A DNA stretch of 64,000 nucleotides from Thermoanaerobaculia bacterium (GTDB lineage Bacteria > Acidobacteriota > Thermoanaerobaculia > Gp7-AA8). The position numbers and the translations under genes were made by a program. The stretch lies in contig DATELQ010000037.1 of the NCBI GenBank assembly GCA_035276475.1, positions 2,482 to 66,481 of the forward strand, written 5' to 3'. The notes beneath the pieces are model-generated. The model had not been told where the DNA came from. It saw only the letters and a program-made list of their open reading frames with translations, and ran no database searches. This document shows positions 1 through 64,000 of the stretch, piece by piece (position 1 is the first letter of the stretch; the number at the start of each line of letters is the position of its first letter).

Positions 1-36
1 TTCACCAACTACCGCGGTTGAGTTATCCTTGCCTGC

Positions 37-1029
37 GTGACGGTCAACGAGCAACTCTCGCGTGCAGAACGGCTTGTCGACCTGATCGCGCCGAAGCTGC
101 AGCTGGTCGAAGAAGAGCTGCGCCGTAACTTCCAATCGCAGATCCAGACGCTTCACGACGTCGGCGAGCACATTCTCGGCGGCGGCGGCAAACGCCTCCG
201 CCCTGCCCTCGTGCTGCTCGTGTCGAAGATGCTCCGCTACGACGGCTACCGCGACGTGATCTACGGCGCGGTGATCGAGTTCATTCACACCGCGACGCTG
301 GTGCACGACGACATCATCGACGAGGCGGCCATCCGCCGCGGCCGGACGTCGATCAACTACCGCTGGGGCAACAACCTCACGGTGCTGGTCGGCGATTATC
401 TCTACACGCACTCGATGAACATGGCCCTCGCGGAGGGGAACCTCGACGTGCTGCGCCTCTTGTCGAACGTGACGATCCGGATGATCGAGGGCGAGATCCT
501 CGGCCTGGAGACGAACGGCCGCGCCGACATCACCCGCGACGACTATTTCGAGATCGTCGGCCGCAAGACGGCGGCGCTTTTCGGCGCCTGCTGCCGCATT
601 CCGGCGTACCTCGTCGACGTCCCCGAGAGCTCCTCCACGTCGCTCTTCAACTACGGCTTCAACCTCGGCGTCTGCTTCCAGCTCATCGACGATCTCCTCG
701 ACTTCACGTCGAGCACAGAGGTCCTCGGCAAGCCGGCGCTGTCGGATCTGAAGGAAGGGAAAGTCACGCTGCCGCTGATCCTGGCGCTGCCGCGCGCGAC
801 GGAGAGCGAGCGGGCCATGGTCGCGCGCGTGGCCTCGACGAAGACGTTCGACAGCGATCCGGCGGAGATCCTCCGCCTCGTGCAGAAGTACGGGACGCTC
901 GACGAGACGCGCGCCATCGCCCGCGACTACGCCGGCCGCGCCCGCGCCGCGCTCGTGCCGTTCGCCGATTCGCCGGCAAAGGACGCGCTGGAGACGGCGC
1001 TCGACTTCGTTCTCGACCGCGACCGGTAA
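37..1029 (+). CDS. ispB: trans-polyprenyl diphosphate synthase (octaprenyl-PP synthase family)
   Basis: 330-aa ORF with both aspartate-rich prenyltransferase motifs (LVHDDIIDEA and FQLIDDLLD); GTG start. Confidence 0.85.
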   Translation: MTVNEQLSRAERLVDLIAPKLQLVEEELRRNFQSQIQTLHDVGEHILGGGGKRLRPALVLLVSKMLRYDGYRDVIYGAVIEFIHTATLVHDDIIDEAAIRRGRTSINYRWGNNLTVLVGDYLYTHSMNMALAEGNLDVLRLLSNVTIRMIEGEILGLETNGRADITRDDYFEIVGRKTAALFGACCRIPAYLVDVPESSSTSLFNYGFNLGVCFQLIDDLLDFTSSTEVLGKPALSDLKEGKVTLPLILALPRATESERAMVARVASTKTFDSDPAEILRLVQKYGTLDETRAIARDYAGRARAALVPFADSPAKDALETALDFVLDRDR

Positions 1030-1053
1030 CAAAAGACCCCTTTCCGTCACTCC

Positions 1054-1665
1054 ATGGGTGTGGGTGACATCAATTGCGGCGTCGACTCCTCCTCCCCCGT
1101 CACACCGTCCGCAGCACATTGCCTGGCGCAGCTCGGCTTCACGTTCGTGGCGCGCTACTACCGCAGTCATAAGAGCAGCGCCAGCCGCCTGACGCGCGAG
1201 GAAGCGCTCGCCATCAGCGCCGCGGGGCTGAACCTCGTCACGGTCTTCGAGTACGCCGGGACGAAGGCGTCGTACTTCACCGCCGACCAGGCGCTCTTGG
1301 ACGCGAAGGACACGCTCGCGCAGATCGCCGAGGTGCAGCAGCCGATCGGCAGCGCGATCTACTTCGCCGTCGACTACAACGCCACAGCCGAGGACATCGC
1401 CGGGCCGATCACGAACTACTTCACCGTCGTCAACGGCGCGCTGCGCCCCCGCTTCGCCCCCGGCGTCTACGGCTCCGGCGCCACGTGCGCGGCGATGCTC
1501 ACCGCCGGTCTCGCCGACTTCGCCTGGCTCTCGCAGTCGGTCGGGTTCCTAGGCACGCCGGGCTTCACGCAGTGGAGCATCAAGCAAGGGATGCCGCACA
1601 TGTTCTGCGGGCTGGATACGGATCCGGATGAGGCGCACGGGCATTACGGGGGGTTCACGGTTTAG
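1054..1665 (+). CDS. DUF1906 / glycoside-hydrolase-25-like (Rv2525c-like) domain protein
   Basis: 203-aa ORF; N-terminal G.D....P......L...GFTFVARYY pattern typical of GH25-like DUF1906 proteins; no recognisable signal peptide. Confidence 0.45.
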   Translation: MGVGDINCGVDSSSPVTPSAAHCLAQLGFTFVARYYRSHKSSASRLTREEALAISAAGLNLVTVFEYAGTKASYFTADQALLDAKDTLAQIAEVQQPIGSAIYFAVDYNATAEDIAGPITNYFTVVNGALRPRFAPGVYGSGATCAAMLTAGLADFAWLSQSVGFLGTPGFTQWSIKQGMPHMFCGLDTDPDEAHGHYGGFTV

Positions 1666-1756
1666 AGACAGGTGACAGATCACAGGGAACGGGTGACAGG
1701 TCGTGTTCTCGCGACGGTACCACCTGTGACCTGTCACCCGTCACCCGTGACCTGCT
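1666..1756. repeat. palindromic intergenic repeat element, copy A (GGTGACAG / CTGTCACC family)
   Basis: About 90 bp between convergent genes built from imperfect inverted copies of a ~32-bp unit (ggtgacagatcacagggaacgggtgacagg ... cctgtgacctgtcacccgtcacc); near-identical unit recurs at 57236-57345. Confidence 0.8.
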
Positions 1757-3766
1757 TTACTTGAAATGCGTCTCGATCCAATCGATCCAGCGGCGATAGA
1801 CGTCGGCGTTGCGGACCGGATCGCCCGGGAAGTGCCCGCCGACCGGGTAGGCGACGAACTTCGTCTCCACGCCGTTGTCCTTGAGCGCGTGGTACATCTC
1901 GAACGACTGCGTGGCCGGCACGCGCGTGTCGCCGGTGTCGGTGAGGATCAGCGTCGGCGTCTTGATGGCGTGCGCGTAGGTGATCGGCGACTGCTCCATC
2001 CACGCCTTCGCGGTCTTGGGGTTGTACGGCGAGCCTTCGAGCGAGTAGCGCACGGTGACGTTGTTGTCGGACAAGACGTACTCGTGCACGAGGTTGTTGA
2101 CGGCCGCGCCGGAGACGGCGGCGCGGAACGGGCCGTAGTGGCCGATGAGCCACGACGTCATGTAGCCGCCGTACGACCAGCCGGAGACGGCGATGCGGCT
2201 CTCGTCGATGAAGCCGCGCTTCTCGAGCATGGCCACGCCGGCCATGACGTCGCGGCCCGGCCCGGCGCCAGCGTCGTTGTAGATGGCGCGCTGGTAGGCG
2301 TTGCCGAGGTTGTCGCTGCCGCGGTAATTCGGGGAGAAGACGATCCAGCCGCGCGCGGCGAGGAGCTGCGAGAAGAGGCTGAAGGAGCGGATCGACGCCG
2401 CTTGCGGACCGCCGTGGATGCTGAGCACGAGCGGGTACTTCTTCGCTGGATCGAAGTCGGGCGGATAGACGACGATGCCGTCCTCGTCGAAGCCGTCGTT
2501 CTTCCACGTCACACGCTCGACTTTTCCAAGCTCCAGCGTGCCGACCCAGTCGTTGAACGAGGTGAGGCGGCGCGGCTTCGCGTCGGCGGAGCTCATGTAG
2601 TACAGCTCGCGGGCGCGATACGGCTCGCTGCCGGTGAAGGCGATCGCGCCGTCACGGCCGACGTTCATGTCCACCCAGTACGACCACGACGGATTGATGT
2701 CGCCCAAGTCGAGCTTGCGCGCGGCGCCGCCGCCGGCGGGCTGCAGCCAGAGCGCGGTCTGGTCTTTGTCGTGGCCGCCGACGAGGAGCGTCTTGCTGTC
2801 GGGCATCCAAAGCTGGCGGAAGAAGCTGCGGTCGATGCCGCGCGTGGCGTCGACGCTGTCGCCGCCGGAGGCTTGGGCGACGTAGATGTCGTTGACTGCG
2901 GCGCCGTCGCCGTCGCGGTAGTACCAGTACGCGACCTGTTTGCCGTCGGGCGAGAACTGCGGCGTGAACTCGAACTTCGTCTTCTTCGTCAGCGGCCGCG
3001 ACGCGCCGGTGGCGACGTCGACGATCTGCACCGACGTCTGGTCGCTGTCGCCGTAGACCGGCGTCTCCTGCCGCGTGATGGCGATCTGCTTGCCGTCCGG
3101 TGACCACGACAGCGGCGACGGGATCGGGCCGGGCGGCTGGTAGGTCGGCAGGCTCCACGTGCCCGTCGTGATGCGCTTCGCGTTCGCGCCGTCCGCGTCG
3201 ATGGTCCACAGATGCGTCGGGAGCGGGTACTCCTGCGCGAGGAAGTCGAGGTTGCCGACCTCGAACGCGTCCTCGTGCTTGGCGCGGTCCTTCTTCTGCG
3301 GCTTCTCGTCCGAGGCCGCGTAGGCGAAGGCGTTGCCGTCGGGGCGCCAGGCGAAGTGCGACACCCCCATCGGCGCGCTCGTGACGCGGCGCGCGTCGCC
3401 GCCGTCCATCGGCATGATCCAGATCTGCGGCATCGATTCCTTTTTCTCGCCGGTCGGCGCTTCGTCGAGAAAGGCCAGGCGGTCACCGCTCGGCGACCAG
3501 CGCGGCGAGTTGACGTGGCGCCGCTCGAAGGTCAGCACGCGCTGCCTTCCGCTGGCGACGTCGACGAGGACAAGCTCGCTCTCGGAGCGGTTCTCCGCGA
3601 CGTTCGGCCGCGAGACGATGCAGACGATCGACTTTCCGTCCGGCGAGAGCTGCGGGTCGGAGACGCTGACGGAGCGGAAGAGATCGTCGAGGGAGACGCG
3701 CGGCTTCTGCTGCGCCGACGCGAGCGAGGCGAAGGCCAGGAGGGCGACGAGTTTGATTGTCCGCAT
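1757..3766 (-). CDS. S9 family serine peptidase (prolyl oligopeptidase / dipeptidyl aminopeptidase type) with N-terminal TolB-like beta-propeller, secreted
   Basis: 669 aa; signal peptide; propeller repeats; catalytic nucleophile motif GWSYGGYM; C-terminal Asp/His region (GDTD, GGHF). Confidence 0.9.
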   Translation of the reverse strand: MRTIKLVALLAFASLASAQQKPRVSLDDLFRSVSVSDPQLSPDGKSIVCIVSRPNVAENRSESELVLVDVASGRQRVLTFERRHVNSPRWSPSGDRLAFLDEAPTGEKKESMPQIWIMPMDGGDARRVTSAPMGVSHFAWRPDGNAFAYAASDEKPQKKDRAKHEDAFEVGNLDFLAQEYPLPTHLWTIDADGANAKRITTGTWSLPTYQPPGPIPSPLSWSPDGKQIAITRQETPVYGDSDQTSVQIVDVATGASRPLTKKTKFEFTPQFSPDGKQVAYWYYRDGDGAAVNDIYVAQASGGDSVDATRGIDRSFFRQLWMPDSKTLLVGGHDKDQTALWLQPAGGGAARKLDLGDINPSWSYWVDMNVGRDGAIAFTGSEPYRARELYYMSSADAKPRRLTSFNDWVGTLELGKVERVTWKNDGFDEDGIVVYPPDFDPAKKYPLVLSIHGGPQAASIRSFSLFSQLLAARGWIVFSPNYRGSDNLGNAYQRAIYNDAGAGPGRDVMAGVAMLEKRGFIDESRIAVSGWSYGGYMTSWLIGHYGPFRAAVSGAAVNNLVHEYVLSDNNVTVRYSLEGSPYNPKTAKAWMEQSPITYAHAIKTPTLILTDTGDTRVPATQSFEMYHALKDNGVETKFVAYPVGGHFPGDPVRNADVYRRWIDWIETHFK

Positions 3767-3806
3767 GCGGGGAAGGATAGCAGGGCCAGTCGTTAGGACG
3801 ACGGCG

Positions 3807-4175
3807 TTACGAGAGCATCTCCATGATCTCCGCCATCGCCGCGCGGGCGCGCAGCTGGGCCGGATCTTCGTCCCGGCCGGCGGTCAGGCGGATCACCTTG
3901 TTGTACTGCTCGATCGCGGCCGCGTAGTTCTGCAGGCAGCGGTGGTAGATGTCGCCCTTGGCCAGCTTCGCCTCCAGGTTCATCGGCTCGAGCTCGATGA
4001 TCTTGTTGAGAAAAATCATGGCCGTGTCGTACTTCTCTTCGTCCATGGCCATCTTGTAGCGGAGGCGGTAGAGCGCGATCAGCTCGTCGTGCTTCGGATC
4101 GATCCATGCGCCGGGCAGATGCCGGAAGATCGCGGAGAGGAGATTCGAGCGCTTGATCGGCAGTCGTTGCGACAT
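3807..4175 (-). CDS. small TPR-repeat protein
   Basis: 122-aa ORF with TPR-like helices (AKLAKGDIYHRCLQNYAAAIEQYNKVI); divergent from coaD. Confidence 0.55.
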   Translation of the reverse strand: MSQRLPIKRSNLLSAIFRHLPGAWIDPKHDELIALYRLRYKMAMDEEKYDTAMIFLNKIIELEPMNLEAKLAKGDIYHRCLQNYAAAIEQYNKVIRLTAGRDEDPAQLRARAAMAEIMEMLS

Positions 4176-4235
4176 TCTTCACACCCTCCCTTCGCCCGAA
4201 TTTCAATTGATGGTAGCACGGGTTATCCTTCGCGC

Positions 4236-4721
4236 ATGCGCGCCGCCGTCTATCCGGGCTCGTTCGATCCGCTGACGAACGGTCATCTCGACATCATCCG
4301 CCGCTGCTCGCGCCTCTTCGACCGCGTCATGGTGGCGCTGTTGGAGAACGAAGGAAAGTCTCCCCTCTTCACCATCCCCGAGCGCATCGAACTGATCGCT
4401 CGCTGCACCGCGGAGATGCCCAACGTCGAGGTGCATTCCTTCTCCGGCCTCCTCGTCGACTTCATGCGCCGCCACGACGCCACCGTCGTCGTGCGCGGCA
4501 TCCGGGCCGTGTCGGACTACGAGTACGAGCTGCAGATGGCGCTCATGAACCGCGAGCTCAACGCGCAGGTGGAGACGATCTTCATGCTTCCCGCGGTGGA
4601 GTACACGTACGTCTCCTCTCGCTTGATCAAAGAGGTCTTCCGCCTCGGCGGCGACGTCGGGCGTCTCGTCCCCGCACCGGTCCTCGAGTCGCTCAAGGCG
4701 CGGCTGCCGGTGACGGTCTAG
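4236..4721 (+). CDS. coaD: phosphopantetheine adenylyltransferase
   Basis: 161 aa beginning MRAAVYPGSFDPLTNGHLDII (T/HxGH nucleotidyltransferase motif); the longer track ORF 3333-4721 is an upstream read-through. Confidence 0.9.
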   Translation: MRAAVYPGSFDPLTNGHLDIIRRCSRLFDRVMVALLENEGKSPLFTIPERIELIARCTAEMPNVEVHSFSGLLVDFMRRHDATVVVRGIRAVSDYEYELQMALMNRELNAQVETIFMLPAVEYTYVSSRLIKEVFRLGGDVGRLVPAPVLESLKARLPVTV

Positions 4722-5584
4722 TCGCTGCGCGGATCCATGGCGTCGCGGAAGCGGTCGCCGATGATGTTGAAGGCGGCGACGGTGAGGAAGATGGCGACAC
4801 CGGGAAAGACCGCCAGCCACCACGCGTACTGGATGTGCTCCTCGGCGATCGAGAGGATGCTTCCCCACGACGCCGTCGGGATGGGAACGCCGAAGCCGAG
4901 GAACGAGAGCGCCGACTCGAACAGAATCGCCGAGGCCACGCCGAAGCTCGAGGAGACCAGCACCGGGGCGAGCGCGTTCGGGAGGAGATGCCGGAAGATC
5001 ACGCGCGCGTCGCGGGCGCCGATGGCGCGCGCGGCGTGGGCGAAGTCGAGGTCGCGGATGCGCAGGAGCTCCCCGCGCACGTAGCGCGCCTCCGTGGTCC
5101 ACGACGTCAGCCCCAGCGCGATCATGATCGTGTAGAGCGACGGCTTGAAGAGCGCCACGATGCCGAGGACGAGAAAGAGGAACGGGAAGCAGAGCAGGGT
5201 CTCGATGAGGCGGGAGACGATCCAGTCGGCCGCGCCGCCGTAGTAGCCGGCCAGCGCGCCGAGAATCGAGCCAACGATGAGCGAGATCGCCGTCGCCGTG
5301 AAGCCGACCGTGAGCGAGACCCGCGCGCCGTGGATCATACGCGCCAGCACGTCGCGCCCGAGGTCGTCGGTGCCGAAGCGGTGCTGTGCGGTCGGAGCCT
5401 CGAGGCGGTGCGCGAGGTCGACGTCGTTCGGCCCGAACGGCACCGGCGCCGAGGGCCCGGCGAGGAGCGGCGCAAAGAGCGCGATGACGGCCATCAGCAC
5501 GACGAAGACGAGCGCGATGACGGCCAGCTTGCTCCGGCGGAAGCGCAGCCAGGTCAGACCCCAGATCGACTCCCCTACCCTCAT
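4718..5584 (-). CDS. oligopeptide/dipeptide ABC transporter permease (DppC/OppC type)
   Basis: Start placed at internal MRVGESIWGLTW (residue 91 of track ORF), giving an ATGA overlap with the upstream permease; 6-TM permease with conserved EAA-like region. Confidence 0.85.
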   Translation of the reverse strand: MRVGESIWGLTWLRFRRSKLAVIALVFVVLMAVIALFAPLLAGPSAPVPFGPNDVDLAHRLEAPTAQHRFGTDDLGRDVLARMIHGARVSLTVGFTATAISLIVGSILGALAGYYGGAADWIVSRLIETLLCFPFLFLVLGIVALFKPSLYTIMIALGLTSWTTEARYVRGELLRIRDLDFAHAARAIGARDARVIFRHLLPNALAPVLVSSSFGVASAILFESALSFLGFGVPIPTASWGSILSIAEEHIQYAWWLAVFPGVAIFLTVAAFNIIGDRFRDAMDPRSD

Positions 5585-6561
5585 CGGGTGGCCTCGAGGC
5601 GGATGCGCGGGTCGGCGAACGCGTAGAGGATGTCGGCGAAGAGCGAGGCGAAGAGGGTGATGACCGCCGTCGTCACCGTGAGGCCGAGGATCATCGGGTA
5701 GTCGCGCTGCGACATCGAGTCGAAGTAGAGCCGGCCGATGCCGTCCCACTGAAAGATCGTCTCGACGATGACGCTGCCGGAGATGAGGTACGGAATCGTC
5801 AAACCGAGGAGCGTGATCAGCGGGATCAGCGCATTGCGGAATGCGTGACGCCACATGACCGCCGCTGGCGCCGCCCCCTTCGCGCGCGCCGTGGTGATGA
5901 AGTCCTGGCGGATCACCTCAATGAGCGCCGACTTCGAGTAGCGCGCGAAGATGGCCATCTGCGCGTACGTCAGCGTGACGACCGGAAGGATGAGATGGCG
6001 CACGCGGTCGAGGAGCTGCTGCGCCGCGTTCATCTGCAGATAGTCGTCCGAGGTCATGCCGAAGAGCGGGAGGACATTGAGCTTCACGGAGAAGAACTGC
6101 ATCAGCAGCAGGGCCACCCAGAAGCTCGGCAGCGAATAGAGAAGGAAGAAGCCGACGGCGGAGGCGCGCTCGGACAGGCGCCCCGAGCGCGTCGCGCTCC
6201 AGAGGCCGATCGGCACGCCGAGCATCGCGGCGATGAGGAACGCGATGAGGTTCAGGACGAAGGTATTCGGCATCTTCTCGGCGATGTGGGCCATGACGGG
6301 CTGCTCGTCGATGATCGACTTGCCGAAGTCGAGGGTGACGACGCCCTTCACCCACCACGCGTACTGCGCGACGATGGGCTGGTCGAGGTGATGCTCGTGG
6401 CGGATGTGCTGGACGATTGCGGCGGGCGGCCGTCCCTTGGGGCTCAGGAACAACAAGGTCGGATCGCCGGGCACGGCGTGGATGAGGGCGAACACCGCGA
6501 CCGTGATGCCGAAGAAGGTCAGCACCCCGTAGGCGCAACGGCGGATCAGGTACGAGAGCAC
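5581..6561 (-). CDS. oligopeptide/dipeptide ABC transporter permease (DppB/OppB type)
   Basis: 326 aa; MLSYLIRRCAYGVLTFFGITVAVFALIHAVPGDP is the canonical OppB/DppB N-terminus. Confidence 0.85.
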   Translation of the reverse strand: MLSYLIRRCAYGVLTFFGITVAVFALIHAVPGDPTLLFLSPKGRPPAAIVQHIRHEHHLDQPIVAQYAWWVKGVVTLDFGKSIIDEQPVMAHIAEKMPNTFVLNLIAFLIAAMLGVPIGLWSATRSGRLSERASAVGFFLLYSLPSFWVALLLMQFFSVKLNVLPLFGMTSDDYLQMNAAQQLLDRVRHLILPVVTLTYAQMAIFARYSKSALIEVIRQDFITTARAKGAAPAAVMWRHAFRNALIPLITLLGLTIPYLISGSVIVETIFQWDGIGRLYFDSMSQRDYPMILGLTVTTAVITLFASLFADILYAFADPRIRLEATR

Positions 6562-6565
6562 TGCG

Positions 6566-8215
6566 TCATTTCACGTTCTGAAACCGCTTCGGAATCCACC
6601 ACCCCAGCTCGCCCGGGTACCACAGGTTCAGCCCCCACCCCTTGCTCTCGTTCACGTTGCGCAGGCGCTTGTTGACGGCCCACTTCGACGAGACCTGCAG
6701 CGTCCAGGTGTACGGCTGGTCGTTGGCCAGCACCTCGTGCAGCTTGCGCATGATGGGGATGCGTTTCTTGAGGTCGAGCTGGGTCCGCTCCGCGTCCATC
6801 AACTTGTCGGCCTCGGGATTCGAATAGAAGACGATGTTCTGGCTCTGCGGCGCGAACTGCGAGGAGTGAAAGAGCGTGAACGGATCGGGATCGGGATCGA
6901 CGTCCCAGGCCAGCTGCGCGGCCTCGAAGTTCCCGCCGAGGACTCGCTGCATGAAGGCGCTCGTGTCGAGCGGAACGATGTTCATCTGCACGCCGATCTT
7001 CTTGAGCTCCGCCTGCAGCAGCTGCCCGAACGGACTCGAGACGGCGTTGCCGCCGGGGATCAGCATGTCGAACTTGAACGGCTTGCCGTTCTTGTCGAGG
7101 ATGCCGTCCTTGTCGCTGTCAGTCCATCCGAGGGAGTTGAGGATGCGCTGGGCCTCGAGGGGGTTGTACTGGATGACCGGGACGTCGGGGTTGTAGGCCC
7201 ACTCGTCCGGCGTGAAGGGGCCGTTCATGGCCCGGGCCGTGCCGTGATAGAGGTTGTTGATCACCGACTGCAGGTCGATGCACATGGACATGGCCCGGCG
7301 CACGCGGCGGTCGCCGAAGATGGGGTGGCGGTTGTTCCAGGGGATGAAGTTGTAGGTCAGCGTGTAGAAGCGGCGGAAGTCGATGGTCTTCTGCAGCTCG
7401 GGGCGGCGGCTCTCCATGAGCCAGACGTCAGAGCTGATCTGGGCCTCGTCGACGTCGCCGCGCTGCACGGCCTGCCAGGCGGTCTTGTCGTCGTTGATGA
7501 CCTTGAAGAGGATCGTGTCGATCCAGACCGGCGGGCCCCACCAGTCCTTGCGCCGCTGCAGGACGATCTCCTTCCCCGGCACGCGGCGGACGAGCGTGTA
7601 CGGCCCGGAGCCGATGGCGCGGTCGACCCAGCCGCCGCGGAAGTCGCCCTGACTGTAGACGTGCTCCGGCAGAGGGAGGACGTTGTTGAACTGGGTGAGC
7701 TGCGACGCCAGGGTCTCCTTGAACCCGACGACGATGGTGTGGTCGTCCAGGACTTTGGTGGTGGCGAGGTCGAGCTTGTCGAAGCCGCCGGCGATCTGCG
7801 CGGCCTCGCTGGCGGGATCGACGATTTTCTTGAGCGTGAAGAGGACGTCGCTCGCCTTGATGGGCGTGCCGTCGGAGAACGTCGCCTTCGGGTTGAGGTG
7901 GAAGGTGTAGAGCCTGCCGTCGGGCGAGATCTCCCACTTGTCCGCGAGGCCGGGAATCGGCTGGAGGTTGACGTCGAGATGGACGATGGGGGTGTAGAGG
8001 TAGTAGGCGATGAGGCGGTCGTACTTCGTCGCCGAGACGATGGGGTTGAGCGTGCTGACGTCGCCGGAGAGGCGGCGCAGGACCGTGCCGCCGGCCACCG
8101 GTACGGTGTCATCCTCCACCGCCGTTTGCACCGGCGGCAGCGCAGTCTCTCTCTTGCACGTGGCCGCGCAGAGAGCGAGCAGAAGAACAGCAAGGAGGGT
8201 GCGGGAACTGTTCAC
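6566..8215 (-). CDS. ABC transporter substrate-binding protein, family 5 (OppA/DppA type)
   Basis: Start moved to in-frame GTG (VNSSRTLLAVLLLALCAATC, signal/lipoprotein-like) because the upstream 21 codons of the track ORF are encoded by the heptamer hairpin; SBP_bac_5-like body. Confidence 0.8.
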   Translation of the reverse strand: MNSSRTLLAVLLLALCAATCKRETALPPVQTAVEDDTVPVAGGTVLRRLSGDVSTLNPIVSATKYDRLIAYYLYTPIVHLDVNLQPIPGLADKWEISPDGRLYTFHLNPKATFSDGTPIKASDVLFTLKKIVDPASEAAQIAGGFDKLDLATTKVLDDHTIVVGFKETLASQLTQFNNVLPLPEHVYSQGDFRGGWVDRAIGSGPYTLVRRVPGKEIVLQRRKDWWGPPVWIDTILFKVINDDKTAWQAVQRGDVDEAQISSDVWLMESRRPELQKTIDFRRFYTLTYNFIPWNNRHPIFGDRRVRRAMSMCIDLQSVINNLYHGTARAMNGPFTPDEWAYNPDVPVIQYNPLEAQRILNSLGWTDSDKDGILDKNGKPFKFDMLIPGGNAVSSPFGQLLQAELKKIGVQMNIVPLDTSAFMQRVLGGNFEAAQLAWDVDPDPDPFTLFHSSQFAPQSQNIVFYSNPEADKLMDAERTQLDLKKRIPIMRKLHEVLANDQPYTWTLQVSSKWAVNKRLRNVNESKGWGLNLWYPGELGWWIPKRFQNVK

Positions 8216-8230
8216 GCCGCCATTATAGGC

Positions 8231-8301
8231 AGTGCTGAGTGCTGAGTGCCGAGTGCTGAGTTGGGAGGTACTCAGCACTCAGAACACAGCACTCAGCACT
8301 C
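8231..8301. repeat. perfect stem-loop made of heptamer tandem repeats (4 x AGTGCTG, loop, 4 x CAGCACT)
   Basis: agtgctgagtgctgagtgccgagtgctgag-ttgggaggt-actcagcactcagaacacagcactcagcact lying directly 3' of the propeller gene stop and 5' of the SBP gene start on the minus strand. Confidence 0.85.
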
Positions 8302-8303
8302 TT

Positions 8304-10460
8304 CTACGGCAGGGTGATGGACTCGGTCGAGACGTTGTAGTACGCGTCGGTCGCGCGAACAATTACAAATTTTCCGGCGATGGCGCTGCGCGTCAGCCGG
8401 TAGCTCTCATCCGGCGAGTCGGCGATGCCGTCGACCGGCGTGAGGCGGATCCACTTCTGCGCGTCGATGGAGTACTCGACCTTGCCGATCGGCGAGAGCT
8501 TGTCGGTCACGCGGATGACGACGTCGCTGCCGCTCACGTTCGAAACGATCTGCGGCGGGGTGTTGTCGACCAGGAACTCGATCCCTTCCTTCGTATCCGT
8601 CAGCGCCCCCTCGGCGTTGTCCTGCGCGTCGGTGACGGAGAGGCGCAGCTCGTACACGCCGTCGGGGAGCTGCGAGGTGTCGAAGTTCATCGACGTCTCG
8701 TCGAGGTTGTCGCGCAGGCGCAGCCAGTTGTCCGTCCCCTTGCGGCGGAACGAGAGCGAGTAGCGCAGCGAGTCGTTGTTCTCGTCGTGCGCGCGCCACG
8801 TCACGGTGCGGTAGCCCTTGCGGTAGACCTTCTTCCCCGGCTCGTTCTTGTCGTGCGCCGGCTCGAGGCTGGTGAAGATGCCGTATTCGTCGGGGTTCGT
8901 GGCCTCGACGACGTTGGGCGACTGCGGGTAGCTGCCGGTGATGTAGACGACGGCCGGCTCCTGCACGGCGACGTTGTCGATGACCGGGGCGACGTTGCGG
9001 TTGAGGAAGGAGATGGTGACGGTGTCGACGGCGATGTCGGGCGCGGGATTCGGCATGGTGAGCTTCCACTGCACGTACCGCCCCGCCGGCGCCTGAATCG
9101 ACCCCTCGGACGCCGCCGTCGAGGCGCTCCACGGACTCCACGTGGCGTCGGGCGTGCGCGTGTTGCCGCTGCGGAAGGCGATGGCGAGGTGGCCGTTGTC
9201 GACGTCGCTGCCGTCGATGCGGTAGTGGCCGAAGCGCGAGAAGCGGTCGACGTCCTTCGCCGCGGAGCGGAACTCCGCCTTCGCCGACGGCGCGCTTTCC
9301 ATGCGATAGATCGCACCGCTGTTGGTCGTCGTGATCAAGCCGTCCGAGGAGATCGAGACGACCTGCTTCTCCGGCACGGTGGCGATGAGCGACACCTCGG
9401 TGCCTTTCATCGAATAGACGCGTCCCTGCGGGCCGCTCGACAGCAGGATCGTGCCGTTCGGGCCGCCGCTGATGGCGTAGACCATCTCGCGGTCGAACTT
9501 GCGCACGGTCTGCACGAAGCCGTCGGGATCGATGCGGTAGATCTCGCCGCTGCCGCCACTCGTCACGGCCGCGGCGGCGGAGTCGTCGAACGAGTACGAA
9601 ACCTCGACCGAGGCGGTGGGCTCGTCTTTCTTCGGCTCGGCGCCGGTGGCCGTCGCGGACGTGCTCGTGCCCGAGGGCTGCGGCGTCTTCTGCTGCGGCT
9701 TGGGCGCGCTGGACGGCAGCACGTTGCTCGCCGCCGAGGCCCAGCCGGTGCCGTTCGCATCGACGTAGATCGCGGAGATCTCGCTCAGCGGCGAGTCGAA
9801 GAGCGCGTGGGCGCTGCCGTCCGGACGCACTTCGTAGATCCGGCCCTTGCCCGAGCCGCCGGCGAGGATCGAGCCGTCTTTGCGCACGGCGAGCGAGCGC
9901 AGGTGCGTGTCGGGCGCGTCGAAGAAGACCTTCCCCTCCCCGTTCGCGGCGACGCGGAAGAGCTTTCCTTCGACGCCGGTGGCGGCGAGGAGGTCGTTGC
10001 CGCTGAAGGCGAGGGCCCAGATGTAAGCCTGCTTCGGATCGAAGACGACGGTGGACTTGCCGGTGTCGTCGACGCGGTAGATCTTCCCGTTCGGCGACGT
10101 GCCGGCGTAGAGAGCGCCGTCATGCCAGGCGATGGTGTAGATCTCCGGCTCCGGCGCGGTCCAGACGACTTTGAGGTCGCTGCCGCGGAGGCGATAGAGC
10201 TTGCCGTCGTTGCCGGTGCCGAAGTAGCGGTCGCCGTTCGCCGCCGTGGCCTGGGAGAGGACGAACGGATCGGTGAACGAGGCGATCTTCGTCACGCCCG
10301 GTGCCGGCCGGAGCTCTCCGCGCGAGGTGACGGCGAAGCCGTCAACCTCGCCCGCGAGGAAATCCTCGGTGCTGCGGACTCTCCAGAATTGCGGGACGAC
10401 GGCGAAGGCGGTGGACGAGAACAGTGCCACTAAAAGCGCAAGGCGAAACCGCATGCACAC
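8304..10460 (-). CDS. secreted beta-propeller repeat protein with C-terminal beta-sandwich (Ig/FN3-like) region
   Basis: 718 aa; signal peptide; about 7 repeats of G(K/R/E)(L/I)(Y/F)R(V/L/I/M) blade motif; 3-nt gap to S55 peptidase gene. Confidence 0.6.
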   Translation of the reverse strand: MCMRFRLALLVALFSSTAFAVVPQFWRVRSTEDFLAGEVDGFAVTSRGELRPAPGVTKIASFTDPFVLSQATAANGDRYFGTGNDGKLYRLRGSDLKVVWTAPEPEIYTIAWHDGALYAGTSPNGKIYRVDDTGKSTVVFDPKQAYIWALAFSGNDLLAATGVEGKLFRVAANGEGKVFFDAPDTHLRSLAVRKDGSILAGGSGKGRIYEVRPDGSAHALFDSPLSEISAIYVDANGTGWASAASNVLPSSAPKPQQKTPQPSGTSTSATATGAEPKKDEPTASVEVSYSFDDSAAAAVTSGGSGEIYRIDPDGFVQTVRKFDREMVYAISGGPNGTILLSSGPQGRVYSMKGTEVSLIATVPEKQVVSISSDGLITTTNSGAIYRMESAPSAKAEFRSAAKDVDRFSRFGHYRIDGSDVDNGHLAIAFRSGNTRTPDATWSPWSASTAASEGSIQAPAGRYVQWKLTMPNPAPDIAVDTVTISFLNRNVAPVIDNVAVQEPAVVYITGSYPQSPNVVEATNPDEYGIFTSLEPAHDKNEPGKKVYRKGYRTVTWRAHDENNDSLRYSLSFRRKGTDNWLRLRDNLDETSMNFDTSQLPDGVYELRLSVTDAQDNAEGALTDTKEGIEFLVDNTPPQIVSNVSGSDVVIRVTDKLSPIGKVEYSIDAQKWIRLTPVDGIADSPDESYRLTRSAIAGKFVIVRATDAYYNVSTESITLP

Positions 10461-10463
10461 CCT

Positions 10464-12356
10464 TTAAATTGTCGGTTTGATATCGATGTCGATCTTCAGC
10501 GCGCCGTCGACGATGTAGCCGAGGGGACGCGCCTGCTTGGCGGCGGGATGGTACTTCACCGCGGCCTGCGCGCCGTTCGTCGTGTCGGCCGCCACCACGG
10601 CGCGCATGGTCGGCGGAAGGTCCGGCAAATAGACGCCGCTCATCACGGCGCCGTCCGATTGCGAGTAGAGGCCGAGGGTCAGGTCGGTCGACGGGCGGAG
10701 CCGCTGCAGCACCGCCAGCACCTGCTCGAGCGTGCGCGGGTCGGGCGGCACGAGCGAGAAGTCGATCTGGTTCATCAGCGACCCGCTGCCGACGAGGAGG
10801 TAGGCCTGCCCGGGCGGCTGGTTGTCCGGGATCTTCACGTCGAACGTCTCCGTGAAGGCCTCGCCGCGGAACGGCTTGAGGAGCGTGCGCACTTTGACGG
10901 TGTCGCCCGCGGTGAACCGTCCCTTCGCCGGCGAGTCGATCGACGCCTCCAGAAGCTTGGCGATCTTGAGGCCGTCGTCGTGGCGGAGGTGGAGCTTCAC
11001 GCTCTCGATGTCGGCCTGGCGGAACTCGTTCGACATCAGGTACCCGGCCACGATGGCCAGGTACTGCGGAATGGCCTGCCGCGCCTGCGCCCCCGCCCAC
11101 CCTTCGTGCAGGACGATCGGCTGGTCGAAGCCTTTGAGCTTGATCTCCGACTCGAGCATGACCGTGCGCTCGCCGGCGGCGCGCTGGGCGTTGGCGACGA
11201 CGCTGTCGGCGGCCATGGCCAGGATCAGCGGCGAGAGCTGCGTGTGCCGCACGATGTTGACGTGGTAGTTCTTGGCCGGGCCGCCCCCCTCGACCGCGAG
11301 GTCGATCGGGATCATGTCGGCGCTCGCGCCGACCGTGCCCATGATGCCGTTGGCGCGGTCCTGCTTGAACGCGCCGACGATCGCGCCGGTGTTGGCGAAC
11401 TTGAACGAGCTCGCCAGCGAGGGCATGACCGTGATGATCTCCGACTTCGCCATCGGGAAGCTCACTTCACCCATGTCGAGGAACGGGTGGCCGAAGGCGT
11501 AGATCTCGTTGCCGTCGACGACGGTGACGGTGCCGGTGGCGGCAACGTTGAAGTCGCCGTTGAGAAGGACGGCGCCGACAGGGTCGCCGGGCTTGAATTG
11601 CGAAGTGTCCGCTTTCGTCGTCGTTGTCGACGTCGAGGTCGAGCCGCTCGGCACGGCCACGAAGCCCATGGCGTCGAGCCACGGCGCGAAGCGGCTGACG
11701 GTCTCGGGCGCGAAGCTCGACAGCGACAGCGGCACGGCGATCGGCTTCGCGCCGCTCATCGTGCTCGCCGGCGCCGCGCCCGCCAGGCCGTTCTGCATCT
11801 TGGCGAAGAGCTCGTCGGTTTTGTGCTCGGTGATGGCTTTGAGGAAGTCGCCCGCACTCATCCGCGCCGCGGTCACCGCGGCGCTGCTCCCGCCGCCGGA
11901 CTCGGCGATCTTCAGCATCTGCGCGATCGGGGTGATGCCCGCCACCGGCTCCTTGGCGAACTGCCACGAGTACGCGAGCGCGCCGATGACCTTGCCGTCG
12001 ATGTAGACCGGCGAGCCGCTCATGCCGGCGATGACGCCGGCGCGCTGCACGACCGGCGAGTCGACTTTGGCGAGGATCAGGTCCTGCCCGGGGCCGATGT
12101 TGTTCAGCACGCCGAGGATCTCGACGTCGAAGCGGTCGAGGCGCGTCCCCTCGAAGACCGTCACGCCGTAGCCCTTCATCCCTTTATGGATCTGGGAAAG
12201 CGGCATGGTCGACTGCGCCGTAGCGGAAAAGGCGAACAGAGCCGCGACGGCGGCGAGAAGGAGAATTTTGGGTGTGCGCACGACGGGTCTAACTGTACTC
12301 CTCCCCGGCGCTATTTCGCGTTCTGTGCCCGGTGAATCACTCGTAACGAAGCGCAT
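10464..12356 (-). CDS. SpoIVB-like peptidase S55 domain protein, secreted
   Basis: 630 aa; signal peptide; serine-protease motif AGVIAGMSGSPVYIDGKVIGA matching the S55 (SpoIVB) catalytic-Ser context; start may be internal (20-nt overlap with upstream permease). Confidence 0.65.
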   Translation of the reverse strand: MRFVTSDSPGTEREIAPGRSTVRPVVRTPKILLLAAVAALFAFSATAQSTMPLSQIHKGMKGYGVTVFEGTRLDRFDVEILGVLNNIGPGQDLILAKVDSPVVQRAGVIAGMSGSPVYIDGKVIGALAYSWQFAKEPVAGITPIAQMLKIAESGGGSSAAVTAARMSAGDFLKAITEHKTDELFAKMQNGLAGAAPASTMSGAKPIAVPLSLSSFAPETVSRFAPWLDAMGFVAVPSGSTSTSTTTTKADTSQFKPGDPVGAVLLNGDFNVAATGTVTVVDGNEIYAFGHPFLDMGEVSFPMAKSEIITVMPSLASSFKFANTGAIVGAFKQDRANGIMGTVGASADMIPIDLAVEGGGPAKNYHVNIVRHTQLSPLILAMAADSVVANAQRAAGERTVMLESEIKLKGFDQPIVLHEGWAGAQARQAIPQYLAIVAGYLMSNEFRQADIESVKLHLRHDDGLKIAKLLEASIDSPAKGRFTAGDTVKVRTLLKPFRGEAFTETFDVKIPDNQPPGQAYLLVGSGSLMNQIDFSLVPPDPRTLEQVLAVLQRLRPSTDLTLGLYSQSDGAVMSGVYLPDLPPTMRAVVAADTTNGAQAAVKYHPAAKQARPLGYIVDGALKIDIDIKPTI

Positions 12357-13557
12357 CGATCGGATCGAGCTTCGAAGCCTTCGCGGCCGGGTAGATGCCG
12401 AAGATGATGCCGAGCACTGCGCAGAAGCCGAAGGCGATGGCGATGGCCCAGAGCGGCGTGTGGACGGGCGGCAGCTCGAGAAGGCGCTTCAGGAGAAGGC
12501 GTGCCACGTTGGCAAGTAGGTAGCCGCCGGCGACGCCGATGCCGCCGCCGAGGCCCGACAAGACGACGGCCTCGATGAGAAATTGCAGCATGACGTCGGC
12601 GCGGCGGGCTCCGATGGCCTTGCGGACGCCGATCTCGCGCGTCCGCTCCGTCACGGAGACGAGCATGATGTTCATGATCCCGATGCCGCCGACGAGCAGG
12701 GCGATGCCGACGACCGCGCCCATGACGACGCTCGTGGTCGTCAGCGCCTTGGAGATCATCTTCAGGATCTCCTCCTGCGCCAGGACGCGGAAGTCGTTGC
12801 GCTGATCTTTCTTGAGGTGGTGGCGCGTGCGCAGGATCTCCGTGGTCTGTTCTTCGACCTGATCGAGGTCGCTGCCGTTGCGCATCTGAAACGCCAGGAT
12901 GAGGCGCTTCATGTTCTCCGGGCCCCAGATCGATTCCGCGGTGGTGAAGGGGATGAAGACGACGTCGTCGCGGTCCTGGCCGAAGGAGCCGCCCTTCTTT
13001 TCCATGACGCCGACGACCGTGAAGCCGTTGTCGTTGATCTGGATGCTCTTCCCGACCGGGTCGGCGCCGAGCTCGAGCTTCTCCGCAACGGTCTCGCCGA
13101 TGACGCAGACGCGCTTCTTGCTCTCGGCGTCGAGGACGGAGAAGAAGCGCCCGCGATCGACCCAGTGGTTGAAGACGTCCTGGTAGGCGGCGCTGACGCC
13201 CATCAACTGCACGGCGTGGTGGGTCTCCGCCCGCTTGGTCTCGACGTTGGTCATGAAGAGCGGGGTGAAGTCCTTGATGGTCGGCGTGGCCTTCTGCACC
13301 GCCTCGGCGTCCTCGATGGTCAGCTCCGGCAGCTTCTGGGGCAAGCCGCGCCCCTCGCCGGCGTCAGGGAAGACTTCGATGTAATTCGTCCCGACGCTCT
13401 GCAGGTCCTCGGAGAGTTTGTACTGCATCCCCTGGACGAGCGAGACGACGGCGATGACCGCGGCCACGCCGATCATCACGCCGAGGGTCGTGAGGATCGA
13501 GCGCATCTTGTTGGCGCCGATGGCGCGCAACGCGATTTTTACGTTTTCGAAGAACAT
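12337..13557 (-). CDS. MacB/LolC-type ABC transporter permease (FtsX family)
   Basis: 406 aa; [38 protein letters not shown]-terminus, large periplasmic domain, 3 C-terminal TM. Confidence 0.85.
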
Positions 13558-13569
13558 GGCCGCGACGCG

Positions 13570-14262
13570 CTAATTCGCAATTTTCCCATCCCGAATATGA
13601 ATCACCCTCTTCGCCTCCTGCGCCACATCATCCTCATGCGTCACCATGATGATCGAGTTCCCGCGGCTGTGGAGGTCGCGGAAGAGGTCGAGGATCTCGC
13701 GGCCGGTTTGGGAGTCGAGGTTGCCGGTGGGCTCGTCGGCCAGCAGCAGCGACGGCTTGTTCACCAGGGCGCGGGCGATCGCCACGCGCTGGCGCTGGCC
13801 GCCGGAGAGCTCGTTCGGCTGGTGGTTCATGCGGTCGCCGAGGCCCACCGCGGAGAGCGCCTCCTCGGCCAGCTGACGGCGCTCGGCCCGGGGGATCTTC
13901 GCGTAGACGAGCGGCAGCTCCACGTTCTGCAGCGCCGTCGTGCGGGCCAGCAGGTTGAACGTCTGGAACACGAAGCCGATCTTCTTGTTGCGCACGGCCG
14001 CCAGCTCGTCGTCGTTCATCGACTCCACCGGCGTGCCGTCGAGGATGTACTGCCCCGCGCTGGGGCGGTCGAGGCAGCCGATGATGTTCATCAGCGTCGA
14101 CTTGCCCGAGCCCGACGGCCCCATGATCGCCACGTACTCCCCCTGCGCCACGATCAGGTCGACGCCGCGCAGCGCGTAGATCTCCTGCGGCCCGAGTTGG
14201 TAGACGCGGGTCAGCTCGTGCATCTCGATCAGGTGTGCGCCGTTGCCGTTTCCGTTGCTCAC
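13570..14262 (-). CDS. ABC transporter ATP-binding protein (MacB/LolD type)
   Basis: Walker [10 protein letters not shown], signature [15 protein letters not shown], Walker [13 protein letters not shown]. Confidence 0.9.
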
Positions 14263-15482
14263 GTCTTGGTCTCCTTCGCCGGCTCCTTCGTCGCTTCGAC
14301 GTGCGCGCCGTCCTTGAGACTCTTCAGGATCCGAAATGGTCCGGTGACGATCTTGTCGCCCGCTTTGACGCCGCTCGTGATGGCTACGTTGGTCGCGTCG
14401 CTGATCCCCGTCGCCACCTCGGTCATCTTGGCCACGCCGTCCTTCACCACGAATACGTATTTTTTCTTCGGCGCGTTCTCGTCGACCGTGTCGGTCTTCT
14501 TCGCTCCGGCCACCGGCGGCACGCGCTCGACGACGGCCTGGATCGGCACCGCCACCGCGCTCGGCGCGGAGAGCGTCGTGATCGACACCTGCGCGGTCAT
14601 GCCGGGGCGGAGACGGTCGTCGGCGTTCTCGATTGCGGACTTCACCTTGAAGTAGCGCATCCCCGAGCCGGCGCTGGCGCGCTGCGTAGCCGAGCTGCCG
14701 ATCTCCACGACGCGGCCGACGTAGTCCTTGTCCGGCACGGCGTCGACTTTGATCTTCGCCGGCTGCCCGAGCTTGATTCCGACGACTTCAGTCTCGCCCA
14801 CGTCCGCCTCGGCGAGGATCTCCGCCAGGTCGGCAATCACCGCAATCACCGACGCAGGATTGTTCATCGTCCCGGTGACGACGACTTCGCCCTCGTGGGC
14901 GTTGAGCTGCACGACCTTCCCGTCGATCGGCGAGACGATCGTTGTGTGCGACAGGTCGGTCTGCGACGACGTCAGGAGGGCCACGGCCTGCCGGACCCCT
15001 TCCTGCGCCGAGGCGTAGCCGGCGCGGGCGTTCTCGATGTCGAGCTTGGCCTTTTCGAAGATCTCCTGCGCCTGGATCCCCTGCGTCTGCATGTTCACGG
15101 CGCGTTTGTACGCGAGGTCGGCCGTCGCCAGCGCCACGCGCGCGCGCTCGACCTCGATCTTTCGGTTCTGCACCTCGGCCTGGGCGCGCTGGTACTGCGC
15201 TTCGTAGGCCGGGCGCTCCAGATCGATGAGCTTCTGGTTGCGGCGCACCATGTCGCCCTCTTTGATGTAGAGGCGCTCGATCTTGCCGACGATGTGCGCG
15301 CTGATGTTGACCTTGAGACTCGGGTTGATCTCCGCGGGCGCCGTGACGACCGACTCGATCTTCTTCGTCTTCACCGTGTCGATGTAGACCTGCTCGGCGT
15401 TCGACGAGGTCGATTTGATGCTGAAGAGGACGATGACGGCGACGACGATGACGGCGCCGCCGATGATCAGCGTCCGCTTCAC
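14259..15482 (-). CDS. efflux periplasmic adaptor subunit (MacA/HlyD family)
   Basis: 407 aa; N-terminal TM, coiled-coil and beta-barrel/lipoyl pattern; ATGA overlaps with both neighbours. Confidence 0.85.
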
Positions 15483-16222
15483 TTAGCCCTCATCTTCGCC
15501 ATCGCTCCCCCGCCCAAGGCAAAGAGAGTCCCGATGCACCACACCACGAACACGACCGCTGCGGTCTTCGCCTTCGACAGGCGCGAGGACGCCGACAGTC
15601 CGATCACCACCAGGATGAGCGTCCAGAGGAGGAAGAGGTCGAAGCGCTGCAAGACCGCCCACAGCATCGGATTGGCCTTGAAGCTCGTAAGGAACGCGGG
15701 ACTCGATCGGACGATCGTCTCCACCTCCTGCGGGGCGATGGAGTTCTTCGTCAGGACGATCGGAATGCGCACGAGCATCCGTATGGCCAGCGGCATCCAC
15801 GAGTAGAGCACGACGGAGAAGACCTGCGCATACGTCGCTACGCCGCCGAGCATCTTCGTGCCGACCCAGTAGAGGAGCGCGGCCACGGCGATGAAGCCGA
15901 TGATGAAGATCGGGCTGAGATACTGCGCGCCCTTCGCGAAGGCGAGGCCGATCCTCATGGCCTGATCCGCCTGCGGCCCCGAAACGCCCTTTGCGTCCAT
16001 GGCCTCGCGCATCTGGGATTCGAAGTCCAGACGCGGCACCGTCACGATCACCGCGGCGAAGGCGACGAGCACGATGACAATCGCCGGCACGACCCAGTCA
16101 GGCTTCCGGGCGATCTCCGCGAAGGTCTGACCGGGCGAAAAGAGCACGCCGATGATGCGGCTGAACGAGCTGGAGGGCTTTTCGCTGGGCGGCGCTTCGA
16201 CCGCCGGGCTGACGTCCGTCAT
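15479..16222 (-). CDS. Yip1-domain integral membrane protein
   Basis: Start set at internal MTDVSPA, giving an ATGA overlap with TolC stop; 5 predicted TM helices in Yip1-like arrangement. Confidence 0.6.
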   Translation of the reverse strand: MTDVSPAVEAPPSEKPSSSFSRIIGVLFSPGQTFAEIARKPDWVVPAIVIVLVAFAAVIVTVPRLDFESQMREAMDAKGVSGPQADQAMRIGLAFAKGAQYLSPIFIIGFIAVAALLYWVGTKMLGGVATYAQVFSVVLYSWMPLAIRMLVRIPIVLTKNSIAPQEVETIVRSSPAFLTSFKANPMLWAVLQRFDLFLLWTLILVVIGLSASSRLSKAKTAAVVFVVWCIGTLFALGGGAMAKMRAK

Positions 16223-17928
16223 TTCTTCTTCTCCTCGGTGTTGGACTGCTGTTTTTCGTAGTTCAGCCAACTATACCGGTCGAAGAAAGTAAAGAGACGG
16301 GGTTCCTGCACGGTTTCCTGATCCACCTTGATGTTGCGGACGTCGAGGAGGTCGCCGACGGCGCGGTGGTACGCGGAGACGGCCTTGTTGTAGGCGACGA
16401 GGGCCTGGAGCTCGCGGGCGCGGGAGTCGGAGAGCTGCTGCTGGATCTGCAGGACCTGGAAGATCGTGGTCATGCCGTTCTCGTAGCGCTTCCGCTCCGC
16501 GTCGAGGTTCTGCTCCGCGGCCTCGCGCGCCGTCTTCGTGGCCGTGATCTCCTTCGCCGCCGTGTCGGTGGCGCGGGCGGTATTGCGGACTTCGAGGGCG
16601 ATGTTCTGCCGGGTCTGGTCGGTCAGGATGCGCGTGCGGTCGACTTCGAGCTCCGCGCGCTTGGCCTCGGCGCGCGCGCCGATGTTCAGCACCGGCACGC
16701 CGACGAGGAAGCCGACGGTCCACGACGGAAAGTTGTTGCCGAGGACCTGGCCGACGGCGTGCGGCAGCCCGGTGCTGTCGAAGCCGATGACCTGGTTGGT
16801 GACGGGATCGACGATCGGGGCGCGGCCGCCGAGGCCGGCGGCGGTGTAGTTGACGATGGCGTCGAGCTTCGGCCGGACCTGGTTGCGCGCGTAGGTGTAC
16901 TGCACCTGCGCGTTAGAGGTGGTGAGCTGCGACTCGCGCAGCTCGGGCCGGAGGTCGAACGCGCGCGCCAGGGAGTCCTGGACGTTGATCGTCATCGGCG
17001 TGTACGTGACCGTGTCGGTCGGCACGATCGGCCGGTCCCATTCCTCCTGCGGGAGGTTGAGCAGCGCGCGGATCTGGTCCTCGGCGTCGCGCACCGACGC
17101 GATGGCGGCGATGAGCGACTCCTCGGTCGTGGCGATCTGCACTCGCGGCTGGAGGATGTCGAGCGGCGCCGAGGCGCCGACGTTGATGCGGATCTGGGTG
17201 ATGCGGGCCTGGTCGCGGGCCAGGAAGAGCGCTTCCTTCTGCACGTCGACGAAGCGCCGCGCGTAGACGAGGTCGAGGTAGGCCTGCTCGGTGGTGACGA
17301 CGGTGTTGATCAGGATGCGCCGGAACTCCTCGGAGTTGATGCCGAAGGTATTCCGCGCGATGGTGATCTGCCGGCGGTTGATGTCCATGCCGAAGTTGCG
17401 CAGCAACGGCTGCTGCAACCCGAGCGAGAGCGAGGAGCCGAACGCCGGCGACACCGTGGTGAAGCCGCCCGTCTGCACGAGGCGGTTGTTGTCGACGAAG
17501 ACGGAGTACGTGCCGCCGGTCGGCAGGAGCTGCGACACGCCGAGGTTGACGAACGTGTTGCGGCTTGCCGATGCCGTCGCCTGCGACGAGACCGGGCTCT
17601 CCTTGCTCGAGTGCTCGATGTCAGCGGTCGTGAACCAGTCGAACGGCCCGTAGGCCTCGCGCAGGCTCTGGCCGGACTCGCGCCAGTCGTAGCGCTGCAC
17701 CTGCACGCCGAGGTTCTGCCCCACGGCCGTGCGGATGGCCTCGTCGAGCGAGAGCTTCAGCGCCCGCGGGTTGCTGACGTCCTTGTCCGTCTCGGCCGTC
17801 ACCGGCGACGTGTAGGTCTCTTCTTTCTGTTCCTGCTGCGTAGTCGTCGTCCCTGGCGTCTGGGCGATGAGCGCAGTCGCGCTCAGCGCAAAACAGGCGG
17901 AGATCAGGACACGGCGGATTTGCGACAT
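16219..17928 (-). CDS. TolC-family outer membrane efflux protein
   Basis: Start set at MSQIRRVLISACFALSATALIAQ (signal peptide), preceded by GGAGGAATCCGC-ATG Shine-Dalgarno; two outer-membrane-efflux repeats. Confidence 0.85.
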   Translation of the reverse strand: MSQIRRVLISACFALSATALIAQTPGTTTTQQEQKEETYTSPVTAETDKDVSNPRALKLSLDEAIRTAVGQNLGVQVQRYDWRESGQSLREAYGPFDWFTTADIEHSSKESPVSSQATASASRNTFVNLGVSQLLPTGGTYSVFVDNNRLVQTGGFTTVSPAFGSSLSLGLQQPLLRNFGMDINRRQITIARNTFGINSEEFRRILINTVVTTEQAYLDLVYARRFVDVQKEALFLARDQARITQIRINVGASAPLDILQPRVQIATTEESLIAAIASVRDAEDQIRALLNLPQEEWDRPIVPTDTVTYTPMTINVQDSLARAFDLRPELRESQLTTSNAQVQYTYARNQVRPKLDAIVNYTAAGLGGRAPIVDPVTNQVIGFDSTGLPHAVGQVLGNNFPSWTVGFLVGVPVLNIGARAEAKRAELEVDRTRILTDQTRQNIALEVRNTARATDTAAKEITATKTAREAAEQNLDAERKRYENGMTTIFQVLQIQQQLSDSRARELQALVAYNKAVSAYHRAVGDLLDVRNIKVDQETVQEPRLFTFFDRYSWLNYEKQQSNTEEKKK

Positions 17929-17978
17929 GCGGATTCCTCCTAAGACTCGCCTCATGTACGAAGTTCTGTTTGGATTGT

Positions 17979-20224
<2,246 letters not shown>

Positions 20225-20260
20225 AGGTGGATCGTAGCAAGAACGGTGTCAGCAGCGGGA

Positions 20261-21880
20261 TTATCGCCGCCGGAACCGCGACAACGTCGCCATGGCCTCG
20301 GGTAACCCCACCGCGATGGCCGCGCCGAAATAGACGGCCCCGAACACGCCCGCCACGAGCATGGCCTGAAGAATATGGTTGTGCGGCCCGATCCACAGGT
20401 TGAACGCGTTCGCGACGAGGGCGGCGGCGACGGCCGAGGCCCAGAGGCGGCCGAGGAACGACGGCGCCAGGCGCACGGCGCCGATGCGCCGGGCCAGCGC
20501 GCGGCGGAGCAGCGCGAACTCGATCCAGCCCGCCATCCCCGCCGAGGCGGTCAGGCCGATCGCGCCGAAGAGCGATTCCCCTTCCGTCAGCTGCGGCACG
20601 CGCAGGTGCAGCAGGCGAATGGCGTCGATGATGTACGGCCGCAGCGGAAACGCGAAGAGCACGCCGAGCACCGCCGTCAGGCTCACGCGGACGACGGCGA
20701 AACGCAGCGGCGTCTTCGGATCGCGCAACGCATAGAACGCGGATGAGTACAAACGCCCGAGGGTGACGGCGAGGAGGCCGACCGTCGAGCCGATCAGGAT
20801 GTACCAGACGTACAGCGTATCCTCGCCGCGGAACTGGCCCGTCTCGTACAGCGCCGCGACAAGCACGCGCCCGATGAAGATGAAGGCGATGACCGACGGC
20901 ACGACGAAGAAGGCGATCTGGCGGAGGCCGCGCTCGAGCCGCTTTCGCAGCGTGGCGTGGATCTCCTCGTCCGAGCCGAGCGTCCCCGACATCTGCGGCA
21001 GCTCCGCCGCCGCCACCGACATCCCGAAGAGGCTGATCGGCAGAAAGTAGATGGTCTGCGCGTACGCGAGGCCCGACACGGCCGCCGTGCCGAGGTAGCT
21101 AGCGATGACCTGGTCGATGTAGCCGCTCAGCTGCACGACGCCGCGGCCGATGACGACGGGAAAGAACGCCCGGATGACTTCGCGCACCGGCGCCAGTGCC
21201 GTCGTCAGCGCCAGGCGGATCCGCGGCGCGTAGCGCCAGACGAACGGCACCTGAATCCCGAACTGCAGCGCCGATCCCGCCACCGTCCCCCACGCCAGAG
21301 CGATGGCGAGCTTCGGCTGGGTCGTGCGCGTGCCGAAGTAGATGAGCGTCGCGATCATGGCCGCGTTCCAGAACACCGGCGCGACGTACGAGAGGAAGAA
21401 CTTGCGGTGGCTGTTCAGCACGCCGAGGCACCAGGCGGAGAAGACCAGGAGCCCAGTCGCGGGAAAGAGGATCTGCACGATGCGGATCGTCAAGAGGCGC
21501 ACGTCGCCATGAAAGCCGGGCGCGATGAGGTCGATGATCCACGGCGTGATGAGCACGCAGACGAGGACGATCGCTCCGACGACGACCGCGAGGAGCGCGA
21601 AGATGACGCCGGCGACGCGGCCGGCCATCTCCTCATCGTCTTCCGCGAGTAGGCGCGCGTAGACCGGGATGAACGACGCGGAGAGGACCCCTTCGCCGAA
21701 GAGGTTCTGCAGGAAGTTCGGGATCTTCAGCGCGGCTTTGAACGCGCCCGCGGCGGCGGAGTTGCCGAGGTAGTGCGCGAAGACGCGCTCCCGGACGAGC
21801 CCAGCCACGCGGCTCAGGAAAATCCCCGCCGCGACGAGCACTGCGAAGCCCGCACGCGGGCGTGAATTCACCTCGGACAC
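20261..21880 (-). CDS. murJ: lipid II flippase MurJ (MviN)
   Basis: 539 aa, 14-TM; N-terminal LSRVAGLVRERVFAHYLGNSAAAGAFKAALKIPNFLQNLFGEGVLSASFIPV is the MurJ signature region. Confidence 0.85.
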   Translation of the reverse strand: MSEVNSRPRAGFAVLVAAGIFLSRVAGLVRERVFAHYLGNSAAAGAFKAALKIPNFLQNLFGEGVLSASFIPVYARLLAEDDEEMAGRVAGVIFALLAVVVGAIVLVCVLITPWIIDLIAPGFHGDVRLLTIRIVQILFPATGLLVFSAWCLGVLNSHRKFFLSYVAPVFWNAAMIATLIYFGTRTTQPKLAIALAWGTVAGSALQFGIQVPFVWRYAPRIRLALTTALAPVREVIRAFFPVVIGRGVVQLSGYIDQVIASYLGTAAVSGLAYAQTIYFLPISLFGMSVAAAELPQMSGTLGSDEEIHATLRKRLERGLRQIAFFVVPSVIAFIFIGRVLVAALYETGQFRGEDTLYVWYILIGSTVGLLAVTLGRLYSSAFYALRDPKTPLRFAVVRVSLTAVLGVLFAFPLRPYIIDAIRLLHLRVPQLTEGESLFGAIGLTASAGMAGWIEFALLRRALARRIGAVRLAPSFLGRLWASAVAAALVANAFNLWIGPHNHILQAMLVAGVFGAVYFGAAIAVGLPEAMATLSRFRRR

Positions 21881-21903
21881 GCGGCGTTAAGATACCTCCA
21901 CTG

Positions 21904-23037
21904 ATGGAGCCTCACTCCCCGATCCGTATTGCAGGTGCCGGGCCGTCCGGCCTCGCCGCAGCGATCACTCTCGCGCGCGCCGGGCGCGCGGTGGAGGTGC
22001 ACGAGGCCAAGCGCGACGTCGGCATGCGCTTCATCGGCGACCTGCAGGTGATCGAAGGCGCCTCGGAATCGGAAGCCGTCCCGGCGTTCCTCGACCGCAT
22101 CGGCATCGAGCGCAATTTCTACTTCCGCCCGGCGACGTGGGCGACGTTCTACGACCACCGCGGCGTGGCCCGCACGATCCGCTCGGGCGAGCCGTACGGC
22201 TACTTCATCCGCCGCGGCGCCGAGGAGGGAACGCTCGACCGTGGGCTCCTCGCGCAGGCGCGCGCCCTCGGCGTCGACGTCAGGTTCAACTCGCGCCTGG
22301 CGGAGGCGGACATCATCGCCACCGGCCCCGCGGCGCCCGACGGCCTGGCGCGCGAGATGACGTGGCGCACGAGCGACGACGAGCGCATCGACGTCTTCTT
22401 CAACCATCACCTCTCGCCCGGCGGCTACTCGTACCTCTTCATCCTCGACGGCATCGCCACGTTCGGCTGCGCGATCGTCGCCGACTTCAAGCGCATCGAC
22501 GACTACTTCGAGCATTCGCTCGCGGCCGCGCAGGCGCTGCATCCGTTCACTGTCCCGGGCGAAACGCGCACCGGCTACTCGTACATGAACTTTCATCTGA
22601 AGGCGGAGGCGAAGTCGAACGGCACGCGCTACGTCGGCGAGGCCGCCGGCTTTCAGGACTACCTCTTCGGCCTCGGCATCCGCTACGCGCTGACGAGCGG
22701 CTGGCTCGCCGCGCAGAGCATTCTCGAAGGGCGGCCGTTCGACAGCAGCGCGCTGGCGATGAAGCAGGAGACGAGTCTCGTCAATCGATTCCTCTACGAG
22801 GCCGGCGGCAACTTCGGGCTGTCGATGTTCGTCCGCCAGGCCGCGCACGCGAAGGACTTCCAGCGCTATCTCCGCGGATGGCATCAGCGGCGCTGGTGGA
22901 AACGGCTGCTCTCGCCGTTCGTGCACCGCGTCTGGCGCCACGAAGGCCGCTGCGCGCATCGCGCCGCCGAGCATTGGTGCCGCGCGCGCGACACGGAGAT
23001 GAAGGTGCCGCCGCTCGGCCCGGTGGCGGGCGCATGA
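21904..23037 (+). CDS. FAD/NAD(P)-binding oxidoreductase (geranylgeranyl-reductase-like)
   Basis: Start at MEPHSPIRIAGAGPSGLAAA (Rossmann GxGxxG); 23-bp divergent spacer from murJ. Confidence 0.6.
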   Translation: MEPHSPIRIAGAGPSGLAAAITLARAGRAVEVHEAKRDVGMRFIGDLQVIEGASESEAVPAFLDRIGIERNFYFRPATWATFYDHRGVARTIRSGEPYGYFIRRGAEEGTLDRGLLAQARALGVDVRFNSRLAEADIIATGPAAPDGLAREMTWRTSDDERIDVFFNHHLSPGGYSYLFILDGIATFGCAIVADFKRIDDYFEHSLAAAQALHPFTVPGETRTGYSYMNFHLKAEAKSNGTRYVGEAAGFQDYLFGLGIRYALTSGWLAAQSILEGRPFDSSALAMKQETSLVNRFLYEAGGNFGLSMFVRQAAHAKDFQRYLRGWHQRRWWKRLLSPFVHRVWRHEGRCAHRAAEHWCRARDTEMKVPPLGPVAGA

Positions 23038-23912
23038 CCGCGGACGCGCTGCCGCTGCCGCAGGCGCCGACGGTCGACGAGGCCTACGCATTCTGCCGCC
23101 GGATCGCGCACCGGTACGGGGCGAACTTTTCGGTCGGCTTTCGCTTTCTGCCGCGCGTGAAGCGCCGCGCGGTGTACGCGGCGTACGCGTTTTGCCGCTG
23201 GGCGGACGACATCGCCGACGAGCCGGGCGACGACGTGCTGCGCCGCCTCGATCAATGGCAGGTGGAGCTCGACCGCTGCTACGCCGCCCAGCCCACCCAC
23301 CCCATCACCGTCGCTCTCGCCGACGCGCTGCAGCACTTCGCCATCCCGAAGTCCGCGTTCGCCGCGCTCATCGACGGCTGCCGGCAGGACGTGGTCAAGC
23401 ATCGCTACGCAACGTTCGATGAGCTGCTGCACTACTGCGAGCTCGTGGCGACGTCGATCTCCGACATTTCTCTCGCGATCTTCGGCTACCGCACGGACGC
23501 TGCGATCGGCTACGGCCGCAATCTCGCCACGGCGCTGCAACTCACCAACGTCACGCGCGACGTCGGCGACGACCTGGCGCGCGACCGCATCTACATTCCG
23601 TCCGCGGAGCTGCGCGAGTTCGGTGTGAGCGAGGAGGAGCTGATCGCGAAGTCGGAGAGCGACCGCTTGCGCCGCCTCATCGAGTTCCAGATCGATCGCG
23701 CCGAGTCGTACTTCCGCGCCGCCGAGCCGCTCCTGGGCGAGCTCTCCGCCGACGCGCGCTTCCCCGTCATCCTCATGGGTGGCGTCTACGCGACCGTGCT
23801 CCAGCGCCTGCGCCGCGACCCGCTCGCCGTCCTGCGTTACCGGATGTCGCTGTCGCGCGTCCAAAAGATCATTGTGGTTCTGCGGAGGATTTTCCGGCCG
23901 CACTTTGTTTGA
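23034..23912 (+). CDS. squalene/phytoene synthase family protein (HpnD/CrtB-like)
   Basis: 292 aa; YAFCRRIAHRYGANFSVGFRFLPRVKRRAVYAAYAFCRWADDIADE and later DRIYIP aspartate-rich motifs; ATGA overlap with upstream oxidoreductase. Confidence 0.75.
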   Translation: MTADALPLPQAPTVDEAYAFCRRIAHRYGANFSVGFRFLPRVKRRAVYAAYAFCRWADDIADEPGDDVLRRLDQWQVELDRCYAAQPTHPITVALADALQHFAIPKSAFAALIDGCRQDVVKHRYATFDELLHYCELVATSISDISLAIFGYRTDAAIGYGRNLATALQLTNVTRDVGDDLARDRIYIPSAELREFGVSEEELIAKSESDRLRRLIEFQIDRAESYFRAAEPLLGELSADARFPVILMGGVYATVLQRLRRDPLAVLRYRMSLSRVQKIIVVLRRIFRPHFV

Positions 23913-23922
23913 AGACCGAACG

Positions 23923-24729
23923 ATGCCTCGGATTTCCCTCATCGCCGCCGTGCTCCTCGCCGCGAACGTCGCGTTCGCGCAGGCGCCCGAACCACCGGCG
24001 GCGGCGGAAGCGCCGAGCGCGACGGTAATGGTGCCGGTCGTCGGCAAGGTCTTCGGCGCCGGCTCGGTGCAGTGGCGCACGGACGTCGATCTTATCAACA
24101 ACCTCGGCCGCCCCGTGAAGGTCATGCTGTCGCTCCCGACCGCGCCCGACCCCGAGGACGCGTGGATCTTCTTCGAGCTCCCCGCCGGCGCGACGCAGCG
24201 CTTCACCGACGTCATCGCCTCCTTCAACATGGACCGCGCGCTCTCGCCGCTGATGGTGAAGACGCTCAACAGCAAGCAGCCGATCCGGGTCAACGCCACG
24301 GTCTACGCCGTGAAGCTCGACGAGCCGGGGACACCAATCCATCCGGAGCCGATCGCCGTCGCCTACGCCGACGCGTTCTATCCGCTGCGCGCGCTCTACG
24401 GCCTCTCCTTCAGCGACGCCTTCCGGACGAACATCGGCCTGGCGAACCTCGGCGAGAATCCGGCGCTCTTCACCATCGCCCTGCAGCGCGTCAGCGGCCG
24501 CAACATCGCTGTCACGCAGCTGACCGTGCCGCCGGGGACGCTGTGGCACACGTCGATCCAGGCCCTCTTTCCGCTGATCACGAAGGGCGATGACTTCTCG
24601 CTCCTCATCGAGACCGGCTCGCGGGCGACGTACGTCTACGGCTCGGTGATCGAGAACGCCACGAACAACGCGCGCTTCATCGAGCCGTCCATCGCCACGA
24701 ACATGCAGAGCGCCTCGACATCGCAGTAG
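23923..24729 (+). CDS. secreted hypothetical protein
   Basis: 268 aa from MPRISLIAAVLLAANVAFAQ signal peptide; no recognised family. Confidence 0.5.
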   Translation: MPRISLIAAVLLAANVAFAQAPEPPAAAEAPSATVMVPVVGKVFGAGSVQWRTDVDLINNLGRPVKVMLSLPTAPDPEDAWIFFELPAGATQRFTDVIASFNMDRALSPLMVKTLNSKQPIRVNATVYAVKLDEPGTPIHPEPIAVAYADAFYPLRALYGLSFSDAFRTNIGLANLGENPALFTIALQRVSGRNIAVTQLTVPPGTLWHTSIQALFPLITKGDDFSLLIETGSRATYVYGSVIENATNNARFIEPSIATNMQSASTSQ

Positions 24730-24744
24730 TAGAATTTCGCCGCG

Positions 24745-24909
24745 ATGGACGAGCCCGAATACCTGATCTGCCTGCAGTGCGAGACGCCGACGTACCAGTT
24801 CGAGTACGTGAACGGCAAGCTGGCCACGGTCGTTTGCAACACCTGCGGCGCCGACGACGTCTCCGACTTCGTCACGGAGTCGGAGCTCGAAGAGCAGACC
24901 GGCGGATGA
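24745..24909 (+). CDS. small zinc-ribbon-like protein (54 aa), not present in the 60-aa ORF track
   Basis: MDEPEYLICLQCETPTYQFEYVNGKLATVVCNTCGADDVSDFVTESELEEQTGG; CxxC-N22-CxxC; stop overlaps udk start (ATGA). Confidence 0.5.
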   Translation: MDEPEYLICLQCETPTYQFEYVNGKLATVVCNTCGADDVSDFVTESELEEQTGG

Positions 24910-25523
24910 AGACGCCGGTCATCATCGGGATCGCCGGCGGCACCGGCTCCGGCAAGACGACGGTCGCGCGCGCGATCTACGACCGCGTCGGCCGCGACCG
25001 CATCGAGTGGATCTCCCACGACTCGTACTACCGCAACTTCGACGCGCTGTCCGCCGAGGAGCGGACGAAGATCAACTTCGACCACCCCGACTCGCTGGAG
25101 ACGGAGCTCCTGATTCGCCACCTCGACGTGCTGATCAAAGGCTCCTCGGTGGAGGTGCCGGTCTACGACTTCGCCACGCACTCGCGCAAGGCGGAGACGC
25201 AGCGCGTCGAGCCGCGCAAGGTGATCATCGTGGAAGGGATTCTCGTCCTCGCCGAGCCGGAGCTGCGCAAGCGCCTCGGCATCAAGCTCTTCGTCGACAC
25301 GCCCGCCGACATCCGTTTCGTGCGCCGGCTCACCCGCGACATCGAGTCGCGCGGCCGGTCGCTACGCTCCGTCGTCGAGCAGTACATGACGACCGTGCGC
25401 CCGATGCACGAGGAGTTCGTCGAGCCGTCCAAGCGGCACGCGGATCTGATCATCCCGGAGGGTGGGGAAAATCAGGTGGCGCTCGACGCGATCATTTCTC
25501 GCGTCGAGCATTTGTTAGCGTAA
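24906..25523 (+). CDS. udk: uridine kinase
   Basis: MKTPVIIGIAGGTGSGKTTVARAIYDRV P-loop; whole-length similarity to bacterial Udk (FVDTPADIRFVRRLTRD, RGRSLRSVVEQY). Confidence 0.9.
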   Translation: MKTPVIIGIAGGTGSGKTTVARAIYDRVGRDRIEWISHDSYYRNFDALSAEERTKINFDHPDSLETELLIRHLDVLIKGSSVEVPVYDFATHSRKAETQRVEPRKVIIVEGILVLAEPELRKRLGIKLFVDTPADIRFVRRLTRDIESRGRSLRSVVEQYMTTVRPMHEEFVEPSKRHADLIIPEGGENQVALDAIISRVEHLLA

Positions 25524-27587
25524 CTGCCATTCGAGGAACGCGATCGTCTCCGCCGCGTTGTTGACCTGCACCTTCAGCGGATCGCCGCCGGAGTGGCCGC
25601 CGCTGACGTGGTAGCGGATCATCACCGGGTTGTCGGAGCCGGTGCTGTTCTGCATCAGCGCGGCCATCTTCCGCGCGTGCAGCGGCGCCACGCGCGTGTC
25701 GGCGTCGCCGGTGATGAAGAGCACCGCCGGGTACTTCGTCCCCTTCGTCACGTGCTGGTACGGCGAGTACGCGTAGAGCCACTTGAACTGCTCGGGATCG
25801 TCGGCCGAGCCGTACTCCGGCACCCAGTACGAGCCGACGAGGAACTTGTGATAGCGCAGCATGTCGACGAGCGGATAGCTGCAGACGACCGCCTGCGCGA
25901 GGTCGGGGCGCTGCGTCAGGAACGCCGTCACCAGGAGCCCGCCGTTCGAGCCGCCGCTGATACCGAGGTGGCGCGGCGAGGTGTACTTCTGATCGACGAG
26001 ATACTGCGCCGCGGCGATGAAATCGTCGAACGTGTTCTGCTTCTGCGCCAGCATCCCGGCGTGGTGCCACGCCTCCCCGAACTCGCCGCCGCCGCGCAGA
26101 TTCGGCAGCGCGTAGATGCCGCCGTGCTCCGCCCACGTCACCGCGCTCGTCGAGAATCCGGGCGACTGGCTCAAGAGAAATCCGCCGTAGCCCGTCAGCC
26201 ACGTCGGGTTCGCGCCGTTGCGCTGCAGACCCTTCTTGTAGAAGAGGAACATCGGGATCTTCGTCCCATCCTTCGACGCGTACCACACCTGCTCGACCGT
26301 GAAGTCTTCGGTCTTGACCGGCACGTTCGGCCGGAAGAAGACGCTGCTCTTCTCCGTCGCGGTGTCGTACGTGTAGATCGTCGACGGCAGTGCGAACGAC
26401 GTGAAGCGGTAGAACGCCAGCGGCGACGACCAGCGGCCGCCGACGTCGCTCAAGGAACCGAGGACGTCGAACTTGATCTCTTCGTGCTTCTTGCCGGTGA
26501 GGTCGTAGGCGATCACGCGCGGGCGCACGTTCTCGAGATAGCGGACGTACACCTTCCCGCCCACGAGCGACGTCCCCTGCAGCGCCGCGTTCTTGTTCTC
26601 CGGCACCAGCTCCTTCCAATTCTCCGTGCCCGGATTCGCGACCGGCGCGACCATCACGCGCTCGTTCGGCGCGTTCCAATCCGTCTGGATGACGAGCGTG
26701 TCGCCGGCGACGTCGGCGCTCGACTTGTTGTCGAGGTCCTTCACCACTGTCTTGATCGGGCCATCGTTGGCGATGTCCTTGACGTACACCTCGATCTTCT
26801 TCGGCGCTGCGCCGTAGTAGACGTGCATCAGCAGATAGCGTCCATCGTCAGAGAGGCCCGTGCCGATGATCTTCTCGGGGCCGTAGCCGTCGCCGAAGAG
26901 CTTCTCCTCCGCGCCGCCGGCCACGGGGCGGCGGTAGACGCGGTCGCCTTCGCTGTCTTTGCGCGAGTAGTAGACCGTGCGGCCGTCGGGCGTCACGGAG
27001 GTTCCGGAGTAGCGCGCGGTCGCCAGAGGCTGGCCGACGTCGTGGCGCGCGTCGACGTCGAAGAAGCGCGTCTCTGTCTCGTCGGCGCCGCCGTGGCGGA
27101 CGTAGTACGCGAGGAGCTTCCCATCGTCAGTGAGGTCCTGAATCCCGACGCTCGTCGTGTGCTTCGGGTCCATCGGCAGCGGGTCGATGAGGAGGACGTC
27201 GGGCCCGGTCGCACTCTCCCGCATGTAGATTGCGTACTGATCGGCGCCCTTCGGACGCTTGCTGAAGAAGTAGCGCCCGTTGCGGACGACCGGCGTGGAC
27301 ATCTGATCGATGTTCAACATCTCCTCGATCCGGGTCGCCGCAGCCTGTTTCTGAGGGAGATTGCCGATCAGGGCGTCGGTGTAGGCGTTCTGGCGGGTGA
27401 TCCAGTCGCGGGTTTCGGGCGCCTGCTGCTCTTCGAGCCAGCGATAGGGGTCGGTGACCGTAACTCCTTGCACCGTCTCGGTTACCGGCTTCGCTTCGGT
27501 TGCCGGCACCGCGACTCTCGAAATCTGAGTGGATGTCGCGCAGGCGACGAGAATGGTGAGTCCGACGGCAACGAGCGTGCGTTTCAT
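25515..27587 (-). CDS. prolyl oligopeptidase family S9 peptidase (prolyl endopeptidase-like), secreted
   Basis: 690 aa; signal peptide; 7-blade propeller then catalytic domain with GGSNGGLL nucleophile motif and C-terminal D/H. Confidence 0.85.
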   Translation of the reverse strand: MKRTLVAVGLTILVACATSTQISRVAVPATEAKPVTETVQGVTVTDPYRWLEEQQAPETRDWITRQNAYTDALIGNLPQKQAAATRIEEMLNIDQMSTPVVRNGRYFFSKRPKGADQYAIYMRESATGPDVLLIDPLPMDPKHTTSVGIQDLTDDGKLLAYYVRHGGADETETRFFDVDARHDVGQPLATARYSGTSVTPDGRTVYYSRKDSEGDRVYRRPVAGGAEEKLFGDGYGPEKIIGTGLSDDGRYLLMHVYYGAAPKKIEVYVKDIANDGPIKTVVKDLDNKSSADVAGDTLVIQTDWNAPNERVMVAPVANPGTENWKELVPENKNAALQGTSLVGGKVYVRYLENVRPRVIAYDLTGKKHEEIKFDVLGSLSDVGGRWSSPLAFYRFTSFALPSTIYTYDTATEKSSVFFRPNVPVKTEDFTVEQVWYASKDGTKIPMFLFYKKGLQRNGANPTWLTGYGGFLLSQSPGFSTSAVTWAEHGGIYALPNLRGGGEFGEAWHHAGMLAQKQNTFDDFIAAAQYLVDQKYTSPRHLGISGGSNGGLLVTAFLTQRPDLAQAVVCSYPLVDMLRYHKFLVGSYWVPEYGSADDPEQFKWLYAYSPYQHVTKGTKYPAVLFITGDADTRVAPLHARKMAALMQNSTGSDNPVMIRYHVSGGHSGGDPLKVQVNNAAETIAFLEWQLR

Positions 27588-27629
27588 GCCCTGATTCTAA
27601 CCTCGGAATGAACGCCCCGCTGCGCCCGG

Positions 27630-27670
27630 TTACACCGGGCCGATGTAGAATGCGCCGACGCAGAAGGGGG
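27630..27670 (+). promoter_or_regulatory. putative rpsU promoter/RBS region (TAGAAT -10-like box, G-rich SD)
   Basis: TAGAAT at about 27646-27651 and AAGGGGGGG 10 nt before ATG; weak -35. Confidence 0.3.
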
Positions 27671-27680
27671 GGATTTCGGG

Positions 27681-27887
27681 ATGCCTCTGGTTCATGTGAA
27701 AGAGGACGAGACCTTTGAAAATGCACTCCGCCGGTTCAAACGGAAATGCGAGAAGTCGGGAATCCTCTCCGAGTTGAAGAAGCGGCAGCATTACGAGAAG
27801 CCGAGCACGAAGCGGAAGCGGAAAGCAATCGCAGCGCGCAAGAAAGTGCTGCGGAAGCTCGCCGAAGAGCGCCGCGCCGGCTACTAA
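27681..27887 (+). CDS. rpsU: 30S ribosomal protein S21
   Basis: 68 aa; [48 protein letters not shown]. Confidence 0.95.
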
Positions 27888-27910
27888 CCGGAACGACGAC
27901 ACGAACCGAA

Positions 27911-27942
27911 GGGACCTGCCTCGCAGGTCCCTTTCTTTTTTG
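27911..27942 (+). terminator. intrinsic terminator after rpsU
   Basis: gggacctgc-ctc-gcaggtccc stem (9 bp) followed by tttctttttt. Confidence 0.8.
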
Positions 27943-27990
27943 GTAGCCTTCCCCCGTCACCCCCAACCCAGGCGAAGTCGGAAGGGCGTT

Positions 27991-28506
27991 TTGAGTTACG
28001 CGCTCGCGCTTCTGCTGCTCCTCCTCGGCCGCGCCGCCGCCGCGCCGCCGAAGCCGCTGGCCGGCTACAACGAAGCTGTCGTCGAGCGCTTCTCGATCAT
28101 CAAAGGATGCAACCTCGCGCCGACGCTGTCCGACGTCGTGCAGCAAACGGTGGTGTCGCGCCTGCGGACGAAGAAGCTCGTCGCGGTGATCGACCGCCTC
28201 GACGCCGACGACGAGGAGCTGGCGAAGGCGCCGCCGGCGGACGGCGTGAAGCGGATGACGGTGACGGCGACGATCGTCGAGTTCGCGCGCGGCAGCCAGA
28301 CCGCGCGCTCGATGGGCATCGGCGCCGGCGCGACGAAGCTGCGCGTCCGCTTCATCTTCAAGGATGCGGTGACCGGCGCCGAGCTCTTCACGACCGAGCG
28401 CCTCGGCCGCTACAGCTACGGCAGCGGCACGAACGAGGCGGGCTTCAGCGCCGCGGCCGGCGAGGTGGTGGATGGGCTGATCGCGGAGATGGAGAAGAAC
28501 CGCTGA
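27991..28506 (+). CDS. secreted hypothetical protein
   Basis: Start moved to in-frame TTG after the rpsU terminator (GGAAGGG SD 5 nt upstream); hydrophobic signal LSYALALLLLLLGRAAAAP; no recognised family. Confidence 0.5.
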   Translation: MSYALALLLLLLGRAAAAPPKPLAGYNEAVVERFSIIKGCNLAPTLSDVVQQTVVSRLRTKKLVAVIDRLDADDEELAKAPPADGVKRMTVTATIVEFARGSQTARSMGIGAGATKLRVRFIFKDAVTGAELFTTERLGRYSYGSGTNEAGFSAAAGEVVDGLIAEMEKNR

Positions 28507-28561
28507 ATCCCGAATCGCGAATTCGGAATTCGGAATTCGCAATTCACGTCTACTGCCCCGC

Positions 28562-30937
28562 ATGAACGCCTCCCCTCTCGAGATCGAACGCGTTCTGACG
28601 CTCATCGCCCTGGAGGCGAAGTCCTCGCTCGGCAAGGACGCGATCGCGCGGCGGCGGCCGCTACGCACGCTCGCCGAGTGCGAAGCGGCGCAGGGCGACC
28701 TCGCAGAGATGGTGCGCTTCTACCACCGCGAAGGGCTCCTCCCGCTGGCCGGCCTCACCGCCATCGCGCCGCTCTTCGCTCGCGAGACGGTGCTCGAGCT
28801 CGAGGAGTCGTGGATCGTCGTCCGCGCCGCGCGGGCCACGCAGGCCATCCGCGAGACCTTCCTCCGCAGCGACGGCTACCCGCGCCTCACCGCGCTTGCC
28901 CACGCCATCCCTGACCTCGACGAGATGCTCGGGAAGCTCAACAAGTACTTCACGCGCGACGGCAAGCTCCGCGAAGAAGCCTCGGCGGAATTGAAGGCGA
29001 TCCGCCAGCGCGTGCAGCAGAAGCGCGCCGCCATCCAGCGCGTCTTGACCGACGTCATGAACCGCAGCGCCGACGCCATCCAGGAGCCGCTCATCGTCCT
29101 CCGCGGCGACCGCTACTGCATCCCCGTCCGCGCCGATCACCGCAACGCCGTCACCGGCATCCTGCACGAGCGCTCCGGCTCCGGCGCGTCGTTCTTCATC
29201 GAGCCGATGCCGGCCATCGAGTTGAACAACGACCTCGCCGATCTCCTGATCCAGGAGCGCGAGGAGATCGCGCGCATCACCCGCTTCGTCTCGCAGGTGA
29301 TCGTCGACAACGAGAGCGACCTCCTCGCCGCCACGCGCGAATGCGGCGACTTCGACGCCTTGCAGGCCTGCGCCGTCTTCCACGACGTCGTCGGCGCCGC
29401 GCGTCCGGCCTTCAACGACGACCACGTCCTGCACATCCTGGACGGCCGCCATCCGCTCCTCGACGAGCGCCTCGCCTCCGCGCGTGCCGACGCCTTCGGC
29501 GAGCAGCCGAGCGGCCGCAACGTCGTTCCCATCACCGTGCAGCTCGACCGCGAGCGCACAGCGCTCGTCATCAGCGGCCCGAACGCTGGCGGCAAGACTG
29601 TCGCGCTGAAGACGACCGGCATCCTGGTGGCCATGGCCATGAGCGGCCTTCCGGTGCCGGCCGCGGAGGGGACGATCATCCCGATCGTCGATGCGTTCCA
29701 CGTGCTCATCGGCGACGACCAGTCGCTCCTCGAGCATCTCTCCACCTTCTCCGCATACCTCGTGCGCCTCAAGCGCGTGCTCGACAAAGCCACGGAGCGC
29801 TCGCTCGTGCTCCTCGACGAGCTAGGCTCCGGCACTGATCCCGAAGAAGGAGCGGCGCTCGCCGCAGCGGTCATCGAGCATCTGCTCCAGATCGGCGCGC
29901 TGATGATCGTGACGACGCACCTCTCCGCACTGAAGAGCTTCGCCGTGAACGACACGCACATCGTCAACGCTTCGATGGAGTTCGACTCCGCGACCGGGCA
30001 GCCGACGTACCGGATGATCACCGGCATCCCCGGCCGCAGCCGCGCCATCGACGTGGCCAAGATGATCGGCCTCCCCTCCCCGATCATCGACCGCGCCCGC
30101 GAGCGCTTGGGCGACCGCTACGGCGAGACCGACACGCTCCTCGCGCAACTGCAGAAGCGGATGTCCGAGGTCCTGGCGCAGCACGACGAAGTGGCGACGC
30201 TGCGCCGCGAGCTGGAGCGCGAGCAACGCGCCACCGCCGAGTCGCGCGAGAAATTGGAGAAGGAGCGCGCCAAGCTCGGCTCGTCGTACCGCGAAGAGCT
30301 CGAGCGCCTGCGCGACGACGTCACCCGCCAGCTCGGCGCGGAGCTCAAGCACCTCCGCGAGATCGACCGCGACGCGCGTGCCAACGTCAAGGCGCAGGAG
30401 ATCGTCAATACGCTGACGAAGCCGGTCGACCGTGCCATGGAATTCATTCCTGTTGAACAGAGAGAAGTGCACGCCGGCGACAAAGCCGAGCACCGCAAGT
30501 TCAAGGTGAAGGGCGACGTCGTCTCGGTCGACGGCGCGAAGGCCGTGCTCAACGTGAACGGACGAAAGATGCAAGTGGAGACGCGGGATCTGAGTGTCAT
30601 CCCGAGCGAAGCGAGGGACCCCCACGCCAAGCGCCGAGGGGGTGCTTCACCGTCTTCGCGGCTCAGCATGACACTTGGCGACGAGTCGACCATCGGCGCA
30701 GAGCTCAACCTCATCGGCCAGCGCGTCGACGACGCCATCGAAGCCTCCGACAAGTTCCTCGACCGGGCCCTCCTCGAAGGGAAGCAGGCCGTGCGCATCG
30801 TCCACGGCTACGGCACCGGCACGCTCCGCAAGGCCCTGCGCGACTACCTCCGCAAACACCCGGCAGTGAAGTCGTGGCGGCCGGGCAACGACAACGAAGG
30901 GGGCGACGGCGCCACCGTCGCGGTGCTGGAAGGCTGA
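28562..30937 (+). CDS. mutS2: endonuclease MutS2
   Basis: 791 aa; MutS domain III/V with Walker A GPNAGGKT; C-terminal Smr domain (VRIVHGYGTGTLRKALRDYL). Confidence 0.9.
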   Translation: MNASPLEIERVLTLIALEAKSSLGKDAIARRRPLRTLAECEAAQGDLAEMVRFYHREGLLPLAGLTAIAPLFARETVLELEESWIVVRAARATQAIRETFLRSDGYPRLTALAHAIPDLDEMLGKLNKYFTRDGKLREEASAELKAIRQRVQQKRAAIQRVLTDVMNRSADAIQEPLIVLRGDRYCIPVRADHRNAVTGILHERSGSGASFFIEPMPAIELNNDLADLLIQEREEIARITRFVSQVIVDNESDLLAATRECGDFDALQACAVFHDVVGAARPAFNDDHVLHILDGRHPLLDERLASARADAFGEQPSGRNVVPITVQLDRERTALVISGPNAGGKTVALKTTGILVAMAMSGLPVPAAEGTIIPIVDAFHVLIGDDQSLLEHLSTFSAYLVRLKRVLDKATERSLVLLDELGSGTDPEEGAALAAAVIEHLLQIGALMIVTTHLSALKSFAVNDTHIVNASMEFDSATGQPTYRMITGIPGRSRAIDVAKMIGLPSPIIDRARERLGDRYGETDTLLAQLQKRMSEVLAQHDEVATLRRELEREQRATAESREKLEKERAKLGSSYREELERLRDDVTRQLGAELKHLREIDRDARANVKAQEIVNTLTKPVDRAMEFIPVEQREVHAGDKAEHRKFKVKGDVVSVDGAKAVLNVNGRKMQVETRDLSVIPSEARDPHAKRRGGASPSSRLSMTLGDESTIGAELNLIGQRVDDAIEASDKFLDRALLEGKQAVRIVHGYGTGTLRKALRDYLRKHPAVKSWRPGNDNEGGDGATVAVLEG

Positions 30938-32688
30938 TGTCGCTGCTCGACCTCAACGACGGCGTCATCGCCCAGGTCCGCAGCGCCGCCGACATCGTCG
31001 ACTTCGTCGGCCAGGTCACGCCGCTCAAGCTCGCCGGCAAGAGCTACAAGGGCCTCTGCCCGTTCCATCGCGAGAAGACCCCGTCGTTCCACGTCGACCG
31101 CGACAAAGGGCTCTTCTACTGCTTCGGCTGCGGCACCGGCGGCGACGTCTTCAAGTTCTTGACGCTGACGGAGCGATTCACCTTCCCCGAGGCGGTGGAG
31201 TACGTGGCGGGGAGAGTCGGCATCGAGCTGCCGCGGAAGAAGCGCACCGCGCGCGAGGCCGACAAAGACGACCTCCTCGAAGTCATCGATGAGGCCTCGC
31301 TCGCCTTCCACCAAGCCCTCGGGTTTCCCGACAACGCCGCGGTGCGTTACCTGCGCGAGCGCCGCGTGCCGAAGGAGATCATCGACAAGTACGGCTTCGG
31401 CTACGCGCCCGACTCATGGGACTACATCGTCACGCGCCTGGCGCGGAAGTTCGGGGAGAAGAAGCTCGAGCTCGCGGGCCTCGTCACGCCGCGCAAGAGC
31501 GGCAGCGGCTACTACGACCGCTTCCGCAACCGCCTCATGATCCCGATCCACAGCGAGACCGGCGCGCTCGTCGGCTTCGGCGGCCGCTCGCTCGACGGCA
31601 GCGATCCGAAGTACCTCAACTCCCCCGACTCCGATCTCTTCAACAAATCGCGCATCCTCTACAACCTTCACCGCTCCAAGGACGCCATGCGCCGGTCAAA
31701 TATCGACCGCGCCATCCTCGTCGAGGGCTACTTCGACGCCATCGCCATCGACCATGCCGGCGTCCCCGGCGTCGTGGCCTCGATGGGGACGTCGCTCACG
31801 AGCGGACAGGCCTCGCTCCTGCGCCGCTACACCACGCGCGTCGTCATCGCCTACGACGGCGACGACGCCGGCCGCAGCGCCACGCTGCGCGCCGCGCCGG
31901 TGCTGCTGTCGGCCGGCCTCACCGTCTCCGCGCTCGATCTGCAGGGCGAGAAAGACCCCGACACGCTCGTGCAAAAGTACGGCGTCGACCGCTTCCTCGA
32001 GCTCCTCGGCAACGCCACCGACATCTTCGACTTCGCGCTGAAGGAATGGGCGGGCGACGTCGGCAAGCTCACCGGCCGCGAGAAGTCGGAGCGCATCGAA
32101 GGCTTCGTCCCGCTCCTGGGCGCCGTCACCGATCCGGTCGTGCGCAACGACGCCGCGCAGCGCATCGCCGACGCCTTCCGCCTCGAGTTCGAGACCGTCT
32201 GGTCACGCGTCTCCTCCGGTCGGGGCGCACGGCGCGCGCCCGTCGAGCCGGCGCCGCGGATGCCCGGCGCAACCGCCGAGAAGACTCTCCTCGCCCTGGC
32301 GCTGCAGGGGAAACTATCAGGGTCAGTGGTGGGGAGGCTGCGGGAGGAGCTCTTCGTAGAGCCGGCGTGCAAAACGATCTTTTCTATCATAAAAAGTGAC
32401 GTCCAGGCCGGGAATCCTATTGACTTTGCGGAAATCGCAACCCAGCTTAGGGGCGAGGCCGAGCTAACCCTGTTTTCCGAGCTGAGCCTTACCGAAGAAG
32501 TCGACGACGCTGTCCTCGGCCGTCTGGAAGAAAGCCTTCAGCCCTTGGAGCGCCGCTACATCGACAACCGCCTGTTACAGATCCAGCGCGACATCCATGA
32601 CGCCGAAAAGCGCGGCGATGACAACAGTGTGCGCAACCTCTTCGTCGAGAAGCAGGCCCTCACTCGTATGTTGAACACGATGAAATAA
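30937..32688 (+). CDS. dnaG: DNA primase
   Basis: Start at [10 protein letters not shown]; zinc-ribbon [13 protein letters not shown]...CFGCG, Toprim domain ([20 protein letters not shown]). Confidence 0.9.
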
Positions 32689-32771
32689 TTATCGGGCCTA
32701 CCCGATTACGTGAGTGTCCTCCGCGGGAAGCGATTTTTCCTCCGCAACGGACGCTTCGAGGAGCGAAACGA

Positions 32772-34584
<1,813 letters not shown>

Positions 34585-34598
<14 letters not shown>

Positions 34599-35247
34599 CA
34601 AGGGCGGCCTCGCGGCCGCCCTTCTGCTTTTTGCGTTGCCGCTCGTCGCCGCGCAGCCCTATCACCTCCAGCTCGAAGCGAATCCCGCCGCGCCGTTCCC
34701 GTTTCTCGGCAAGTTCGGCACGGTGACGATCGACGTCTACCCCGGCGGCGTGCGCGCGGAGACGCTGCTGATGAACGGCTTCTCCCGCAACGGCGCGGCG
34801 GCGATCACGGTCGAGAATCCGCTGACGAGGATCGCCTCGAACGAGCCGCTGGCCGGCATCGCGGCGACGCTGCAGAAGCTCGGCCGCGTCGACGTCGACA
34901 CGTCGGCCGTGCCGTCGCGCGCGCCCGACGTCGCCGGCAAAGTCGGCGGCATCACCGCGACGCGCCACCGCCTCGTCTACGGACCGACGGCGTGGATCGA
35001 CGTCTGGACGACGACGGCCATCCCGGAGAACCCGCAGTTCCGCGCCGTCGCCATGGAGATCGTGCGCGGCCTCGCGCCCGGCACGGCCGCAGCGATGCGC
35101 ACGATCCCCGGCACGCCGCTCTACGTCGAGCTGAACTTCCGCCGCTACAAAAACGTCGCGCTGCTGCGCCTCAAGAGCTTCGTGCCGAACAATGAGGGCG
35201 AAGAGTCCGCGCTCAAAGTTGGACGGCTATACTTTTTCGCGCCGTGA
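34585..35247 (+). CDS. secreted hypothetical protein
   Basis: 220 aa; signal peptide [24 protein letters not shown]; start overlaps rpoD end by 14 nt. Confidence 0.45.
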
Positions 35248-35591
35248 AGCCGCTCGACCGCGTGCGCAAGATCTGCCTCTCGCTTCCGGGCGCGACGGAG
35301 AAGCTCGCCTGGGGCGAGCCGACGTGGCGCGCCGGCAAGATGTTCGCGATGATGTCGACCTACCACCACGGCGATCCGCACCTCTCCGTTCTGCTGAACG
35401 CAGAGGAAGGCGTGCAGGAATCGCTCGTCTCCGCCGACCCGAAGCACTTCTTCCGCCCGCCATACGTCGGCCCGGCCGGCTGGATCGGCGTGCGGTTGGA
35501 CACGGGACTCGCCTGGGGCGTGGTCGAGTCCCTGATCAAGGCGGCGTGGAAGGTGACGGCGCCGAAGCGGCTACAGACTCGCGCGCAGTGA
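35244..35591 (+). CDS. MmcQ/YjbR family DNA-binding protein
   Basis: 115 aa; LDRVRKICLSLPGATEKLAWGEPTWRAGKMFAMMS matches YjbR family N-terminus; ATGA overlap upstream. Confidence 0.7.
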   Translation: MKPLDRVRKICLSLPGATEKLAWGEPTWRAGKMFAMMSTYHHGDPHLSVLLNAEEGVQESLVSADPKHFFRPPYVGPAGWIGVRLDTGLAWGVVESLIKAAWKVTAPKRLQTRAQ

Positions 35592-35595
35592 CGCG

Positions 35596-37566
35596 TCAGC
35601 GCGATTCCGCCGTCGTTCCCTCGTACTTTTTCCACTGCTCCGTACGCCCGCCGAGGTGCTTGGCGAGAAAGGCCTCCACCCGGGCGTAGAAGTCGAGGGC
35701 GTTCTCGGGGCGGTCGAGCCCGTGCCCCTCGTCGGGGTAGACGATGTACTCCACCTCGCGCTGATTCTCGCGGAGCGCCTTCACCATCGCGTCGGCGTTG
35801 GCGATCGTCACGCGCACGTCGTTGGCGCCCTGCGCGATCAAGAGCGGCGCGCGGATGTCGCCGGCGTGGTAGAGCGGCGAGATGGCGCGGTTCAAGGCCT
35901 CGTCGTGCTCGACGTCGCCGACGCGCCGCCGCCAGCGGAGCATGATCCCCGACCAGTACGTCGGGAAGCTGCGGAAGAGCGTGGCCACGTCCGCCGGCCC
36001 GACCATGTCGACGCCGCAGGCGAAGAGATCCGGCCGCTGCGACAGCGCGCGCAGCGTCGCATAGCCGCCGCCCGAGCCCCCCATCGCCGCGATGCGCTTC
36101 GGATCGGCGATCCCCTGCGCGACCGCCCACTTCACGGCGTCGTACAAATCCTCCTGCGTTCCGCGGCCCCACTGGTTCGTGGAGGCGTTGAGGTACTTCA
36201 GACCCAGGCCGGTCGAGCCGCGATAGTTGACCTGCAGCACGGCGTAGCCGCGGTTGGCGAGGAACTGGATCTCCGCCTCGTAGTCGGCCGTGTCGCGGTA
36301 CCAGGGGCCGCCGTGGATCATGAGGATGAGCGGAAGGTTCTTCGCCTCCACGCCGGGTGGGATCGTCAGGTAGCTGACCATCTGCAGCCCGTCGCGGGCC
36401 GGAATGATCACCGGCTTCTTCGCCGCCAACTGGTAGCCATCGAGCGCCGGGTAGTCTTTGAAGAGCGGCGTGAGGCGCCGCGTGCGGCGGTCGAACGTGT
36501 AGTACGACGGCGGCAGGTCGCTGCGCTCGGCGAGGATGATCCAGGTCTTGTCGTCGCGGTCGCGGCTCAAGAGAGTCAGGAACGCCGGCACCTCTTTCTC
36601 GATCCGCGCGAAGTCGGCCTTCATGGCCGGATCGAGGAAAACCCAGTGCGGCGTCGTGTAGTTGAAGCGCACCGCCTGCAGCGCGTGCGTGAGCGGATGG
36701 CGGATGACGGCGAGGGCGCCGTCGGAGTCGACGTCGGAATCGGGATCCTGGGCGATCACGCCGAGCTCCTTGCCGGTGGCGGCGTCGATGCGCACGAGCC
36801 GTCCCTTGTCGGAGTGCATCGCGGAGTGGACCATCAGCACCTTGCCGCCCGGCTCGAAGCCGGCGATCAGGGACCCGTTGACGACCTGCCCGTCGAAGAG
36901 GGCCTGTTCGAACGGCATGGTCACGAGGTCGCGCCACGGCGCGGCCGCGCTGTCGCGCACGCGGATGATCGTCTGTCCCTTCGCGTCGAAGGCCGTGGCG
37001 GCGCGGACGACGAAGTCCTCGTCCGTCGTCCAGGTCAGCACGTCGCCGGGGTTCTTCGCCGCGAGGGTGAGGGCGCCGCTCCGGAGATCGACGCGGTACA
37101 TGTCGAAGCGCTGCCGGTCGCGCAGGTTGAGGGCCACGAGGACGATGTGCGGGTGCGCGAGGTCGACCTTGAGGTTCTGCGCCTTCACGCCGCGGAACGG
37201 CGTGAGGTCGCGCACGTTGCCGTCGGCGAGGTCGGCGGCGTAGAGGTGGTTGACCTCGTCCCCTCCGCGGTTTTGCAGATAGAGCAGATGCTGCCCGTCG
37301 GCGGCCCAGCGATAGAAGTAGAGCGGTCGCTCGCGCTCCGTGGTCAGGAGCCGCGGCTTCTCCGCGCCGCTCGTCGGCTGGACCCAGACGTTCAATACGC
37401 CGTGGTCGTCGGGCGCGAGCCAGGCGATGCGCTTGCCGTCCGGCGAGAGCTGCGGCGTGGAGCGCTCGGGATTGCCGAACAGCAGCTCCCGCGGAATGAG
37501 CCGCGGCAGGTCGGCAGCGAGCGTGGTGGCAGAGAGGAGAGAGAGGAGAAGAGCCAGGCGTCGCAT
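35596..37566 (-). CDS. S9 family serine peptidase (acylaminoacyl/dipeptidyl peptidase type), secreted
   Basis: 656 aa; signal peptide; propeller; GGSGGGYATL nucleophile motif; C-terminal D...H. Confidence 0.85.
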   Translation of the reverse strand: MRRLALLLSLLSATTLAADLPRLIPRELLFGNPERSTPQLSPDGKRIAWLAPDDHGVLNVWVQPTSGAEKPRLLTTERERPLYFYRWAADGQHLLYLQNRGGDEVNHLYAADLADGNVRDLTPFRGVKAQNLKVDLAHPHIVLVALNLRDRQRFDMYRVDLRSGALTLAAKNPGDVLTWTTDEDFVVRAATAFDAKGQTIIRVRDSAAAPWRDLVTMPFEQALFDGQVVNGSLIAGFEPGGKVLMVHSAMHSDKGRLVRIDAATGKELGVIAQDPDSDVDSDGALAVIRHPLTHALQAVRFNYTTPHWVFLDPAMKADFARIEKEVPAFLTLLSRDRDDKTWIILAERSDLPPSYYTFDRRTRRLTPLFKDYPALDGYQLAAKKPVIIPARDGLQMVSYLTIPPGVEAKNLPLILMIHGGPWYRDTADYEAEIQFLANRGYAVLQVNYRGSTGLGLKYLNASTNQWGRGTQEDLYDAVKWAVAQGIADPKRIAAMGGSGGGYATLRALSQRPDLFACGVDMVGPADVATLFRSFPTYWSGIMLRWRRRVGDVEHDEALNRAISPLYHAGDIRAPLLIAQGANDVRVTIANADAMVKALRENQREVEYIVYPDEGHGLDRPENALDFYARVEAFLAKHLGGRTEQWKKYEGTTAESR

Positions 37567-37618
37567 GCAGAAAGTTTACGGCGGGGTGGAGGGGGCGGCA
37601 GGTGAACATCCGTCGACG

Positions 37619-37996
37619 TCACATCCCCGGCTCGAACGGCGCGGCGATCGCCAGCAGCGGCAGCAAGACGCAAGGCGTGATCGCCGCGATCAGCATCTGC
37701 TGCCGAAGCGGGCGGCGGCGCACGAACGGCATTGCCCAAACGAGTGCGGTGATGACGGAGCCGATGATCATCCAAAGCAAAAGGATGAAGGCGACGACCG
37801 CCGCCATCGAATGCGTATGCCCTTTCGGGATGTAGTTCCAGACGGCGTAGAACAGGTCGACTTCGAATTGAGAAAAGAACGGGCGAACGCCGTGGTATGC
37901 GCCGTAGAACGCATAAAAAACACGCGGGATCGTGCCCGCGACGCCGAAGACCGCGGAGCCGGTGGCAACGGCGGCCGCGTAGTCACGCGCAGTCAC
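37619..37996 (-). CDS. small integral membrane protein of unknown function
   Basis: 125 aa, GTG start 1 nt after sensor-kinase stop; 3-4 predicted TM helices. Confidence 0.5.
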   Translation of the reverse strand: MTARDYAAAVATGSAVFGVAGTIPRVFYAFYGAYHGVRPFFSQFEVDLFYAVWNYIPKGHTHSMAAVVAFILLLWMIIGSVITALVWAMPFVRRRPLRQQMLIAAITPCVLLPLLAIAAPFEPGM

Positions 37997-37997
37997 C

Positions 37998-40763
37998 CTA
38001 CGCCGCCGCCTGCACCGCCGTCATCGTCTGCCGGTCGAGATCCGCGAGCAACGCGCCGGCGTCGGCGTAGCGGTCCTTGGGATTCTTGGCCAGGCAGCGC
38101 ATCACCATGGCGTCGACGGCGCGGCCGACGTCCGGGCGCACCTCGACGAGCGGCTTCGGCGTCTCGGTGATGTGCGCGGTCAGCACGCCCGTCAGCGATG
38201 ACGACGTGAACGGCTTCACCCCGCCGAGGATCTCGTAGAGCATCACCCCCATCGAGTAGACGTCGCTGCGCGCGTCGAGCTGCTGGCCCTGCACCTGCTC
38301 GGGGCTCATGTAGTGCGGCGTCCCCACGATTAGCCCCGCCTGGGTCATCCCTTCCTTCGCCTCGGCCATGCGCGCGATGCCGAAGTCCATCAGCTTCACT
38401 TCGCCCTTGTGGTCGATCAGCACGTTCTGCGGCTTGATGTCGCGGTGGATGATCCCCTGCTCGTGCGCGGCCTGCAGCCCGCGGCAGATCTGGCGCGACA
38501 GGCCCATGGCCGCGCGCGCGGCCATGCGGTGGTCGGGCGCCTCCTCGAGCAGCTCGGCGAGCGTGTAGCCGCGCACGTACTCCATGGAGATGAAGTAGAC
38601 GCCGTCAGCCTCGCCGTAGTCGTACGTGCGGAGCACGTTGCGGTGCGTGATCTTGCGCGCCAGGCGGATCTCGCGCTTGAAGCGCTCCAAATCCTCGGGG
38701 GACTTTTGCATCACGTCGCCGGGCAGCGTCTTGATCGCCACGGTCTCGTCGAGCTGCGTGTCGATGGCGCGGTAAACGACACCCATGCCGCCGCGCCCGA
38801 GGATCTGCTCGATGCGGTAGCGGTTCGCGAAGAACTGGCCTGCCGTCAACTCCGCGAGGGCGCCGGCGGGCGCGGTCTGCCCCGGCACGGTCGAATCGAC
38901 GCGCATCGTAGCCATCGAGCTCGTCGTCTGCCCGAGCGTGCGCATCATCGTCGAGCCGAGATTCGCCAGCGGCACCGCCGCGACGGGGAGCGGCTGCGGC
39001 AGCCACCGCAGCGCCACCTGCTCGTGCGTCGACGACGACAGGATCTCATTCCCCGCCGCCTGCGCCGTCTCGTACGAGATGTACGCGTAGCCGGTCGGCG
39101 CGTGCCATGCGAAGACTTCCGCGAGCAGCGGCGCGTTGCCGACGACCGCGAGACCGCTCTCCTGCTGTAGGTCGACCGAGCCGGTCACGAACTCGCCCGT
39201 GGCGATGCCGACGCCGATCTGCATCGTGTTGCCGTTGCCCTGCGCCACCAGCTCCTCGTTGATCGCGCGCGCGGCGCGGATGGCGTGGATGATGCCGCGC
39301 TCGCCGCGGAAGACGCTGACGAGGCGATGCCCTTTGATCTCGCGGACGACGCCGTCCTGGCGGTCCACTTCCGCTTCCTGCAGCTTCATGACGCGGGCGA
39401 CGTCGGCGATGACGTTGGCGGCGTCGCCGCCGCCGACCGTCGGCGGCAGTCCGCGCAGGTCGGTGACGAGCACCGTCCCCTCTTCGAGCTTGGCCGGCTC
39501 GCTCTTGCGGATGGCCTCGCGCTCCTCCGACCGCGCCGCCATCTGCTCGTACAGCTCCTCGAGCTCGGCCTTGTCGCGCAGCGACGTGATCATCTTCGCG
39601 AACGAACGCCCGAGGATGCCGACTTCGTCCTGGCGGTCGATGGCGGGGTGGACGTCGTAGTCGCCGTGCGTGACGGCTTGCGCGACGCCGGCCAGCTCTT
39701 CGATCGGCCGCGTGATGCGCTTGGCGATGAACCAGGAGAGGATGAAGGCGAGCAGCACCGCCACTCCGCCGCCGAGGAGGAGCGCCTTCTGGATCTCGCG
39801 GAACGGCGCGAGCTCGACGTCGAGCGAGCGGAGGAACACCGCGGCGCCGACGGTCTTGTTGCCCGAGGTCATCGGCTCGCCGGTCATGACGTACTGCGAG
39901 CGGTCGATCGTCACGGTTTTCGGCGGCATCTGCTTGCCGGTTCGGAAGATATCCTCGACGCCGGTCATCTGCTGCATGGTGAATTGAGGGGCGTTCTTGG
40001 AGCGGCCGGGCAAGCCGGCCTGCGAGACAAAGACCACGCCGGCGTTCGTCACGTTGGCAATCTTGTTGGCGAAGAGATCGTCGATGGCGACGCCGTTGAC
40101 GAAGTAGCCAATGCGCACGTTGTTCACGCCGAGGACCAGTGGCGCGACTGCGACGTGATAGAGATGATTGCCATCGGCCAGCACACCGGTGACCGCCGGA
40201 AGCGTGGCGTCGTCGACGATCTGCTTCACCAACGCCGATTCAGAGGCCATGTTCTCGTTCGGCGCTTGCGTCAGTGTCGGGCGATCGGTGCGCCCCATCA
40301 GATTGCCCTGCTCGTCGAGCAGCATCATCAGATCGGTACCGAGGGCTTCTTTTCGTTGCGTGAGCTGATCGGCGATGTCGAGATAGTTGATCGCAGGCGG
40401 CGCCGTCGGATTGGCCGGATCGGACGTCGGGTGAATGGCGTTCTGCAGGTAGGGGACGACGTTCGGATCATTCCCAAGCAGCCGCGTCGTGAGAGACAGC
40501 CGGGACAGCCGCTGTCTTTCGAATTCGCCGAACAACTGCGCCGCGCTCGAGATCGACTTATCCGCCGTCGCATGCGCGATCACCTGCGCGCGCTGCAGCG
40601 TCAGCCCCACCGCCACCGCCACGACGATGGCGATCAAGAGCGCGGTGAGAAAGAAAATCTTCCAGACCAGCGGGAACCGCGCCTTCTCCACCGCCATCTG
40701 CCGCGGCGTGACCGCGGGCATCGTTCCCGGCGTGACCGTGGTGTCGAGCGTCTGCGCGGTCAC
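37998..40763 (-). CDS. membrane sensor protein: TM / periplasmic domain / TM / HAMP / degenerate class-III cyclase-homology domain / C-terminal Ser/Thr protein kinase
   Basis: 921 aa; TM at about 35-57 and 335-357; HAMP (AKRITRPIEELAGVAQAVTHGDYDV); CHD-like block (GTVLVTDLRGL ... MQIGVGIATGEFVTGSVD ... AVVGNAPLLAEV) lacking the second metal Asp; kinase with GRGGMGVVY, AIK, HRDIKPQN, DFG, SPE. Confidence 0.8.
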   Translation of the reverse strand: MTAQTLDTTVTPGTMPAVTPRQMAVEKARFPLVWKIFFLTALLIAIVVAVAVGLTLQRAQVIAHATADKSISSAAQLFGEFERQRLSRLSLTTRLLGNDPNVVPYLQNAIHPTSDPANPTAPPAINYLDIADQLTQRKEALGTDLMMLLDEQGNLMGRTDRPTLTQAPNENMASESALVKQIVDDATLPAVTGVLADGNHLYHVAVAPLVLGVNNVRIGYFVNGVAIDDLFANKIANVTNAGVVFVSQAGLPGRSKNAPQFTMQQMTGVEDIFRTGKQMPPKTVTIDRSQYVMTGEPMTSGNKTVGAAVFLRSLDVELAPFREIQKALLLGGGVAVLLAFILSWFIAKRITRPIEELAGVAQAVTHGDYDVHPAIDRQDEVGILGRSFAKMITSLRDKAELEELYEQMAARSEEREAIRKSEPAKLEEGTVLVTDLRGLPPTVGGGDAANVIADVARVMKLQEAEVDRQDGVVREIKGHRLVSVFRGERGIIHAIRAARAINEELVAQGNGNTMQIGVGIATGEFVTGSVDLQQESGLAVVGNAPLLAEVFAWHAPTGYAYISYETAQAAGNEILSSSTHEQVALRWLPQPLPVAAVPLANLGSTMMRTLGQTTSSMATMRVDSTVPGQTAPAGALAELTAGQFFANRYRIEQILGRGGMGVVYRAIDTQLDETVAIKTLPGDVMQKSPEDLERFKREIRLARKITHRNVLRTYDYGEADGVYFISMEYVRGYTLAELLEEAPDHRMAARAAMGLSRQICRGLQAAHEQGIIHRDIKPQNVLIDHKGEVKLMDFGIARMAEAKEGMTQAGLIVGTPHYMSPEQVQGQQLDARSDVYSMGVMLYEILGGVKPFTSSSLTGVLTAHITETPKPLVEVRPDVGRAVDAMVMRCLAKNPKDRYADAGALLADLDRQTMTAVQAAA

Positions 40764-41426
40764 TCAGTAATCCCTCGGCGGCGCCGTGTAGGGCTTGCCG
40801 ACCTTGTTGAGGTGCGAGGCCGACTTGTAGTTGCTGCTGTCGAGCGTCAGGGCCACGTTCGTCGCGCCGGCGGCGCCGACGTCGACCATCGTCGCCGTCT
40901 GCCCCCCCTGCTCGTTCCAGGCGACGACCTTGTACTTCCCGGCCGGCACGTCGTGGATCGTGTAGTTGCCGGCGGCGTCGGCGAAGACGTAGTACGGCGT
41001 CGGCATCACCTGGATGACGGCGGACATGTTCGGGTGCACGTTGCAGTAGACGTTGACGACGCCGGGTGTCGTGAACTTCTGCGACTTGCCCGCGCCCTTG
41101 CGATAGAGCCCGAGGTCGAACGTGCTCGCCGAGGAGAGGGAGAAGAGGTTGTGCGAGATCGGATCGTCGTTCGGGAACTCCACCGTCGATCCGACCGGCA
41201 CCGCCAGCACGTGCGGGATCAGTGTCTTGCCACGCGTCGTCATCGTGACCTTCGCGGGCGGCTTCGGCGCGGGCTTTCCGGCGGCGGGCTCGAGCCAGAC
41301 CAGCGTCTCGGCCACGACCGGCGTTTGTCCCTTTTTCGTCACGAAGTTGACTTTGCCGCCGACCGTGGCGGCGGCGAGCGGCGCGGCGGCCGCGACGAGG
41401 CTCGCCAGAGCGAGAAGTCGTTTCAT
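40764..41426 (-). CDS. secreted cupredoxin-like protein with carboxypeptidase-regulatory-like (CarboxypepD_reg) domain
   Basis: Start at MKRLLALASLVAAAAPLAAA; His...Cys-x2-His-x2-Met arrangement (ISHNLF ... YCNVHPNMSAV) typical of type-1 copper sites; C-terminal YVFADAAGNYTIHDVPAGKYKVVAW. Confidence 0.55.
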   Translation of the reverse strand: MKRLLALASLVAAAAPLAAATVGGKVNFVTKKGQTPVVAETLVWLEPAAGKPAPKPPAKVTMTTRGKTLIPHVLAVPVGSTVEFPNDDPISHNLFSLSSASTFDLGLYRKGAGKSQKFTTPGVVNVYCNVHPNMSAVIQVMPTPYYVFADAAGNYTIHDVPAGKYKVVAWNEQGGQTATMVDVGAAGATNVALTLDSSNYKSASHLNKVGKPYTAPPRDY

Positions 41427-41516
41427 GTCAATTAGCTCCGGAGGTTCGACATGGTAGCACAAGGACTTGTGCGGAATTGATGTTGCTATTTGGCATGGAA
41501 AACGTATCATCTAAAA

Positions 41517-41841
41517 CATCAACGAAGAGGAAAACACCCGAGACCGTTGCAATAAAAACCGCCCACGGGTCCTTTCCATCCGTAAGATTTACGGCTGTGC
41601 TCTTTGACTAGATGACAAGTTCCCGCTCCTCCCCTCTACCTCGGGGCAGGCAGGAGCGGTCGATCCGGTCCGCGGCGTGGCGAGGTGGGTTACGGGCATG
41701 CACGTGACGCTTGCCGCGGGTCCGCCGGAAATTCATGGGGGAGGAGGTACTGCGTTCGATGGATTGTTCTCATAAACCTGAGGGGGAGAGTTCCTGACCC
41801 CCACCCCGGAAGGGCGCCTGCAAAGGCGCCCTTTTTCATTT
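41517..41841 (+). ncRNA. candidate small RNA (unknown family) ending in an intrinsic terminator
   Basis: No credible CDS in 41427-41844; AT-richer segment with TTGCTA-N16-TATCAT promoter-like boxes at 41483-41510; several internal hairpins; ends at terminator 41812-41841. Confidence 0.25.
41812..41841 (+). terminator. intrinsic terminator immediately upstream of tRNA-Leu
   Basis: gggcgcc-tgcaaa-ggcgccc followed by tttttcattt. Confidence 0.7.
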
Positions 41842-41844
41842 CCG

Positions 41845-41933
41845 GCCCCGGTGGCGGAATAGGCAGACGCAGCGGACTTAAAATCCGCTGCCGCGTAAGC
41901 GGCGTGCCGGTTCGAGTCCGGCCCGGGGCACCA
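41845..41933 (+). tRNA. tRNA-Leu (anticodon TAA)
   Basis: 89 nt; acceptor gccccgg/ccggggc, long variable arm, anticodon loop cttaaaa, T-loop ggttcgagtcc, encoded CCA. Confidence 0.9.
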
Positions 41934-41957
41934 CGACTCGGATATCATCCCCAGGCC

Positions 41958-43136
41958 ATGACCACCGCCGCAGCAGAGCCCACCGCCTCTCCCCTGACCC
42001 TCCTCTCCGAAGAAGAACAGATGTTCCAGCAGAGCGTCCGCGACTTCGCGGTCGAGAAGATCCGTCCGCTCGTGCACCAGATGGATCACGACGCCAAGAT
42101 GTCGCGCGAGCTCATCGACAGCTTCTTCGACCTCGGCATCATGGGCATCGAGGTGCCGGACCAGTGGGGCGGCGCGGGCTCGTCGTTCTTCACCGCCGTC
42201 CTCGTCGTCGAGGAGCTCTCCCACGTCGACGCCTCCTGCGGCGTGCTCGTCGACGTGCAGAACACCCTCGTCAACAACGCCCTACTCCGCTGGGGCAACG
42301 AAGACCAGAAGTCGAAGTACCTCTCCATGCTGTCGAAGGACACGGTCGGCGCGTATGCGCTCTCCGAGGCGGGGTCGGGATCGGACGCGTTCGCGCTGGC
42401 GTGCCGCGCCGAGGACAAGGGCGACCATTGGGTTCTCAACGGCCAGAAGCTGTGGATCACGAACGCCTTCGAGGCCGGCGTCTTCATCGTCTTCGCCAAC
42501 GCCAATCCCGACGCCGGCTACAAAGGCATCACGGCGTTCCTGATCGAGCGCGACTTCCCCGGCTTCACCGTCGGGAAAAAAGAGGACAAGCTCGGCATCC
42601 GCGCCTCGTCGACGTGCGAGCTCATTCTCGAAGACTGCCGCGTCCCGAAAGAGAACGTCCTCGGCGAGCCGGGCAAGGGCTACAAGATCGCCATCGAGAC
42701 GCTCAACGAAGGGCGCATCGGCATCGGCGCGCAGATGATCGGCGTCGCGCGCGGCGCGCTCGAGCACGCCATCTCGTACGTGAAGGAGCGCAAGCAGTTC
42801 GGCACGCGCATCTCCGAGTTCCAGGGCGTGCAGTTCCAGATCGCCGAGGCGGCGACGGAGCTCGAGGCGGCCCGGCTCATGGTCTACAACGCCGCGCGGC
42901 TCAAGGACGCCAAGCAGCCGTTCCTCCGCGAGGCGGCCATGGCCAAGCTCTTCTCCTCGAACGCGTGCGAGAAGATCACTTCGCTGGCGGTGCAGCTCTT
43001 CGGCGGCAACGGCTACACGAAGGAGTACCCGGTCGAGAAGTACTGGCGCGACTCGAAGGTCGGACAGATCTACGAGGGGACGTCGAACATGCAGCTGGCC
43101 ACGATCGCCAAGACGATTCTGACCGACCGGCTGTAG
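41958..43136 (+). CDS. acyl-CoA dehydrogenase
   Basis: 392 aa from MTTAAAEPT; ACAD N/middle/C domains, catalytic-base region YEGTSNMQLATIAK. Confidence 0.9.
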   Translation: MTTAAAEPTASPLTLLSEEEQMFQQSVRDFAVEKIRPLVHQMDHDAKMSRELIDSFFDLGIMGIEVPDQWGGAGSSFFTAVLVVEELSHVDASCGVLVDVQNTLVNNALLRWGNEDQKSKYLSMLSKDTVGAYALSEAGSGSDAFALACRAEDKGDHWVLNGQKLWITNAFEAGVFIVFANANPDAGYKGITAFLIERDFPGFTVGKKEDKLGIRASSTCELILEDCRVPKENVLGEPGKGYKIAIETLNEGRIGIGAQMIGVARGALEHAISYVKERKQFGTRISEFQGVQFQIAEAATELEAARLMVYNAARLKDAKQPFLREAAMAKLFSSNACEKITSLAVQLFGGNGYTKEYPVEKYWRDSKVGQIYEGTSNMQLATIAKTILTDRL

Positions 43137-45161
43137 TCATTCGATGTAGCCGACGACGACCGTACCACGCGGAACTCTCGTTCCCGCTTTCGGTTCCTGA
43201 TGCCGCACGTAGGCCGAATGAGAGGGCTTCCCGCTGTATTGCGACAAGAAGCGAAGCCCGTATTTCTCGACCTCTGCTCTCGCCTGGTCTGCGCTCATCT
43301 TGAGGATGTACGGGACGACGACTTCGTCAGACAAATTGCGACCGGTCGACACATACACGGTGATGACCGATCCGCGCTTGACGAGCGTTCCTGGCGGCGG
43401 GTCCTGGCGCACGATGAGGCCGCGTGCGGCTCTGCTGTCGACGGATTCTGCACGCAACGTCAACCCCAGCCACGGGAGGTCGTCGGACGCCTGCATCCAT
43501 GTCTCTCCCCTGAGCTCGGGCACGATGACCGGCGGAGGTGGAGGCACGGGCGTAGGCGTGGGAGTAGGGGCAGATGACGACGACGATGGAGGTGGAGGTG
43601 GATGCGGCGGGCTCGGAACGAGCGGCGATGCGAGCTGCGCATATGCCTCCGAGTAGCTCTGTGCCAATTCGGAACGACCCAGTTTTGTCAGCGCTACGTC
43701 CGCGGCATGGAACGGAGCGGCGAAATCTGGATCGGATTGCGTGGCCCGCAGGAACGAAGCGAGTGCCTCCTCCCAATTTCCGCGGCGTGCGTGCAAGTAG
43801 CCCATGTAGAGGTGCGCGGGTGCGAACGAGGGGTCGCGCCGCAGGACGTCCTGGTATTGCGCGGTGGCGCGCTCGACGTCATTCGCCGCCTCGGCGACGC
43901 GCGCCAATCCGACGCGCGCGAACAGCGACTCCGGCTCGAATTTGAGGGCCAGGTTGAAATACCTCCGAGCCTCTTCGAGATTCGCGTTGGCGCGCAGCAG
44001 GGCCACCTCGCCGCGATGATAGGCAGGCTTGGCATGGTTCGGTTCGGCGCGGCCTTGGAGCGCCGGCTCGAGCACCTTGTCATACGCACTCTCGGCGCGT
44101 TCCAGGAGTTTTCGTGCCCCATCGGCGTCTCCTCGGCGATAGGCGGTCCCAGCTTCGTCAAGATAAAAATCTCCGGCGTCGTTGTTGGAAACGAATGCCG
44201 AGGGATTGATCTTGATAGCCCTCGCCAAGCGTTCCCCAGCTTTCGTGAAATCGCCCACCAGACGGTACGCCGTAGCGAGATTGTGATTGTAGACAGCGAC
44301 GTGACGCTCGTCGCCGGCGGAGGGCTCGCCACTTTTGACATAGGCCGCAATGGCCTTCGCCGGTTCCGCCCAATCGACATAGACATTGCCGAGGATTTCG
44401 AACTGCCCTTTGTCCTCAGGAGACCAGATCGTCCGGAAGCGCGCTTCACGATACGCGGCCGCGCGCTCTTTGTCGGAATCGAAGTTCGGAATCAACTGCA
44501 CGGACGGCCGCGCCGGCCGCATGGAGAGAATCACGTTCGCGTTGGCGTCGACGGCCTTGCGCACGCTCTCCTCGCCCGCAGGGCTGACCTCTGGTGACGC
44601 GCCGCCGGACGGAATCGTGAGACGGCGGAGAGGCGTCAGCCGGCGCCCGAGGCGTGCCTCCGGCGGCGCGACGGGCATGACCTCGAGCTCTCCTTCGAGT
44701 TGGAGAATCTCCGTTCCCGCCTCGGTCACTTCGACCTGGAATTCCGTTCCCTTTGCGGCAAGCGTCACGGTTTGCGTTCTTGCCTCGAAAAATCCCCGCA
44801 AGGTCGCAAACAACTTTCCAACGAGCAGGAAGATGGACTTCGAATTCGCCAGTTCGAACGAAGTGACGCCGTGAACCGTGATGTCTGCTTCCGACGCGCC
44901 GAGGGACATGACCAGAACCGAGGCGCCCAAAACCTGGATCCGGTCGCCGGCACAGAGCGGCATCCCCTTCCGAACCCTCGTCGACATCTGCCGGCGGATG
45001 ATCTTGATCTGCTCCTCGCCGGCGGACTGGGTGCTGACCGAGCCGATCGCGATGCCGGTGATTCGTCCGACCACCGGCGTATTGCACGACACTTCGTCCG
45101 GGGCGGCAAATCCGCTGGCTGCAATGGCCGACAATGCGACGACAGCCAGCGCCGTGCGCAT
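43137..45161 (-). CDS. secreted FecR-domain / TPR / proline-rich linker / tandem PASTA-domain protein
   Basis: 674 aa; signal peptide; FecR-like LAAKGTEFQVEV; TPR array; PPHPPPPPSSSSSAPTPTPTPVPPPPPV linker; two C-terminal PASTA-like modules. Confidence 0.7.
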   Translation of the reverse strand: MRTALAVVALSAIAASGFAAPDEVSCNTPVVGRITGIAIGSVSTQSAGEEQIKIIRRQMSTRVRKGMPLCAGDRIQVLGASVLVMSLGASEADITVHGVTSFELANSKSIFLLVGKLFATLRGFFEARTQTVTLAAKGTEFQVEVTEAGTEILQLEGELEVMPVAPPEARLGRRLTPLRRLTIPSGGASPEVSPAGEESVRKAVDANANVILSMRPARPSVQLIPNFDSDKERAAAYREARFRTIWSPEDKGQFEILGNVYVDWAEPAKAIAAYVKSGEPSAGDERHVAVYNHNLATAYRLVGDFTKAGERLARAIKINPSAFVSNNDAGDFYLDEAGTAYRRGDADGARKLLERAESAYDKVLEPALQGRAEPNHAKPAYHRGEVALLRANANLEEARRYFNLALKFEPESLFARVGLARVAEAANDVERATAQYQDVLRRDPSFAPAHLYMGYLHARRGNWEEALASFLRATQSDPDFAAPFHAADVALTKLGRSELAQSYSEAYAQLASPLVPSPPHPPPPPSSSSSAPTPTPTPVPPPPPVIVPELRGETWMQASDDLPWLGLTLRAESVDSRAARGLIVRQDPPPGTLVKRGSVITVYVSTGRNLSDEVVVPYILKMSADQARAEVEKYGLRFLSQYSGKPSHSAYVRHQEPKAGTRVPRGTVVVGYIE

Positions 45162-46610
45162 TTACGTCCCCTCGTTCTCCGAAGGTTTGGCGGACAAAGC
45201 CGGCGCGGCTCCGCAGTAGTAATACGACGCAATGACGGCGACTGCGCCGTATCCGACGTCGAAGAGCACCGAAGCGCTGCGGTAGAAGATCCAGACCACG
45301 ATCGCGTACAGCACGAGGAGCACGATCAGGCCCGCGGGGAGCTTGCGCTTTCCGGCGACCTTCGTGTCGACTTCGATGTCTGACTTCGGTAGTGACGATC
45401 GGCCAAAGCCGGCGATCGCGCCGAGGAGGAGCAGCACCGAAAGGTTGGCCCAGCCGGGCAGCGTTCGCGGATAGGTGTTGCGCGACAAGTCGCTGAAAAC
45501 GCTGGCGTGAAGCTGATAGCCGTATGCCTTGACCTGAGGCGTGATCTCGCAACGCTCCCTCTCGGTCTTTACGCCGATAAGCACGATCTGTCCCTTGTAC
45601 TCGTTTGCAAGACTGGACAGACGCTTGAGCTCTTTCACATATGAGTCGCCTTCGCCGAAACCGCGCCGGCCATAGCGAAGCGGCATGGTGGCGATGTTGT
45701 GACCGGTCTCGTCGGATTCGATCGTGCAGGAAATGCGGTCGATCTCCCGGTCGCCGGCATAGAGGATCAGACGTCGCGCTTTGGTGTCGAGCCTGACGGA
45801 CGGCCGCGCCTTCGACGATGGACTCTTCTCCAGAATTCGCATCATGACCGCGAGCGAGGCATACGCATCTTCCGGCGATACCGCGACGTTTGCGGGGAGC
45901 TTCGACCGCGCCAGCACGTATTTGCGGACGTACTCCGTGGAGGCGCCATGCTCGAGCCGCTTTCCACCGACGTGGACCCATCCCCAGGCGACGTCTTTGA
46001 ATGCATCGAGCAGGTCGGGGGTGTCATCGTTGCGCAGATCAGCTCCGAGCAGGATGCTCGTGGTCGCGCTCTGCACGGCTTTCACCATTTCGGCGTTGGC
46101 GCTCTGATACTCCGCGCCGTCGTTCGGCGAGGGAAACGTCAGATCGAACGCGACGAACTTCGGCGCATTCGCGAGCGCCTGAAGGAACAAGGCGTGCTGC
46201 CGCCGCCATAGTTGTTCCTCTTGAGCGAAATTGCCGCGGACGTTCTCGAGCGTGTCTTTCTCGTCGATATACAGCATGTGCAGCGACGGCGTGGATCGCG
46301 CCGCGACGCTGTATTCCATCTGTTCGAGCTGCAGACGCTCGAGCCAGTCGTCGATGCCGAGAAGGTTGAGCAGGTGAGTGAATGAGGCTAGGGAGACGGC
46401 GAGTACGACGAGAAAGAGTTTCCACACGAATCGCGCACGGCGATGATTCGTGACCAGCAGGAGCTTCCGCAGCGTATGACCTCCGGACGTATGCAGATCA
46501 TGATACGCGCGACCGGCCTCGAGGATGCGATCGGGACGTACTGGCGCGACCGGCTGTAATTTCGCTGAAACGCTAGCGGTCTTTCCGTCACTACATAACG
46601 GAATGACCAT
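45162..46610 (-). CDS. stand-alone CHASE2 sensor-domain membrane protein (no output domain)
   Basis: N-terminal TM, about 300-aa extracytoplasmic CHASE2-like region, 3 C-terminal TM; start uncertain (ATG at 46610 would overlap the divergent gene by 8 nt; a downstream GTG is possible). Confidence 0.65.
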   Translation of the reverse strand: MVIPLCSDGKTASVSAKLQPVAPVRPDRILEAGRAYHDLHTSGGHTLRKLLLVTNHRRARFVWKLFLVVLAVSLASFTHLLNLLGIDDWLERLQLEQMEYSVAARSTPSLHMLYIDEKDTLENVRGNFAQEEQLWRRQHALFLQALANAPKFVAFDLTFPSPNDGAEYQSANAEMVKAVQSATTSILLGADLRNDDTPDLLDAFKDVAWGWVHVGGKRLEHGASTEYVRKYVLARSKLPANVAVSPEDAYASLAVMMRILEKSPSSKARPSVRLDTKARRLILYAGDREIDRISCTIESDETGHNIATMPLRYGRRGFGEGDSYVKELKRLSSLANEYKGQIVLIGVKTERERCEITPQVKAYGYQLHASVFSDLSRNTYPRTLPGWANLSVLLLLGAIAGFGRSSLPKSDIEVDTKVAGKRKLPAGLIVLLVLYAIVVWIFYRSASVLFDVGYGAVAVIASYYYCGAAPALSAKPSENEGT

Positions 46611-47364
46611 CGTCCAGGCACCCGTCCAACGGGTATGCACCACCTGCGGCGCCACGCTCAGTCCGGGCGCGCGCAAGTGCTCGGAATGCACGTCGTATCA
46701 GGGCGAATGCGACGCCTGCGGGATGCCGATCCCCGAGAACGCCAAGCGCTGCTCCGGATGCAAGGCCTTCCAGGACGGGCATCCCTGCCGGTCGTGCGGA
46801 CTGACAATGCCGGCTTCCGCGAAGCGATGCCCGGAGTGCAAGGCGTTCCAGAACTGGCGGGCCTTCGTTCCGGACAATCAAGTCGTACTGGCTCTCCTCG
46901 TCTCGCTGATCTCGATCCTGAGCGCCGTCGTGCCGGCGGCCTACAAAGCGTGGAACAACCGCTCCGACGCGTACGTGCGCGTGATCGGCCACACCGTCGA
47001 CAACGACTCCAATCCCGTGTTGCTCGTTCTGGTGGCCAACAACGGAGGCCGTCCCGCTCTCGTCCGCGGCGCCGCCCTGGTCGGAAAAGGGCTGCCCATC
47101 GGCAGTACGCCGCTGACGATCCTCGATCCGACGCAGGAGCTCGTGCTGCCGTCGAAAGCGACGATGCTCCGCCTGACGACGCTGGATATCAACACGCCGG
47201 CCAAGCGCGACGCGCTCCTGGCGTTGCTGCCGAAGGGCGAGATCACCGTCAGCGTGGAGGTGGAAGAGACGGGACGGCTCGGCCGCCGTTTCACCCGTCA
47301 GCAGTCCGACGTTGCAAAGGGGGCCCAAATTGAGGAACTGGTGCAGAAGCGCGTTCTTCCTTAG
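46603..47364 (+). CDS. triple zinc-ribbon membrane protein of unknown function
   Basis: 253 aa from MTIVQAPVQRVCTTCGATL; three CxxC-N10/11-CxxC double-zinc-ribbon-like motifs, one TM, about 150-aa extracytoplasmic tail. Confidence 0.6.
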   Translation: MTIVQAPVQRVCTTCGATLSPGARKCSECTSYQGECDACGMPIPENAKRCSGCKAFQDGHPCRSCGLTMPASAKRCPECKAFQNWRAFVPDNQVVLALLVSLISILSAVVPAAYKAWNNRSDAYVRVIGHTVDNDSNPVLLVLVANNGGRPALVRGAALVGKGLPIGSTPLTILDPTQELVLPSKATMLRLTTLDINTPAKRDALLALLPKGEITVSVEVEETGRLGRRFTRQQSDVAKGAQIEELVQKRVLP

Positions 47365-48058
47365 CTTCGTGAGCGCCTCGGCGGCCGCGCAGGTGTGCGA
47401 CCTCGTGCGCGTGGAGTTCAATGGCTGCGCCGGCGCAAGCCTCCCGGCCGCGATCGACGTGAACGTCGGCGACGAGACCCTCACGGTCCGAAAGCAGCCG
47501 GACGGTGCGTGGGAAGGGCGCGCCCAAAGCTCGTTCCGGCCGTCGCAAAAGACACTGACCGTCGATCTGCCGAACGTCCGCACGACGTGCAAGGTCAGCG
47601 GAAGTGCGCAGACCATCGCCGGCGGCGCCTCGTGCCGCGCGGTCTACAGCGTCCGCTGCGAGTCGCTCTGGTCGTTGCACGTGACGAACACGATCAAGAA
47701 GAAGACGCCGCTGTCGTACCGCTGCGAGACGGAAGCGAACACCATCCGCTCCTGCGACGACGATGCGGCGCCCACCGCCGCGACCATCGCGCTCGTTCCC
47801 GAGTCTCCGCTGACCATTCCGCCGGTCGGCGTCTCGCAGGGCGTCATCCTCGGCCTCACCTCCGCCGACGGAACGGCCATCGAGTACATGGTCAAGGAGA
47901 AGACGCTGCGGAAGCTCGGCAAAACGGTGAAGCTCTCCGCGCTCCCTCCCCGTCCGGCAGTGCAGAGCGCCGGAGGCTCGAATCCGTTCCTCACCGCGCT
48001 CAAGACGCAGCAGGCGCTCGCCTTCGAGCACATCGTTCTGACGTGGGACACGCCATGA
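47312..48058 (+). CDS. cysteine-rich secreted hypothetical protein
   Basis: 248 aa; hydrophobic N-terminus; 8 Cys; start uncertain (overlaps upstream gene by 53 nt; TTG alternatives). Confidence 0.45.
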   Translation: MQRGPKLRNWCRSAFFLSFVSASAAAQVCDLVRVEFNGCAGASLPAAIDVNVGDETLTVRKQPDGAWEGRAQSSFRPSQKTLTVDLPNVRTTCKVSGSAQTIAGGASCRAVYSVRCESLWSLHVTNTIKKKTPLSYRCETEANTIRSCDDDAAPTAATIALVPESPLTIPPVGVSQGVILGLTSADGTAIEYMVKEKTLRKLGKTVKLSALPPRPAVQSAGGSNPFLTALKTQQALAFEHIVLTWDTP

Positions 48059-48960
48059 GACGCGTCGGGCTGGCCGCCGTTCTTCTGCTCTGCTCCATCG
48101 CGAGCCGCGCGCAGGAGTTCGAGATCTTCGATCCGAACGACTTCATCGACCCGCGCGAGCGCGGCGCCGTCTTCGCCCCGACGGGGTGGCAGCTTCTCGC
48201 GCCCGGGAGTCCGTTCTCGGTCGTGCGGGTCTACGGCGGGCAGGTCAGCAACTATCAGTGGCGCGACACGCCCACCGGCGCGGATCTCACGTTCGCGCAC
48301 GTGGTCTGGAACCGCTATCGCGACAACCGCCAGTTCAACCTGAAGCTGACGACGTACGACGTCGAGGAGGGCGCTCACCTGCCGTGGTACCGCGGCACGA
48401 TCCAGTTCGCGCGCTACTTCGCCATTCCGACGACCCGAGGAATGTCGGTCGGCGCCGGAGACCCGGTGCGCGCCGCCGGGCGGATCCTCTTCACCGGCTC
48501 GCTCGAACAGAACCCGCTGCGGGAAACGGACGTCCGCGCGCGCGTGGTCGATCACGAATTCGGCATCGAGGTGGACGCGTATCTCCGGACGACGAGGTTC
48601 ACCACCTCCGGCTCGGTGGTCTGGACGCGGCGCGTCGTCGACGACGGCCGCTACGCCGACCGCCTGGTCTATTTTTACCGCGGACCGGAGATCAGCAAGT
48701 TCGACAACCGCCTCCGCTTCGCCGCGAACCTCGCCTGCGGCGGCGAGCACACCGACCGCTGGCGCTGGGGCGCCACCCGCCTGATCGCAACGACGTCGAT
48801 CGATCTCCCGACGGCGGGCGGCCGGCGGCTCGGAACGGTGAATCTGGCCTGGGGTCCGTCGTACCTGCCGGGCAGCGCGACGCAGCGTACGCAGCGCGAG
48901 CTGGCCATTTACTTCGACCGCACCGTCATGGCCCACCTCGGACCGTTGCCGCTGCGGTGA
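48055..48960 (+). CDS. secreted hypothetical protein
   Basis: 301 aa from MRRVGLAAVLLLCSIASRAQE signal peptide; ATGA overlap with upstream gene. Confidence 0.55.
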   Translation: MRRVGLAAVLLLCSIASRAQEFEIFDPNDFIDPRERGAVFAPTGWQLLAPGSPFSVVRVYGGQVSNYQWRDTPTGADLTFAHVVWNRYRDNRQFNLKLTTYDVEEGAHLPWYRGTIQFARYFAIPTTRGMSVGAGDPVRAAGRILFTGSLEQNPLRETDVRARVVDHEFGIEVDAYLRTTRFTTSGSVVWTRRVVDDGRYADRLVYFYRGPEISKFDNRLRFAANLACGGEHTDRWRWGATRLIATTSIDLPTAGGRRLGTVNLAWGPSYLPGSATQRTQRELAIYFDRTVMAHLGPLPLR

Positions 48961-48989
48961 GCGTGCGGTAGCGGCGACATTCGCGGATA

Positions 48990-49598
48990 ATGGACGCGAT
49001 GTCGACGCCCGAATCCGCTCTGGTCAGTCCGACCGAGTATCTCGAGATCGAACGGAATTCCGAGATCCGGCACGAGTACGTCAACGGACGGATGTACGAG
49101 ATGTCGGGCGCCAGCGACGCGCACTCTCTCATCGGTTGGAACCTGATCAGGGTACTTTCCAATCAGATAGGCGACCGTCCCTGTCGCGTGTACTACGGGG
49201 ACATGCGCGTGAAGGTCAGCCCTACGGGGATGTATACCTATCCCGACATCGCCGCGCTCTGCGACAAACCTCGACTCGAGAATTTCAAGGGCATCGACAC
49301 GCTGCTGAACCCGAGCGTGATCATCGAAGTGCTCTCCCACACGACCGAGTCGTACGACCGCGGCGACAAGTTCGAGCACTACCGCCGTCTGGAGTCGCTG
49401 CAGGAGTACGTTCTCGTGCCGCAGCACCGGATGCGCGTCGAGCAGTTCGTCCGCGACGGCGCCGACTGGCGGCTGTCGGAGCTCAGCGACCCACAGGCAT
49501 TGCTCCGCCTCGCGCCGATCGGCTGCGAGATCAGCCTCGCCGACATTTACCGAGGCGTCGAGTTCCCGAGCATCGAGAGCTCGCGCTGGCCCCGCTGA
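48990..49598 (+). CDS. Uma2-family (DUF820) putative endonuclease
   Basis: 202 aa; PTEYLEIERNSEIRHEYVNGRMYEMSGAS ... YPDIAALCD ... SVIIEVLSHTTESYDRGDKFEHYRRLESLQEYVLV matches Uma2 restriction-endonuclease-like fold family. Confidence 0.75.
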   Translation: MDAMSTPESALVSPTEYLEIERNSEIRHEYVNGRMYEMSGASDAHSLIGWNLIRVLSNQIGDRPCRVYYGDMRVKVSPTGMYTYPDIAALCDKPRLENFKGIDTLLNPSVIIEVLSHTTESYDRGDKFEHYRRLESLQEYVLVPQHRMRVEQFVRDGADWRLSELSDPQALLRLAPIGCEISLADIYRGVEFPSIESSRWPR

Positions 49599-49648
49599 TC
49601 GCACAATCGACGGCAACCGCCGCGGTCATCGCCGGCGTGTTTGCCGCG

Positions 49649-50392
49649 ATGCTGATCGCGGAGTCGCTCGCGCCACTGCGGCGCACCGTCGAGTCGAAGC
49701 TGCGCCGCGTCGCGCGCAACCTGACGATCGGCGGCATCGCGCTGGCGATCACGCCGTGGCTGCAGGCGCTGCTGCTGCATCCGACGGCGGCGTGGATCGC
49801 GCGGCACCACGTCGGCCTCTTGCAGATCGTGCAGTGGCCGCCGTGGCTCGAGACGCTCGTCGCCGTCGTCCTTCTCGACTACACGCTCTGGTGGTGGCAC
49901 TGGGCCACGCACCGCGTGCCGTTCCTCTGGCGCTTTCACCTCGTGCACCACGTCGACCGCGACCTCGACGCCTCCACCGCGCTGCGCTTCCACTTCGGCG
50001 AGCTGGCGCTCTCCGTCCCGGTGCGCGCGCTGCAGATAATCGTCATCGGCGTCGAGCCGCACGCGCTCTGGCTGTGGCAGACGATCGTCTTCGCCTCGAT
50101 CCTCTTCCACCACTCGAACCTGCGCCTGCCCGAGGCCTTCGAGCGCGTGCTCGTGCGCGTCATCGTCACGCCGCGCATGCACGGCATCCATCACTCCGAT
50201 CGCCTCGGCGACACCGACAGCAACTGGTCGAACCTCCTCTCCGCGTGGGACTCCCTGCACGGCACGATGCGGCTCGACGTCGCGCAGCCGGAGATCACCA
50301 TCGGCGTGCCGGCGTACGCGGATCGCGAGGAAGTCACGATCGGGAAGATGCTCCTCCTCCCCTTCCGCCGGCGCCTGCGCGAGTGGCGCTGA
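49649..50392 (+). CDS. sterol desaturase / fatty-acid hydroxylase superfamily membrane protein
   Basis: Histidine boxes HWATH, HLVHH, HGIHHSD; true start probably upstream (in-frame GTG 49637 or CTG 49595) to include first TM. Confidence 0.65.
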   Translation: MLIAESLAPLRRTVESKLRRVARNLTIGGIALAITPWLQALLLHPTAAWIARHHVGLLQIVQWPPWLETLVAVVLLDYTLWWWHWATHRVPFLWRFHLVHHVDRDLDASTALRFHFGELALSVPVRALQIIVIGVEPHALWLWQTIVFASILFHHSNLRLPEAFERVLVRVIVTPRMHGIHHSDRLGDTDSNWSNLLSAWDSLHGTMRLDVAQPEITIGVPAYADREEVTIGKMLLLPFRRRLREWR

Positions 50393-50435
50393 TTGCGCGA
50401 TCGGTGATCGCCGGCGAACGGACCGCGATCGATGC

Positions 50436-50649
50436 CCTGCGTGTCCATGCTCCGAGACCGGCGAGCACTGCTCCACGGCCTGCGTGTCCGTGCTCCGAGG
50501 CCGGCGAGCACTGCTCCACGGCCCGCGTGTCCGTGCTCGCAGACCGGCGAGCATTGCTCCATGCCTCGCGCGTCCGTGCTCGCAGGCCGGCGAGCATTGC
50601 TCCATGCCTCGCGTGTCCGTGCTCGCAGGCCGGCGAGCATTGCTCCACG
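50436..50649. repeat. tandem array of five ~43-bp hairpin-containing units
   Basis: cctgcgtgtccgtgctcgcaggccggcgagcattgctccayg x5 (period 42-43, few SNPs); each unit carries the palindrome TGCTCGCAGGCCGGCGAGCA; between convergent genes. Confidence 0.9.
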
Positions 50650-50692
50650 CGGGGCGTGCACGCGCACGCACGGGAGCGATGCGTGATCGCCG

Positions 50693-51028
50693 CTAGCGGA
50701 TCGTCGCCCGCTCCAGCGCGCCGGCCGCCGCGAGCACTTCGCGCAGCTCGCCGCTCGCGCGCTCCACGTCGTCGACGGCGATGCGCAGGAACATCTCGCC
50801 GCCCCCCGAGCCGGAGTCGTCGACCTTGCCGATGCCGCGCTTGGCGATCTCGTCCTCGATCGTGTTCCGCAGTTGCAGCTCCTCGCGCATGGCCATCCCC
50901 TTTCCCATCAACCGGATCGACACGACGACGTGCGGCCGCGCGTCCTCGGCGCGCAGGCGCTCCGCTTTCTTGCGCACGAAGTGGCCGAAGATGATGAAGA
51001 GGACGAGCGGGACGATGATCCAGACCAC
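50693..51028 (-). CDS. small membrane-anchored hypothetical protein (N-terminal TM, cytoplasmic tail)
   Basis: About 111 aa from in-frame GTG overlapping upstream stop (TAGTG); VWIIVPLVLFIIFGHF TM. Confidence 0.4.
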   Translation of the reverse strand: MVWIIVPLVLFIIFGHFVRKKAERLRAEDARPHVVVSIRLMGKGMAMREELQLRNTIEDEIAKRGIGKVDDSGSGGGEMFLRIAVDDVERASGELREVLAAAGALERATIR

Positions 51029-51495
51029 TACACGGCCTCGCGCGCGCGCTGCCGCTGGGCCAGGCGCTGGAGGAAGTCGTAGGCGAGGCCGCCGCTGGTG
51101 CGCTTGAGCGTGAGGAAGTAGACCGCCAGGGCGACGACCCCGCCGATCCAGGCCAGCGCGCCGAGCTGGTTCGTGCGCCCGGCAAAGAACGGCCAGAGCG
51201 TGAACAGCAGCGCCCCGGCCACGCCCGCGAGGAGCAGCGCCAGCCGCTGCGCCTTCGGCGCGTCGATCTCGCGGTTGCAAACGAGCGTCACCGTCGTCTC
51301 GCTCTCCGCCGCCCACGACACCGTGCACTCCACCCCGCCCGCCACCGCCACCCCGCGGCGCAGCGGCAGCACGAAGTCGCGCTCGTTGTCGCGCTCGGCC
51401 TTCATCTCGCCGCCGTAAAGGTCGACGAGCTCCGCGATCGTCTCTTCGATGCCGTCGCGGGGGATGCGGTCTTCGGTCAGCTCAACGGGGGTCAT
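51028..51495 (-). CDS. hypothetical membrane protein (soluble N-domain then 2 TM)
   Basis: 155-aa ORF; C-terminal LALLLAGVAGALLFTLWPFF and LAWIGGVVALAVYFL helices. Confidence 0.5.
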   Translation of the reverse strand: MTPVELTEDRIPRDGIEETIAELVDLYGGEMKAERDNERDFVLPLRRGVAVAGGVECTVSWAAESETTVTLVCNREIDAPKAQRLALLLAGVAGALLFTLWPFFAGRTNQLGALAWIGGVVALAVYFLTLKRTSGGLAYDFLQRLAQRQRAREAV

Positions 51496-51536
51496 GCGGG
51501 TCTGTCGAACTACTCCTACAACGAAAGGGGATAGTC

Positions 51537-51944
51537 ATGTCAACCACGAATGACGCCGAAGTCACGAAGTACACCGTCGTCGTGAACAGCGGTCAGGCCA
51601 CGCTCAAGGCATTGATGACGTTGAACGGCGGTGCCACGGTCGCGTTTTTGGCATTCATGGGGCACCTCTTGGAAAAAGGCGAGCCCGCTGCGAATCTCCA
51701 CGTGCTGCTGGGCGCGCTGCCGTATCTCATCGGCGGCACCTTCTGCGCGGTCCTGGGCTACGGCCTGATCTTCCTCACGGGCTGTTGCAGCTTGGCCCGA
51801 TGGCACACGGCGTCGAACGTCATGTTCGGCTCCGCAGTCTTCGTCTGCGTCGCGTCCATCGTCTTCTTTCTTTTGGCGAGCTTGCGCGCGGTGAGCGCGT
51901 TCGACTTCCTGACTCAGTCCCGCACCGCAATGTTGTATTTCTGA
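51537..51944 (+). CDS. hypothetical integral membrane protein
   Basis: 135 aa; AAAGGGGA SD 7 nt upstream; 4 predicted TM. Confidence 0.5.
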   Translation: MSTTNDAEVTKYTVVVNSGQATLKALMTLNGGATVAFLAFMGHLLEKGEPAANLHVLLGALPYLIGGTFCAVLGYGLIFLTGCCSLARWHTASNVMFGSAVFVCVASIVFFLLASLRAVSAFDFLTQSRTAMLYF

Positions 51945-54900
51945 ATCTTTGCCTTCAGCGTGTTCCGGGCCAGTCCGAGCCGCCGCGCCGCCTCGCGGAT
52001 GCGGCCGCCCGACGACTCCAGCGCGCGCTCGATGAGCTGGCGGTCGACCGACGACATCACCTCGTCGTAGATGTCGCTGGTGATGTCCATCTTCCCGATC
52101 ACGGGATTGAGCAGCGAGCTCGGCATCGGCACGGGGCCGGCGTCGGGCGAGGGCGGGACGATGTCGGTGAAGAGCCCGTAGAAGTCGTTGCGCGTGATCG
52201 TCTCGCCGTTCGACATCACGATGGCGCGGTGCAGCGTCGCCTCGAGCTCGCGGATGTTGCCGGGCCAGTTGTAGCGCAGGAAAAGATCGAGCACGCCCGG
52301 CTCGAGATGCTTCGTCTCGATGCCGAGGTCACGGCAGATCTTGCGCATGAAATGCTCGGTCAGGACCGGGATGTCGTCCTTGCGCTCGCGCAGCGGCGGG
52401 AGGATCAGCGGGATGATGTTGAGGCGGTAGTAGAGATCCTCGCGGAACGTCCCCTGATCGATGGCCTTCTCGATGTCGAGGTTCGTCGCGGCGATGATCT
52501 TCACCTCGGTTTTGATCGTCTGCGTGCCGCCGACGCGCTCGAACTCCTTGTCCTCGACCACGCGCAGCAGCTTGGCCTGGATCGCCAGGCTCACCTTCCC
52601 GATCTCGTCGAGGAAAATCGTCCCGCCGTTGGCGAGCTCGAAGCGGCCGAGCTTGCGGCGGTCGGCGCCGGTGAACGAGCCCTTCTCGTGGCCGAACAGC
52701 TCCGATTCGGCCAGCGTCTCCGGCAGCGCCGCGCAGTTGAACTTGATGAACGGACCGTTCCGGCGCGGCGAGACGTTGTGGATGATGCGCGCCACGAGGC
52801 CCTTGCCCGAGCCCGACTCGCCGCGCAGCAGCACCGTGGAGTTCCCGCTGGCGGCCTTGCGGATGGAGAACTGGATCTTCGCCACCGCCTCCGACTGCCC
52901 GACGATCGAGTCGAGGTGCTTCTCGATCAGCACCTCGCGGCGCAGCGACTCATTCTCAAGCGATAGCCGCGTGCGCGCCTCCTCGAGCTCCTCGTACAGC
53001 CGCGCGTTCTCGATGGCGATCGCCGCCTGATCGGAGAACGCTTCGAGGAAGTTCAGATCCTTCTGCGAGAAGAGGTGCCGGGCCTGGCGATGGTCGACGT
53101 AGATCGCGCCGGCGATGCGGTCCTTGATGATGAGCGGCACGCAGAGGATCGAGAGGATGTTCTCCGTGATCACCGACTCCGACTCCACGAAGCGCTCGTC
53201 CGCGCGCGCGTCGGCCGACATCACCGACTGCCCGCTCTGGATCACCTCGCGCACGATCGACTGCGGCGAGCGCTTCGAGTCGGACTCCCCCTCGTTGATG
53301 TTGCGCACCACGCGCGTGCGCAAGGCGCTCGTGATCGGATCGAGCAGCAGGATCATGCCGCGCTCCGCGCGCAAACGCCGGATCGCGAGGTCGAGCACGC
53401 GCGACAGCACTTCCTGCAGGTCGAGCGAGGAGTTGATGATCTTGACGACTTCGTAGAGCCCGACGACCGCGCTCGGCACCTGCACCTTGCCGCCCGGGCG
53501 GATGCGGAACAGCGCGCCGCGGGCGCGCTCGAGGTCGTGCGGGGCGTCGAGGCGCTCGAAGATGCGAATCGCGCCGCGGATCGTCTGCGTGGCCTCCTCG
53601 GCGTCGTCCTTCAACAGTCCGATGTCGAACAGCAGCCGCCCGAGCTCGTACGGCGTCTCCAGCTCCTCGAACGTCACGCGCGCCGCTTCGAAGCGGACGT
53701 TGGCGGCTTCGCGGTCGCCGTTGGCGTAGAGGATCTTCCCCCACATCCAATCGTTCTTGGCCTTGCTGAAGCGGTCGCCGAGCTGGTCGGCGTACTGTGC
53801 GCCGAGCTCCGCGTGCTGCATGGCGTCGTCGAGCTTCTGCTGCGAGAAGCAGAGGCTGGCCTTGGCCGTGTGCGCGCGGGCCAGGCCGTTCGTCGTCTGC
53901 TTGTCCTCGAAAATCTTCAGCGCGCGGCCGAGGTAGCGGTCGGCGTCGACGTAGTTCTCGCGCTCGTCCTCGATCGCCGCAAGCACGTAGCAGGCCTCGG
54001 CGATGCTGTCCTCTTCGCGGGCGCGCTCGGCCGCCGAGAGCGCCTTCTGCACGTACTCGAGGGCTTTGGCGATGTCGCCCTTCTTGTTCATCAGGCGCGC
54101 CAGCGGGATGTAGACCGACGAGCGCGACGCACGCGACTCGTCGAAGCCGCGCATGTTGATGCAGCGCGTGTACTGCTCGAGCGCATCGGCCCAGCGCCCG
54201 AGCATCTCCAGCGCCTCGCCGGCGTTCTCGCGCGCCAGGGCCTCGTACTCGATCGCGCCGATCTTCTCGTCGATGCGCACGGTCTTGTCGAAGTATTCGA
54301 GCGCGGAGTGGAAGTTGCCGCGCCCGAACTCGATGATGCCGACGTTGTTGTAGGCGGTGATGAGGTCCCACAGGTCGCCCTCGGACTCGGAAAGCTCGAG
54401 GTTCAACTTGTAGTACTGCAGCGCGCTCGTCCAATCGCCGGTCTTCCAGAGCGTGTTGCCGAGGTTCGTCGACGCCACCTTGGAGAGTTGCTCGGAGCCG
54501 ACTTTCGATCCCACTTCCACGGCCTGCAGCAAGAGCTCCTTCGAAGCCTGCCAGTTGCCGAGCGAGTACTCGATCGAGCCGAGCGTGTTCTTGATGTAGC
54601 CGTAGACGATGTTCGGCTCTTTGCCTTCGAGCAGCGCCTCCGCGCGCTCCGACGTCTCCCGCGCCGTGGCGTAGTCGCCCATGTCCTTATACAGCCAGGC
54701 CATGCGGTTGAGGAGCTCGGCCAGCTCGATCGTCTCGCCGAGGCGCTCGTAAATCTCGCGGGCGTTGTTGTAGTACGAGAGCGCTGAGTCCTGCTCGCCG
54801 CGCTTCGTCAGCACCTTGCCGATCTTCTTCATCACCCGGGCGAGGTCGGCGTTCGCCTCGTGGTCCTTCGCGCGGGTCTGGATGCTCTTCAGAAGGTACT

Positions 54901-57184
54901 GGTACGCCTGCATGGCGCCGCGGAAATCGTTGCTGCGGTAGTAGGCGTCGGCGAGCTTCTCGCGCACCTCGGCCTTGTGCGCCTCGTCGTGGCCGGCCAG
55001 GTCCATCAGGTCGAGCGCGCTGCGGTAGAACTCCGTCGCCTCCTCGTGCGCGAGCGTGCGGAAGGCGAGGTCGCCCGCCTCGACGGCGTAGCCGATCCCC
55101 TTCTCCGGCTCGTCGGCGCGCGCGAAGTGATACGCGACCTGGCCGAGGAGCTGCGTCAATCCGCCGGCAAGCAGCGGCTCGAGCACGTGGCCGACGCGGT
55201 GATGCAGCTCGCTGCGCCGGCGGTCGTGCATGGAGTTGTAGAGCGCGTCGCGCAGGTGGATCTGCGGGAAAGAGACGCTCTTGCCGTCCGAGGCTTCGTC
55301 GAGGAGACCGTCGCGGATCAGGTCGCGCAGGATGAGATACGCCTTCTCGGCCGACGCGTCCGCTGCCTGCGTCAGGAGATCGACCTCCGACACTTCCCCG
55401 AACACCGCCGCCGTCTCCAACAGCGCGCGCTGCTCGTCGGTGAGGTCGTCGACCTTCTCCATCAGGATCGACGCCGCGCCGCCGGGGATGCGCAGCGCGC
55501 GGATGCGGTCCATCTCCACCATCCAGCCGTTCGCCGTCCAGCAGAGGAAGTCGTGGGCGATGAGGTAGTCGACGATGCGGCGGATGTTCAGCGGCGAGCC
55601 GGTCGACTCCCACAACATCCAGCGCACGAATTCGTCGGAGACGTTCTCGTACCCGAGGAGCGATTGCAGGTGCTCGCGGACGAGTGCCTCGTTCAGCGTG
55701 GAGACGCGGATGAGCGGGAAGCTCCCCTCGCGGGCGCGTTGCTCCCACGCCACGAGCTCCGCCGAGCCGTCGTCCGCGGTCAGCGTGCCGATGACGAGAA
55801 GGCGGTTCTGCTTCGCCTCGCCGACGAGGAACGAGAAGAGCTCGCTCGTCGACGGATCGGCCCACTGCAGGTCTTCGATGAGGATGATGAGCGGCGAGCC
55901 GCTCCCCTCGCCGGCAGAGAGGAACCCGTACATGTCCTGCATCGATTGCACGATGCGGTTGTAGAGGCGGTATTTCTGGCTGTGCGCCGGCGTCGTCTCT
56001 TCGCCCTGCGGCGGCACGAGCGGCCGCAGCAACCGCCGCAGCTCCTCGGTGACGTCGGCGCTCGGGTTCACCGCCGCGACCATCTGCTGGAAGATCTCGA
56101 AGAACGGCGCGTAGATCGTCTTGCGGTTGATCGGGCAGCGGCCGCAGAAGACGCGCGCGCCGTCGAGCTGCGCGCGCAGCGTGGCGTCGCGCACGATGCG
56201 GCTCTTCCCCATCCCCTCGGGGCCCGCAACGATGACGCCGCAGCCGCGGCCGTCGCGCGCGTCGCCGATCATCGTGGCGAGCTGGTTGATCTCGTGCTTG
56301 CGCCCGATCAGCGGCGCGGCAAAGAGCTCGCCGCGGCCGACGAGAAGCTCGCCCGCCGGCGCGGTCTTGCCCGCCGCTTGCGCGACCGCTTGCAGCAGCG
56401 CGGCGGCGGAGACGAAGCGGTGCCGCGGGTCCTTCTCGAGCAGCTTCATGATGATCTGCTCGAGCGCGTCGGGCACGCGTGGGTTGATCGACGACGGCGG
56501 ACGGATCTCGCCGTCGAGGTGGAGGCGGATGACTTCGATCTGCTGTTTGCCGTACGCCGGCAGCGCCCCGGTGACGGTCTCGTACAGCGTCATGCCGAGG
56601 GCGTAGAGGTCGGCGCGGGAGTCGACGCGGTCCTGGCGCAGCACCTCGGGCGCCATGTAGTGCAGCGTGCCGCGGATCTGCCGGTCGAGGACCTGATGGC
56701 TTTCGACGGCGACGCCGAAGTCCATGATCTTGGCCTGCCCATGGTCGCTGACGAGGATGTTCGAGGGCTTGAGGTCGAGGTGGATGATGCCGAGGTGGTG
56801 GATGTGGTGCAGCCCCGAGGCGATCTGCAGGATCACGTCGTAGAGCGCGTCCCAGTTCTGGCCGTCGAAGAACTCGGAGATCTTCCGGCCGGCGAAGTAC
56901 TCCATGGTGAAGTACGGGAAACCGTCGTCGAGCAGGCCGAAGTCGAAGACCTTGACGATCGACGGGTGCTCGAGGCCGGCCAGCGTCGCGAACTCTGCCT
57001 TGAACCGTAGGAGTTGCTGCGGCTCGGAGAGCTCGTGGCGGAGGATTTTGATGGTCTCGTCGCGCTTGTCGGAGACGTCGAAGACCCGATAGACGGCGAC
57101 GGCGGGGGTTTCTTTCAGGACCGTCCGGATTTGGAACCGCGGCGGCAGCTGAAGTTCGGGCGCGAGTGTCTCGGCTGTGGTCAT
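51914..57184 (-). CDS. giant multidomain regulator: Ser/Thr kinase / P-loop (STAND/AAA) NTPase / TPR array / GAF / sigma-54 activator AAA+ domain / Fis-type HTH
   Basis: 1756-aa uninterrupted ORF; kinase (IKIL Lys, HLDLKPSN, DFG, APE; no Gly loop); P-loop GPEGMGKSR; long TPR; GAF; sigma54 domain (GESGSGKG, GSFTGA, DEIG); C-terminal HTH RIREAARRLGLARNTLKAKIQKY. Confidence 0.85.
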   Translation of the reverse strand: MTTAETLAPELQLPPRFQIRTVLKETPAVAVYRVFDVSDKRDETIKILRHELSEPQQLLRFKAEFATLAGLEHPSIVKVFDFGLLDDGFPYFTMEYFAGRKISEFFDGQNWDALYDVILQIASGLHHIHHLGIIHLDLKPSNILVSDHGQAKIMDFGVAVESHQVLDRQIRGTLHYMAPEVLRQDRVDSRADLYALGMTLYETVTGALPAYGKQQIEVIRLHLDGEIRPPSSINPRVPDALEQIIMKLLEKDPRHRFVSAAALLQAVAQAAGKTAPAGELLVGRGELFAAPLIGRKHEINQLATMIGDARDGRGCGVIVAGPEGMGKSRIVRDATLRAQLDGARVFCGRCPINRKTIYAPFFEIFQQMVAAVNPSADVTEELRRLLRPLVPPQGEETTPAHSQKYRLYNRIVQSMQDMYGFLSAGEGSGSPLIILIEDLQWADPSTSELFSFLVGEAKQNRLLVIGTLTADDGSAELVAWEQRAREGSFPLIRVSTLNEALVREHLQSLLGYENVSDEFVRWMLWESTGSPLNIRRIVDYLIAHDFLCWTANGWMVEMDRIRALRIPGGAASILMEKVDDLTDEQRALLETAAVFGEVSEVDLLTQAADASAEKAYLILRDLIRDGLLDEASDGKSVSFPQIHLRDALYNSMHDRRRSELHHRVGHVLEPLLAGGLTQLLGQVAYHFARADEPEKGIGYAVEAGDLAFRTLAHEEATEFYRSALDLMDLAGHDEAHKAEVREKLADAYYRSNDFRGAMQAYQYLLKSIQTRAKDHEANADLARVMKKIGKVLTKRGEQDSALSYYNNAREIYERLGETIELAELLNRMAWLYKDMGDYATARETSERAEALLEGKEPNIVYGYIKNTLGSIEYSLGNWQASKELLLQAVEVGSKVGSEQLSKVASTNLGNTLWKTGDWTSALQYYKLNLELSESEGDLWDLITAYNNVGIIEFGRGNFHSALEYFDKTVRIDEKIGAIEYEALARENAGEALEMLGRWADALEQYTRCINMRGFDESRASRSSVYIPLARLMNKKGDIAKALEYVQKALSAAERAREEDSIAEACYVLAAIEDERENYVDADRYLGRALKIFEDKQTTNGLARAHTAKASLCFSQQKLDDAMQHAELGAQYADQLGDRFSKAKNDWMWGKILYANGDREAANVRFEAARVTFEELETPYELGRLLFDIGLLKDDAEEATQTIRGAIRIFERLDAPHDLERARGALFRIRPGGKVQVPSAVVGLYEVVKIINSSLDLQEVLSRVLDLAIRRLRAERGMILLLDPITSALRTRVVRNINEGESDSKRSPQSIVREVIQSGQSVMSADARADERFVESESVITENILSILCVPLIIKDRIAGAIYVDHRQARHLFSQKDLNFLEAFSDQAAIAIENARLYEELEEARTRLSLENESLRREVLIEKHLDSIVGQSEAVAKIQFSIRKAASGNSTVLLRGESGSGKGLVARIIHNVSPRRNGPFIKFNCAALPETLAESELFGHEKGSFTGADRRKLGRFELANGGTIFLDEIGKVSLAIQAKLLRVVEDKEFERVGGTQTIKTEVKIIAATNLDIEKAIDQGTFREDLYYRLNIIPLILPPLRERKDDIPVLTEHFMRKICRDLGIETKHLEPGVLDLFLRYNWPGNIRELEATLHRAIVMSNGETITRNDFYGLFTDIVPPSPDAGPVPMPSSLLNPVIGKMDITSDIYDEVMSSVDRQLIERALESSGGRIREAARRLGLARNTLKAKIQKYNIAVRD

Positions 57185-57235
57185 GTCTCGGAAAGGTTAC
57201 GGTGCGGGGTGCAAGAGTAACCCACATTTGCCGCG

Positions 57236-57345
57236 ACGGGTCAGAAAAGTGACCACGAACCAGGGGACGGGTGACGGGGAACAGGGCACAGGAGTATCGC
57301 CGCGAGAACACCTGTCCCCTGTTCCCTGTGACCTGTCACCTGCGC
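57236..57345. repeat. palindromic intergenic repeat element, copy B (same family as 1666-1756)
   Basis: caggggacgggtgacggggaacagggcacagg ... cctgtcccctgttccctgtgacctgtcacctg inverted arms in the divergent spacer between the two kinase genes; coordinates +/-1. Confidence 0.8.
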
Positions 57346-57363
57346 TGGTACAATCCGCCCGCT

Positions 57364-59802
57364 TTGTCGGAGTTCCCGCAAACGTTCGACCGCTTCGAGG
57401 TTTCCCGCGTCCTCGGCCGGGGCGGCATGGGAACGGTCTACCTCGCCCGCGACGCCCGGCTCGACCGCCTCGTCGCCATCAAAGTGCTGAATGTTCAGGA
57501 TTTGGCCGCCGAGGACCGGCGGGTCAAGTTTTTACGCGAGGCGCGCAACGCCGCGTCGATCCGGCATCCGAACGTCGCCACCATCTATGAGGTTGCGGAG
57601 ACGGACGACGGTCACCCCTTCATCGTCATGGAGTACTGCGAGGGGGAGACGCTCTCGCAGCGCCTCCGCCGCCGGCCGCTCGACGCCGGCGAGTTCCTGA
57701 GCATTGCCCGGCAGATCGCCGCCGGCGTCGCCGCCGCGCACGACGCCGGCATCGCCCACCGCGACCTCAAGCCGGGCAACATCATCATCGAGCCGACCGG
57801 GCAGGTGAAGATCCTCGACTTCGGCCTGGCCAAGTCGCTCTTGCGCGATGCGTCGAAGTCGTTCGATTCGTCGACGAGCCGGAAGCTCTTCGGCACGTTG
57901 CACTACCTCTCGCCCGAGCAGTGCCGCGGCCTGCCCGCCGACGCGCGCAGCGACCTCTTCTCGACGGGCGTGATCTTCTACCAGATGGCGACGGGGCAAC
58001 TGCCGTTCAACGCCGAGGCGCCGCTCGTCGTCGTGGAGAAAATCTGCGACGCCGAGCCCGAGCCGTTCGTGCCGAGCGATCCGGCCTTTCCGCTGACGGC
58101 GGCGAAGATCATCGGGAAGCTCCTGAAAAAAGATCCGGCGCATCGCTACCAGAGCGCGCGCGACCTTCTCTCCGACCTCGACGAGATCGACACGCCGACG
58201 GTGCGCATGAGCGCAGCGCAGACGCGCAGCATGATCGGGCGCACGATCGCCCGGCCGCCGCGCTGGGGACTCCTCGCCCTCATCCTCCTCGCCTTCCTCG
58301 GCGGCGGCGCCGGCATCTGGTGGCTGTCGACGCGGGAAAGGCCGCTGCCGGAATCGCCGGCCACGCCGCCGCCGCCGATCCGCTCGATGGCCGTGCTGCC
58401 GCTCGACAACATCTCCAGCAGCACGCGCGACGAGTTCCTGAGCGTCGGCCTGGCGGACGCGCTCGTGACGAAGCTGCAGAAGATTCCGTCGCTCCAAGTC
58501 CGCCCCACCTCGGCGGTGATGGAGTTCAAGAACAAGAAGGTCGACAGCCGCACGGCCAGCGACCACCTCCGCGTCGACGGCGTGCTCGAGGGACATTTCC
58601 TCTCCGCCGGCGATCTGGTGCGCGTGAACCTGCAGCTCACCGACGGCCGCACCGGCTACAGCGTGTGGGCCGACACGGTCGACGGCAATCGCGCCGATCT
58701 GTTGAAGCTGATCGACGAGGTGTCGTCGCGCACGGTCACGGCGCTCAACGAGAAGCTCGGCGTGCGCGACATGACGCGCGGCTCGGTGCCGCGGTCGTCG
58801 AACCCGAAGGCGTACGAGGAGTATCTGAAGGCGCGCGCGATCGACGGGAGCCTCGTCCCCGCCGAGCACGACGAGCAGATCGCGCATCTCAAGCGTGCCA
58901 TCGCGCTCGATGCGAATTTCGCCGCCGCCTACGCCGACCTCGCGGTGGCGCTGTCGCTCGGCCAGTCGCGCGGTCTTGCGCACGCCGGCGATACGCCGGA
59001 GCGGACGGAGTGGTACGCGCGGCAGGCCGTGCGCCTCGATCCGAACCTTCCCGACGCACACCTCGCGCTCGGCCGTGCCTTTGCCCGTTTGAACGACCGC
59101 TTCCGTGAATCGGTGCGCGAGTATCTCGCCGCGCTCCGCCTCAACCCGAGCGCGCCGCAGGCGCTGAACTCGGTCGGAACGTACTTCGTCGCCGATGGCG
59201 ACACACAGAAGGCGCAGTGCATCACGGAGCATCTCGTGCAGATCGATCCGAATTCGAACGAGGCCAAGATCCGCGGCTACAACTTCGTGAACGCGGTGGA
59301 CGGCGAGAATGCGCTGAAGGCGTCGGCGGACGCGGCGGCCTCACCCGACACGGCGCTGGCCGGCCACGACATCCGCGCCAACGCCTACCTTCTCCTCGGC
59401 AACATCGCCGCCGCGCAGCAGGAGGCCGCACAGCTCGCGAAGCTCGCTCCGAATCACTACTCCGGCAAGAGCATCAAGGCCATGATCGCCGCCGCGAACG
59501 GCGACCGCGCCGCGTGCGAGGCCGCGCTGAAGTCGTTCGAAGCGGACGCGGAGCGCGTGCATTGGGCGGCCATGCGCCAGGCATTGTGCTATGCGAAGCT
59601 CGGCGATCGCGACGCTGCCATGAAGTGGGTGCGCCGCGCGGCCGAAGGCGGAAATCACAGTTGGTTCGCCTGGGTGAAGCACCCATGGCTCGAATCGCTG
59701 CAATCCGATCCCGAATATCAAACGATCGTCGCAAAGATGAAATCCGACCTCGACGACGTGCGCGACGACGTCATCGGCGTGTATCAGTTGATTTGCCGGT
59801 AG
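57364..59802 (+). CDS. Ser/Thr protein kinase with TM and periplasmic TPR domain
   Basis: Start placed at in-frame TTG after the repeat element; GRGGMGTVY, AIK, HRDLKPGN, DFG, SPE; TM WGLLALILLAFLGGGAGIWWL; C-terminal TPRs. Confidence 0.85.
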   Translation: MSEFPQTFDRFEVSRVLGRGGMGTVYLARDARLDRLVAIKVLNVQDLAAEDRRVKFLREARNAASIRHPNVATIYEVAETDDGHPFIVMEYCEGETLSQRLRRRPLDAGEFLSIARQIAAGVAAAHDAGIAHRDLKPGNIIIEPTGQVKILDFGLAKSLLRDASKSFDSSTSRKLFGTLHYLSPEQCRGLPADARSDLFSTGVIFYQMATGQLPFNAEAPLVVVEKICDAEPEPFVPSDPAFPLTAAKIIGKLLKKDPAHRYQSARDLLSDLDEIDTPTVRMSAAQTRSMIGRTIARPPRWGLLALILLAFLGGGAGIWWLSTRERPLPESPATPPPPIRSMAVLPLDNISSSTRDEFLSVGLADALVTKLQKIPSLQVRPTSAVMEFKNKKVDSRTASDHLRVDGVLEGHFLSAGDLVRVNLQLTDGRTGYSVWADTVDGNRADLLKLIDEVSSRTVTALNEKLGVRDMTRGSVPRSSNPKAYEEYLKARAIDGSLVPAEHDEQIAHLKRAIALDANFAAAYADLAVALSLGQSRGLAHAGDTPERTEWYARQAVRLDPNLPDAHLALGRAFARLNDRFRESVREYLAALRLNPSAPQALNSVGTYFVADGDTQKAQCITEHLVQIDPNSNEAKIRGYNFVNAVDGENALKASADAAASPDTALAGHDIRANAYLLLGNIAAAQQEAAQLAKLAPNHYSGKSIKAMIAAANGDRAACEAALKSFEADAERVHWAAMRQALCYAKLGDRDAAMKWVRRAAEGGNHSWFAWVKHPWLESLQSDPEYQTIVAKMKSDLDDVRDDVIGVYQLICR

Positions 59803-59838
59803 GAATTCGCTCCGCACCCCTCCCGTTGCGCCCGGCTC

Positions 59839-61158
59839 ATGCCTTTTACAGCCTTAGGCCTCAACTCTCACCTCACCAAAGCCATCCGCGAAGCCGGCTA
59901 CACCGAACCGACGCCGATCCAGTCGAAGGCGATTCCGATCGCCATCGAGGAGCGCGATCTCATCGGCATCGCCCAGACCGGAACCGGCAAGACCGCCGCG
60001 TTCGTGCTGCCGATCCTGCAGCGGCTCTCCGCGCATCCGGCGTCGCGGCGCATGAGCCGCGCGCTCATCGTCGCGCCGACGCGCGAGCTCGTCATCCAGA
60101 TCGAAGAAGCGACGCGCAAGTACAGCCGCCATCTCCGCAACGTGCGCACCGTCGTCGTGGTCGGCGGCGTCGGCGAGCAGCCGCAGATCGCCGGGCTGCG
60201 GGCCGGCGCGGAGATCATCATCGCCACGCCCGGCCGCCTCATCGATCTGATGCAACAGGGACACGTGAAGCTCAACACGATCGAAGTGGCGGTGCTCGAC
60301 GAAGCCGACCGCATGCTCGACATGGGCTTTCTCCCCGCCATCCGCCAGATCATCCGCGCGCTGCCGAAGGAGCGGCAGACGCTCCTCTTCTCCGCCACGC
60401 TCTCGAGCGAGATCGAGAAGCTGACGCACGAGTTTCTGCGCCATCCGCAGATCGTGCAGATCGGCCGCCGCGCCAATCCGGCGGAGACGGTCGAGCAGGC
60501 GGTGTACGAAGTGCCGAAGAGCCGCAAGGTGGCGCTGCTGCTGCACCTGCTGCGCGACCGCGCCCTCGACTCTGTGCTGGTCTTCTCGCGTACGAAGCAC
60601 GGCGCCGACAAGATCGCGCGCCGTCTGCAGCAGTCGGGGATCTCGACGGCCACGCTGCACTCGAACCGCAGCCAGAACCAGCGCCTGACGGCGCTGCGCG
60701 CGTTCAAGAGCGGCGCGGTGCGCGTGCTCGTGGCGACGGACATCGCCGCGCGCGGCATCGACGTCGAGGGGATCTCGCACGTGATCAACTTCGATTTTCC
60801 TGCGCATCCCGAGGACTACGTGCACCGCATCGGCCGGACGGGACGCGCGCAGGCCGTCGGCGACGCCATCAGCTTCGCCACGCCCGACGACGCCGCGAAC
60901 GTTCGCGCGCTGGAGCGGTTCATCTCCCGTGGGATTCCGAGGAAGCGGATGGGCGACTTCGATTACACGGAGGAGATTTTGTCGGTGCGCCCCGCACCCG
61001 GCCGCCCCGCACCCACCCGACCTGCCCGCCCGGCGCGTGGCACGTTCACGTCGTCGTCACGACCACACGCCGCACCGGCCGCCGCTCGCGCAGGCGCGCG
61101 ACCGCAGCAACGACCGCAGCCCGCAGCGCAGCGACGTCGATTCCGTGGCCGTCCGTAA
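59839..61158 (+). CDS. DEAD-box ATP-dependent RNA helicase (RhlE-like)
   Basis: Q-motif TPIQ, AQTGTGKT, PTRELV, DEAD, SAT, HRIGRTGRAG; Arg/Pro-rich C-terminal tail. Confidence 0.9.
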   Translation: MPFTALGLNSHLTKAIREAGYTEPTPIQSKAIPIAIEERDLIGIAQTGTGKTAAFVLPILQRLSAHPASRRMSRALIVAPTRELVIQIEEATRKYSRHLRNVRTVVVVGGVGEQPQIAGLRAGAEIIIATPGRLIDLMQQGHVKLNTIEVAVLDEADRMLDMGFLPAIRQIIRALPKERQTLLFSATLSSEIEKLTHEFLRHPQIVQIGRRANPAETVEQAVYEVPKSRKVALLLHLLRDRALDSVLVFSRTKHGADKIARRLQQSGISTATLHSNRSQNQRLTALRAFKSGAVRVLVATDIAARGIDVEGISHVINFDFPAHPEDYVHRIGRTGRAQAVGDAISFATPDDAANVRALERFISRGIPRKRMGDFDYTEEILSVRPAPGRPAPTRPARPARGTFTSSSRPHAAPAAARAGARPQQRPQPAAQRRRFRGRP

Positions 61159-61384
61159 TCGAGTCGATCGCAACGATTCCCTCTTCGAGCCGCTCGATGG
61201 CCGCTCGGGCCTGCCCGCGCTCGATGTGGTGCATGCCGGTGGCGACCTGCATGAGCGCGCGCGCGACCTCGACCTCGCCGCGCACCGCCTCGAAGAAGAG
61301 CTCCTCGAACGCGTCCGCCGCCTCGGCATAGTCGCCGGCGTTGAGGAGCTCGATCGCGGCGCGGAAGCGCGGGTCGTCCTTCAT
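61046..61384 (-). CDS. DUF309-domain protein
   Basis: Start at MKDDPRF; FRAAIELLNAGDYAEAADAFEELF ... ARALMQVATGMHHIERG matches DUF309 pattern; ATGA overlap with GNAT gene; 112-nt convergent overlap with helicase. Confidence 0.55.
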   Translation of the reverse strand: MKDDPRFRAAIELLNAGDYAEAADAFEELFFEAVRGEVEVARALMQVATGMHHIERGQARAAIERLEEGIVAIDSITDGHGIDVAALRAAVVAAVARLRERRPVRRVVVTTT

Positions 61385-61902
61385 AGCCGCTTCGACATGT
61401 AGATGTCGGGCTTGCCCGGCCCGTTCGCGTCGGGCATCACGCCGGTGACGACGTAGCTGAGTTTTCTGTAGAAGAGAAACGGATGCGCGCGCCCGAGGTC
61501 GCGGAGATCGCGCAGGTGTGCGGGGATGTCGCGATAGAGATCGACGTTCGACAGCGACGTCATCCCGTCGACGTCGTCCGTGCCGAGCGTGGCCGTATAC
61601 GCGCCGCGCGCCCGCGCCTCCGCCTCGAACGCCGCGACGAGGCGCCGCCCGATGCCGCGGCGCCATGAGTCGCGCCGCACGACGAGCGGGTGCAGCTCCC
61701 AAACGTGACCGTCGTATTCGGGTAGGCCGCCGATCCAGCCGAGGAGCGCGCCGCCGTCGACCGCGCCGCGGGCGAAGCCTTCGCGGAGGACGTACTCGAC
61801 CTCCGCGCGCGCGACGTCGAGCGCCGGCCACGACGCGAACTCGTCGACGAGAAGCTGTGCTGCGGCATCGACCAGCGACGCGTCGAGCTCCACGATTTCC
61901 AT
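61381..61902 (-). CDS. GNAT family N-acetyltransferase (AAC(6')-like)
   Basis: 173 aa from MEIVELDAS; acetyl-CoA motif region VRRDSWRRGIGRRLVAAFEAEARARGA. Confidence 0.75.
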   Translation of the reverse strand: MEIVELDASLVDAAAQLLVDEFASWPALDVARAEVEYVLREGFARGAVDGGALLGWIGGLPEYDGHVWELHPLVVRRDSWRRGIGRRLVAAFEAEARARGAYTATLGTDDVDGMTSLSNVDLYRDIPAHLRDLRDLGRAHPFLFYRKLSYVVTGVMPDANGPGKPDIYMSKRL

Positions 61903-61920
61903 CCTCAGTACACTACCGCC

Positions 61921-62784
61921 GTGCTGCGCGGTCCGCTCGTCATCCTTCTTCTTTTTCTCAACACGTGCCTCTGGGGAACGCTCGTTCTCCTCATCGGCCT
62001 GGTCAAGCTCTTCATCCCGAGGAGCGAGCTGCGGCGGCGGTTGATCCTGGCCGCGGCGTGGCTCGGCGAGCGCTGGGTCGGCGTCAACAACCGCATCTGC
62101 GACCTCTTCCTGCCGGTGCAGTGGCACATCGAAGGCGTCGACGTCGACGACGCGAGCGGGCACTACCTCGTCCTCAGCAACCACGTCTCCTGGGTCGACA
62201 TCTTCGCGCTCTTCCGCATCTTCCACCGCCGTGCGGCGTTCATCCGCTTTTTCATGAAGGCGCAGCTGATCTGGATGCCGGTCGTGGGGCAGGCCTGCGC
62301 GGCGCTTGAGTTCCCGTTCATGCGCCGCTACTCCCCCGACTACCTGGCGCGCCATCCGGAGAAGCGCGGCCGCGACCTCGTCATGGCCCGGCGCATGTGC
62401 CGCCGTTACCGCCGCGTGCCGGTCGCGGTGGCGATCTTCCTCGAGGGAACGCGCTTCACGCGCGAGAAGCAGGAGAACCAGGAGTCGCCGTACCGCCACC
62501 TCCTCCGCCCCCGCGTCGGCGCGCTGAGCTTCGCCCTCGGCGCCCTCGGCGATCAGCTCGACGCGGTGCTCGACGTCACGCTTGCGTACCCGGAGGGGGA
62601 GACGTCGATGTGGGACTTCGTCAGCGGGCGGCTGCGCGAAGTGCGCGTCGTCGTGCGGCGGCTCGACGTGCCGCCGGAGTTGCTGACCGAGTCGGCCGAC
62701 CGGGAGACGCTCAAAGAGTGGATCGACGAGGTGTGGCGGGAGAAGGACGTACTGCTGGATCGTGGTACACTGGTACCATGGTAA
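61921..62784 (+). CDS. acyltransferase (PlsC / lysophospholipid acyltransferase family)
   Basis: 287 aa; N-terminal TM; HxxxxD motif NHVSWVDI; FLEGTRF motif. Confidence 0.7.
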   Translation: MLRGPLVILLLFLNTCLWGTLVLLIGLVKLFIPRSELRRRLILAAAWLGERWVGVNNRICDLFLPVQWHIEGVDVDDASGHYLVLSNHVSWVDIFALFRIFHRRAAFIRFFMKAQLIWMPVVGQACAALEFPFMRRYSPDYLARHPEKRGRDLVMARRMCRRYRRVPVAVAIFLEGTRFTREKQENQESPYRHLLRPRVGALSFALGALGDQLDAVLDVTLAYPEGETSMWDFVSGRLREVRVVVRRLDVPPELLTESADRETLKEWIDEVWREKDVLLDRGTLVPW

Positions 62785-63050
62785 CAATCGAACGAGCCCA
62801 GACCGGCGTCCGCATCGAGAAGCGAATCCTGAAAGTGCTCAAGGGCCTGGCCGAGTTCCACGACCTCACCGTCGGCGACCTCCTCGAGGGCGTGCTCCTG
62901 CACGTCTTCGAAGGGAAGACGCCGTTCGGAGAGCGGTCGCTGCGCAAGATCGCGGAGCTCCGGAAGGTCTACGAGCTCGATCTCAACGCCTCGCACAGCC
63001 ACACGCTCGTCGAAGAGGCGCCGGCGAAGAAACGGAAGGCCAAGCGATGA
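62778..63050 (+). CDS. small putative DNA-binding protein (ribbon-helix-helix-like)
   Basis: 90 aa from MVTIERAQTGVRIEKRILKVLKGLAEFHDLTVGDLLEG (beta-strand then helix), Lys-rich tail; start sits in palindrome-rich sequence. Confidence 0.4.
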   Translation: MVTIERAQTGVRIEKRILKVLKGLAEFHDLTVGDLLEGVLLHVFEGKTPFGERSLRKIAELRKVYELDLNASHSHTLVEEAPAKKRKAKR

Positions 63051-63421
63051 GTGACAAAGAGATCATCGACCGCTTCGAGCGCGTCGACGTCGAGGAGTTC
63101 CACCACCGCGACCACGTCCGCGTGGCGTTCGCGTATCTGCGGACGATGCCGCTCCTCGAGGCCGTCGGCCGCTTCACCGCGGCGCTGCGGCGCTTCGCCA
63201 CGGCGCAGGGGAAGCCGGAGCTGTACCACGAGACGATCACGTGGGCGTTCCTCTTCATCATGCACGAGCGCATGCAGCGCGCGCCGGCGGAGTGGGACGC
63301 ATTCATCGGCGCGAACGGCGACCTGCTGCGCTGGAAGCCGTCGGTGCTCGACGCGTATTACCCGCCCGAGGTGTTGCGGTCGGAGCTGGCGCGGCGGGTG
63401 TTCGTGCTGCCGCATGCGTAG
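63047..63421 (+). CDS. hypothetical protein
   Basis: 124 aa from MSDKEIIDRF; ATGA overlap with upstream small gene; no recognised family. Confidence 0.45.
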   Translation: MSDKEIIDRFERVDVEEFHHRDHVRVAFAYLRTMPLLEAVGRFTAALRRFATAQGKPELYHETITWAFLFIMHERMQRAPAEWDAFIGANGDLLRWKPSVLDAYYPPEVLRSELARRVFVLPHA

Positions 63422-63435
63422 ACCGCGCGGTTAAT

Positions 63436-63476
63436 TACGAACGTCTTCGTTGACATTACGAAGTCCTTCGTATATC
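63436..63476 (+). promoter_or_regulatory. putative BlaI-family operator pair overlapping a sigma70-like promoter
   Basis: Two dyads TACGAAcgtcTTCGT and TACGAAgtccTTCGTA flanking TTGACA (63450-63455) with TATATC about 15 nt downstream; 9 nt before blaI-like ATG. Confidence 0.45.
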
Positions 63477-63484
63477 TTCCTCGC

Positions 63485-63874
63485 ATGACCGAACGTCAGC
63501 CTCCCCGCCCCACCGACGCCGAGCTGAGCATCCTCCGCGTCCTCTGGCGCCGCGGCCCCTCCACCGTCCGCGACGTCCAGGAGGACCTCATCCAGGAGAA
63601 CCCGACCGGCTACACCACCGTACTGAAGCTCTTGCAGATCATGACGGAGAAGGGACTCGTCGTCCGTGACGAGGCGCAGCGCGCCCACGTCTACGACGCG
63701 CGGTACAGCGAGCAGAAGACGCAGCGCCAGCTCCTGGCCGACCTCGCCAACCGCGCCTTCGACGGCTCGGCGGCGAAGCTCGTCATGCAGGCGCTCTCGG
63801 GGCGCAAGTCGTCGGCCGCGGAGCTGACGGCGATCCGCGAGCTGCTCGACAGAATCGAAGGAGAGACGAAATGA
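63485..63874 (+). CDS. BlaI/MecI/CopY family transcriptional repressor
   Basis: 129 aa; LSILRVLWRRGPSTVRDVQEDL ... GYTTVLKLLQIMTEKGLV winged helix; C-terminal dimerisation helix. Confidence 0.85.
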   Translation: MTERQPPRPTDAELSILRVLWRRGPSTVRDVQEDLIQENPTGYTTVLKLLQIMTEKGLVVRDEAQRAHVYDARYSEQKTQRQLLADLANRAFDGSAAKLVMQALSGRKSSAAELTAIRELLDRIEGETK

Positions 63875-64000
63875 GCGCAATCGAATTGATGCTCGGCACT
63901 CCGTTGGCGCAGGCGATCGGCTGGGCCCTCGTGCACCTCGTGTGGCAGGGTGTCGTCGTGGCCGGGATTCTCGCCGCGGCGCTGGCGCTGCTCGAAAAGA
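63871..64000 (+). CDS. BlaR1/M56-family membrane sensor-peptidase, N-terminal fragment (runs off window)
   Basis: MSAIELMLGTPLAQAIGWALVHLVWQGVVVAGILAAALALL typical BlaR1 N-terminal TM; ATGA overlap with blaI-like gene. Confidence 0.6.
   Translation, partial: MSAIELMLGTPLAQAIGWALVHLVWQGVVVAGILAAALALLEK

Follow-up and report, generated by a model that had tools for sequence, protein, structure and literature searches.

The window, i.e., the whole 64-kb stretch of DNA that was analyzed, belongs to a Thermoanaerobaculia (Acidobacteriota) MAG with a GC content of 66%. At 8231-8300, it contains an inverted tandem-heptamer repeat that is flanked by two genes, and the minus strand is the sense strand for both of them. 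The features of this region are the following:

6566-8215, minus strand: SBP_bac_5 (OppA-like) lipoprotein gene, GTG start at 8215-8213
8222-8227, minus strand: TATAAT -10 box, 6 nt from the SBP GTG, kept in 9/9 orthologous loci
8231-8261: arm 1 of the hairpin, AGTGCTG x4.4 with AGTGCCG as third unit, G-rich on the plus strand
8262-8269: loop of 8 nt, TGGGAGGT on the plus strand and ACCTCCCA on the minus strand
8270-8300: arm 2 of the hairpin, ACTCAGC/CAGCACT x4.6 with one unit CAGAACA
8304-10460, minus strand: upstream gene for a 718-aa beta-propeller-like protein, TAG stop at 8304-8306

The hairpin lies 3 nt past the propeller stop and 3 nt ahead of the TATAAT of the SBP gene; its place between the two genes had been reported in an earlier sequence-only reading of this DNA. 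NCBI VJZ76_05935 from a Thermoanaerobaculia bacterium matches the propeller protein with 100% identity, and the GTG at 8215 was also chosen as SBP start by an independent gene caller. The ORFs that cross the hairpin are antisense or extension artefacts. This had been stated for the ORF running through it and was borne out by the GC3 value of 0.59 for 8232-10433 (plus strand), versus 0.93 in the real antisense gene. In contrast, the premise that an inserted module is present at this site turned out to be weak, because the S55 peptidase, propeller, SBP, and permease genes are syntenic in every relative that was fetched and examined.

On the plus strand, 8231-8300 reads AGTGCTG AGTGCTG AGTGCCG AGTGCTG AGT, TGGGAGGT, ACT CAGCACT CAGAACA CAGCACT CAGCACT. 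The arms of the 70-nt element have a length of 31 nt each and are complementary at 28 of the 31 positions, and arm 1 is the C-rich 3' arm on the sense strand. The inverted tandem-heptamer repeat described at 8231 is present, but the stem, which had been called perfect, is not so, because both arms have a degenerate third unit (AGTGCCG in one, CAGAACA in the other), and the loop was measured as 8 nt instead of 9 nt. TRF yielded a period of 7 with 4.4 and 4.6 copies, in agreement with a lag-7 scan, and 7 is the sole non-coding short period that is enriched in the window. When up to two mismatches were allowed, AGTGCTGAGTGCTG had seven matches in the 64 kb, versus 0.44 expected. The proposed calculation of the folding energy, performed for the hairpin alone and the sense (minus) strand, resulted in -52.6 kcal/mol (z = -9.5), and none of 200 shuffles folded as well. 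The 70-nt RNA of the minus strand was predicted to form a single dominant hairpin with 29 pairs and no alternative fold. An Rfam gathering scan of the window retrieved one tRNA only, and nothing at the hairpin.

The TATAAT at 8227-8222 (minus strand) was confirmed in its position 6 nt from the GTG at 8215. The SBP gene thus has a TANNNT-type -10 hexamer, at a distance within the 5-9 nt expected for a leaderless mRNA, and no Shine-Dalgarno motif. Scanning of 7000-9500 for terminators and for -35/-10 consensus promoters retrieved 0 terminators and no promoter, and a -35 hexamer at 16-18 nt was not found; the -35 position of the SBP promoter falls inside the hairpin arm. TATAAT, TAGAAT, or TATACT, followed by 6-7 nt and GTG, has been kept in all nine distinct orthologous loci, although the sequence between stop codon and box has been replaced. 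In addition, 24 of 99 called gene starts from five related loci have a TANNNT starting at -15 to -12 and no Shine-Dalgarno motif, whereas the other 31 scanned positions of the same 99 starts contain only 8 such boxes. Genes internal to operons in these five loci carry GGAGG, and the TANNNT-leaderless pattern is common in first genes of operons in this lineage. Leaderless promoters that consist of a -10 box only, with TANNNT 6-8 nt before ATG or GTG, have been described in Actinobacteria and Deinococcus-Thermus. The SBP gene resembles them in the spacing of 6 nt between TATAAT and GTG, in having neither a Shine-Dalgarno motif nor a -35 box, and in its conservation in orthologues. The literature searched did not contain a report on leaderless initiation in Thermoanaerobaculia. 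Taken together, the conservation and the lineage-wide enrichment support the earlier idea of a leaderless SBP message: judged from the sequences, the TATAAT box appears to be a real promoter that has been conserved, the SBP gene is probably translated from a leaderless mRNA, and the enrichment suggests that leaderless mRNAs are widespread in this Thermoanaerobaculia lineage.

Several further observations concern start sites of this type. TANNNT boxes 6-10 nt before start codons without a Shine-Dalgarno motif are frequent in loci L001, L122, L123, L125, and L126, and a conserved TATCCT precedes the CTP_transf_like, S9 peptidase, and polyprenyl synthase genes in this lineage. The window contains five further leaderless-type arrangements (at 27599, 35228, 41943, 44021, and 57349). 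Its only tRNA gene (41845-41930, plus strand) is directly followed by the TATCAT-N9-ATG of a 392-aa ORF.

The spacer from the propeller stop to the SBP start was compared in nine orthologous loci, the window included. It is hypervariable and contains a heptamer hairpin, an unrelated GC hairpin, a solo array, or nothing:

Window: AGTGCTG heptamer hairpin
L128 (98% SBP identity): unrelated GC-rich double hairpin
L122 (91% propeller identity): another GC-rich hairpin, outer stem GAGTGC...GCACTC
L129 and L130 (81% and 85% SBP identity): short hairpin GGGGCGCAC-n3-GTGCGCCCC
L123 (83% propeller identity): solo (ACTCAGC)x4.5 array, non-folding, z = 0.2
L125 (81% propeller identity): solo (CGAAGAA)x4 array, unstructured, z about 0
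L126 (73% propeller identity): hairpin of GTGTCGG/CGACACC heptamers
L131 (84% SBP identity): no spacer; the TAG stop forms part of a TAGAAT box

The window and L128 have wholly different spacers, whereas their flanks are 97-98% identical at the nucleotide level. A strong hairpin of some kind is present in six of the nine spacers (window, L126, L128, L122, L129, and L130), and z values of about -6 to -9 were obtained for the folded spacers of the window, L128, and L122. Orthologues cope with other hairpins, with unstructured arrays, or with nothing at this site, and therefore, the element is probably dispensable.

The motif GGGGCGCAC-n-GTGCGCCCC is a second recurrent GC-rich hairpin, which takes the orthologous site of the heptamer hairpin. 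It was found at L128 3938-3985, at L129 297-315, and at the orthologous site of L130, and, in Anaerolineae and Verrucomicrobiota loci, at L008 656-675, 1815-1834, and 6162-6181 and at L087 184-203. The GC-rich hairpin GGGCGCA..TGCGCCC of L128, L129, and L130 is absent from the window. The gap between the SBP and permease genes, which has a length of only 4 nt in the window, also holds heptamer hairpins or arrays in relatives (GATTTTG/CAAAATC; GCGATTA/TAATCGC), i.e., at L129 1982-2052, L154 1097-1167, L130 5666-5735, and L123 13853-13922.

The 64-kb window contains four heptamer-repeat hairpins, and their units are all different:

Element A, 1667-1754: GACAGGT/ACCTGTC-type hairpin, fills the 91-nt gap between the convergent genes 1054-1665 (plus strand) and 1757-3766 (minus strand)
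Element B, 8231-8300: the AGTGCTG hairpin, in a co-directional gap
Element C, 28505-28549: self-complementary (GAATTCG)n between co-directional genes, weak fold, z = -1.4
Element D, 57261-57342: GGGGACA/CCTGTCC-type hairpin between divergent genes

Elements A, B, and D are the three longest inverted repeats of the 64 kb according to TRF and an inverted-repeat search, and all three consist of tandem heptamers. Element D ends 6 nt before the TACAAT (57349-57354)-N9-TTG (57364) of an 812-aa gene. Assignment of the gap types by GC3 showed that A is in a convergent gap, B and C are in co-directional gaps, and D is in a divergent gap. Due to this variety, the elements are not tied to gene 3' ends. 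A repeat of another kind is located at 50434-50650 between the convergent ORFs 49136-50392 (plus strand) and 50693-51328 (minus strand). It consists of a 43-nt unit, five times in tandem, and each unit has a small hairpin, GTGCTCGC-AGGCCG-GCGAGCAC.

A search for AGTGCTG arrays had been proposed as a check of locus specificity and was performed with the query AGTGCTGAGTGCTGAGTGC in one genome per GTDB species. The result speaks against a locus-specific function: the array occurs at at least 120 unrelated loci in at least 8 phyla and is thus a generic repeat, an outcome that the sequence-only reading itself, with its limit of dozens of unrelated loci, had named as a refutation. Among the matches listed, it was found in Cyanobacteriota, Acidobacteriota, Chloroflexota, Gemmatimonadota, Planctomycetota, Nitrospirota, and other phyla, with Nostocales (where it is abundant), Blastocatellia, Pyrinomonadaceae, Thermoanaerobaculia, Longimicrobium, and Gemmatimonas as hosts. 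The arrays among the matches listed are solo in 152 cases and paired in 21 cases, and the loops of the 21 paired hairpins are mutually unrelated. Thirty stretches of viral contigs also carry the array. A full-text literature search for the sequence as a bacterial repeat retrieved unrelated primer matches only. The element has the hallmarks of the SSR/STRR repeats: it has at least three tandem 7-nt units, it is intergenic and hypervariable, it occurs at many loci, and its unit is found in other genomes.

The inverted pairs almost always follow one polarity. All 21 AGTGCTG-type pairs in the listed genomic loci are G-first, i.e., (AGTGCTG)n...(CAGCACT)n, and none has the reverse order, and both arms end in a register that has been conserved across phyla. 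In the viral contigs, the G-first order was found in five pairs with gaps of at most 60 nt and in one with a gap of 65 nt, and the C-first order in none. Among the inverted arrays of other units that were met incidentally in those loci, 17 are G-first, one is C-first, and two are ties. Exceptions to the G-first order are (CTCTCGG)n...(CCGAGAG)n at the macB site of L122 (6820-6899) and (TCTCGTT)n...(AAACGAG)n at L097 3824-3913; in both of them, the 5' arm is still G+T-rich. A hairpin of this kind reads alike on both strands, and therefore, the polarity cannot stem from gene orientation. For solo arrays in high-GC loci, the A+C-rich strand was the sense strand in 18 cases versus 12, which is not significant, and an earlier impression of a uniform orientation of solo arrays (7/7) proved not to be general.

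Arrays with this layout enclose genes of the family PF05635 (23S_rRNA_IVP, S23p, Avd-like; TIGR02436, "four helix bundle protein"). In L123 and L125, a PF05635 gene for a protein of 131-139 aa is located between the MacB ATPase and permease genes. Its flanks are (AGTGCTG/AGGACTG)n on the upstream side and (CAGTCCT/CAGCACT)n on the downstream side, and the C-terminal tail of the protein extends into the 3' array. The cassettes at the macB site are:

L123 6420-6895
L125 6319-6812
L162-L165, about 1430-1940

The equivalent site of the window, at about 13557-13570 (L001 4647-4658), is a 12-nt gap without a PF05635 gene; in L122, this site is taken by a hairpin with a different unit and no ORF. A matching layout was found in Longimicrobium (L048), Phycisphaerae (L083), an uncultured bacterium (L112), and Nostoc (L101). 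In a Chloroflexia locus (L031), G-first inverted arrays enclose a truncated ORF, which looks like a decay intermediate. Among homologues that were picked regardless of repeats, four more have this layout at the macB site, and it was also found at a second site, beside a Tle1-like gene. Plasmid homologues with 32-44% identity, from Nostoc, Anabaena, Riemerella, Stanieria, Geminocystis, Picosynechococcus, Azospirillum, Gemmatirosa, and Calothrix, are also array-flanked. The flanking inverted tandem arms were scored uniformly, with a threshold of 14.5 and 75 ordinary genes of the same loci as controls. The threshold was reached by 21 of 22 PF05635 genes, all of them with G > C in the 5' arm, versus 0 of the 75 controls, which had a maximum of 13.5. 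A tblastn search for a PF05635 homologue in the window retrieved none, and the 8-nt loop does not contain a PF05635 remnant; likewise, no PF05635 relatives were found in the viral contigs by a close-relative scan or by tblastn near the viral AGTGCTG arrays.

Two of the array-flanked genes are located in cas loci, one between cas6 and cas4 on Anabaena sp. 90 pANA02 (L174) and one between cas10 and cmr3 on a plasmid of Picosynechococcus PCC 7003 (L179). The association of PF05635 genes with cas loci has been noted before (PMC3936711), and it may reflect selfish insertion and not a shared function. The only relative in the PDB is XCC0516 of Xanthomonas campestris, and Xanthomonas carries heptamer repeats, including convergent inverted pairs (PMC4692102). 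Very many PF05635 homologues are found on contigs of 0.5-2 kb, which is consistent with flanking repeats that break metagenome assemblies.

The same architecture is known from intervening sequences (IVS) of 23S rRNA. The Coxiella IVS has a terminal inverted-repeat stem of 28 bp, and AGAAGA followed by tandem GACAGAT heptamers of variable copy number is found upstream of its S23p ORF; RNase III cuts at the first heptamer (PMC4990558). The window element has terminal inverted repeats and a stem of 29-31 bp, well above the 20 bp by which an IVS stem is recognized. It thus resembles the IVSs of Coxiella and Leptospira, with a stem of about 28-31 bp that is built from tandem heptamers (PMC4990558). 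The purine-rich AGAAG(A) directly before the first heptamer is common to the Coxiella IVS and the window element, and the Coxiella unit GACAGAT compares with GACAGGT in element A. A variable heptamer copy number is common to IVSs and to the element class, whose arrays in relatives enclose a PF05635 ORF. Unlike the 23S IVSs, the window element has no ORF but only an 8-nt loop, and it is located between protein-coding genes and not in helix 25 or 45 of 23S rRNA. The Coxiella IVS paper was the only one found in the literature searched that deals with PF05635, S23p, or four-helix-bundle proteins together with repeats, and no paper that generalizes the IVS architecture beyond rRNA was found there.

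We favor, with slightly better than even confidence, the explanation that the element at 8231-8300 is an ORF-less member of a widespread intergenic inverted-heptamer class, which forms an IVS-like stem with a role in RNase III processing or at mRNA 3' ends and is dispensable, while the SBP gene is expressed leaderlessly. Members of the class have an array of G-rich heptamers at the 5' side, then a loop, and then an array of complementary C-rich heptamers at the 3' side, and here, one such stem separates the propeller stop from the SBP -10 box. The window element matches the PF05635-enclosing stems in units, register, polarity, the flanking AGAAG, and stem length, with the cargo absent, and we therefore infer that it is an ORF-less derivative, or the seed, of an IVS-like PF05635 cassette. 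This putative descent rests on the shared units, register, and polarity. Read-through RNA from the propeller gene would contain a dsRNA stem of 29-31 bp that could be processed by RNase III, and/or the stem could protect the 3' end of the upstream mRNA; either effect would uncouple the propeller and SBP messages. SBP would be transcribed from its own TATAAT-N6-GTG leaderless promoter. A function as an RNA-processing site is plausible by analogy, because RNase III cuts 23S IVS stems of homologous architecture (PMC4990558). For the host, the element would be selfish or near-neutral and not an evolved attenuator.

The polarity would have an obvious use only in the ORF-bearing form, in which the purine-rich 5' arm supplies Shine-Dalgarno-like GAGG/AGGA; this is an argument and not a test. 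It fits a common descent of hairpins and cassettes. In a perfect (AGTGCTG)3, moreover, TGA occurs in every reading frame, since 7 = 1 mod 3.

A neutral origin by replication slippage has to be weighed against this. The element would then be a heptameric SSR that arose in place, with an inverted partner generated by template switching, and it would have no relation to PF05635 and no RNA role. Many bacteria have an excess of heptameric SSRs, for which slippage of the polymerase has been suggested as an explanation (PMC4692102). The extreme turnover at the site with differing units in relatives and the abundance of solo arrays among the matches listed are in agreement with slippage, and the differing units at one orthologous site could equally have arisen by slippage in situ. 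The window element shares the 7-nt unit, the intergenic location, the many loci, and the variation of length and sequence between close relatives with heptameric SSRs such as the cyanobacterial STRR, GGGAATC of Xanthomonas, and TAACTGA of Beggiatoaceae (PMC4692102, PMC4679880). It differs from them in its 66%-GC Thermoanaerobaculia host and in that each of the four window copies is inverted or palindromic. A polarity rule or a link to PF05635 was not found for heptameric SSRs in the literature searched. However, slippage alone would not predict the strict G-first polarity, the conserved register at the arm ends across phyla, the recurrence of an identical unit in distant phyla, or the near-universal bracketing of PF05635 genes, and we regard it as an unlikely explanation.

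It is also doubtful that the hairpin has been selected by the host as a factor-independent terminator or insulator. At such a site, any strong hairpin would stop or stabilize the upstream transcript and shield the promoter. The element is a GC-rich stem-loop that begins 3 nt past a stop codon, like Rho-independent terminators, and six of the nine orthologous spacers have a very stable hairpin of unrelated sequence, so that host selection for a hairpin upstream of SBP could exist. Elsewhere, the flanks of AGTGCTG hairpins are A-rich at the 5' side and T-rich at the 3' side (about 38% versus a background of 21%), which is a roughly 1.8-fold enrichment of A/T, but real U-tracts are absent from these flanks. 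At the window element, the sense strand after the stem reads GCCUAUAAUGG, which is not a U-tract, and the scan also did not reveal one. In addition, the stem is about three times longer than that of a Rho-independent terminator, and sister elements are located away from gene 3' ends; element D lies between divergent 5' ends, where a terminator is not needed. U-less hairpins terminate poorly in high-GC bacteria where this has been examined. In L123 and L125, solo arrays that are unstructured (z about 0) are found instead of a hairpin, and L131 has no spacer at all.

A MITE- or REP-like non-autonomous transposon, with a hairpin recognized in trans by a transposase such as a RAYT or an IS200/IS605-type enzyme, appears improbable. 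Its terminal inverted repeats with a short loop, its intergenic location in several copies per genome, and the many PF05635 genes on very short contigs, which would be expected if repeats break assemblies, are compatible with this origin. REP/REPIN and MITE elements are also intergenic palindromic hairpin repeats, often just past stop codons, with selfish dynamics. However, a target-site duplication was found neither at the window element, the flanks of which differ (AAG and GCC), nor in the comparison of filled and empty sites, and no transposase is present next to any PF05635 cassette examined. The arms are internal tandem repeats of a variable unit, the units differ within one genome, and the loops are not conserved between copies.

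Still less probable is a DNA-level operator, in which the heptamers would be sites for a regulator that overlap the -35 region and control the SBP promoter. Only 3 nt in element B and 6 nt in element D separate the end of the arm and the -10 box, and deletion of heptamer repeats altered the behavior of the recO/recF promoter in Nostoc (bioRxiv 10.1101/2022.06.06.494920). Nevertheless, the array is absent or replaced in close orthologues that keep the same -10 box, and element A fills a convergent 3'-3' gap. An attenuator or riboswitch-like leader that governs read-through into oppABC has only the position between two co-directional genes in its favor and can practically be dismissed, and the locus-specific attenuator or terminator proposed in the sequence-only reading is not supported either: no U-tract, canonical terminator, leader peptide, Rfam match, or alternative to the single dominant fold was found, and the element is not conserved in the orthologues, which have unrelated hairpins, unstructured solo arrays, or, in L131, no spacer.

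The ORF-less, IVS-like element of the window belongs to a known, poorly understood class of heptameric repeats, and the polarity rule and the link to PF05635 and IVSs are the outcome of most interest. STRR-type repeats have been known since 1990, and, to our knowledge, they are still unexplained. We tentatively propose, as a generalization that we consider rather less probable than not, that heptanucleotide arrays and hairpins of the STRR type are footprints or ORF-less derivatives of a widespread mobile IVS-like PF05635 cassette, that their polarity results from a directional mechanism, and that the 23S IVSs are the special case of cassettes that landed in rRNA. A directional mechanism is proposed because random slippage would not yield the G-first polarity. 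One possibility is that both ends of a break are 3'-extended with G-rich heptamers and then joined, and an Avd-like protein together with a polymerase or a reverse transcriptase is possibly involved in the making of the arrays.

For the locus itself, annotation of the hairpin as a dedicated oppABC attenuator should be avoided. The useful regulatory annotation is the -10 box: it is conserved and implies that SBP is expressed leaderlessly and, beyond this locus, that leaderless initiation is common in Thermoanaerobaculia. On a larger scale, the data join two loose ends, i.e., the over-represented heptameric repeats of bacteria and the unexplained S23p/four-helix-bundle family found in cas operons and in 23S rRNA. 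The rule that we offer is that of inverted tandem arrays with the G-rich arm at the 5' side, with or without an ORF. If this rule is true genome-wide, it would delimit a novel class of selfish cassettes and account for the assembly breaks around PF05635 genes, and RNase III processing sites would be expected within operons.

Follow-up and report, generated by a model that had tools for sequence, protein, structure and literature searches.

We consider it probable that the minus-strand gene pair described here encodes an exported, circularly permuted endopeptidase of clan PA family S55 and a propeller/Ig partner, which together have a peptide-supplying role in this organism. The direct support comes from S55 homology, the permuted residue order, residue conservation, export signals and conserved gene adjacency, and from these we infer the triad geometry, the activity, the partnership and the physiological role. 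The protease would be exported by the Sec route and would consist, in chain order, of a signal peptide, a Ser barrel carrying Ser113, an insert of ~110 residues, a His/Asp barrel and ~260 residues of non-catalytic C-terminal domains. Coordinates are given in Table 1; the window is the whole stretch of DNA analysed (64 kb), and protease residue numbers are those of the 630-aa ORF.

Table 1 Features of the protease-propeller locus (window positions)
Feature	Position	Strand	Details and basis
S55-family serine protease gene	10464..12281	(-)	605 aa from the most likely start, GTG 12281; ORF list, homologue starts, Pfam S55 match
Protease Sec signal peptide (putative)	12210..12281	(-)	residues 26-49, VRTPKILLLAAVAALFAFSATAQS; read from sequence
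Ser-bearing beta-barrel	11922..12206	(-)	residues 51-145; Pfam profile 116-201, 9lnf alignment, hhalign, six AF2 strands
Variable alpha/beta insert and Ser/Thr-rich linker between barrels	11592..11921	(-)	residues 146-255; AF2, low-pLDDT segments
His/Asp-bearing beta-barrel (predicted)	11247..11591	(-)	residues 256-370; un-permuted Pfam constructs, hhalign, conservation, AF2 strand order
Codons in His/Asp barrel	Asp268 11553-11555; His290 11487-11489; Asp333 11358-11360	(-)	
C-terminal ~260-residue region	10467..11246	(-)	alpha/beta and beta-rich domains; AF2 pLDDT mostly 85-95
Beta-propeller and Ig-like partner gene	8304..10454	(-)	716 aa from the most likely start, ATG 10454; longest ORF from 10460, 718 aa
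Propeller signal peptide (putative)	10401..10454	(-)	MRFRLALLVALFSSTAFA; read from sequence
Beta-propeller region	9255..10382	(-)	residues ~25-400; 7 clear blade repeats, possibly 8; blade HMM
C-terminal beta-sandwich (Ig-like/FN3-like) of partner	8307..9254	(-)	residues ~401-716
Oligopeptide importer genes, downstream of pair	4718..8278	(-)	SBP_bac_5 6566-8278, OppB-like 5581-6561, OppC-like 4718-5854; Pfam

Gene structure, export signals and S55 homology

Both open reading frames on which an earlier note had been based are present on the minus strand (10464..12356, 630 aa, and 8304..10460, 718 aa). The longest protease ORF runs from ATG 12356, and the most likely start is the GTG at 12281 (V26), where the homologues begin and 5' of which lies GGGAGGAG. 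As read from the sequence, the protease has a plausible Sec-type signal peptide (RTPK-ILLLAAVAALFAF-SATAQS), and a hydrophobic N-terminal segment is also found in the homologues. The propeller protein has a plausible signal peptide of its own (MRFR-LALLVALF-SSTAFA), such that the view that both proteins carry export signals stands. Note that automated gene calls of 580 aa, which start at M51, leave out the protease signal peptide, so that the product would wrongly be taken as cytoplasmic. For the propeller gene ATG 10454 is the most likely start, and the resulting 716-aa call is also found in a 99%-identical public contig. Because of this start the two genes are separated by 9 nt rather than the 3 nt previously given. 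The window contains no second copy of the S55 protease, and neither PHROGs nor PADLOC gave a phage or defence relationship.

The protease belongs to family S55 by homology. The Pfam Peptidase_S55 model (PF05580) matched with an E value of 5.8e-10 and 40 bits, above the curated gathering cutoff of 25, and the solved structure of SpoIVB (9lnf) was matched at E 2.5e-6 by the protease and at E 3.2e-11 by the protease family profile, Ser113 falling on SpoIVB Ser378 (the S378A position in 9lnf). The hhalign probability for the Ser barrel against SpoIVB was 98.6, and that of the Foldseek match of the AF2 model to 9lnf was 0.99. These scores show that the segment GVIAGMSGSPVYIDGKVIGALAY (ORF residues 107-129, window 11970-12038, minus strand), in which the earlier note had recognized the catalytic-serine context of S55 peptidases, is not a chance resemblance. 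The codon of the catalytic Ser113 (12018-12020, minus strand) lies within the invariant motif GMSGSP. In the native protein the match is restricted to the Ser half of the profile (positions 116-201 of 210) and begins right behind the signal peptide, at residue 54; this Ser-bearing barrel corresponds to the C-terminal one in SpoIVB and in chymotrypsin. The restriction of the Pfam match to the Ser half and the permuted order of the residues were both absent from the earlier reading.

Bacillus subtilis SpoIVB (MEROPS S55; PDB 9lnf) has a homologous protease domain and ranks first among the matches, in sequence as well as in structure. The two proteins are exported, both carry the catalytic Ser in GMSG(S/A)P, and His290 falls on SpoIVB His236 as Ser113 does on Ser378. 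The S55 homology proposed for this protein holds, but the designation SpoIVB-type does not. Against TIGR02860, the SpoIVB equivalog model, the protease scored 31.8 bits with a cutoff of 305.25. SpoIVB homologues carry a PDZ domain (PF17820, PF00595 or PF13180) N-terminal to the protease domain, whereas the present protease has none in Pfam and adds instead the inter-barrel insert and the C-terminal extension. The residue order is also permuted, running His...Ser in SpoIVB and Ser...His...Asp here.

Permutation of the catalytic domain

As judged from sequence comparisons, the S55 domain is circularly permuted, its two barrels being swapped to give the catalytic order Ser...His...Asp. The His/Asp half, the equivalent of the SpoIVB N-terminal barrel, lies ~175 residues downstream of the Ser half. 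When the His block was put before the Ser block, a single collinear Pfam S55 match spanning profile positions 14-201 of 210 was obtained at 50.8 bits, whereas five control constructs gave 34.5-35.7 bits and still started at profile 116-117. Only constructs led by the true His block showed the gain of 14-15 bits and the reach to profile position 14. Un-permuted constructs made from diverse members extended the Pfam match N-terminally in 10/10 cases, although in 7/10 distant members the match reached only profile position ~75, short of the His region. An un-permuted alignment compared with the SpoIVB family by hhalign gave 182 collinear columns and a score of 108.0 versus 96.0 +/- 1.4 (maximum 104.8) for 100 shuffled controls (z ~8.6), with His290 paired to His236, Ser113 to Ser378, GTxT to GTMT and QDRxxGIxG to NRNxxGIFG.

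These results bear on the reading that the protease is not permuted, that only the Ser barrel is homologous to S55 and that the beta region with the His is a domain of no relation to it, matched through barrel self-similarity and greedy alignment settings. We judge this reading very improbable, since it must contend with a gain and reach specific to the true His block, with the motif-on-motif pairing at z ~8.6 and with the invariance of Ser, His and Asp. Moreover, conservation of the catalytic motif is perfect, although a Ser barrel by itself cannot act as a protease. What speaks for it is the behavior of the His block in isolation, which in a HMMER sub-profile search against SpoIVB plus 5,000 shuffled decoys gave 10 bits, the same as the decoys and not significant, and which had no match in Pfam. 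By hhalign the isolated block was marginal (20.2 versus 12.4 +/- 2.5, maximum 21.3), with His290 on His236, and it also aligned weakly to the SpoIVB C-terminal barrel (24.4), a cross-barrel similarity.

The AF2 model of the protease (pLDDT 84.5, pTM 0.83) was built from an alignment of profile-derived diverse members, as homologues of at least 70% identity alone gave an unusable model (pLDDT 55.8). It has two six-stranded beta regions. In the first, Ser follows strand 3 and precedes strand 4; in the second, His follows strand 3 and Asp follows strand 5, positions that we take from textbook topology to be the canonical places of chymotrypsin Ser195, His57 and Asp102. On this model the protein should have a clan PA fold in which the two barrels pack as in chymotrypsin-like proteases and Ser113, His290 and Asp333 meet as a classical triad. 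No structural match goes beyond ~90-120 residues, roughly the size of one barrel. When the full-length model was compared with the PDB by Foldseek, nothing was returned at E <= 1e-3 and high probability was confined to half-domain protease matches, and the BFVD viral library gave only the same half-domain matches, to viral proteases. The inter-barrel region is variable and gapped in family alignments. The C-terminal ~260 residues were kept at full length across the family in a representative search and had no sequence match in Pfam or the PDB. A literature search found no description of a permuted PA-clan protease.

Across the family Ser113 is conserved in 465/465, His290 in 466/466 and Asp333 in 464/466 members, and this conservation, within the GMSGSP and GH motifs, holds at ~30% overall identity. 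The His and Asp of the expected triad are thus conserved along with the Ser, and the protease is most likely an active, catalytically competent serine endopeptidase, as predicted from the three invariant residues. Pseudoenzymes normally lose their catalytic residues, and the retention of all three in at least 464 of 466 members makes it extremely improbable that the protein is a catalytically dead pseudoprotease, acting only as a binding or scaffold module. In favor of that reading, inactive PA-clan homologues such as MamO exist, and in SpoIVB itself, the triad of which is non-canonical, the third catalytic residue is disputed (PMC12502668, the source of our SpoIVB catalytic-residue reference). 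At the canonical Asp102 position the present family has an invariant Asp whereas SpoIVB has Asn290, and the family shows no conservation at the counterparts of SpoIVB Asp363 and Thr393.

The propeller protein and its genetic linkage to the protease

The downstream protein is a beta-propeller as had been claimed, its family profile matching designed and natural propellers of the PDB at E values of 9e-42 to 1e-20 and Pfam Reg_prop being found in 26/30 family members. Its description as seven-bladed fits the seven clear repeats, but the blade HMM indicates a possible eighth at residues ~214-250 and exactly seven is not established. A Ser/Thr/Pro-rich insert interrupts the propeller at residues ~240-290. 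The Ig-like assignment comes from Big_3_3, Big_13 and fn3 matches in 5-8/30 partner family members and from weak FN3 matches in the PDB.

The propeller gene lies directly 3' of the protease gene on the same strand in 46/72 informative species genomes, and the adjacency persists to ~30% identity in several classes and other phyla. The 46 paired loci span Thermoanaerobaculia, Vicinamibacterales, Terriglobia, Blastocatellia, Aminicenantes, Latescibacterota and Zixibacteria, and in most of them the gap is 0-100 nt while all other neighbors change. Thus, the conserved pairing suggested by the earlier note is found in other genomes, with the exception of loci of the Pyrinomonadaceae/Chloracidobacterium type. 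This pattern makes it improbable that the adjacency is merely inherited gene order with no functional coupling, a view that draws on the 26 informative loci (Pyrinomonadaceae, Chloracidobacterium and others) in which no propeller gene is adjacent and on the finding of no protease-propeller fusion proteins among the top 150 representatives. Apparent long fusion ORFs in four loci (L040, L042, L044 and L049) were rejected as out-of-frame ORF over-extensions in GC-rich DNA.

The protease family comprises 6,768 clusters at 50% identity in Acidobacteriota and allied phyla. It is found in all Acidobacteriota classes at ~30% identity with a fixed architecture of ~600 aa, and the closest labelled relatives of the present protein are Thermoanaerobaculia/Acidobacteriota MAGs. 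These relatives, together with a TolC-type OEP gene (16219-18042), agree with the inference from the sequence of a non-sporulating, Gram-negative-type host, a diderm lineage. Acidobacteriota are not known to form endospores. SpoIVB, in contrast, serves the sigma-K checkpoint, whereas the present protease has TolC, MacAB and Opp genes as neighbors. Public databases label the family proteins 'SpoIVB peptidase S55 domain-containing'. Our literature search found no experimental data for any member, and the sole mention of S55 proteins outside sporulation was in a MEROPS catalogue (PMC8841776). Many literature matches to 'S55' are to a strain name.

Proposed physiological role and relation to other proteases

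Since the pair lies in a same-strand block beside an oligopeptide importer, peptide-supplying protein breakdown is the most likely physiology in this organism. The secreted propeller/Ig protein would act as a partner without catalytic function, binding, selecting or positioning substrates, and extracytoplasmic protein breakdown by the pair would supply peptides to the adjoining importer. No terminator-like site was found on the minus strand between the pair and the importer genes. The importer linkage is mainly confined to Thermoanaerobaculia, and a gene for the substrate-binding protein follows the propeller gene in only 14/80 loci; the nutritional role may therefore be lineage-specific or coincidental. 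A functional link to the upstream MacAB-TolC pump as a general rule was considered and rejected, as that arrangement is conserved only in the nearest relatives. The window also encodes, at 1757-3766, an S9 enzyme with a PD40 propeller of its own.

The same enzyme could instead be a housekeeping envelope protease engaged in site-specific processing, signalling or quality control, as are SpoIVB, DegS, DegP and MarP, with the propeller as its regulator or substrate. We regard this as possible but somewhat unlikely. A core function would suit the presence of the family in all Acidobacteriota classes and allied phyla with its fixed architecture at ~30% identity, and the window holds but one copy; the Opp and MacAB neighbors are not conserved outside Thermoanaerobaculia, and the proteases closest in structure act in regulation or quality control. 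However, no known sensor domain, PDZ or other, is present in the protease, the compared loci showed no membrane-protein or anti-sigma gene as a conserved neighbor, and a peptide-binding protein and permeases follow the pair here and in 13 other loci. HtrA/DegP/DegS/DegQ and MarP (Rv3671c), of MEROPS S1, are likewise exported envelope serine proteases of chymotrypsin fold and could plausibly be functional counterparts of the present protein in the turnover of envelope proteins or in signalling. They differ in having collinear His-Asp-Ser, a C-terminal PDZ domain or N-terminal membrane anchor and no propeller partner, and their sequence similarity to the present protease is insignificant.

Propellers are combined with serine proteases in prolyl oligopeptidase/DPP-IV (S9) and in Tricorn, where they filter or channel substrates, which suggests a possible job for the present partner. 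Those propellers are joined in cis to an alpha/beta-hydrolase or Tricorn core domain rather than to a PA-clan domain, whereas the present one is a separate polypeptide with extra Ig-like domains and the pairing is known from gene adjacency. We venture, as an unlikely extension, that the permuted protease and its propeller/Ig partner might be the two subunits of a dedicated extracytoplasmic protease, a core feature throughout the Acidobacteriota and in neighboring phyla. The propeller would then control the access of substrates or hand them over in trans, in the way that the fused propellers of Tricorn and prolyl oligopeptidase act in cis, and the permutation might have created the termini and the inter-barrel insert that enable assembly. 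The chymotrypsin fold would in that case have a natural circular permutant, of which we found none described, and one of the most abundant soil phyla would have a protease machine so far unrecognized.

Acidobacteriota are major soil bacteria, and the current database label invites a wrong transfer of sporulation signalling to a family that is distinct, very large and, by our alignments, barrel-swapped. A chymotrypsin fold that nature has circularly permuted would be of use in studies of protein evolution and protein engineering, and the contrast between the invariant Asp of this family and the Asn of SpoIVB at the canonical Asp102 position bears on the current debate over the non-canonical SpoIVB triad (PMC12502668). 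The conserved exported protease-propeller pair, here beside an oligopeptide importer, is a candidate for extracellular protein use or envelope maintenance in Acidobacteriota.

Gene models, export signals and conserved residues

Both neighbouring ORFs of the earlier note are present in the ORF list, and its assignment of the first product, the protease, to peptidase family S55 held in the profile search it had proposed: Pfam Peptidase_S55 matched at 40 bits (cutoff 25; E 5.8e-10). Only profile positions 116-201 of 210 are covered, corresponding to residues 54-140 (630-aa ORF numbering) immediately after the signal peptide. The solved structure of SpoIVB, 9lnf, aligns over this stretch as well (E 2.5e-6) and places Ser113 at its S378A position.

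The protease most likely has 605 residues and starts at GTG 12281 (V26), as judged from sequence, because homologue alignments begin at the V26 position and GGGAGGAG precedes this GTG. The 605-aa form opens with a classical signal peptide (RTPK / ILLLAAVAALFAF / SATAQS), as expected from the earlier reading. Gene calls in public records (580 aa; P0001/P0002; 6001-7743 in L081, a locus from another genome) lack this conserved signal peptide because they begin at Met51. For the propeller gene the most likely start is ATG 10454, which has AAGGG 5 nt on its 5' side; its product is called as 716 aa on a public contig of 99% identity. With that start the intergenic gap would be 9 nt rather than the 3 nt originally given. 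The propeller protein also has the signal peptide claimed for it (MRFR / LALLVALF / SSTAFA, at the N-terminus). Both proteins contain Ser/Thr/Pro-rich low-complexity linkers whose length varies among homologues; they may serve as flexible tethers or be targets of glycosylation or processing.

A word-indexed search returned 5,529 protease relatives and an exhaustive search 6,768 clusters at 50% identity (2,260 at E <= 1e-30), the latter nearly all of ~600 aa with full-length matches. In 87 representatives (~30% identity) the essentially invariant elements are G-x-S-G-S-P (Ser113), G-D (Asp268), T-x-T, G-H (His290) and a few glycines. Across the 466 family members compared, Ser113 (465/465), His290 (466/466), Asp333 (464/466) and Asp268 (465/466) are conserved; that the protease is a pseudoenzyme is unlikely. 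The catalytic His lies ~175 residues C-terminal to the Ser, and these invariant positions therefore reverse the SpoIVB order.

Features of the window and of comparison loci
Feature	Coordinates	Strand	Remark
S9 peptidase	1757-3766	-	own PD40 propeller
Opp/Dpp binding protein and permeases	4718-8278	-	downstream of block
Propeller protein ORF	8304..10460	-	718 aa
Propeller protein linker	9585-9740	-	residues ~240-290
Protease ORF	10464..12356	-	630 aa
Asp333	11358-11360	-	Asp102-type position
Protease linker	11592-11650	-	residues ~236-255
Motif GVIAGMSGSPVYIDGKVIGALAY	11970-12038		ORF residues 107-129
Signal-peptide stretch left out of public calls	12204-12281	-	homologue alignment; GTG with upstream GGGAGGAG
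Yip1-domain protein	15479-16270	-	
Opp/Dpp ATPase genes	17979-20224	-	upstream of block
Propeller-less flank examples	L022 6027-6743; L066 2322-3698; L033 4435-5514; L039 9834-10499		loci from other genomes

Order of the two catalytic barrels

Re-ordered constructs of the His block (251-355) and Ser block (51-150) were scored against Pfam S55. Placing the His block first gave 50.8 bits (E 2.9e-13) in a single stretch covering profile 14-201. Joined in native order, the blocks scored 44 bits in two separate stretches, and the Ser block by itself 36.8 bits (profile 118-201). When the Ser block was instead preceded by the reversed His block, by either of two shuffled versions or by either of two unrelated segments, scores were 34.5-35.7 bits and matches began at profile 116-117. 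Re-ordering extended the match N-terminally in all 10 diverse members tested, reaching profile 13-15 in three and 74-78 in seven.

Profile-profile comparison used an alignment of SpoIVB and 80 homologues (81 sequences; sequence verified against 9lnf). The columns aligned rose from 67 in native order to 112 in un-permuted order. A greedy alignment of the un-permuted order gave 182 collinear columns (SpoIVB domain positions 3-209 of 224) and a score of 108.0, versus 96.0 +/- 1.4 (maximum 104.8) for 100 controls with shuffled His-block columns. It pairs His290 with His236, Ser113 with Ser378, GTVT with GTMT and Asp333 with Asn290; Asp268 adjoins Asp213. The His block by itself had no significant HMMER match and was marginal by hhalign; homology to S55 of a non-permuted half-domain alone is nevertheless an unlikely reading.

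A second AF2 model (diverse 144-sequence alignment; pLDDT 84.5, pTM 0.83) contains two strand-rich regions. The first, residues 61-143, has six strands and places Ser113 between the third and the fourth; the second, residues 259-369, has at least six, and His290 follows the third and Asp333 the fifth. Ser195, His57 and Asp102 of chymotrypsin canonically occupy the corresponding positions, and a Ser113-His290-Asp333 triad geometry is predicted. Foldseek searches with the model behaved like the profile comparisons, their matches covering about one barrel. The reading of the protease that fits best is an exported and probably active PA-clan/S55 serine protease whose barrels are permuted and which has this predicted triad, an insert between the barrels and a C-terminal region that is conserved.

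Comparison with SpoIVB

SpoIVB is the closest known relative, with the protease domain and the catalytic Ser and His in common. The SpoIVB-type identity first proposed was not borne out, the SpoIVB equivalog model scoring 31.8 against a cutoff of 305. True SpoIVB homologues contain PDZ families, whereas a Pfam search found no PDZ domain in the protease. Because it departs from SpoIVB in collinearity, PDZ content, equivalog score and sporulation context, the protein would, from its sequence, work like an S55/PA-clan protease yet is not a SpoIVB. According to the paper on 9lnf (PMC12502668), the catalytic assignment in SpoIVB is secure for His236 and Ser378; Asp363 lies ~24 Å from His236, and Thr393 was put forward in its place. 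At the Asp102-type position the protease family has an invariant Asp and the SpoIVB family Asn290, and the Asp363- and Thr393-equivalent positions are variable among 466 protease family members; this contrast may bear on the debate over SpoIVB's non-canonical triad. Databases already label these proteins S55, a family that one paper lists as common in Acidobacteria (PMC8841776). The literature searched contained no functional study of the family and no account of the permutation, although reports beyond it are possible.

The propeller partner and genomic setting

A profile of 30 partner homologues matched PDB propellers (E 9e-42 to 1e-20), in agreement with the propeller assignment, and Pfam Reg_prop was found in 26 of the 30. 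Seven blades are clear, with a possible eighth as well; a Ser/Thr/Pro-rich insert interrupts the repeats, and in some members the C-terminal part matches Ig-like or FN3 families.

The protease is encoded in at least 589 species genomes, in groups including Thermoanaerobaculia, Blastocatellia, Vicinamibacterales, Terriglobia, Aminicenantes, Zixibacteria and Latescibacterota. The expected recurrence of the pair was seen in 46 of 80 loci, the propeller gene following immediately on the same strand; that gene was absent downstream in 26, mainly Pyrinomonadaceae, Chloracidobacterium and Aridibacter with unrelated neighbours, and in eight the downstream DNA was too short to judge. Coincidental adjacency is unlikely. 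The flanks of propeller-less Pyrinomonadaceae/Chloracidobacterium-type loci (a subset of L013-L078) encode Lon-substrate-binding-domain, metallophosphoesterase, divergent alpha/beta hydrolase and HD-domain proteins. Two MAGs labelled Heliobacteriaceae and Heliomicrobium (L062, CAZLYK010000114.1; L075, CAYYDG010000038.1) carry an acidobacterial-type pair at ~31-32% identity, which suggests mis-binning or a wrong taxonomic label, not real presence in Firmicutes.

The conserved, closely spaced propeller/Ig gene product would most simply be a non-catalytic partner of the protease. Fused propellers filter substrates in prolyl oligopeptidase and Tricorn protease, whereas here filtering by a separate partner is an analogy, not a test.

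The (-) strand block runs Opp ATPases, TolC-type OEP, Yip1, MacA, MacB ATPase, MacB permease, protease, propeller, SBP_bac_5, OppB and OppC, with no terminator-like site on that strand between MacB and OppC; this order recurs in GCA_016307145.1. The genes of one Opp/Dpp-type importer appear split, as if the TolC-to-propeller block had inserted into a transporter operon. The Yip1-domain membrane protein, whose gene overlaps the TolC-type OEP gene and macA by a few bases each, is an unusual additional component for a MacAB-TolC module, also shared with GCA_016307145.1. The same strand also encodes, a few kb further downstream, a prolyl-oligopeptidase/DPP-IV-like S9 peptidase, which strengthens the peptide-processing character of the region.

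Across the 80 loci no neighbour other than the propeller is broadly conserved. MacAB lies upstream of the pair in the nearest relatives only, and a peptide-binding protein with Opp permeases follows it in 14 loci, mainly Thermoanaerobaculia. A housekeeping role in processing or quality control is a serious rival, supported by the phylum-wide distribution of the protease and its changing neighbours. In this lineage, the local link of the pair to an oligopeptide importer speaks for a role of the protease in extracytoplasmic protein breakdown.

Follow-up and report, generated by a model that had tools for sequence, protein, structure and literature searches.

Several described systems come close, each in one respect, to the two genes considered here. 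Animal receptor guanylyl cyclases join an ECD, a TM segment, a kinase-homology domain and a cyclase-homology domain (CHD) in one chain, and it is the dead kinase fold that regulates. The TOMM kinase/cyclase fusion (TIGR03903) is a cytoplasmic protein of about 1300 aa linked to bacteriocin biosynthesis. In LuxPQ, the gene for the accessory protein precedes that for the receptor, which carries a double PAS/Cache-like periplasmic domain. In the HbpS-SenS-SenR system, a membrane kinase is under the control of a redox-active accessory protein that is secreted, which sets a precedent (PMC4991794).

The genes lie on the minus strand of the window, the 64,000-nucleotide stretch of Thermoanaerobaculia DNA that was analysed, and all features below are on that strand. 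Gene A (40764..41426) encodes a predicted Sec-secreted two-domain blue-copper protein of 220 aa, and gene B (37998..40763) a transmembrane receptor Ser/Thr kinase of 921 aa. The GTG start of B directly abuts the TGA stop of A, with a GAGGG 8 nt 5' of the GTG, and in 25 loci the gap between the two genes ranges from -1 to 7 nt. The coordinates and zero gap given in the preliminary description were thereby confirmed. The other genes near A and B in this DNA are housekeeping genes, and none in the neighbourhood encodes a kinase substrate, an FHA protein or a PP2C phosphatase.

The product of gene A begins with a Sec signal peptide (aa 1-20), followed by a cupredoxin domain (41001..41366, about aa 21-142), a transthyretin/CarboxypepD_reg-like beta-sandwich (40836..41000, about aa 143-197) and, at the C-terminus, a tail that is conserved (aa 198-220). 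As putative ligands of a type-1 copper it has His92 (41151-41153) and Cys128, His131 and Met134 (41025-41045); all four were invariant among 121 sequences and aligned with the H...C-x2-H-x2-M set of 9cck, and the domain has the Greek-key beta-sandwich fold of cupredoxins. In the tail, His205, Lys208 and Tyr213 were likewise invariant. The closest structural matches were amicyanin, plastocyanin, pseudoazurin and the C-terminal domain of NirK. The Copper-bind profile PF00127 scored only 15.7 on A against a cut-off of 21.2, and the amicyanin profile TIGR02657 19.4 against 110.2, while PF00127 is on record for some of the Gemmatimonadota orthologues. The sequence thus bears out both the copper-site pattern and the second beta-sandwich proposed earlier, and marks A as a periplasmic type-1 (blue) copper cupredoxin, predicted to bind copper, with an additional beta-sandwich and a conserved tail.

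Gene B was found to encode, in order, a TM helix, a dCache_3-like periplasmic domain, a second TM helix, a HAMP domain, a class III CHD and a Hanks-type kinase. Hydropathy places TM1 at 40596-40673 (about aa 31-56) and TM2 at 39723-39785 (about aa 327-347), so that about 270 aa are bracketed by the two hydrophobic segments (39786..40595, aa 57-326), close to the roughly 280 aa first proposed. For this sensor, dCache_3 (PF14827) scored 25.6 bits on whole B and 28.8 bits on the isolated domain, at a cut-off of 25.7, and the match was stronger in the Gemmatimonadota orthologues (E<=1e-5); a search by sequence found no PDB relative of the domain. Directly after TM2 comes the HAMP domain (39573..39722, aa 348-397), which Pfam HAMP PF00672 matched over its whole profile (1-53/53) at aa 345-397 with E=2.2e-14 and 53.9 bits (cut-off 25). 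The kinase domain (38049..38828, aa 646-905) was matched by Pkinase PF00069 at aa 649-900 with E=8e-56 and 189.7 bits (cut-off 31.7), and all of its catalytic motifs are intact, namely GRGGMG, VAIK, the alphaC Glu, HRDIKPQN, DFG and SPE, which are kept in 95% or more of the 54 species compared. The HAMP domain and C-terminal kinase of the preliminary description were therefore both recovered by Pfam, and B reads as a dimeric-type receptor in which a dCache_3-like sensor and HAMP are followed by a dead CHD and a kinase predicted to be competent.

To show how far the two genes travel together, we compared loci from genomes and metagenomes. The results showed that A lies directly upstream of B in 60 of the 60 assessable genome loci, which come from two phyla and include Gemmatimonadaceae, in 58 of the 59 metagenome loci found through A (about 59/59 of the assessable ones), and in 3 of 3 further Gemmatimonadota contigs. 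The pair is conserved across soil Thermoanaerobaculia, every neighbour besides A and B changes between loci, and the identities of A and B co-vary over 54 loci with r=0.93, a value partly due to phylogeny. The Gemmatimonadota carry the same cupredoxin together with a dCache-HAMP-kinase protein that has no CHD, which means that the CHD is an optional module between HAMP and kinase. The CHD is thus an add-on and not an essential wire, the basic pathway from A to the kinase doing without it, and the pair represents a variant of bacterial signalling that is undescribed, although modular.

It is about evenly balanced, in our judgement, that A and B make up a signalling unit of two genes with coupled translation, in which A co-senses for B and the pseudo-CHD acts as a relay. 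Here A would be the extracytoplasmic co-sensor of B and would bind the dCache domain differently according to its copper load or its redox state, Cu(I) or Cu(II), in an arrangement modelled after LuxP on LuxQ and HbpS on SenS, and the signal would pass the membrane via the HAMP domain of B.

The alternative that survives best, although we consider it unlikely, is that A carries electrons in the periplasm in the usual way and does not touch B, that the dCache domain senses a small molecule directly, and that the genes are linked because B regulates the process in which A works or is regulated together with it. The closest structural matches of A are indeed bona fide electron-transfer cupredoxins, and dCache domains typically bind small ligands (PMC4822843). 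The dCache domain of B could bind such a molecule unaided. However, electron transport by itself accounts poorly for an adjacency kept strictly in two phyla, with overlapping or abutting stop and start codons, while the other neighbours change; a conserved redox-enzyme partner gene for A was not found nearby; and the extra beta-sandwich and C-terminal tail of A are absent from plain electron carriers.

The domain between HAMP and kinase (38964..39479, aa 429-600) had been described as a class III cyclase-like block of inactive appearance. With its flanks it makes up the block of about 215 aa that is missing in the Gemmatimonadota orthologues. Pfam misses it, since Guanylate_cyc PF00211 gave no match on whole B at E<=1 or on isolated aa 396-651 at E<=10 and is on record in none of 120 homologues, but profile searches established the homology. 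A single-sequence phmmer search of the PDB reached 2w01 at E=1.5e-5, the family profile reached 2w01 (Cya2) at E=4.6e-13 together with 11 more class III cyclases, and hhalign against 30 bona fide cyclases gave a probability of 99.5% with E=3.8e-22. Among its nearest relatives, PF00211 was present in 30/30, HAMP in 20/30 and Pkinase in 0/30. The AF2 model of aa 398-645 was unusable (pLDDT 45), so the fold is assigned from sequence profiles only, the predicted beta-alpha-beta-beta-alpha-beta order being compatible with a cyclase.

With the residue roles of the cyclase Rv1625c as the reference (PMC4174876), only one of the six canonical catalytic residues is left in the CHD. The first metal Asp is kept (VLVTD435LRG; D435 in 54/54 species), whereas the second is replaced by His479 (KGH479; His in 51, Gln in 2 and Asn in 1 of the 54 species), as the preliminary description had noticed. 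The substrate-specifying positions have changed from K to E475 and from D/T to A539 (the latter in 53/54 species), and the transition-state positions from N to L546 and from R to V/L550 (Val550 in B itself, with Leu, Val or Ile across the family). In class III cyclases, the substrate-specifying pair is Lys with Asp or Thr for ATP and Glu with Cys or Gly for GTP. The 44-residue spacing of Asp435 and His479 equals that of Asp256 and Asp300 in Rv1625c, and the spacings also match K296, D300, D365, N372 and R376 of that enzyme. The CHD therefore has neither the pair of metal aspartates nor the substrate and transition-state residues, and because these substitutions recur across 54 species it is a conserved pseudo-cyclase, in terms of sequence a catalytically inactive class III cyclase domain. 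Mean pairwise identity was 0.69 in the CHD, higher than in the periplasmic sensor (0.54) and lower than in the kinase (0.82), indicating that the CHD is under purifying selection.

The same conservation could be read as the mark of a domain that binds a ligand, for instance a nucleotide or metal at the remodelled site Asp435/Glu475/His479, as a cytoplasmic allosteric input to the kinase, or even that of a weak non-canonical cyclase. Asp435, Arg437 and His479 vary little or not at all, the replacements are not random but particular residues that have become fixed, the CHD is more conserved than the sensor, and in mammalian adenylyl cyclase forskolin binds at the pseudo-active site (PMC4174876). 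We regard this reading as quite improbable, because both transition-state residues have become aliphatic (Asn to Leu, Arg to Val/Leu) and neither of the residues that specify the substrate is left, and because in B, a homodimer-type receptor, no partner subunit can supply what is missing.

We therefore return to the pseudo-CHD as a relay. In Thermoanaerobaculia, the signal leaving the HAMP domain would go through the pseudo-CHD, which may retain the scaffold on which class III cyclases dimerise head to tail and may fix the relative placement of the two kinase domains, thereby governing their trans-autophosphorylation and their phosphorylation of substrates; it would be a lineage-specific transducer or regulatory add-on and not a source of cAMP or cGMP. 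Both the copper/redox co-sensing by A and the transducer role of the pseudo-CHD are what we infer, and the existence of Gemmatimonadota orthologues without a CHD weakens the pseudo-cyclase as a necessary relay. The full proposal, that a blue-copper protein is the redox/copper co-receptor of a receptor Ser/Thr kinase and that its signal is relayed via a pseudo-cyclase, is accordingly a tentative one, possible but on the doubtful side.

Downstream of B, the preliminary description had added a third gene to a sensory module in which all three products work together, which we now consider very improbable. ORF C (37619..37996; 125 aa) does follow as described, its GTG coming 1 nt after the TAG stop of B, and it contains two hydrophobic segments and a coding-like codon-position GC pattern. 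However, its GC3 is 0.81 in comparison to 0.91 to 0.93 in the adjoining genes, C is absent or unrelated in two relatives whose B is 93% and 86% identical and partly deleted in a third relative (91%), neither the roughly 60 genome loci nor any of 80 metagenome loci gave a match, and no Pfam, NCBIfam or PADLOC family was recovered beyond one sub-threshold Pfam match. A hairpin with a T-run also lies inside C, 58 nt after the stop of B, though it scores no better than shuffled sequence. C is thus lineage-specific or spurious, perhaps no real gene at all, and since it is not conserved even in relatives of 86% to 93% identity, the conserved module consists of two genes. Conservation of gene order, on which the preliminary description had made its reading depend, accordingly holds for A and B and breaks down at ORF C.

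It is hardly credible that B serves in defence against phages as a kinase of the PD-T4-6 or MADS Mad6 type, as the PADLOC matches to PD-T4-6 (E=4e-97) and mad6 (8e-73) and the NCBIfam match to MAD6 (E=6e-53) might suggest, because what these models match is no more than the generic kinase domain (aa 640-919), MAD6 scores 180 where its cut-off is 460, a wide shortfall, other defence genes are lacking nearby, and a periplasmic sensor and a chromosomal position conserved in two phyla are unlike mobile defence islands.

In comparison with amicyanin, plastocyanin, pseudoazurin and the C-terminal cupredoxin of NirK (6hbe, 9cck), A has the fold and the His...Cys-x2-His-x2-Met set in common, and its ligand loop C-N-V-H-P-N-M equals the amicyanin loop in length, but A alone has the added transthyretin-like domain and the conserved tail, scores under the Pfam and TIGRFAM cut-offs, and has a receptor kinase, not a dehydrogenase or reductase, as its genetic partner. 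As in HbpS-SenS-SenR and LuxP-LuxQ, a secreted or periplasmic protein is encoded beside a membrane kinase, which it modulates from outside as a sensor of a ligand or of redox state, in the case of A putatively; the accessory protein there is an octamer that binds haem, or else a periplasmic binding protein, and their kinases, SenS and LuxQ, are histidine kinases with response regulators, in contrast to a cupredoxin whose interaction is putative and a Hanks-type kinase here.

The layout of the N-terminal two-thirds of B is that of HAMP-linked class III adenylyl/guanylyl cyclases, with a Cache-type periplasmic sensor, TM, HAMP and CHD, and such enzymes (e.g. Synechocystis Cya2, PDB 2w01) are the nearest sequence relatives of its CHD; unlike them, B lacks 5/6 of the catalytic residues there and continues into a Ser/Thr kinase, found in 0/30 sampled relatives, so that its output is presumably protein phosphorylation and not a cyclic nucleotide. 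B resembles the PknB/Stk1 PASTA kinases as a membrane receptor with a canonical Hanks kinase domain, PknB_PASTA_kin being its best NCBIfam match (kinase part, E=2e-99; 334 against a cut-off of 450), yet they have an N-terminal kinase and a PASTA sensor, whereas B has a C-terminal kinase and a dCache plus HAMP sensor, crosses the membrane with two TM helices and contains an inserted pseudo-cyclase. Like TIGR03903, B combines a bacterial Hanks kinase and a CHD in one protein, but the order is opposite, the kinase being N-terminal and followed by the CHD in TIGR03903, which scored 135 on B (cut-off 705.75) over the kinase part only.

Finally, B and the animal receptor guanylyl cyclases are both single-chain receptors with a kinase fold and a cyclase fold, one of them dead and serving, in B putatively, as regulator or transducer, although in B it is the cyclase fold that is dead and the kinase that is live, the order is reversed and a HAMP domain is present; this comparison gave no evidence of common descent of the two fusions. 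If the co-receptor and relay roles proposed here were true, B would be the functional mirror image of these animal receptors, in which a pseudokinase regulates a live cyclase, A would be the first cupredoxin to act as a signalling subunit, and the CHD would be the first case in which a class III cyclase fold has been put to use again to regulate a kinase.

Gene A, which encodes a secreted cupredoxin, occupies window 40764-41426 on the minus strand (220 aa), followed on the same strand by gene B for the receptor Ser/Thr kinase (37998-40763, 921 aa) and by ORF C (37619-37996, 125 aa), in a region of about 67% G+C. Sequence inspection showed that the GTG start of B directly abuts the TGA stop of A, with GAGGG 8 nt 5' of the GTG, and that one base separates the TAG stop of B from the GTG of ORF C; both spacings agree with the preliminary description. 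The three-gene module proposed there was not borne out, since ORF C failed every test: it has no family match in Pfam, NCBIfam or PADLOC, the ORFs 3' of B in relatives with a 93% and an 86% identical B are unrelated to it, a deletion of about 190 nt spans its first half in a 91% relative, and searches of about 60 genome and 80 metagenome loci found no match.

The linkage of A and B was evaluated in a genome scan with one genome per species, which gave about 65 loci with relatives of B. In all 60 loci having upstream sequence, one Gemmatimonadaceae genome included, A was directly upstream of B, down to 43% to 50% identity. In the 25 loci with both gene ends aligned, the two genes were separated by -1 to 7 nt, and the identities of A and B co-varied with r=0.93, to which shared phylogeny contributes. 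The search from the side of A gave 80 metagenome loci, and counts were restricted to those with enough downstream sequence; the periplasmic domain of B was found 3' of A in 58 of 59 loci, the exception being a partial match slightly further downstream, with the cyclase-homology domain (CHD) of B present in 42/42 and the kinase in 36/36. The metagenome matches, all close relatives at least 65% identical, brought to light neither a new type of partner nor a protein in which A and B are fused. Conservation of gene order thus holds for A-B but not for ORF C.

The flanks of A-B are fluid even between close relatives. The S9/Tricorn_N peptidase gene 3' of B (window 35596-37566, minus) is missing from L081, a relative with 93% identity, in which two Uma2 (putative endonuclease) genes are inserted between acyl-CoA dehydrogenase and A (L081 755-1935). 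In the window, the 531 nt that separate A from the divergent acyl-CoA dehydrogenase gene contain a tRNA-Leu(TAA) gene (41845-41933, plus; Rfam 58.9 bits, also found by ARAGORN), which was the only Rfam match in 37400-42100, with no riboswitch or leader 5' of A. Inside ORF C, 58 nt 3' of the B stop, a GC hairpin of 6 bp precedes TGTTTTTTAT (37923-37940, minus) and could be the operon terminator; the folding energy of this hairpin (z=-0.79) is no better than that of shuffles, and the scan for promoters and terminators gave no more sites, terminator-like ones included, than shuffled sequence. No FHA, PP2C or substrate gene was found within 10 kb. Further away, a 421-aa CHASE2 protein (45162-46427, minus) is followed without any gap by a 674-aa protein with TPR repeats and two PASTA domains and no kinase domain (43137-45161, minus). 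It is unusual for PASTA domains to lack a kinase or PBP partner within their own chain, and the pair may be another split sensor.

Protein A carries a Sec-type signal peptide by hydropathy, and its family profile matched in PDB the C-terminal cupredoxin of the Nitrosopumilus NirK-like oxidase (9cck, E=6.5e-8), the Nitrosopumilus blue copper protein 5fc9 (E=7e-7), plastocyanin and many amicyanins. His92 and the Cys128-x2-His131-x2-Met134 loop align to the H...C-x2-H-x2-M positions of 9cck and are invariant across 121 homologues, which agrees with the type-1 copper pattern noticed earlier. The Copper-bind score of the window protein is 15.7, under the Pfam cut-off of 21.2. The C-terminal tail is also conserved (His205, Lys208, Tyr213 and the terminal Tyr), and its pattern over residues 198-220 (window 40767-40835, minus), D-x-[RS]-x-[YF]...H-x-[ND]-K-x-G-x-x-Y...[DR]-Y-COOH, is shared by both phyla. 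Modelled with low confidence, this tail may be a docking peptide for B.

By hydropathy, protein B crosses the membrane at about aa 31-56 and again at about aa 327-347, with about 270 periplasmic residues in between, and Pfam placed dCache_3 at aa 131-313 (25.6 bits for the whole protein and 28.8 bits for the isolated domain, cut-off 25.7), HAMP at aa 345-397 (E=2.2e-14) and Pkinase at aa 649-900 (E=8e-56), in accordance with the earlier reading of two helices flanking a large periplasmic domain, a HAMP and a C-terminal kinase. The periplasmic domain sequence matched only profilins in PDB, at chance level (E>=0.05). B has the full set of Hanks-kinase motifs (GRGGMG, VAIK, alphaC Glu, HRDIKPQN, DFG and SPE), each with conservation in 95% or more of 54 species. 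A defence-kinase reading of B was rejected because the PADLOC and NCBIfam models match the kinase domain only, and below cut-off.

The segment between HAMP and kinase gave no match to Pfam Guanylate_cyc, even when isolated at E<=10, so that hmmscan alone would have set off the refuting condition named in the preliminary description, the lack of a detected cyclase-homology domain. The cyclase-like block is nevertheless real by more sensitive comparison: phmmer with aa 400-640 against PDB found the Synechocystis Cya2 cyclase 2w01 (E=1.5e-5), a profile from 20 family members found 2w01 at E=4.6e-13 together with photoactivated cyclases, CyaB, Ma1120 and others, and hhalign to 30 aligned true cyclases gave 99.5% probability (E=3.8e-22, 172 columns). 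An 18-sequence alignment gave an AF2 model of CHD and linker with a pLDDT of only 45, and the fold thus rests on sequence evidence. An exhaustive search of the segment against 1.84 billion cluster representatives returned about 16 own-family clusters and then about 146 weaker matches, of which a sample of 30 had PF00211 in 30, HAMP directly upstream in 20 and a kinase in none.

The six canonical cyclase positions in Rv1625c are metal Asp256 and Asp300, substrate Lys296 and Asp365, and transition-state Asn372 and Arg376 (PMC4174876). These were mapped onto B with identical spacing, with Ala539 assigned as the second substrate-specifying counterpart from the 7-residue spacing of D365 to N372 in Rv1625c, and conservation was counted over 54 species. 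The first metal Asp is kept as Asp435 (54/54) and the second is replaced by His479 (51/54), both as previously noted, while Lys296 corresponds to Glu475 (49/54), Asp365 to Ala539 (53/54), Asn372 to Leu546 (Asn in none of the 54 species) and Arg376 to Val550 (Leu, Val or Ile; Arg in none of the 54). Only one of six canonical catalytic residues is therefore left, and the substitutions are fixed. Mean pairwise identity is 0.69 for the CHD, compared with 0.54 for the periplasmic sensor and 0.82 for the kinase. The pattern of conservation indicates that the CHD is a maintained pseudo-enzyme and no decaying remnant.

The same A-B pair is found in Gemmatimonadota, where the A orthologue has 218-240 aa and intact ligands, and the B orthologue, beginning 1-33 nt after A, is a dCache_3-HAMP-Pkinase protein of 666-685 aa with no CHD. 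In the alignment, about 215 residues of Thermoanaerobaculia B are unmatched, from just past the conserved helix 'LRDK..L.E' after HAMP up to the linker that precedes the kinase. The conserved core is thus cupredoxin plus dCache-HAMP-kinase, with the pseudo-cyclase as an optional module. The nearest relatives of the CHD are HAMP-cyclases, which fits either a Cache-HAMP-cyclase ancestor that gained a kinase or a CHD inserted beside HAMP. Ser/Thr-kinase control of 2-oxoglutarate dehydrogenase is known in Actinobacteria, and sucA, encoding the E1 of this enzyme, lies about 100 nt downstream of the CHD-less pair on the same strand in all four Gemmatimonadota loci (L066 7777-10503; L083 7783-10530; L084 7843-10632; L085 7851-10643), which by analogy may point to the pathway of the kinase substrate. 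A divergent 413-509-aa protein, with no Pfam match, is always directly upstream of A in these loci (L066 3684-5213; L083 3636-4925; L084 3669-4967; L085 3668-4909; all minus) and absent beside A in Thermoanaerobaculia; the L066 copy ends in ...FGFEF, outer-membrane beta-barrel-like.

The domain identities, the cyclase residue loss, the intact kinase and the two-phylum coupling of A to B are established. In the proposed mechanism, A would tell the dCache domain of B its copper loading or redox state, HAMP would pass the signal over the membrane, and a pseudo-CHD dimer would set the placement of the kinase domains. An accessory protein also reports to its receptor in LuxP-LuxQ. For a protein such as A reporting to B from outside, HbpS-SenS provides a precedent (PMC4991794). 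In one alternative, a nucleotide or a metal may bind at the remodelled Asp435/Glu475/His479 site and so provide a cytoplasmic input; in another, A may be an electron carrier that is simply co-expressed with B, with a small ligand binding to the dCache domain. If signalling from A through the pseudo-cyclase to the kinase is true, the system would exemplify a natural pseudo-enzyme, with a class III cyclase scaffold as the regulator of a Hanks kinase, and would be a candidate extracytoplasmic copper/redox sensing route in two abundant, little-studied soil phyla, with a blue copper protein as a possible signalling subunit. Thermoanaerobaculia and Gemmatimonadota offer a natural comparison, with and without CHD, for the contribution of the pseudo-cyclase.

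Pfam-based pipelines detect neither the CHD nor the copper site, and in public records the proteins are named 'protein kinase' and 'hypothetical protein'; JGI automatic names include 'class 3 adenylate cyclase/predicted Ser/Thr protein kinase' for some B homologues and 'plastocyanin' for many A homologues. No published description of the B architecture or of a cupredoxin-kinase pair was found in open-access papers, so while all single domains are known, the wiring is without description in the literature searched. Since bacterial signalling proteins are highly modular, we rank the A-B system as a variation on known kinds. The N-terminal two-thirds of B resemble HAMP-linked class III cyclase receptors, and its C-terminus is an ordinary Hanks kinase, an unusual position for this domain. 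In comparison to the TOMM kinase/cyclase fusion TIGR03903, B has the opposite domain order and scores far under the cut-off, and its domain combination is the mirror image of that in animal receptor guanylyl cyclases.

Follow-up and report, generated by a model that had tools for sequence, protein, structure and literature searches.

One question raised by this locus is what a membrane-bound CHASE2 protein that has no cytoplasmic output domain does next to a secreted protein with FecR-like, TPR and PASTA segments. As a sensor domain CHASE2 is widespread; we know of no ligand that has been identified for it and of no structure that has been solved. The two genes, here called gene A and gene B, lie on the minus strand of the 64-kb stretch of DNA that was analysed (the window). 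The source organism of the pair is a soil acidobacterium. A public entry, 'PASTA domain-containing protein [Thermoanaerobaculia bacterium]', has the same sequence as the product of gene A, whose parts are the following.

43137-45161, minus strand: gene A, a 674-aa secreted FecR-TPR protein with two PASTA domains
45105-45161, minus strand: signal peptide, residues 1-19, ending GFA/A, the single N-terminal hydrophobic segment, in line with homologue N-termini
44577-45086, minus strand: FecR-fold beta domain, residues ~26-195
43632-44459, minus strand: TPR region, residues ~235-510 (TPR_2 53.9 bits, TPR_1 45.6 bits, also TPR_14, TPR_16, TPR_19 and others)
43527-43625, minus strand: Pro/Ser/Thr-rich linker, residues 513-545
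43341-43526, minus strand: PASTA domain 1, residues 546-607 (best Pfam PASTA stretch, 545-606)
43140-43322, minus strand: PASTA domain 2, residues 614-674 (second Pfam stretch, boundaries by family alignment)

A preliminary description had assigned gene A a signal peptide, a FecR-like region, TPRs, a linker and two PASTA modules, and all of these calls hold when Pfam profiles, fold search, hydropathy and alignment are applied. No lipobox was found in gene A, which has one hydrophobic segment. Between residues ~290 and 510 many TPR models score above their cut-offs. The linker consists solely of Pro, Ser, Thr, Val, His and Ala and takes the place of an additional PASTA domain that most homologues possess. 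The preliminary description had allowed that the PASTA modules might escape profile detection; the PASTA profile (PF03793) in fact gives 73.6 bits (E 1.2e-20, two stretches) against a Pfam gathering score of 23.2. The region aligns best with the solved PASTA domains of M. tuberculosis PknB (2kui, E 5e-13), and like the kinases of the PknB/PrkC type (PMC3145798, PMC6428115) gene A has tandem extracytoplasmic PASTA domains. In gene A, however, these are joined to FecR and TPR segments, and the polypeptide has no Ser/Thr kinase or transpeptidase domain, so it is not a PASTA kinase (PknB/Stk1) or a class B PBP. The NCBIfam model PknB_PASTA_kin gives 47 bits (cut-off 450), over the PASTA region only. 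Since the host is a diderm acidobacterium, the PASTA domains of gene A would be periplasmic.

The Pfam FecR profile (PF04773) scores 14.9-17.9 bits on gene A against a gathering score of 24. Nine of 10 family members give matches to this profile with E of 1 or less, the best at 1.4e-7, and one fused relative (P0072) is above the gathering score at 27.6 bits. A PDB sequence search with the gene A N-terminal profile brought up no FecR entry, only weak and spurious matches such as AVR-Pia (E 0.06), so a fold search was used instead, and by this search the beta domain shares its fold with the periplasmic part of anti-sigma factors of the FecR/PupR type. Cys26 and Cys70 of the domain are nearly invariant (in at least 90% of family sequences), and G138-T139-E140, part of a GTEF motif at 44745-44750, is invariant in the family. 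In FoxR-like self-cleavage, Gly-Thr autoproteolysis takes place by an N-O acyl shift, at G191/T192 of FoxR (PMC11637429). The cell-surface-signalling anti-sigma factors FecR, PupR and FoxR (PDB 6ovm, 4m0h; PMC11637429) are anchored by a TM helix and start with an anti-sigma domain in the cytoplasm, whereas gene A has neither anchor nor anti-sigma domain, only a cleavable signal peptide at its N-terminus, and no ECF sigma or TonB-dependent transducer gene was found among the neighbours examined.

The features of gene B are as follows.

45162-46610 or 45162-46427, minus strand: gene B, 482 aa (ATG 46610) or 421 aa (GTG 46427), a membrane protein with CHASE2 as its only domain
46359-46430, minus strand: TM1, residues 61-84 in the 482-aa numbering, after a short cytoplasmic tail (hydropathy and AlphaFold helices 2-41 of the 421-aa form)
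45456-46358, minus strand: periplasmic CHASE2 domain (Pfam profile positions 16-254 of 257; AlphaFold alpha/beta core with pLDDT 80-90)
45204-45452, minus strand: C-terminal three-helix membrane bundle (TM2, cytoplasmic loop LPKSDIEVDTK..., TM3, TM4)
45162-45164, minus strand: gene B stop codon TAA

Gene B had been described as one TM helix, CHASE2 and three further TM helices with no cytoplasmic output, and this stands. CHASE2 (PF05226) scores 45.6 bits (Pfam gathering score 26.3), the hydropathy profile and the AlphaFold model agree on one TM helix before CHASE2 and three after it, and TM4 is followed by 13 residues and a stop, the same place at which orthologues stop. None of the classical CHASE2 outputs (histidine kinase, cyclase, GGDEF/EAL, Ser/Thr kinase) follows the third C-terminal TM helix of gene B. 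The start of the gene is ambiguous, being placed at GTG 46427 in public gene calls (421 aa, P0039) versus ATG 46610 in the preliminary description (482 aa). The longer form is plausible, since similarity to homologues extends upstream of the GTG (RKLL..RRARF versus MRKFL..PRARF); conservation is limited to ~20 of the 61 additional residues. No effector profile matched the residues before TM1 (at most 61-87). The EVDTK loop was considered as a docking site peculiar to effector-less forms, an idea that was dropped because the motif is kept among close orthologues only.

The ATG of gene A (45161) directly abuts the TAA of gene B, and in every related locus fetched (L001-L015, L017, L019-L020, L023-L027) a CHASE2 gene lies directly upstream of the FecR-type gene, frequently with an overlap of 1-17 nt. 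Additionally, the two are fused in three proteins: P0140 (TIR-CHASE2-FecR-TPR-PASTA3, 1409 aa, on 5 contigs), P0072 (CHASE2-FecR-TPR) and P0128 (TIR-CHASE2-FecR). In all three the former signal peptide is kept as an extra TM helix, so that the topology remains consistent. The synteny in every fetched locus and these Rosetta-stone fusions support the view, already taken in the preliminary description, that genes A and B are a genuine functional pair. The general association of CHASE2 genes with nearby FecR genes, which the preliminary description had stated, is a documented pattern (PMC5192318, PMC9239204). The related loci fetched come only from Acidobacteriota MAGs or unassigned metagenome contigs. 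The window's pair stands among housekeeping genes (rpoD, acyl-CoA dehydrogenase) and not in a defence island. A scan of 42900-47000 for promoter and terminator consensus sequences found nothing, the consensus being uninformative for this phylum.

An exhaustive profile search for the CHASE2 clade gave 275 cluster representatives in all. The near-full-length ones comprise 47 stand-alone proteins, a count in which some metagenomic members may be gene calls cut at the N-terminus, 29 whose N-terminal extension is long (CHAT wherever checked) and 16 in which it is of medium length (TIR or SEFIR in most checked). The effector-less forms make up about half of the clade. What is new here is that, judged by profile matches, the same CHASE2 has an N-terminal cytoplasmic CHAT, TIR or SEFIR domain in sister clades: CHAT-CHASE2 occurs in L010 and L012-L015 and TIR-CHASE2 in L009 and L011. 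The CHAT consensus retains FIGHG and LNSCxGA, and the TIR consensus retains a conserved Glu. N-termini of relatives match bSEFIR and TIR anti-phage effectors in PADLOC models; that of P0126 reaches 176 bits with the bSEFIR model, and others match TIR_2 and ThsB_TIR. Those known systems are cytoplasmic and have no periplasmic sensor, and with the anti-phage models of PADLOC-DB 2.0 gene B has no match, and the sole match of gene A is to the PD-T4-6 kinase model, confined to its PASTA part. The genomic surroundings of P0140 include TIR, CHAT, SLATT and Exo_endo_phos genes. At the other end of the system, the C-terminal part of the FecR partner varies between TPR with two to five or more PASTA domains, TPR with an Ig-like domain, and an M16 peptidase; a third homologue search (N-terminal alignment) gave only 2 proteins and a metagenome scan only 3 loci, and neither served for counting partner architectures. 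Taken at the level of domain architecture, this shows CHASE2 and its FecR-domain partner as the constant core of a modular family with two variable ends.

In the window a CHASE2 gene of the clade lies directly upstream of a gene for a protein that starts with the family's FecR-like domain, and the CHASE2 protein has no N-terminal cytoplasmic effector domain of the kind seen in the TIR, SEFIR and CHAT relatives. The pair is therefore an effector-less member of what is apparently an undescribed family; no account of it came up in literature searches that combined CHASE2 with PASTA or TIR and FecR with CHAT. No conserved third gene that might provide an output accompanies effector-less pairs across the loci compared. 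Among the effector-less loci, L026 alone has a CHAT gene of its own, separate from the pair, 1.9 kb upstream and in the same orientation.

The preliminary description had allowed for the CHASE2 gene being a fragment of a disrupted longer gene. The orthologues of gene B are all 421-486 aa long, those in which CHASE2 was found to be the only domain measure 421-472 aa, and dN/dS is 0.18-0.46 for both genes. Stop-to-stop ORFs leave room for fewer than ~100 extra residues in the window and in the effector-less loci L001/L007, L002, L004-L006 and L008, and for up to ~147 in L003, whose gene call has 486 aa. Nowhere in the 64-kb window is there an ORF that resembles CHAT or TIR. Together these results rule out a frameshifted or truncated CHASE2 gene; gene B is no broken longer gene. 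A related possibility is that the pair as a whole is a decaying, functionless remnant left after a TIR- or CHAT-bearing system lost its effector. Effectors do occur in sister clades, and shifts of N-terminal class are frequent on the tree (at least 19 changes on a neighbour-joining tree without support values). However, both genes are intact, identity across Thermoanaerobaculia and Terriglobia is 44-70% and many residues are invariant, dN/dS is ~0.2-0.3, effector-less forms account for about half of the clade, and the window holds no effector relic. This explanation is already disfavoured and we regard it as very improbable. The comparisons indicate instead that the window's pair is part of a large effector-less clade under purifying selection.

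A different explanation is classical signalling in trans, in which CHASE2 and FecR would act as the accessory sensor of an unlinked kinase, cyclase or CHASE2 receptor through membrane contact, for example with one of the genome's many Ser/Thr kinases. Precedents exist for a CHASE2 and FecR partner beside histidine kinases and adenylate cyclases. The 'BiofilmReg' operon of Burkholderia contaminans encodes a response regulator, a LysM-FecR periplasmic protein and a CHASE2 histidine kinase (PMC5192318), and as in the window the CHASE2 membrane protein is encoded beside a secreted FecR protein with a peptidoglycan-binding module. That module is LysM there and PASTA here, the TPR region is absent there, and the Burkholderia CHASE2 protein has a C-terminal PAS-HisKA-HATPase output and a cognate regulator, whereas the window's pair has neither output nor regulator gene. 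A cluster in Campylobacterota combines a CHASE2 adenylate cyclase, a phosphodiesterase, a FecR-domain protein and a TPR protein (PMC9239204), and thus also brings CHASE2, FecR and TPR together in one locus, but FecR and TPR are separate proteins there and the output is cAMP, whereas in the window FecR, TPR and PASTA are fused and there is no cyclase or phosphodiesterase. Ser/Thr kinase genes do lie within ~5 kb of the pair (37998-40763 and 51914-57184 in the window; also in L001 and L002), and a distant relative, P0164, is a CHASE2-Pkinase protein. However, these genomes are rich in kinase genes and such proximity therefore means little, and no kinase or cyclase gene is conserved beside the pair across loci. 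The closest relatives of gene B carry N-terminal TIR, SEFIR, CHAT or nothing, and a classical C-terminal output was found in only one of the best 150 relatives. Signalling in trans is therefore considered unlikely, and the spectrum of N-termini suggests that the family shifts from classical signal transduction towards systems of the cell-death or immunity type. A parallel on that side is found in caspase-fold CHASE2 proteins, namely metacaspase-CHASE2 of Trichodesmium (PMC3501461, PMC2853523) and EACC2-caspase-CHASE2 (PMC8195603), which like the CHAT-CHASE2 relatives combine a cytoplasmic caspase-fold protease with TM-CHASE2-3TM. Those papers mention no FecR or PASTA partner, and the window protein itself has no protease.

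On balance, genes A and B probably form a translationally coupled operon that encodes one envelope-sensing complex. Gene B would be an inner-membrane protein whose CHASE2 domain faces the periplasm, and exported gene A would dock on CHASE2 through the FecR-fold domain. The TPR region and the two PASTA domains may then extend towards the peptidoglycan, where they would read either a ligand derived from the wall or the condition of the wall itself. In the effector-bearing relatives, TM1 would relay an event in the periplasm and thereby activate an NAD-degrading (TIR/SEFIR) or proteolytic (CHAT) effector. The window copy keeps the sensor but lacks the enzymatic head, so its output must lie in one of three directions: recruiting a partner in trans, modulating paralogues that bear effectors, or non-enzymatic tethering. 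Peptidoglycan sensing by this pair is plausible, since its PASTA domains are similar to those of PknB, whose known ligands are muropeptides and lipid II (PMC3145798, PMC6428115), and since the Burkholderia LysM-FecR protein offers an analogue. However, PASTA is swapped for Ig-like domains or an M16 peptidase in other members, which suggests that it is one of several interchangeable reader modules and that peptidoglycan is not the family-wide signal.

The same exchange bears on whether the pair signals at all. A purely structural tether, in which membrane CHASE2 anchors the peptidoglycan-binding FecR-TPR-PASTA protein as an inner-membrane-to-wall link or scaffold, would account for the missing output domain, for PASTA copy numbers that vary from 2 to at least 5, as expected for a spacer or avidity role, and for the TPR region, a typical scaffold; purifying selection on both genes fits it as well. 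However, the core is found again and again in combination with effectors (TIR, SEFIR and CHAT), and this suggests that it transmits information, and PASTA is exchanged for modules that do not bind the wall. We consider a mere tether improbable, and favor the envelope-sensing complex.

At the level of the whole family, a broader model can be put forward only tentatively. The CHASE2-FecR core may define an undescribed trans-envelope surveillance family of Acidobacteriota, in which damage to the wall or periplasm, caused for example by phage lysins, predators or antibiotics, is reported by a PASTA, Ig-like or M16 module as the periplasmic reader, and CHASE2 and TM1 relay this to a cytoplasmic TIR/SEFIR NADase or CHAT protease, so that the envelope signal triggers programmed cell death or abortive infection. 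Under this model the effector-less form would be a natural sensor-only regulator of effector-bearing paralogues, or a decoy for them.

The fusions and strict synteny argue that the FecR-fold protein is a direct periplasmic partner of CHASE2, and this idea provides a concrete, testable model of the input to CHASE2 receptors. TIR, SEFIR and CHAT effectors have usually been studied as cytoplasmic immune enzymes, and this family would wire periplasmic sensing modules to them. It also puts PASTA domains in the periplasm of a diderm, outside kinases and PBPs, and the natural effector-less clade may offer a way of separating the sensing function from the killing function.

The pair consists of two genes that follow each other head to tail on the reverse strand:

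43137-45161 (-), gene A, the downstream ORF, encoding a secreted FecR-TPR-PASTA protein of 674 aa
45162-46427 or 45162-46610 (-), gene B, the upstream ORF, encoding a CHASE2 membrane protein

The product of gene A is identical to a public protein whose sole annotation is the name 'PASTA domain-containing protein [Thermoanaerobaculia bacterium]', which places the window in an acidobacterial MAG. The signal peptide, TPRs, linker and two PASTA modules proposed in the preliminary description were all recovered at the coordinates given there: the N-terminus carries a signal peptide without a lipobox, seen as one hydrophobic segment ending GFA-A, strong Pfam TPR matches cover residues ~290 to 510, residues 513-545 are a pure Pro/Ser/Thr-type linker, and Pfam detects PASTA twice (73.6 bits, E 1.2e-20). 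For the proposed FecR-like region, the Pfam match in gene A itself (residues 110-159) was sub-threshold, at 14.9 bits where the gathering score is 24, and because this match was weak FecR was checked further across the family. Since 9 of 10 family N-terminal regions match Pfam FecR (best E 1.4e-7), the fold of this domain is FecR-like. Identity as a FecR anti-sigma factor was rejected because the protein has neither a cytoplasmic domain nor a membrane anchor; the neighbours examined include neither an ECF sigma factor gene nor one for a TonB-dependent transducer. A GTEF motif is kept across the family, with G138, T139 and E140 invariant and F141 present in 90% or more of the sequences. FoxR cleaves itself non-enzymatically at a Gly-Thr pair of such a domain (PMC11637429), and by analogy the gene A protein might cleave itself at the GT of GTEF.

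Gene B encodes CHASE2 (Pfam, 45.6 bits against 26.3) with one TM helix N-terminal to it and three C-terminal to it, as had been described. Its start can be read as GTG 46427 (421 aa), as in public gene calls, or as ATG 46610, as in the preliminary description. The longer form is plausible because the ~20 residues ahead of the GTG still resemble homologues and this stretch offers no canonical start codon, though the first ~40 residues of the longer form are not conserved. The 5' end of a divergent gene at 46525-47364 (+) overlaps the longest gene B reading, so the start codons of both are uncertain. This gene encodes a protein with several zinc-ribbon motifs (Pfam Zn_Ribbon_1, DZR), one TM helix and a C-terminal domain without assignment, and it is not conserved beside the pair in other loci.

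The concern that gene B might be a fragment of a disrupted longer gene can be set aside, as homologue lengths, ORF limits, profile searches and dN/dS agree. All 10 close homologues are 421-472 aa long, contain CHASE2 only and have their C-terminal end at the same position as the window protein. In most stand-alone loci the stop-to-stop ORF has space for fewer than ~100 extra N-terminal residues (up to ~147 in one, L003), and in most there is zero space for a C-terminal extension. CHAT and TIR head profiles built from relatives matched none of the six-frame ORFs of the window. Pairwise dN/dS among effector-less loci was 0.18-0.46 for both genes, values that are rough because dS is near saturation in deeper pairs, and both genes are under purifying selection. 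It is thus unlikely that the window pair, with a CHASE2 protein that has no output, is a decaying remnant.

The proposal that the two genes form a pair was borne out by synteny and fusion. The gene B TAA stop is followed immediately by the gene A ATG. Searching a single genome for each GTDB species with the gene A family gave 12 true loci, all in Acidobacteriota MAGs (Thermoanaerobaculia, Terriglobia, Blastocatellia, Pyrinomonadaceae), and in 12/12 a CHASE2 gene lies directly upstream of the partner gene on the same strand. The same arrangement was seen in contigs reached via individual proteins and a metagenome scan. An overlap of 1-17 nt between the two genes is frequent. In three proteins, P0140 (1409 aa, 5 contigs), P0072 and P0128, the two genes are joined in one chain and the former signal peptide is kept as one more hydrophobic segment behind TM4, so that the FecR part stays on the periplasmic side. 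Strict synteny and gene fusion together argue strongly that CHASE2 and the FecR-fold domain act jointly, probably in physical contact.

An exhaustive profile search with the stand-alone CHASE2 alignment against 1.84 billion cluster representatives (E up to 1e-3) returned only 275 proteins, so the CHASE2 clade of gene B is small and divergent. Its members fall into three length classes (n counts the near-full-length ones, grouped by how long their N-terminal extension is):

~420-520 aa, CHASE2 only (n=47)
~550-680 aa, medium extension, mostly TIR or SEFIR where checked with Pfam (n=16)
~820-930 aa, long extension, CHAT in those checked with Pfam (n=29)

This effector link of the relatives was missed in the preliminary description. 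A classical C-terminal output occurs in 1 of the 150 best relatives (P0164, CHASE2-Pkinase). The heads look functional from their sequences: the CHAT consensus retains FIGHG and LNSCxGA motifs, the TIR consensus retains a conserved Glu, and one head scores 176 bits against the PADLOC bSEFIR model. A neighbour-joining tree of the CHASE2 region, drawn without support values, implies 19 or more switches of N-terminal class and places the window protein within a large head-less block. The fusion P0140 is a TIR-CHASE2-FecR-TPR-PASTA3 protein. Its surroundings are a typical conflict island, a same-strand run (L021, 1-12148) of TIR, CHAT, SLATT, a 593-aa protein, the fusion gene, an Exo_endo_phos nuclease and a second TIR.

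The partner protein is also modular, with a constant FecR-like head and a variable tail. The TPR and PASTA tail has 2 PASTA copies in the window, 3 in most close homologues and P0140, 5 in locus L009 and apparently more than 5 in proteins P0008 and P0015. P0008 seems to be without its N-terminus because the partner in OY970380.1, a 5.9-Mb Thermoanaerobaculia genome (L001 7283-8161 and 7968-10895, the same region as L007), has the first ~110 family-profile positions (signal peptide and FecR-like start) out of frame with the remainder, either by a frameshift or by an assembly error. Other tails are TPR with an Ig-like domain (L019) and an M16 peptidase module, the latter partnered with SEFIR-CHASE2 (L023, 6001-10244), with a further SEFIR/TIR gene and a phage-type integrase close by.

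The mechanism that may be proposed is that the gene A protein is exported, that its FecR fold docks onto the periplasmic CHASE2 domain, and that its TPR and PASTA arm touches peptidoglycan or wall precursors; in headed relatives the input would be relayed via TM1 and would activate the NADase or protease. The idea of a wall ligand comes from the gene A PASTA domains, whose closest matches are the PASTA domains of M. tuberculosis PknB, known to bind muropeptides and lipid II (PMC3145798, PMC6428115), and from a Burkholderia LysM-FecR protein paired with a CHASE2 kinase (PMC5192318). As a family-wide rule it is weakened by the Ig-like and M16 tails. For the window pair itself the likeliest reading is a sensor that relies on another component, acting in trans, for its output. 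The main rival readings are a pure membrane-to-wall tether and a link to unlinked kinases.

Among the loci compared, no third gene is conserved beside the pair, and the genes around the window pair are housekeeping ones (rpoD, an acyl-CoA dehydrogenase). Among the effector-less loci examined, only L026 has a separate CHAT gene nearby (88-2658 (+), 856 aa, 168 bits), 1.9 kb upstream of the pair on the same strand, with two ORFs between them that have no Pfam match. Other features of the window are:

37998-40763 (-), 921-aa membrane Ser/Thr kinase with dCache_3, HAMP, an unassigned stretch of ~250 aa and a C-terminal Pkinase
40764-41510 (-), secreted protein of 248 aa that weakly matches CarboxypepD_reg and plastocyanin-like profiles, its gene directly upstream of the 921-aa kinase gene and abutting it at 40763/40764
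48990-49598 (+), Uma2-family putative restriction endonuclease gene (114 bits)
50434-50650, GC-rich tandem repeat (43-bp unit, 5 copies, 91% matches) that makes peptide-like strings recur in several spurious ORFs that overlap one another
51914-57184 (-), 1756-aa protein with Pkinase, AAA_16, TPR, GAF, sigma-54 activator domain and HTH_8; in locus L002, as in the window, a counterpart (1766 aa there) with a comparable set of domains is encoded a few kb upstream of the pair

That CHASE2 genes adjoin FecR-domain genes, as the preliminary description held, has been described for Burkholderia histidine kinases (PMC5192318) and for adenylate cyclases in Campylobacterota, where the cluster includes a TPR protein (PMC9239204). 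Earlier papers also mention caspase-fold proteases fused to CHASE2 (PMC3501461, PMC2853523, PMC8195603). The window pair differs in that a single secreted protein combines the FecR, TPR and wall-binding parts and that its CHASE2 protein lacks an output, and it is a new variant of the CHASE2-plus-FecR theme. In the literature searched, no paper was found that links CHASE2 with PASTA, FecR with CHAT, or TIR with CHASE2 and a FecR partner, and PADLOC has no system model for either product. The surrounding family keeps its core constant, exchanges both its death or immune heads and its periplasmic readers, and seems not to have been described. The pair matters mainly for what it says about CHASE2 partners and periplasm-sensing TIR/CHAT systems, and less for the effector-less copy itself.
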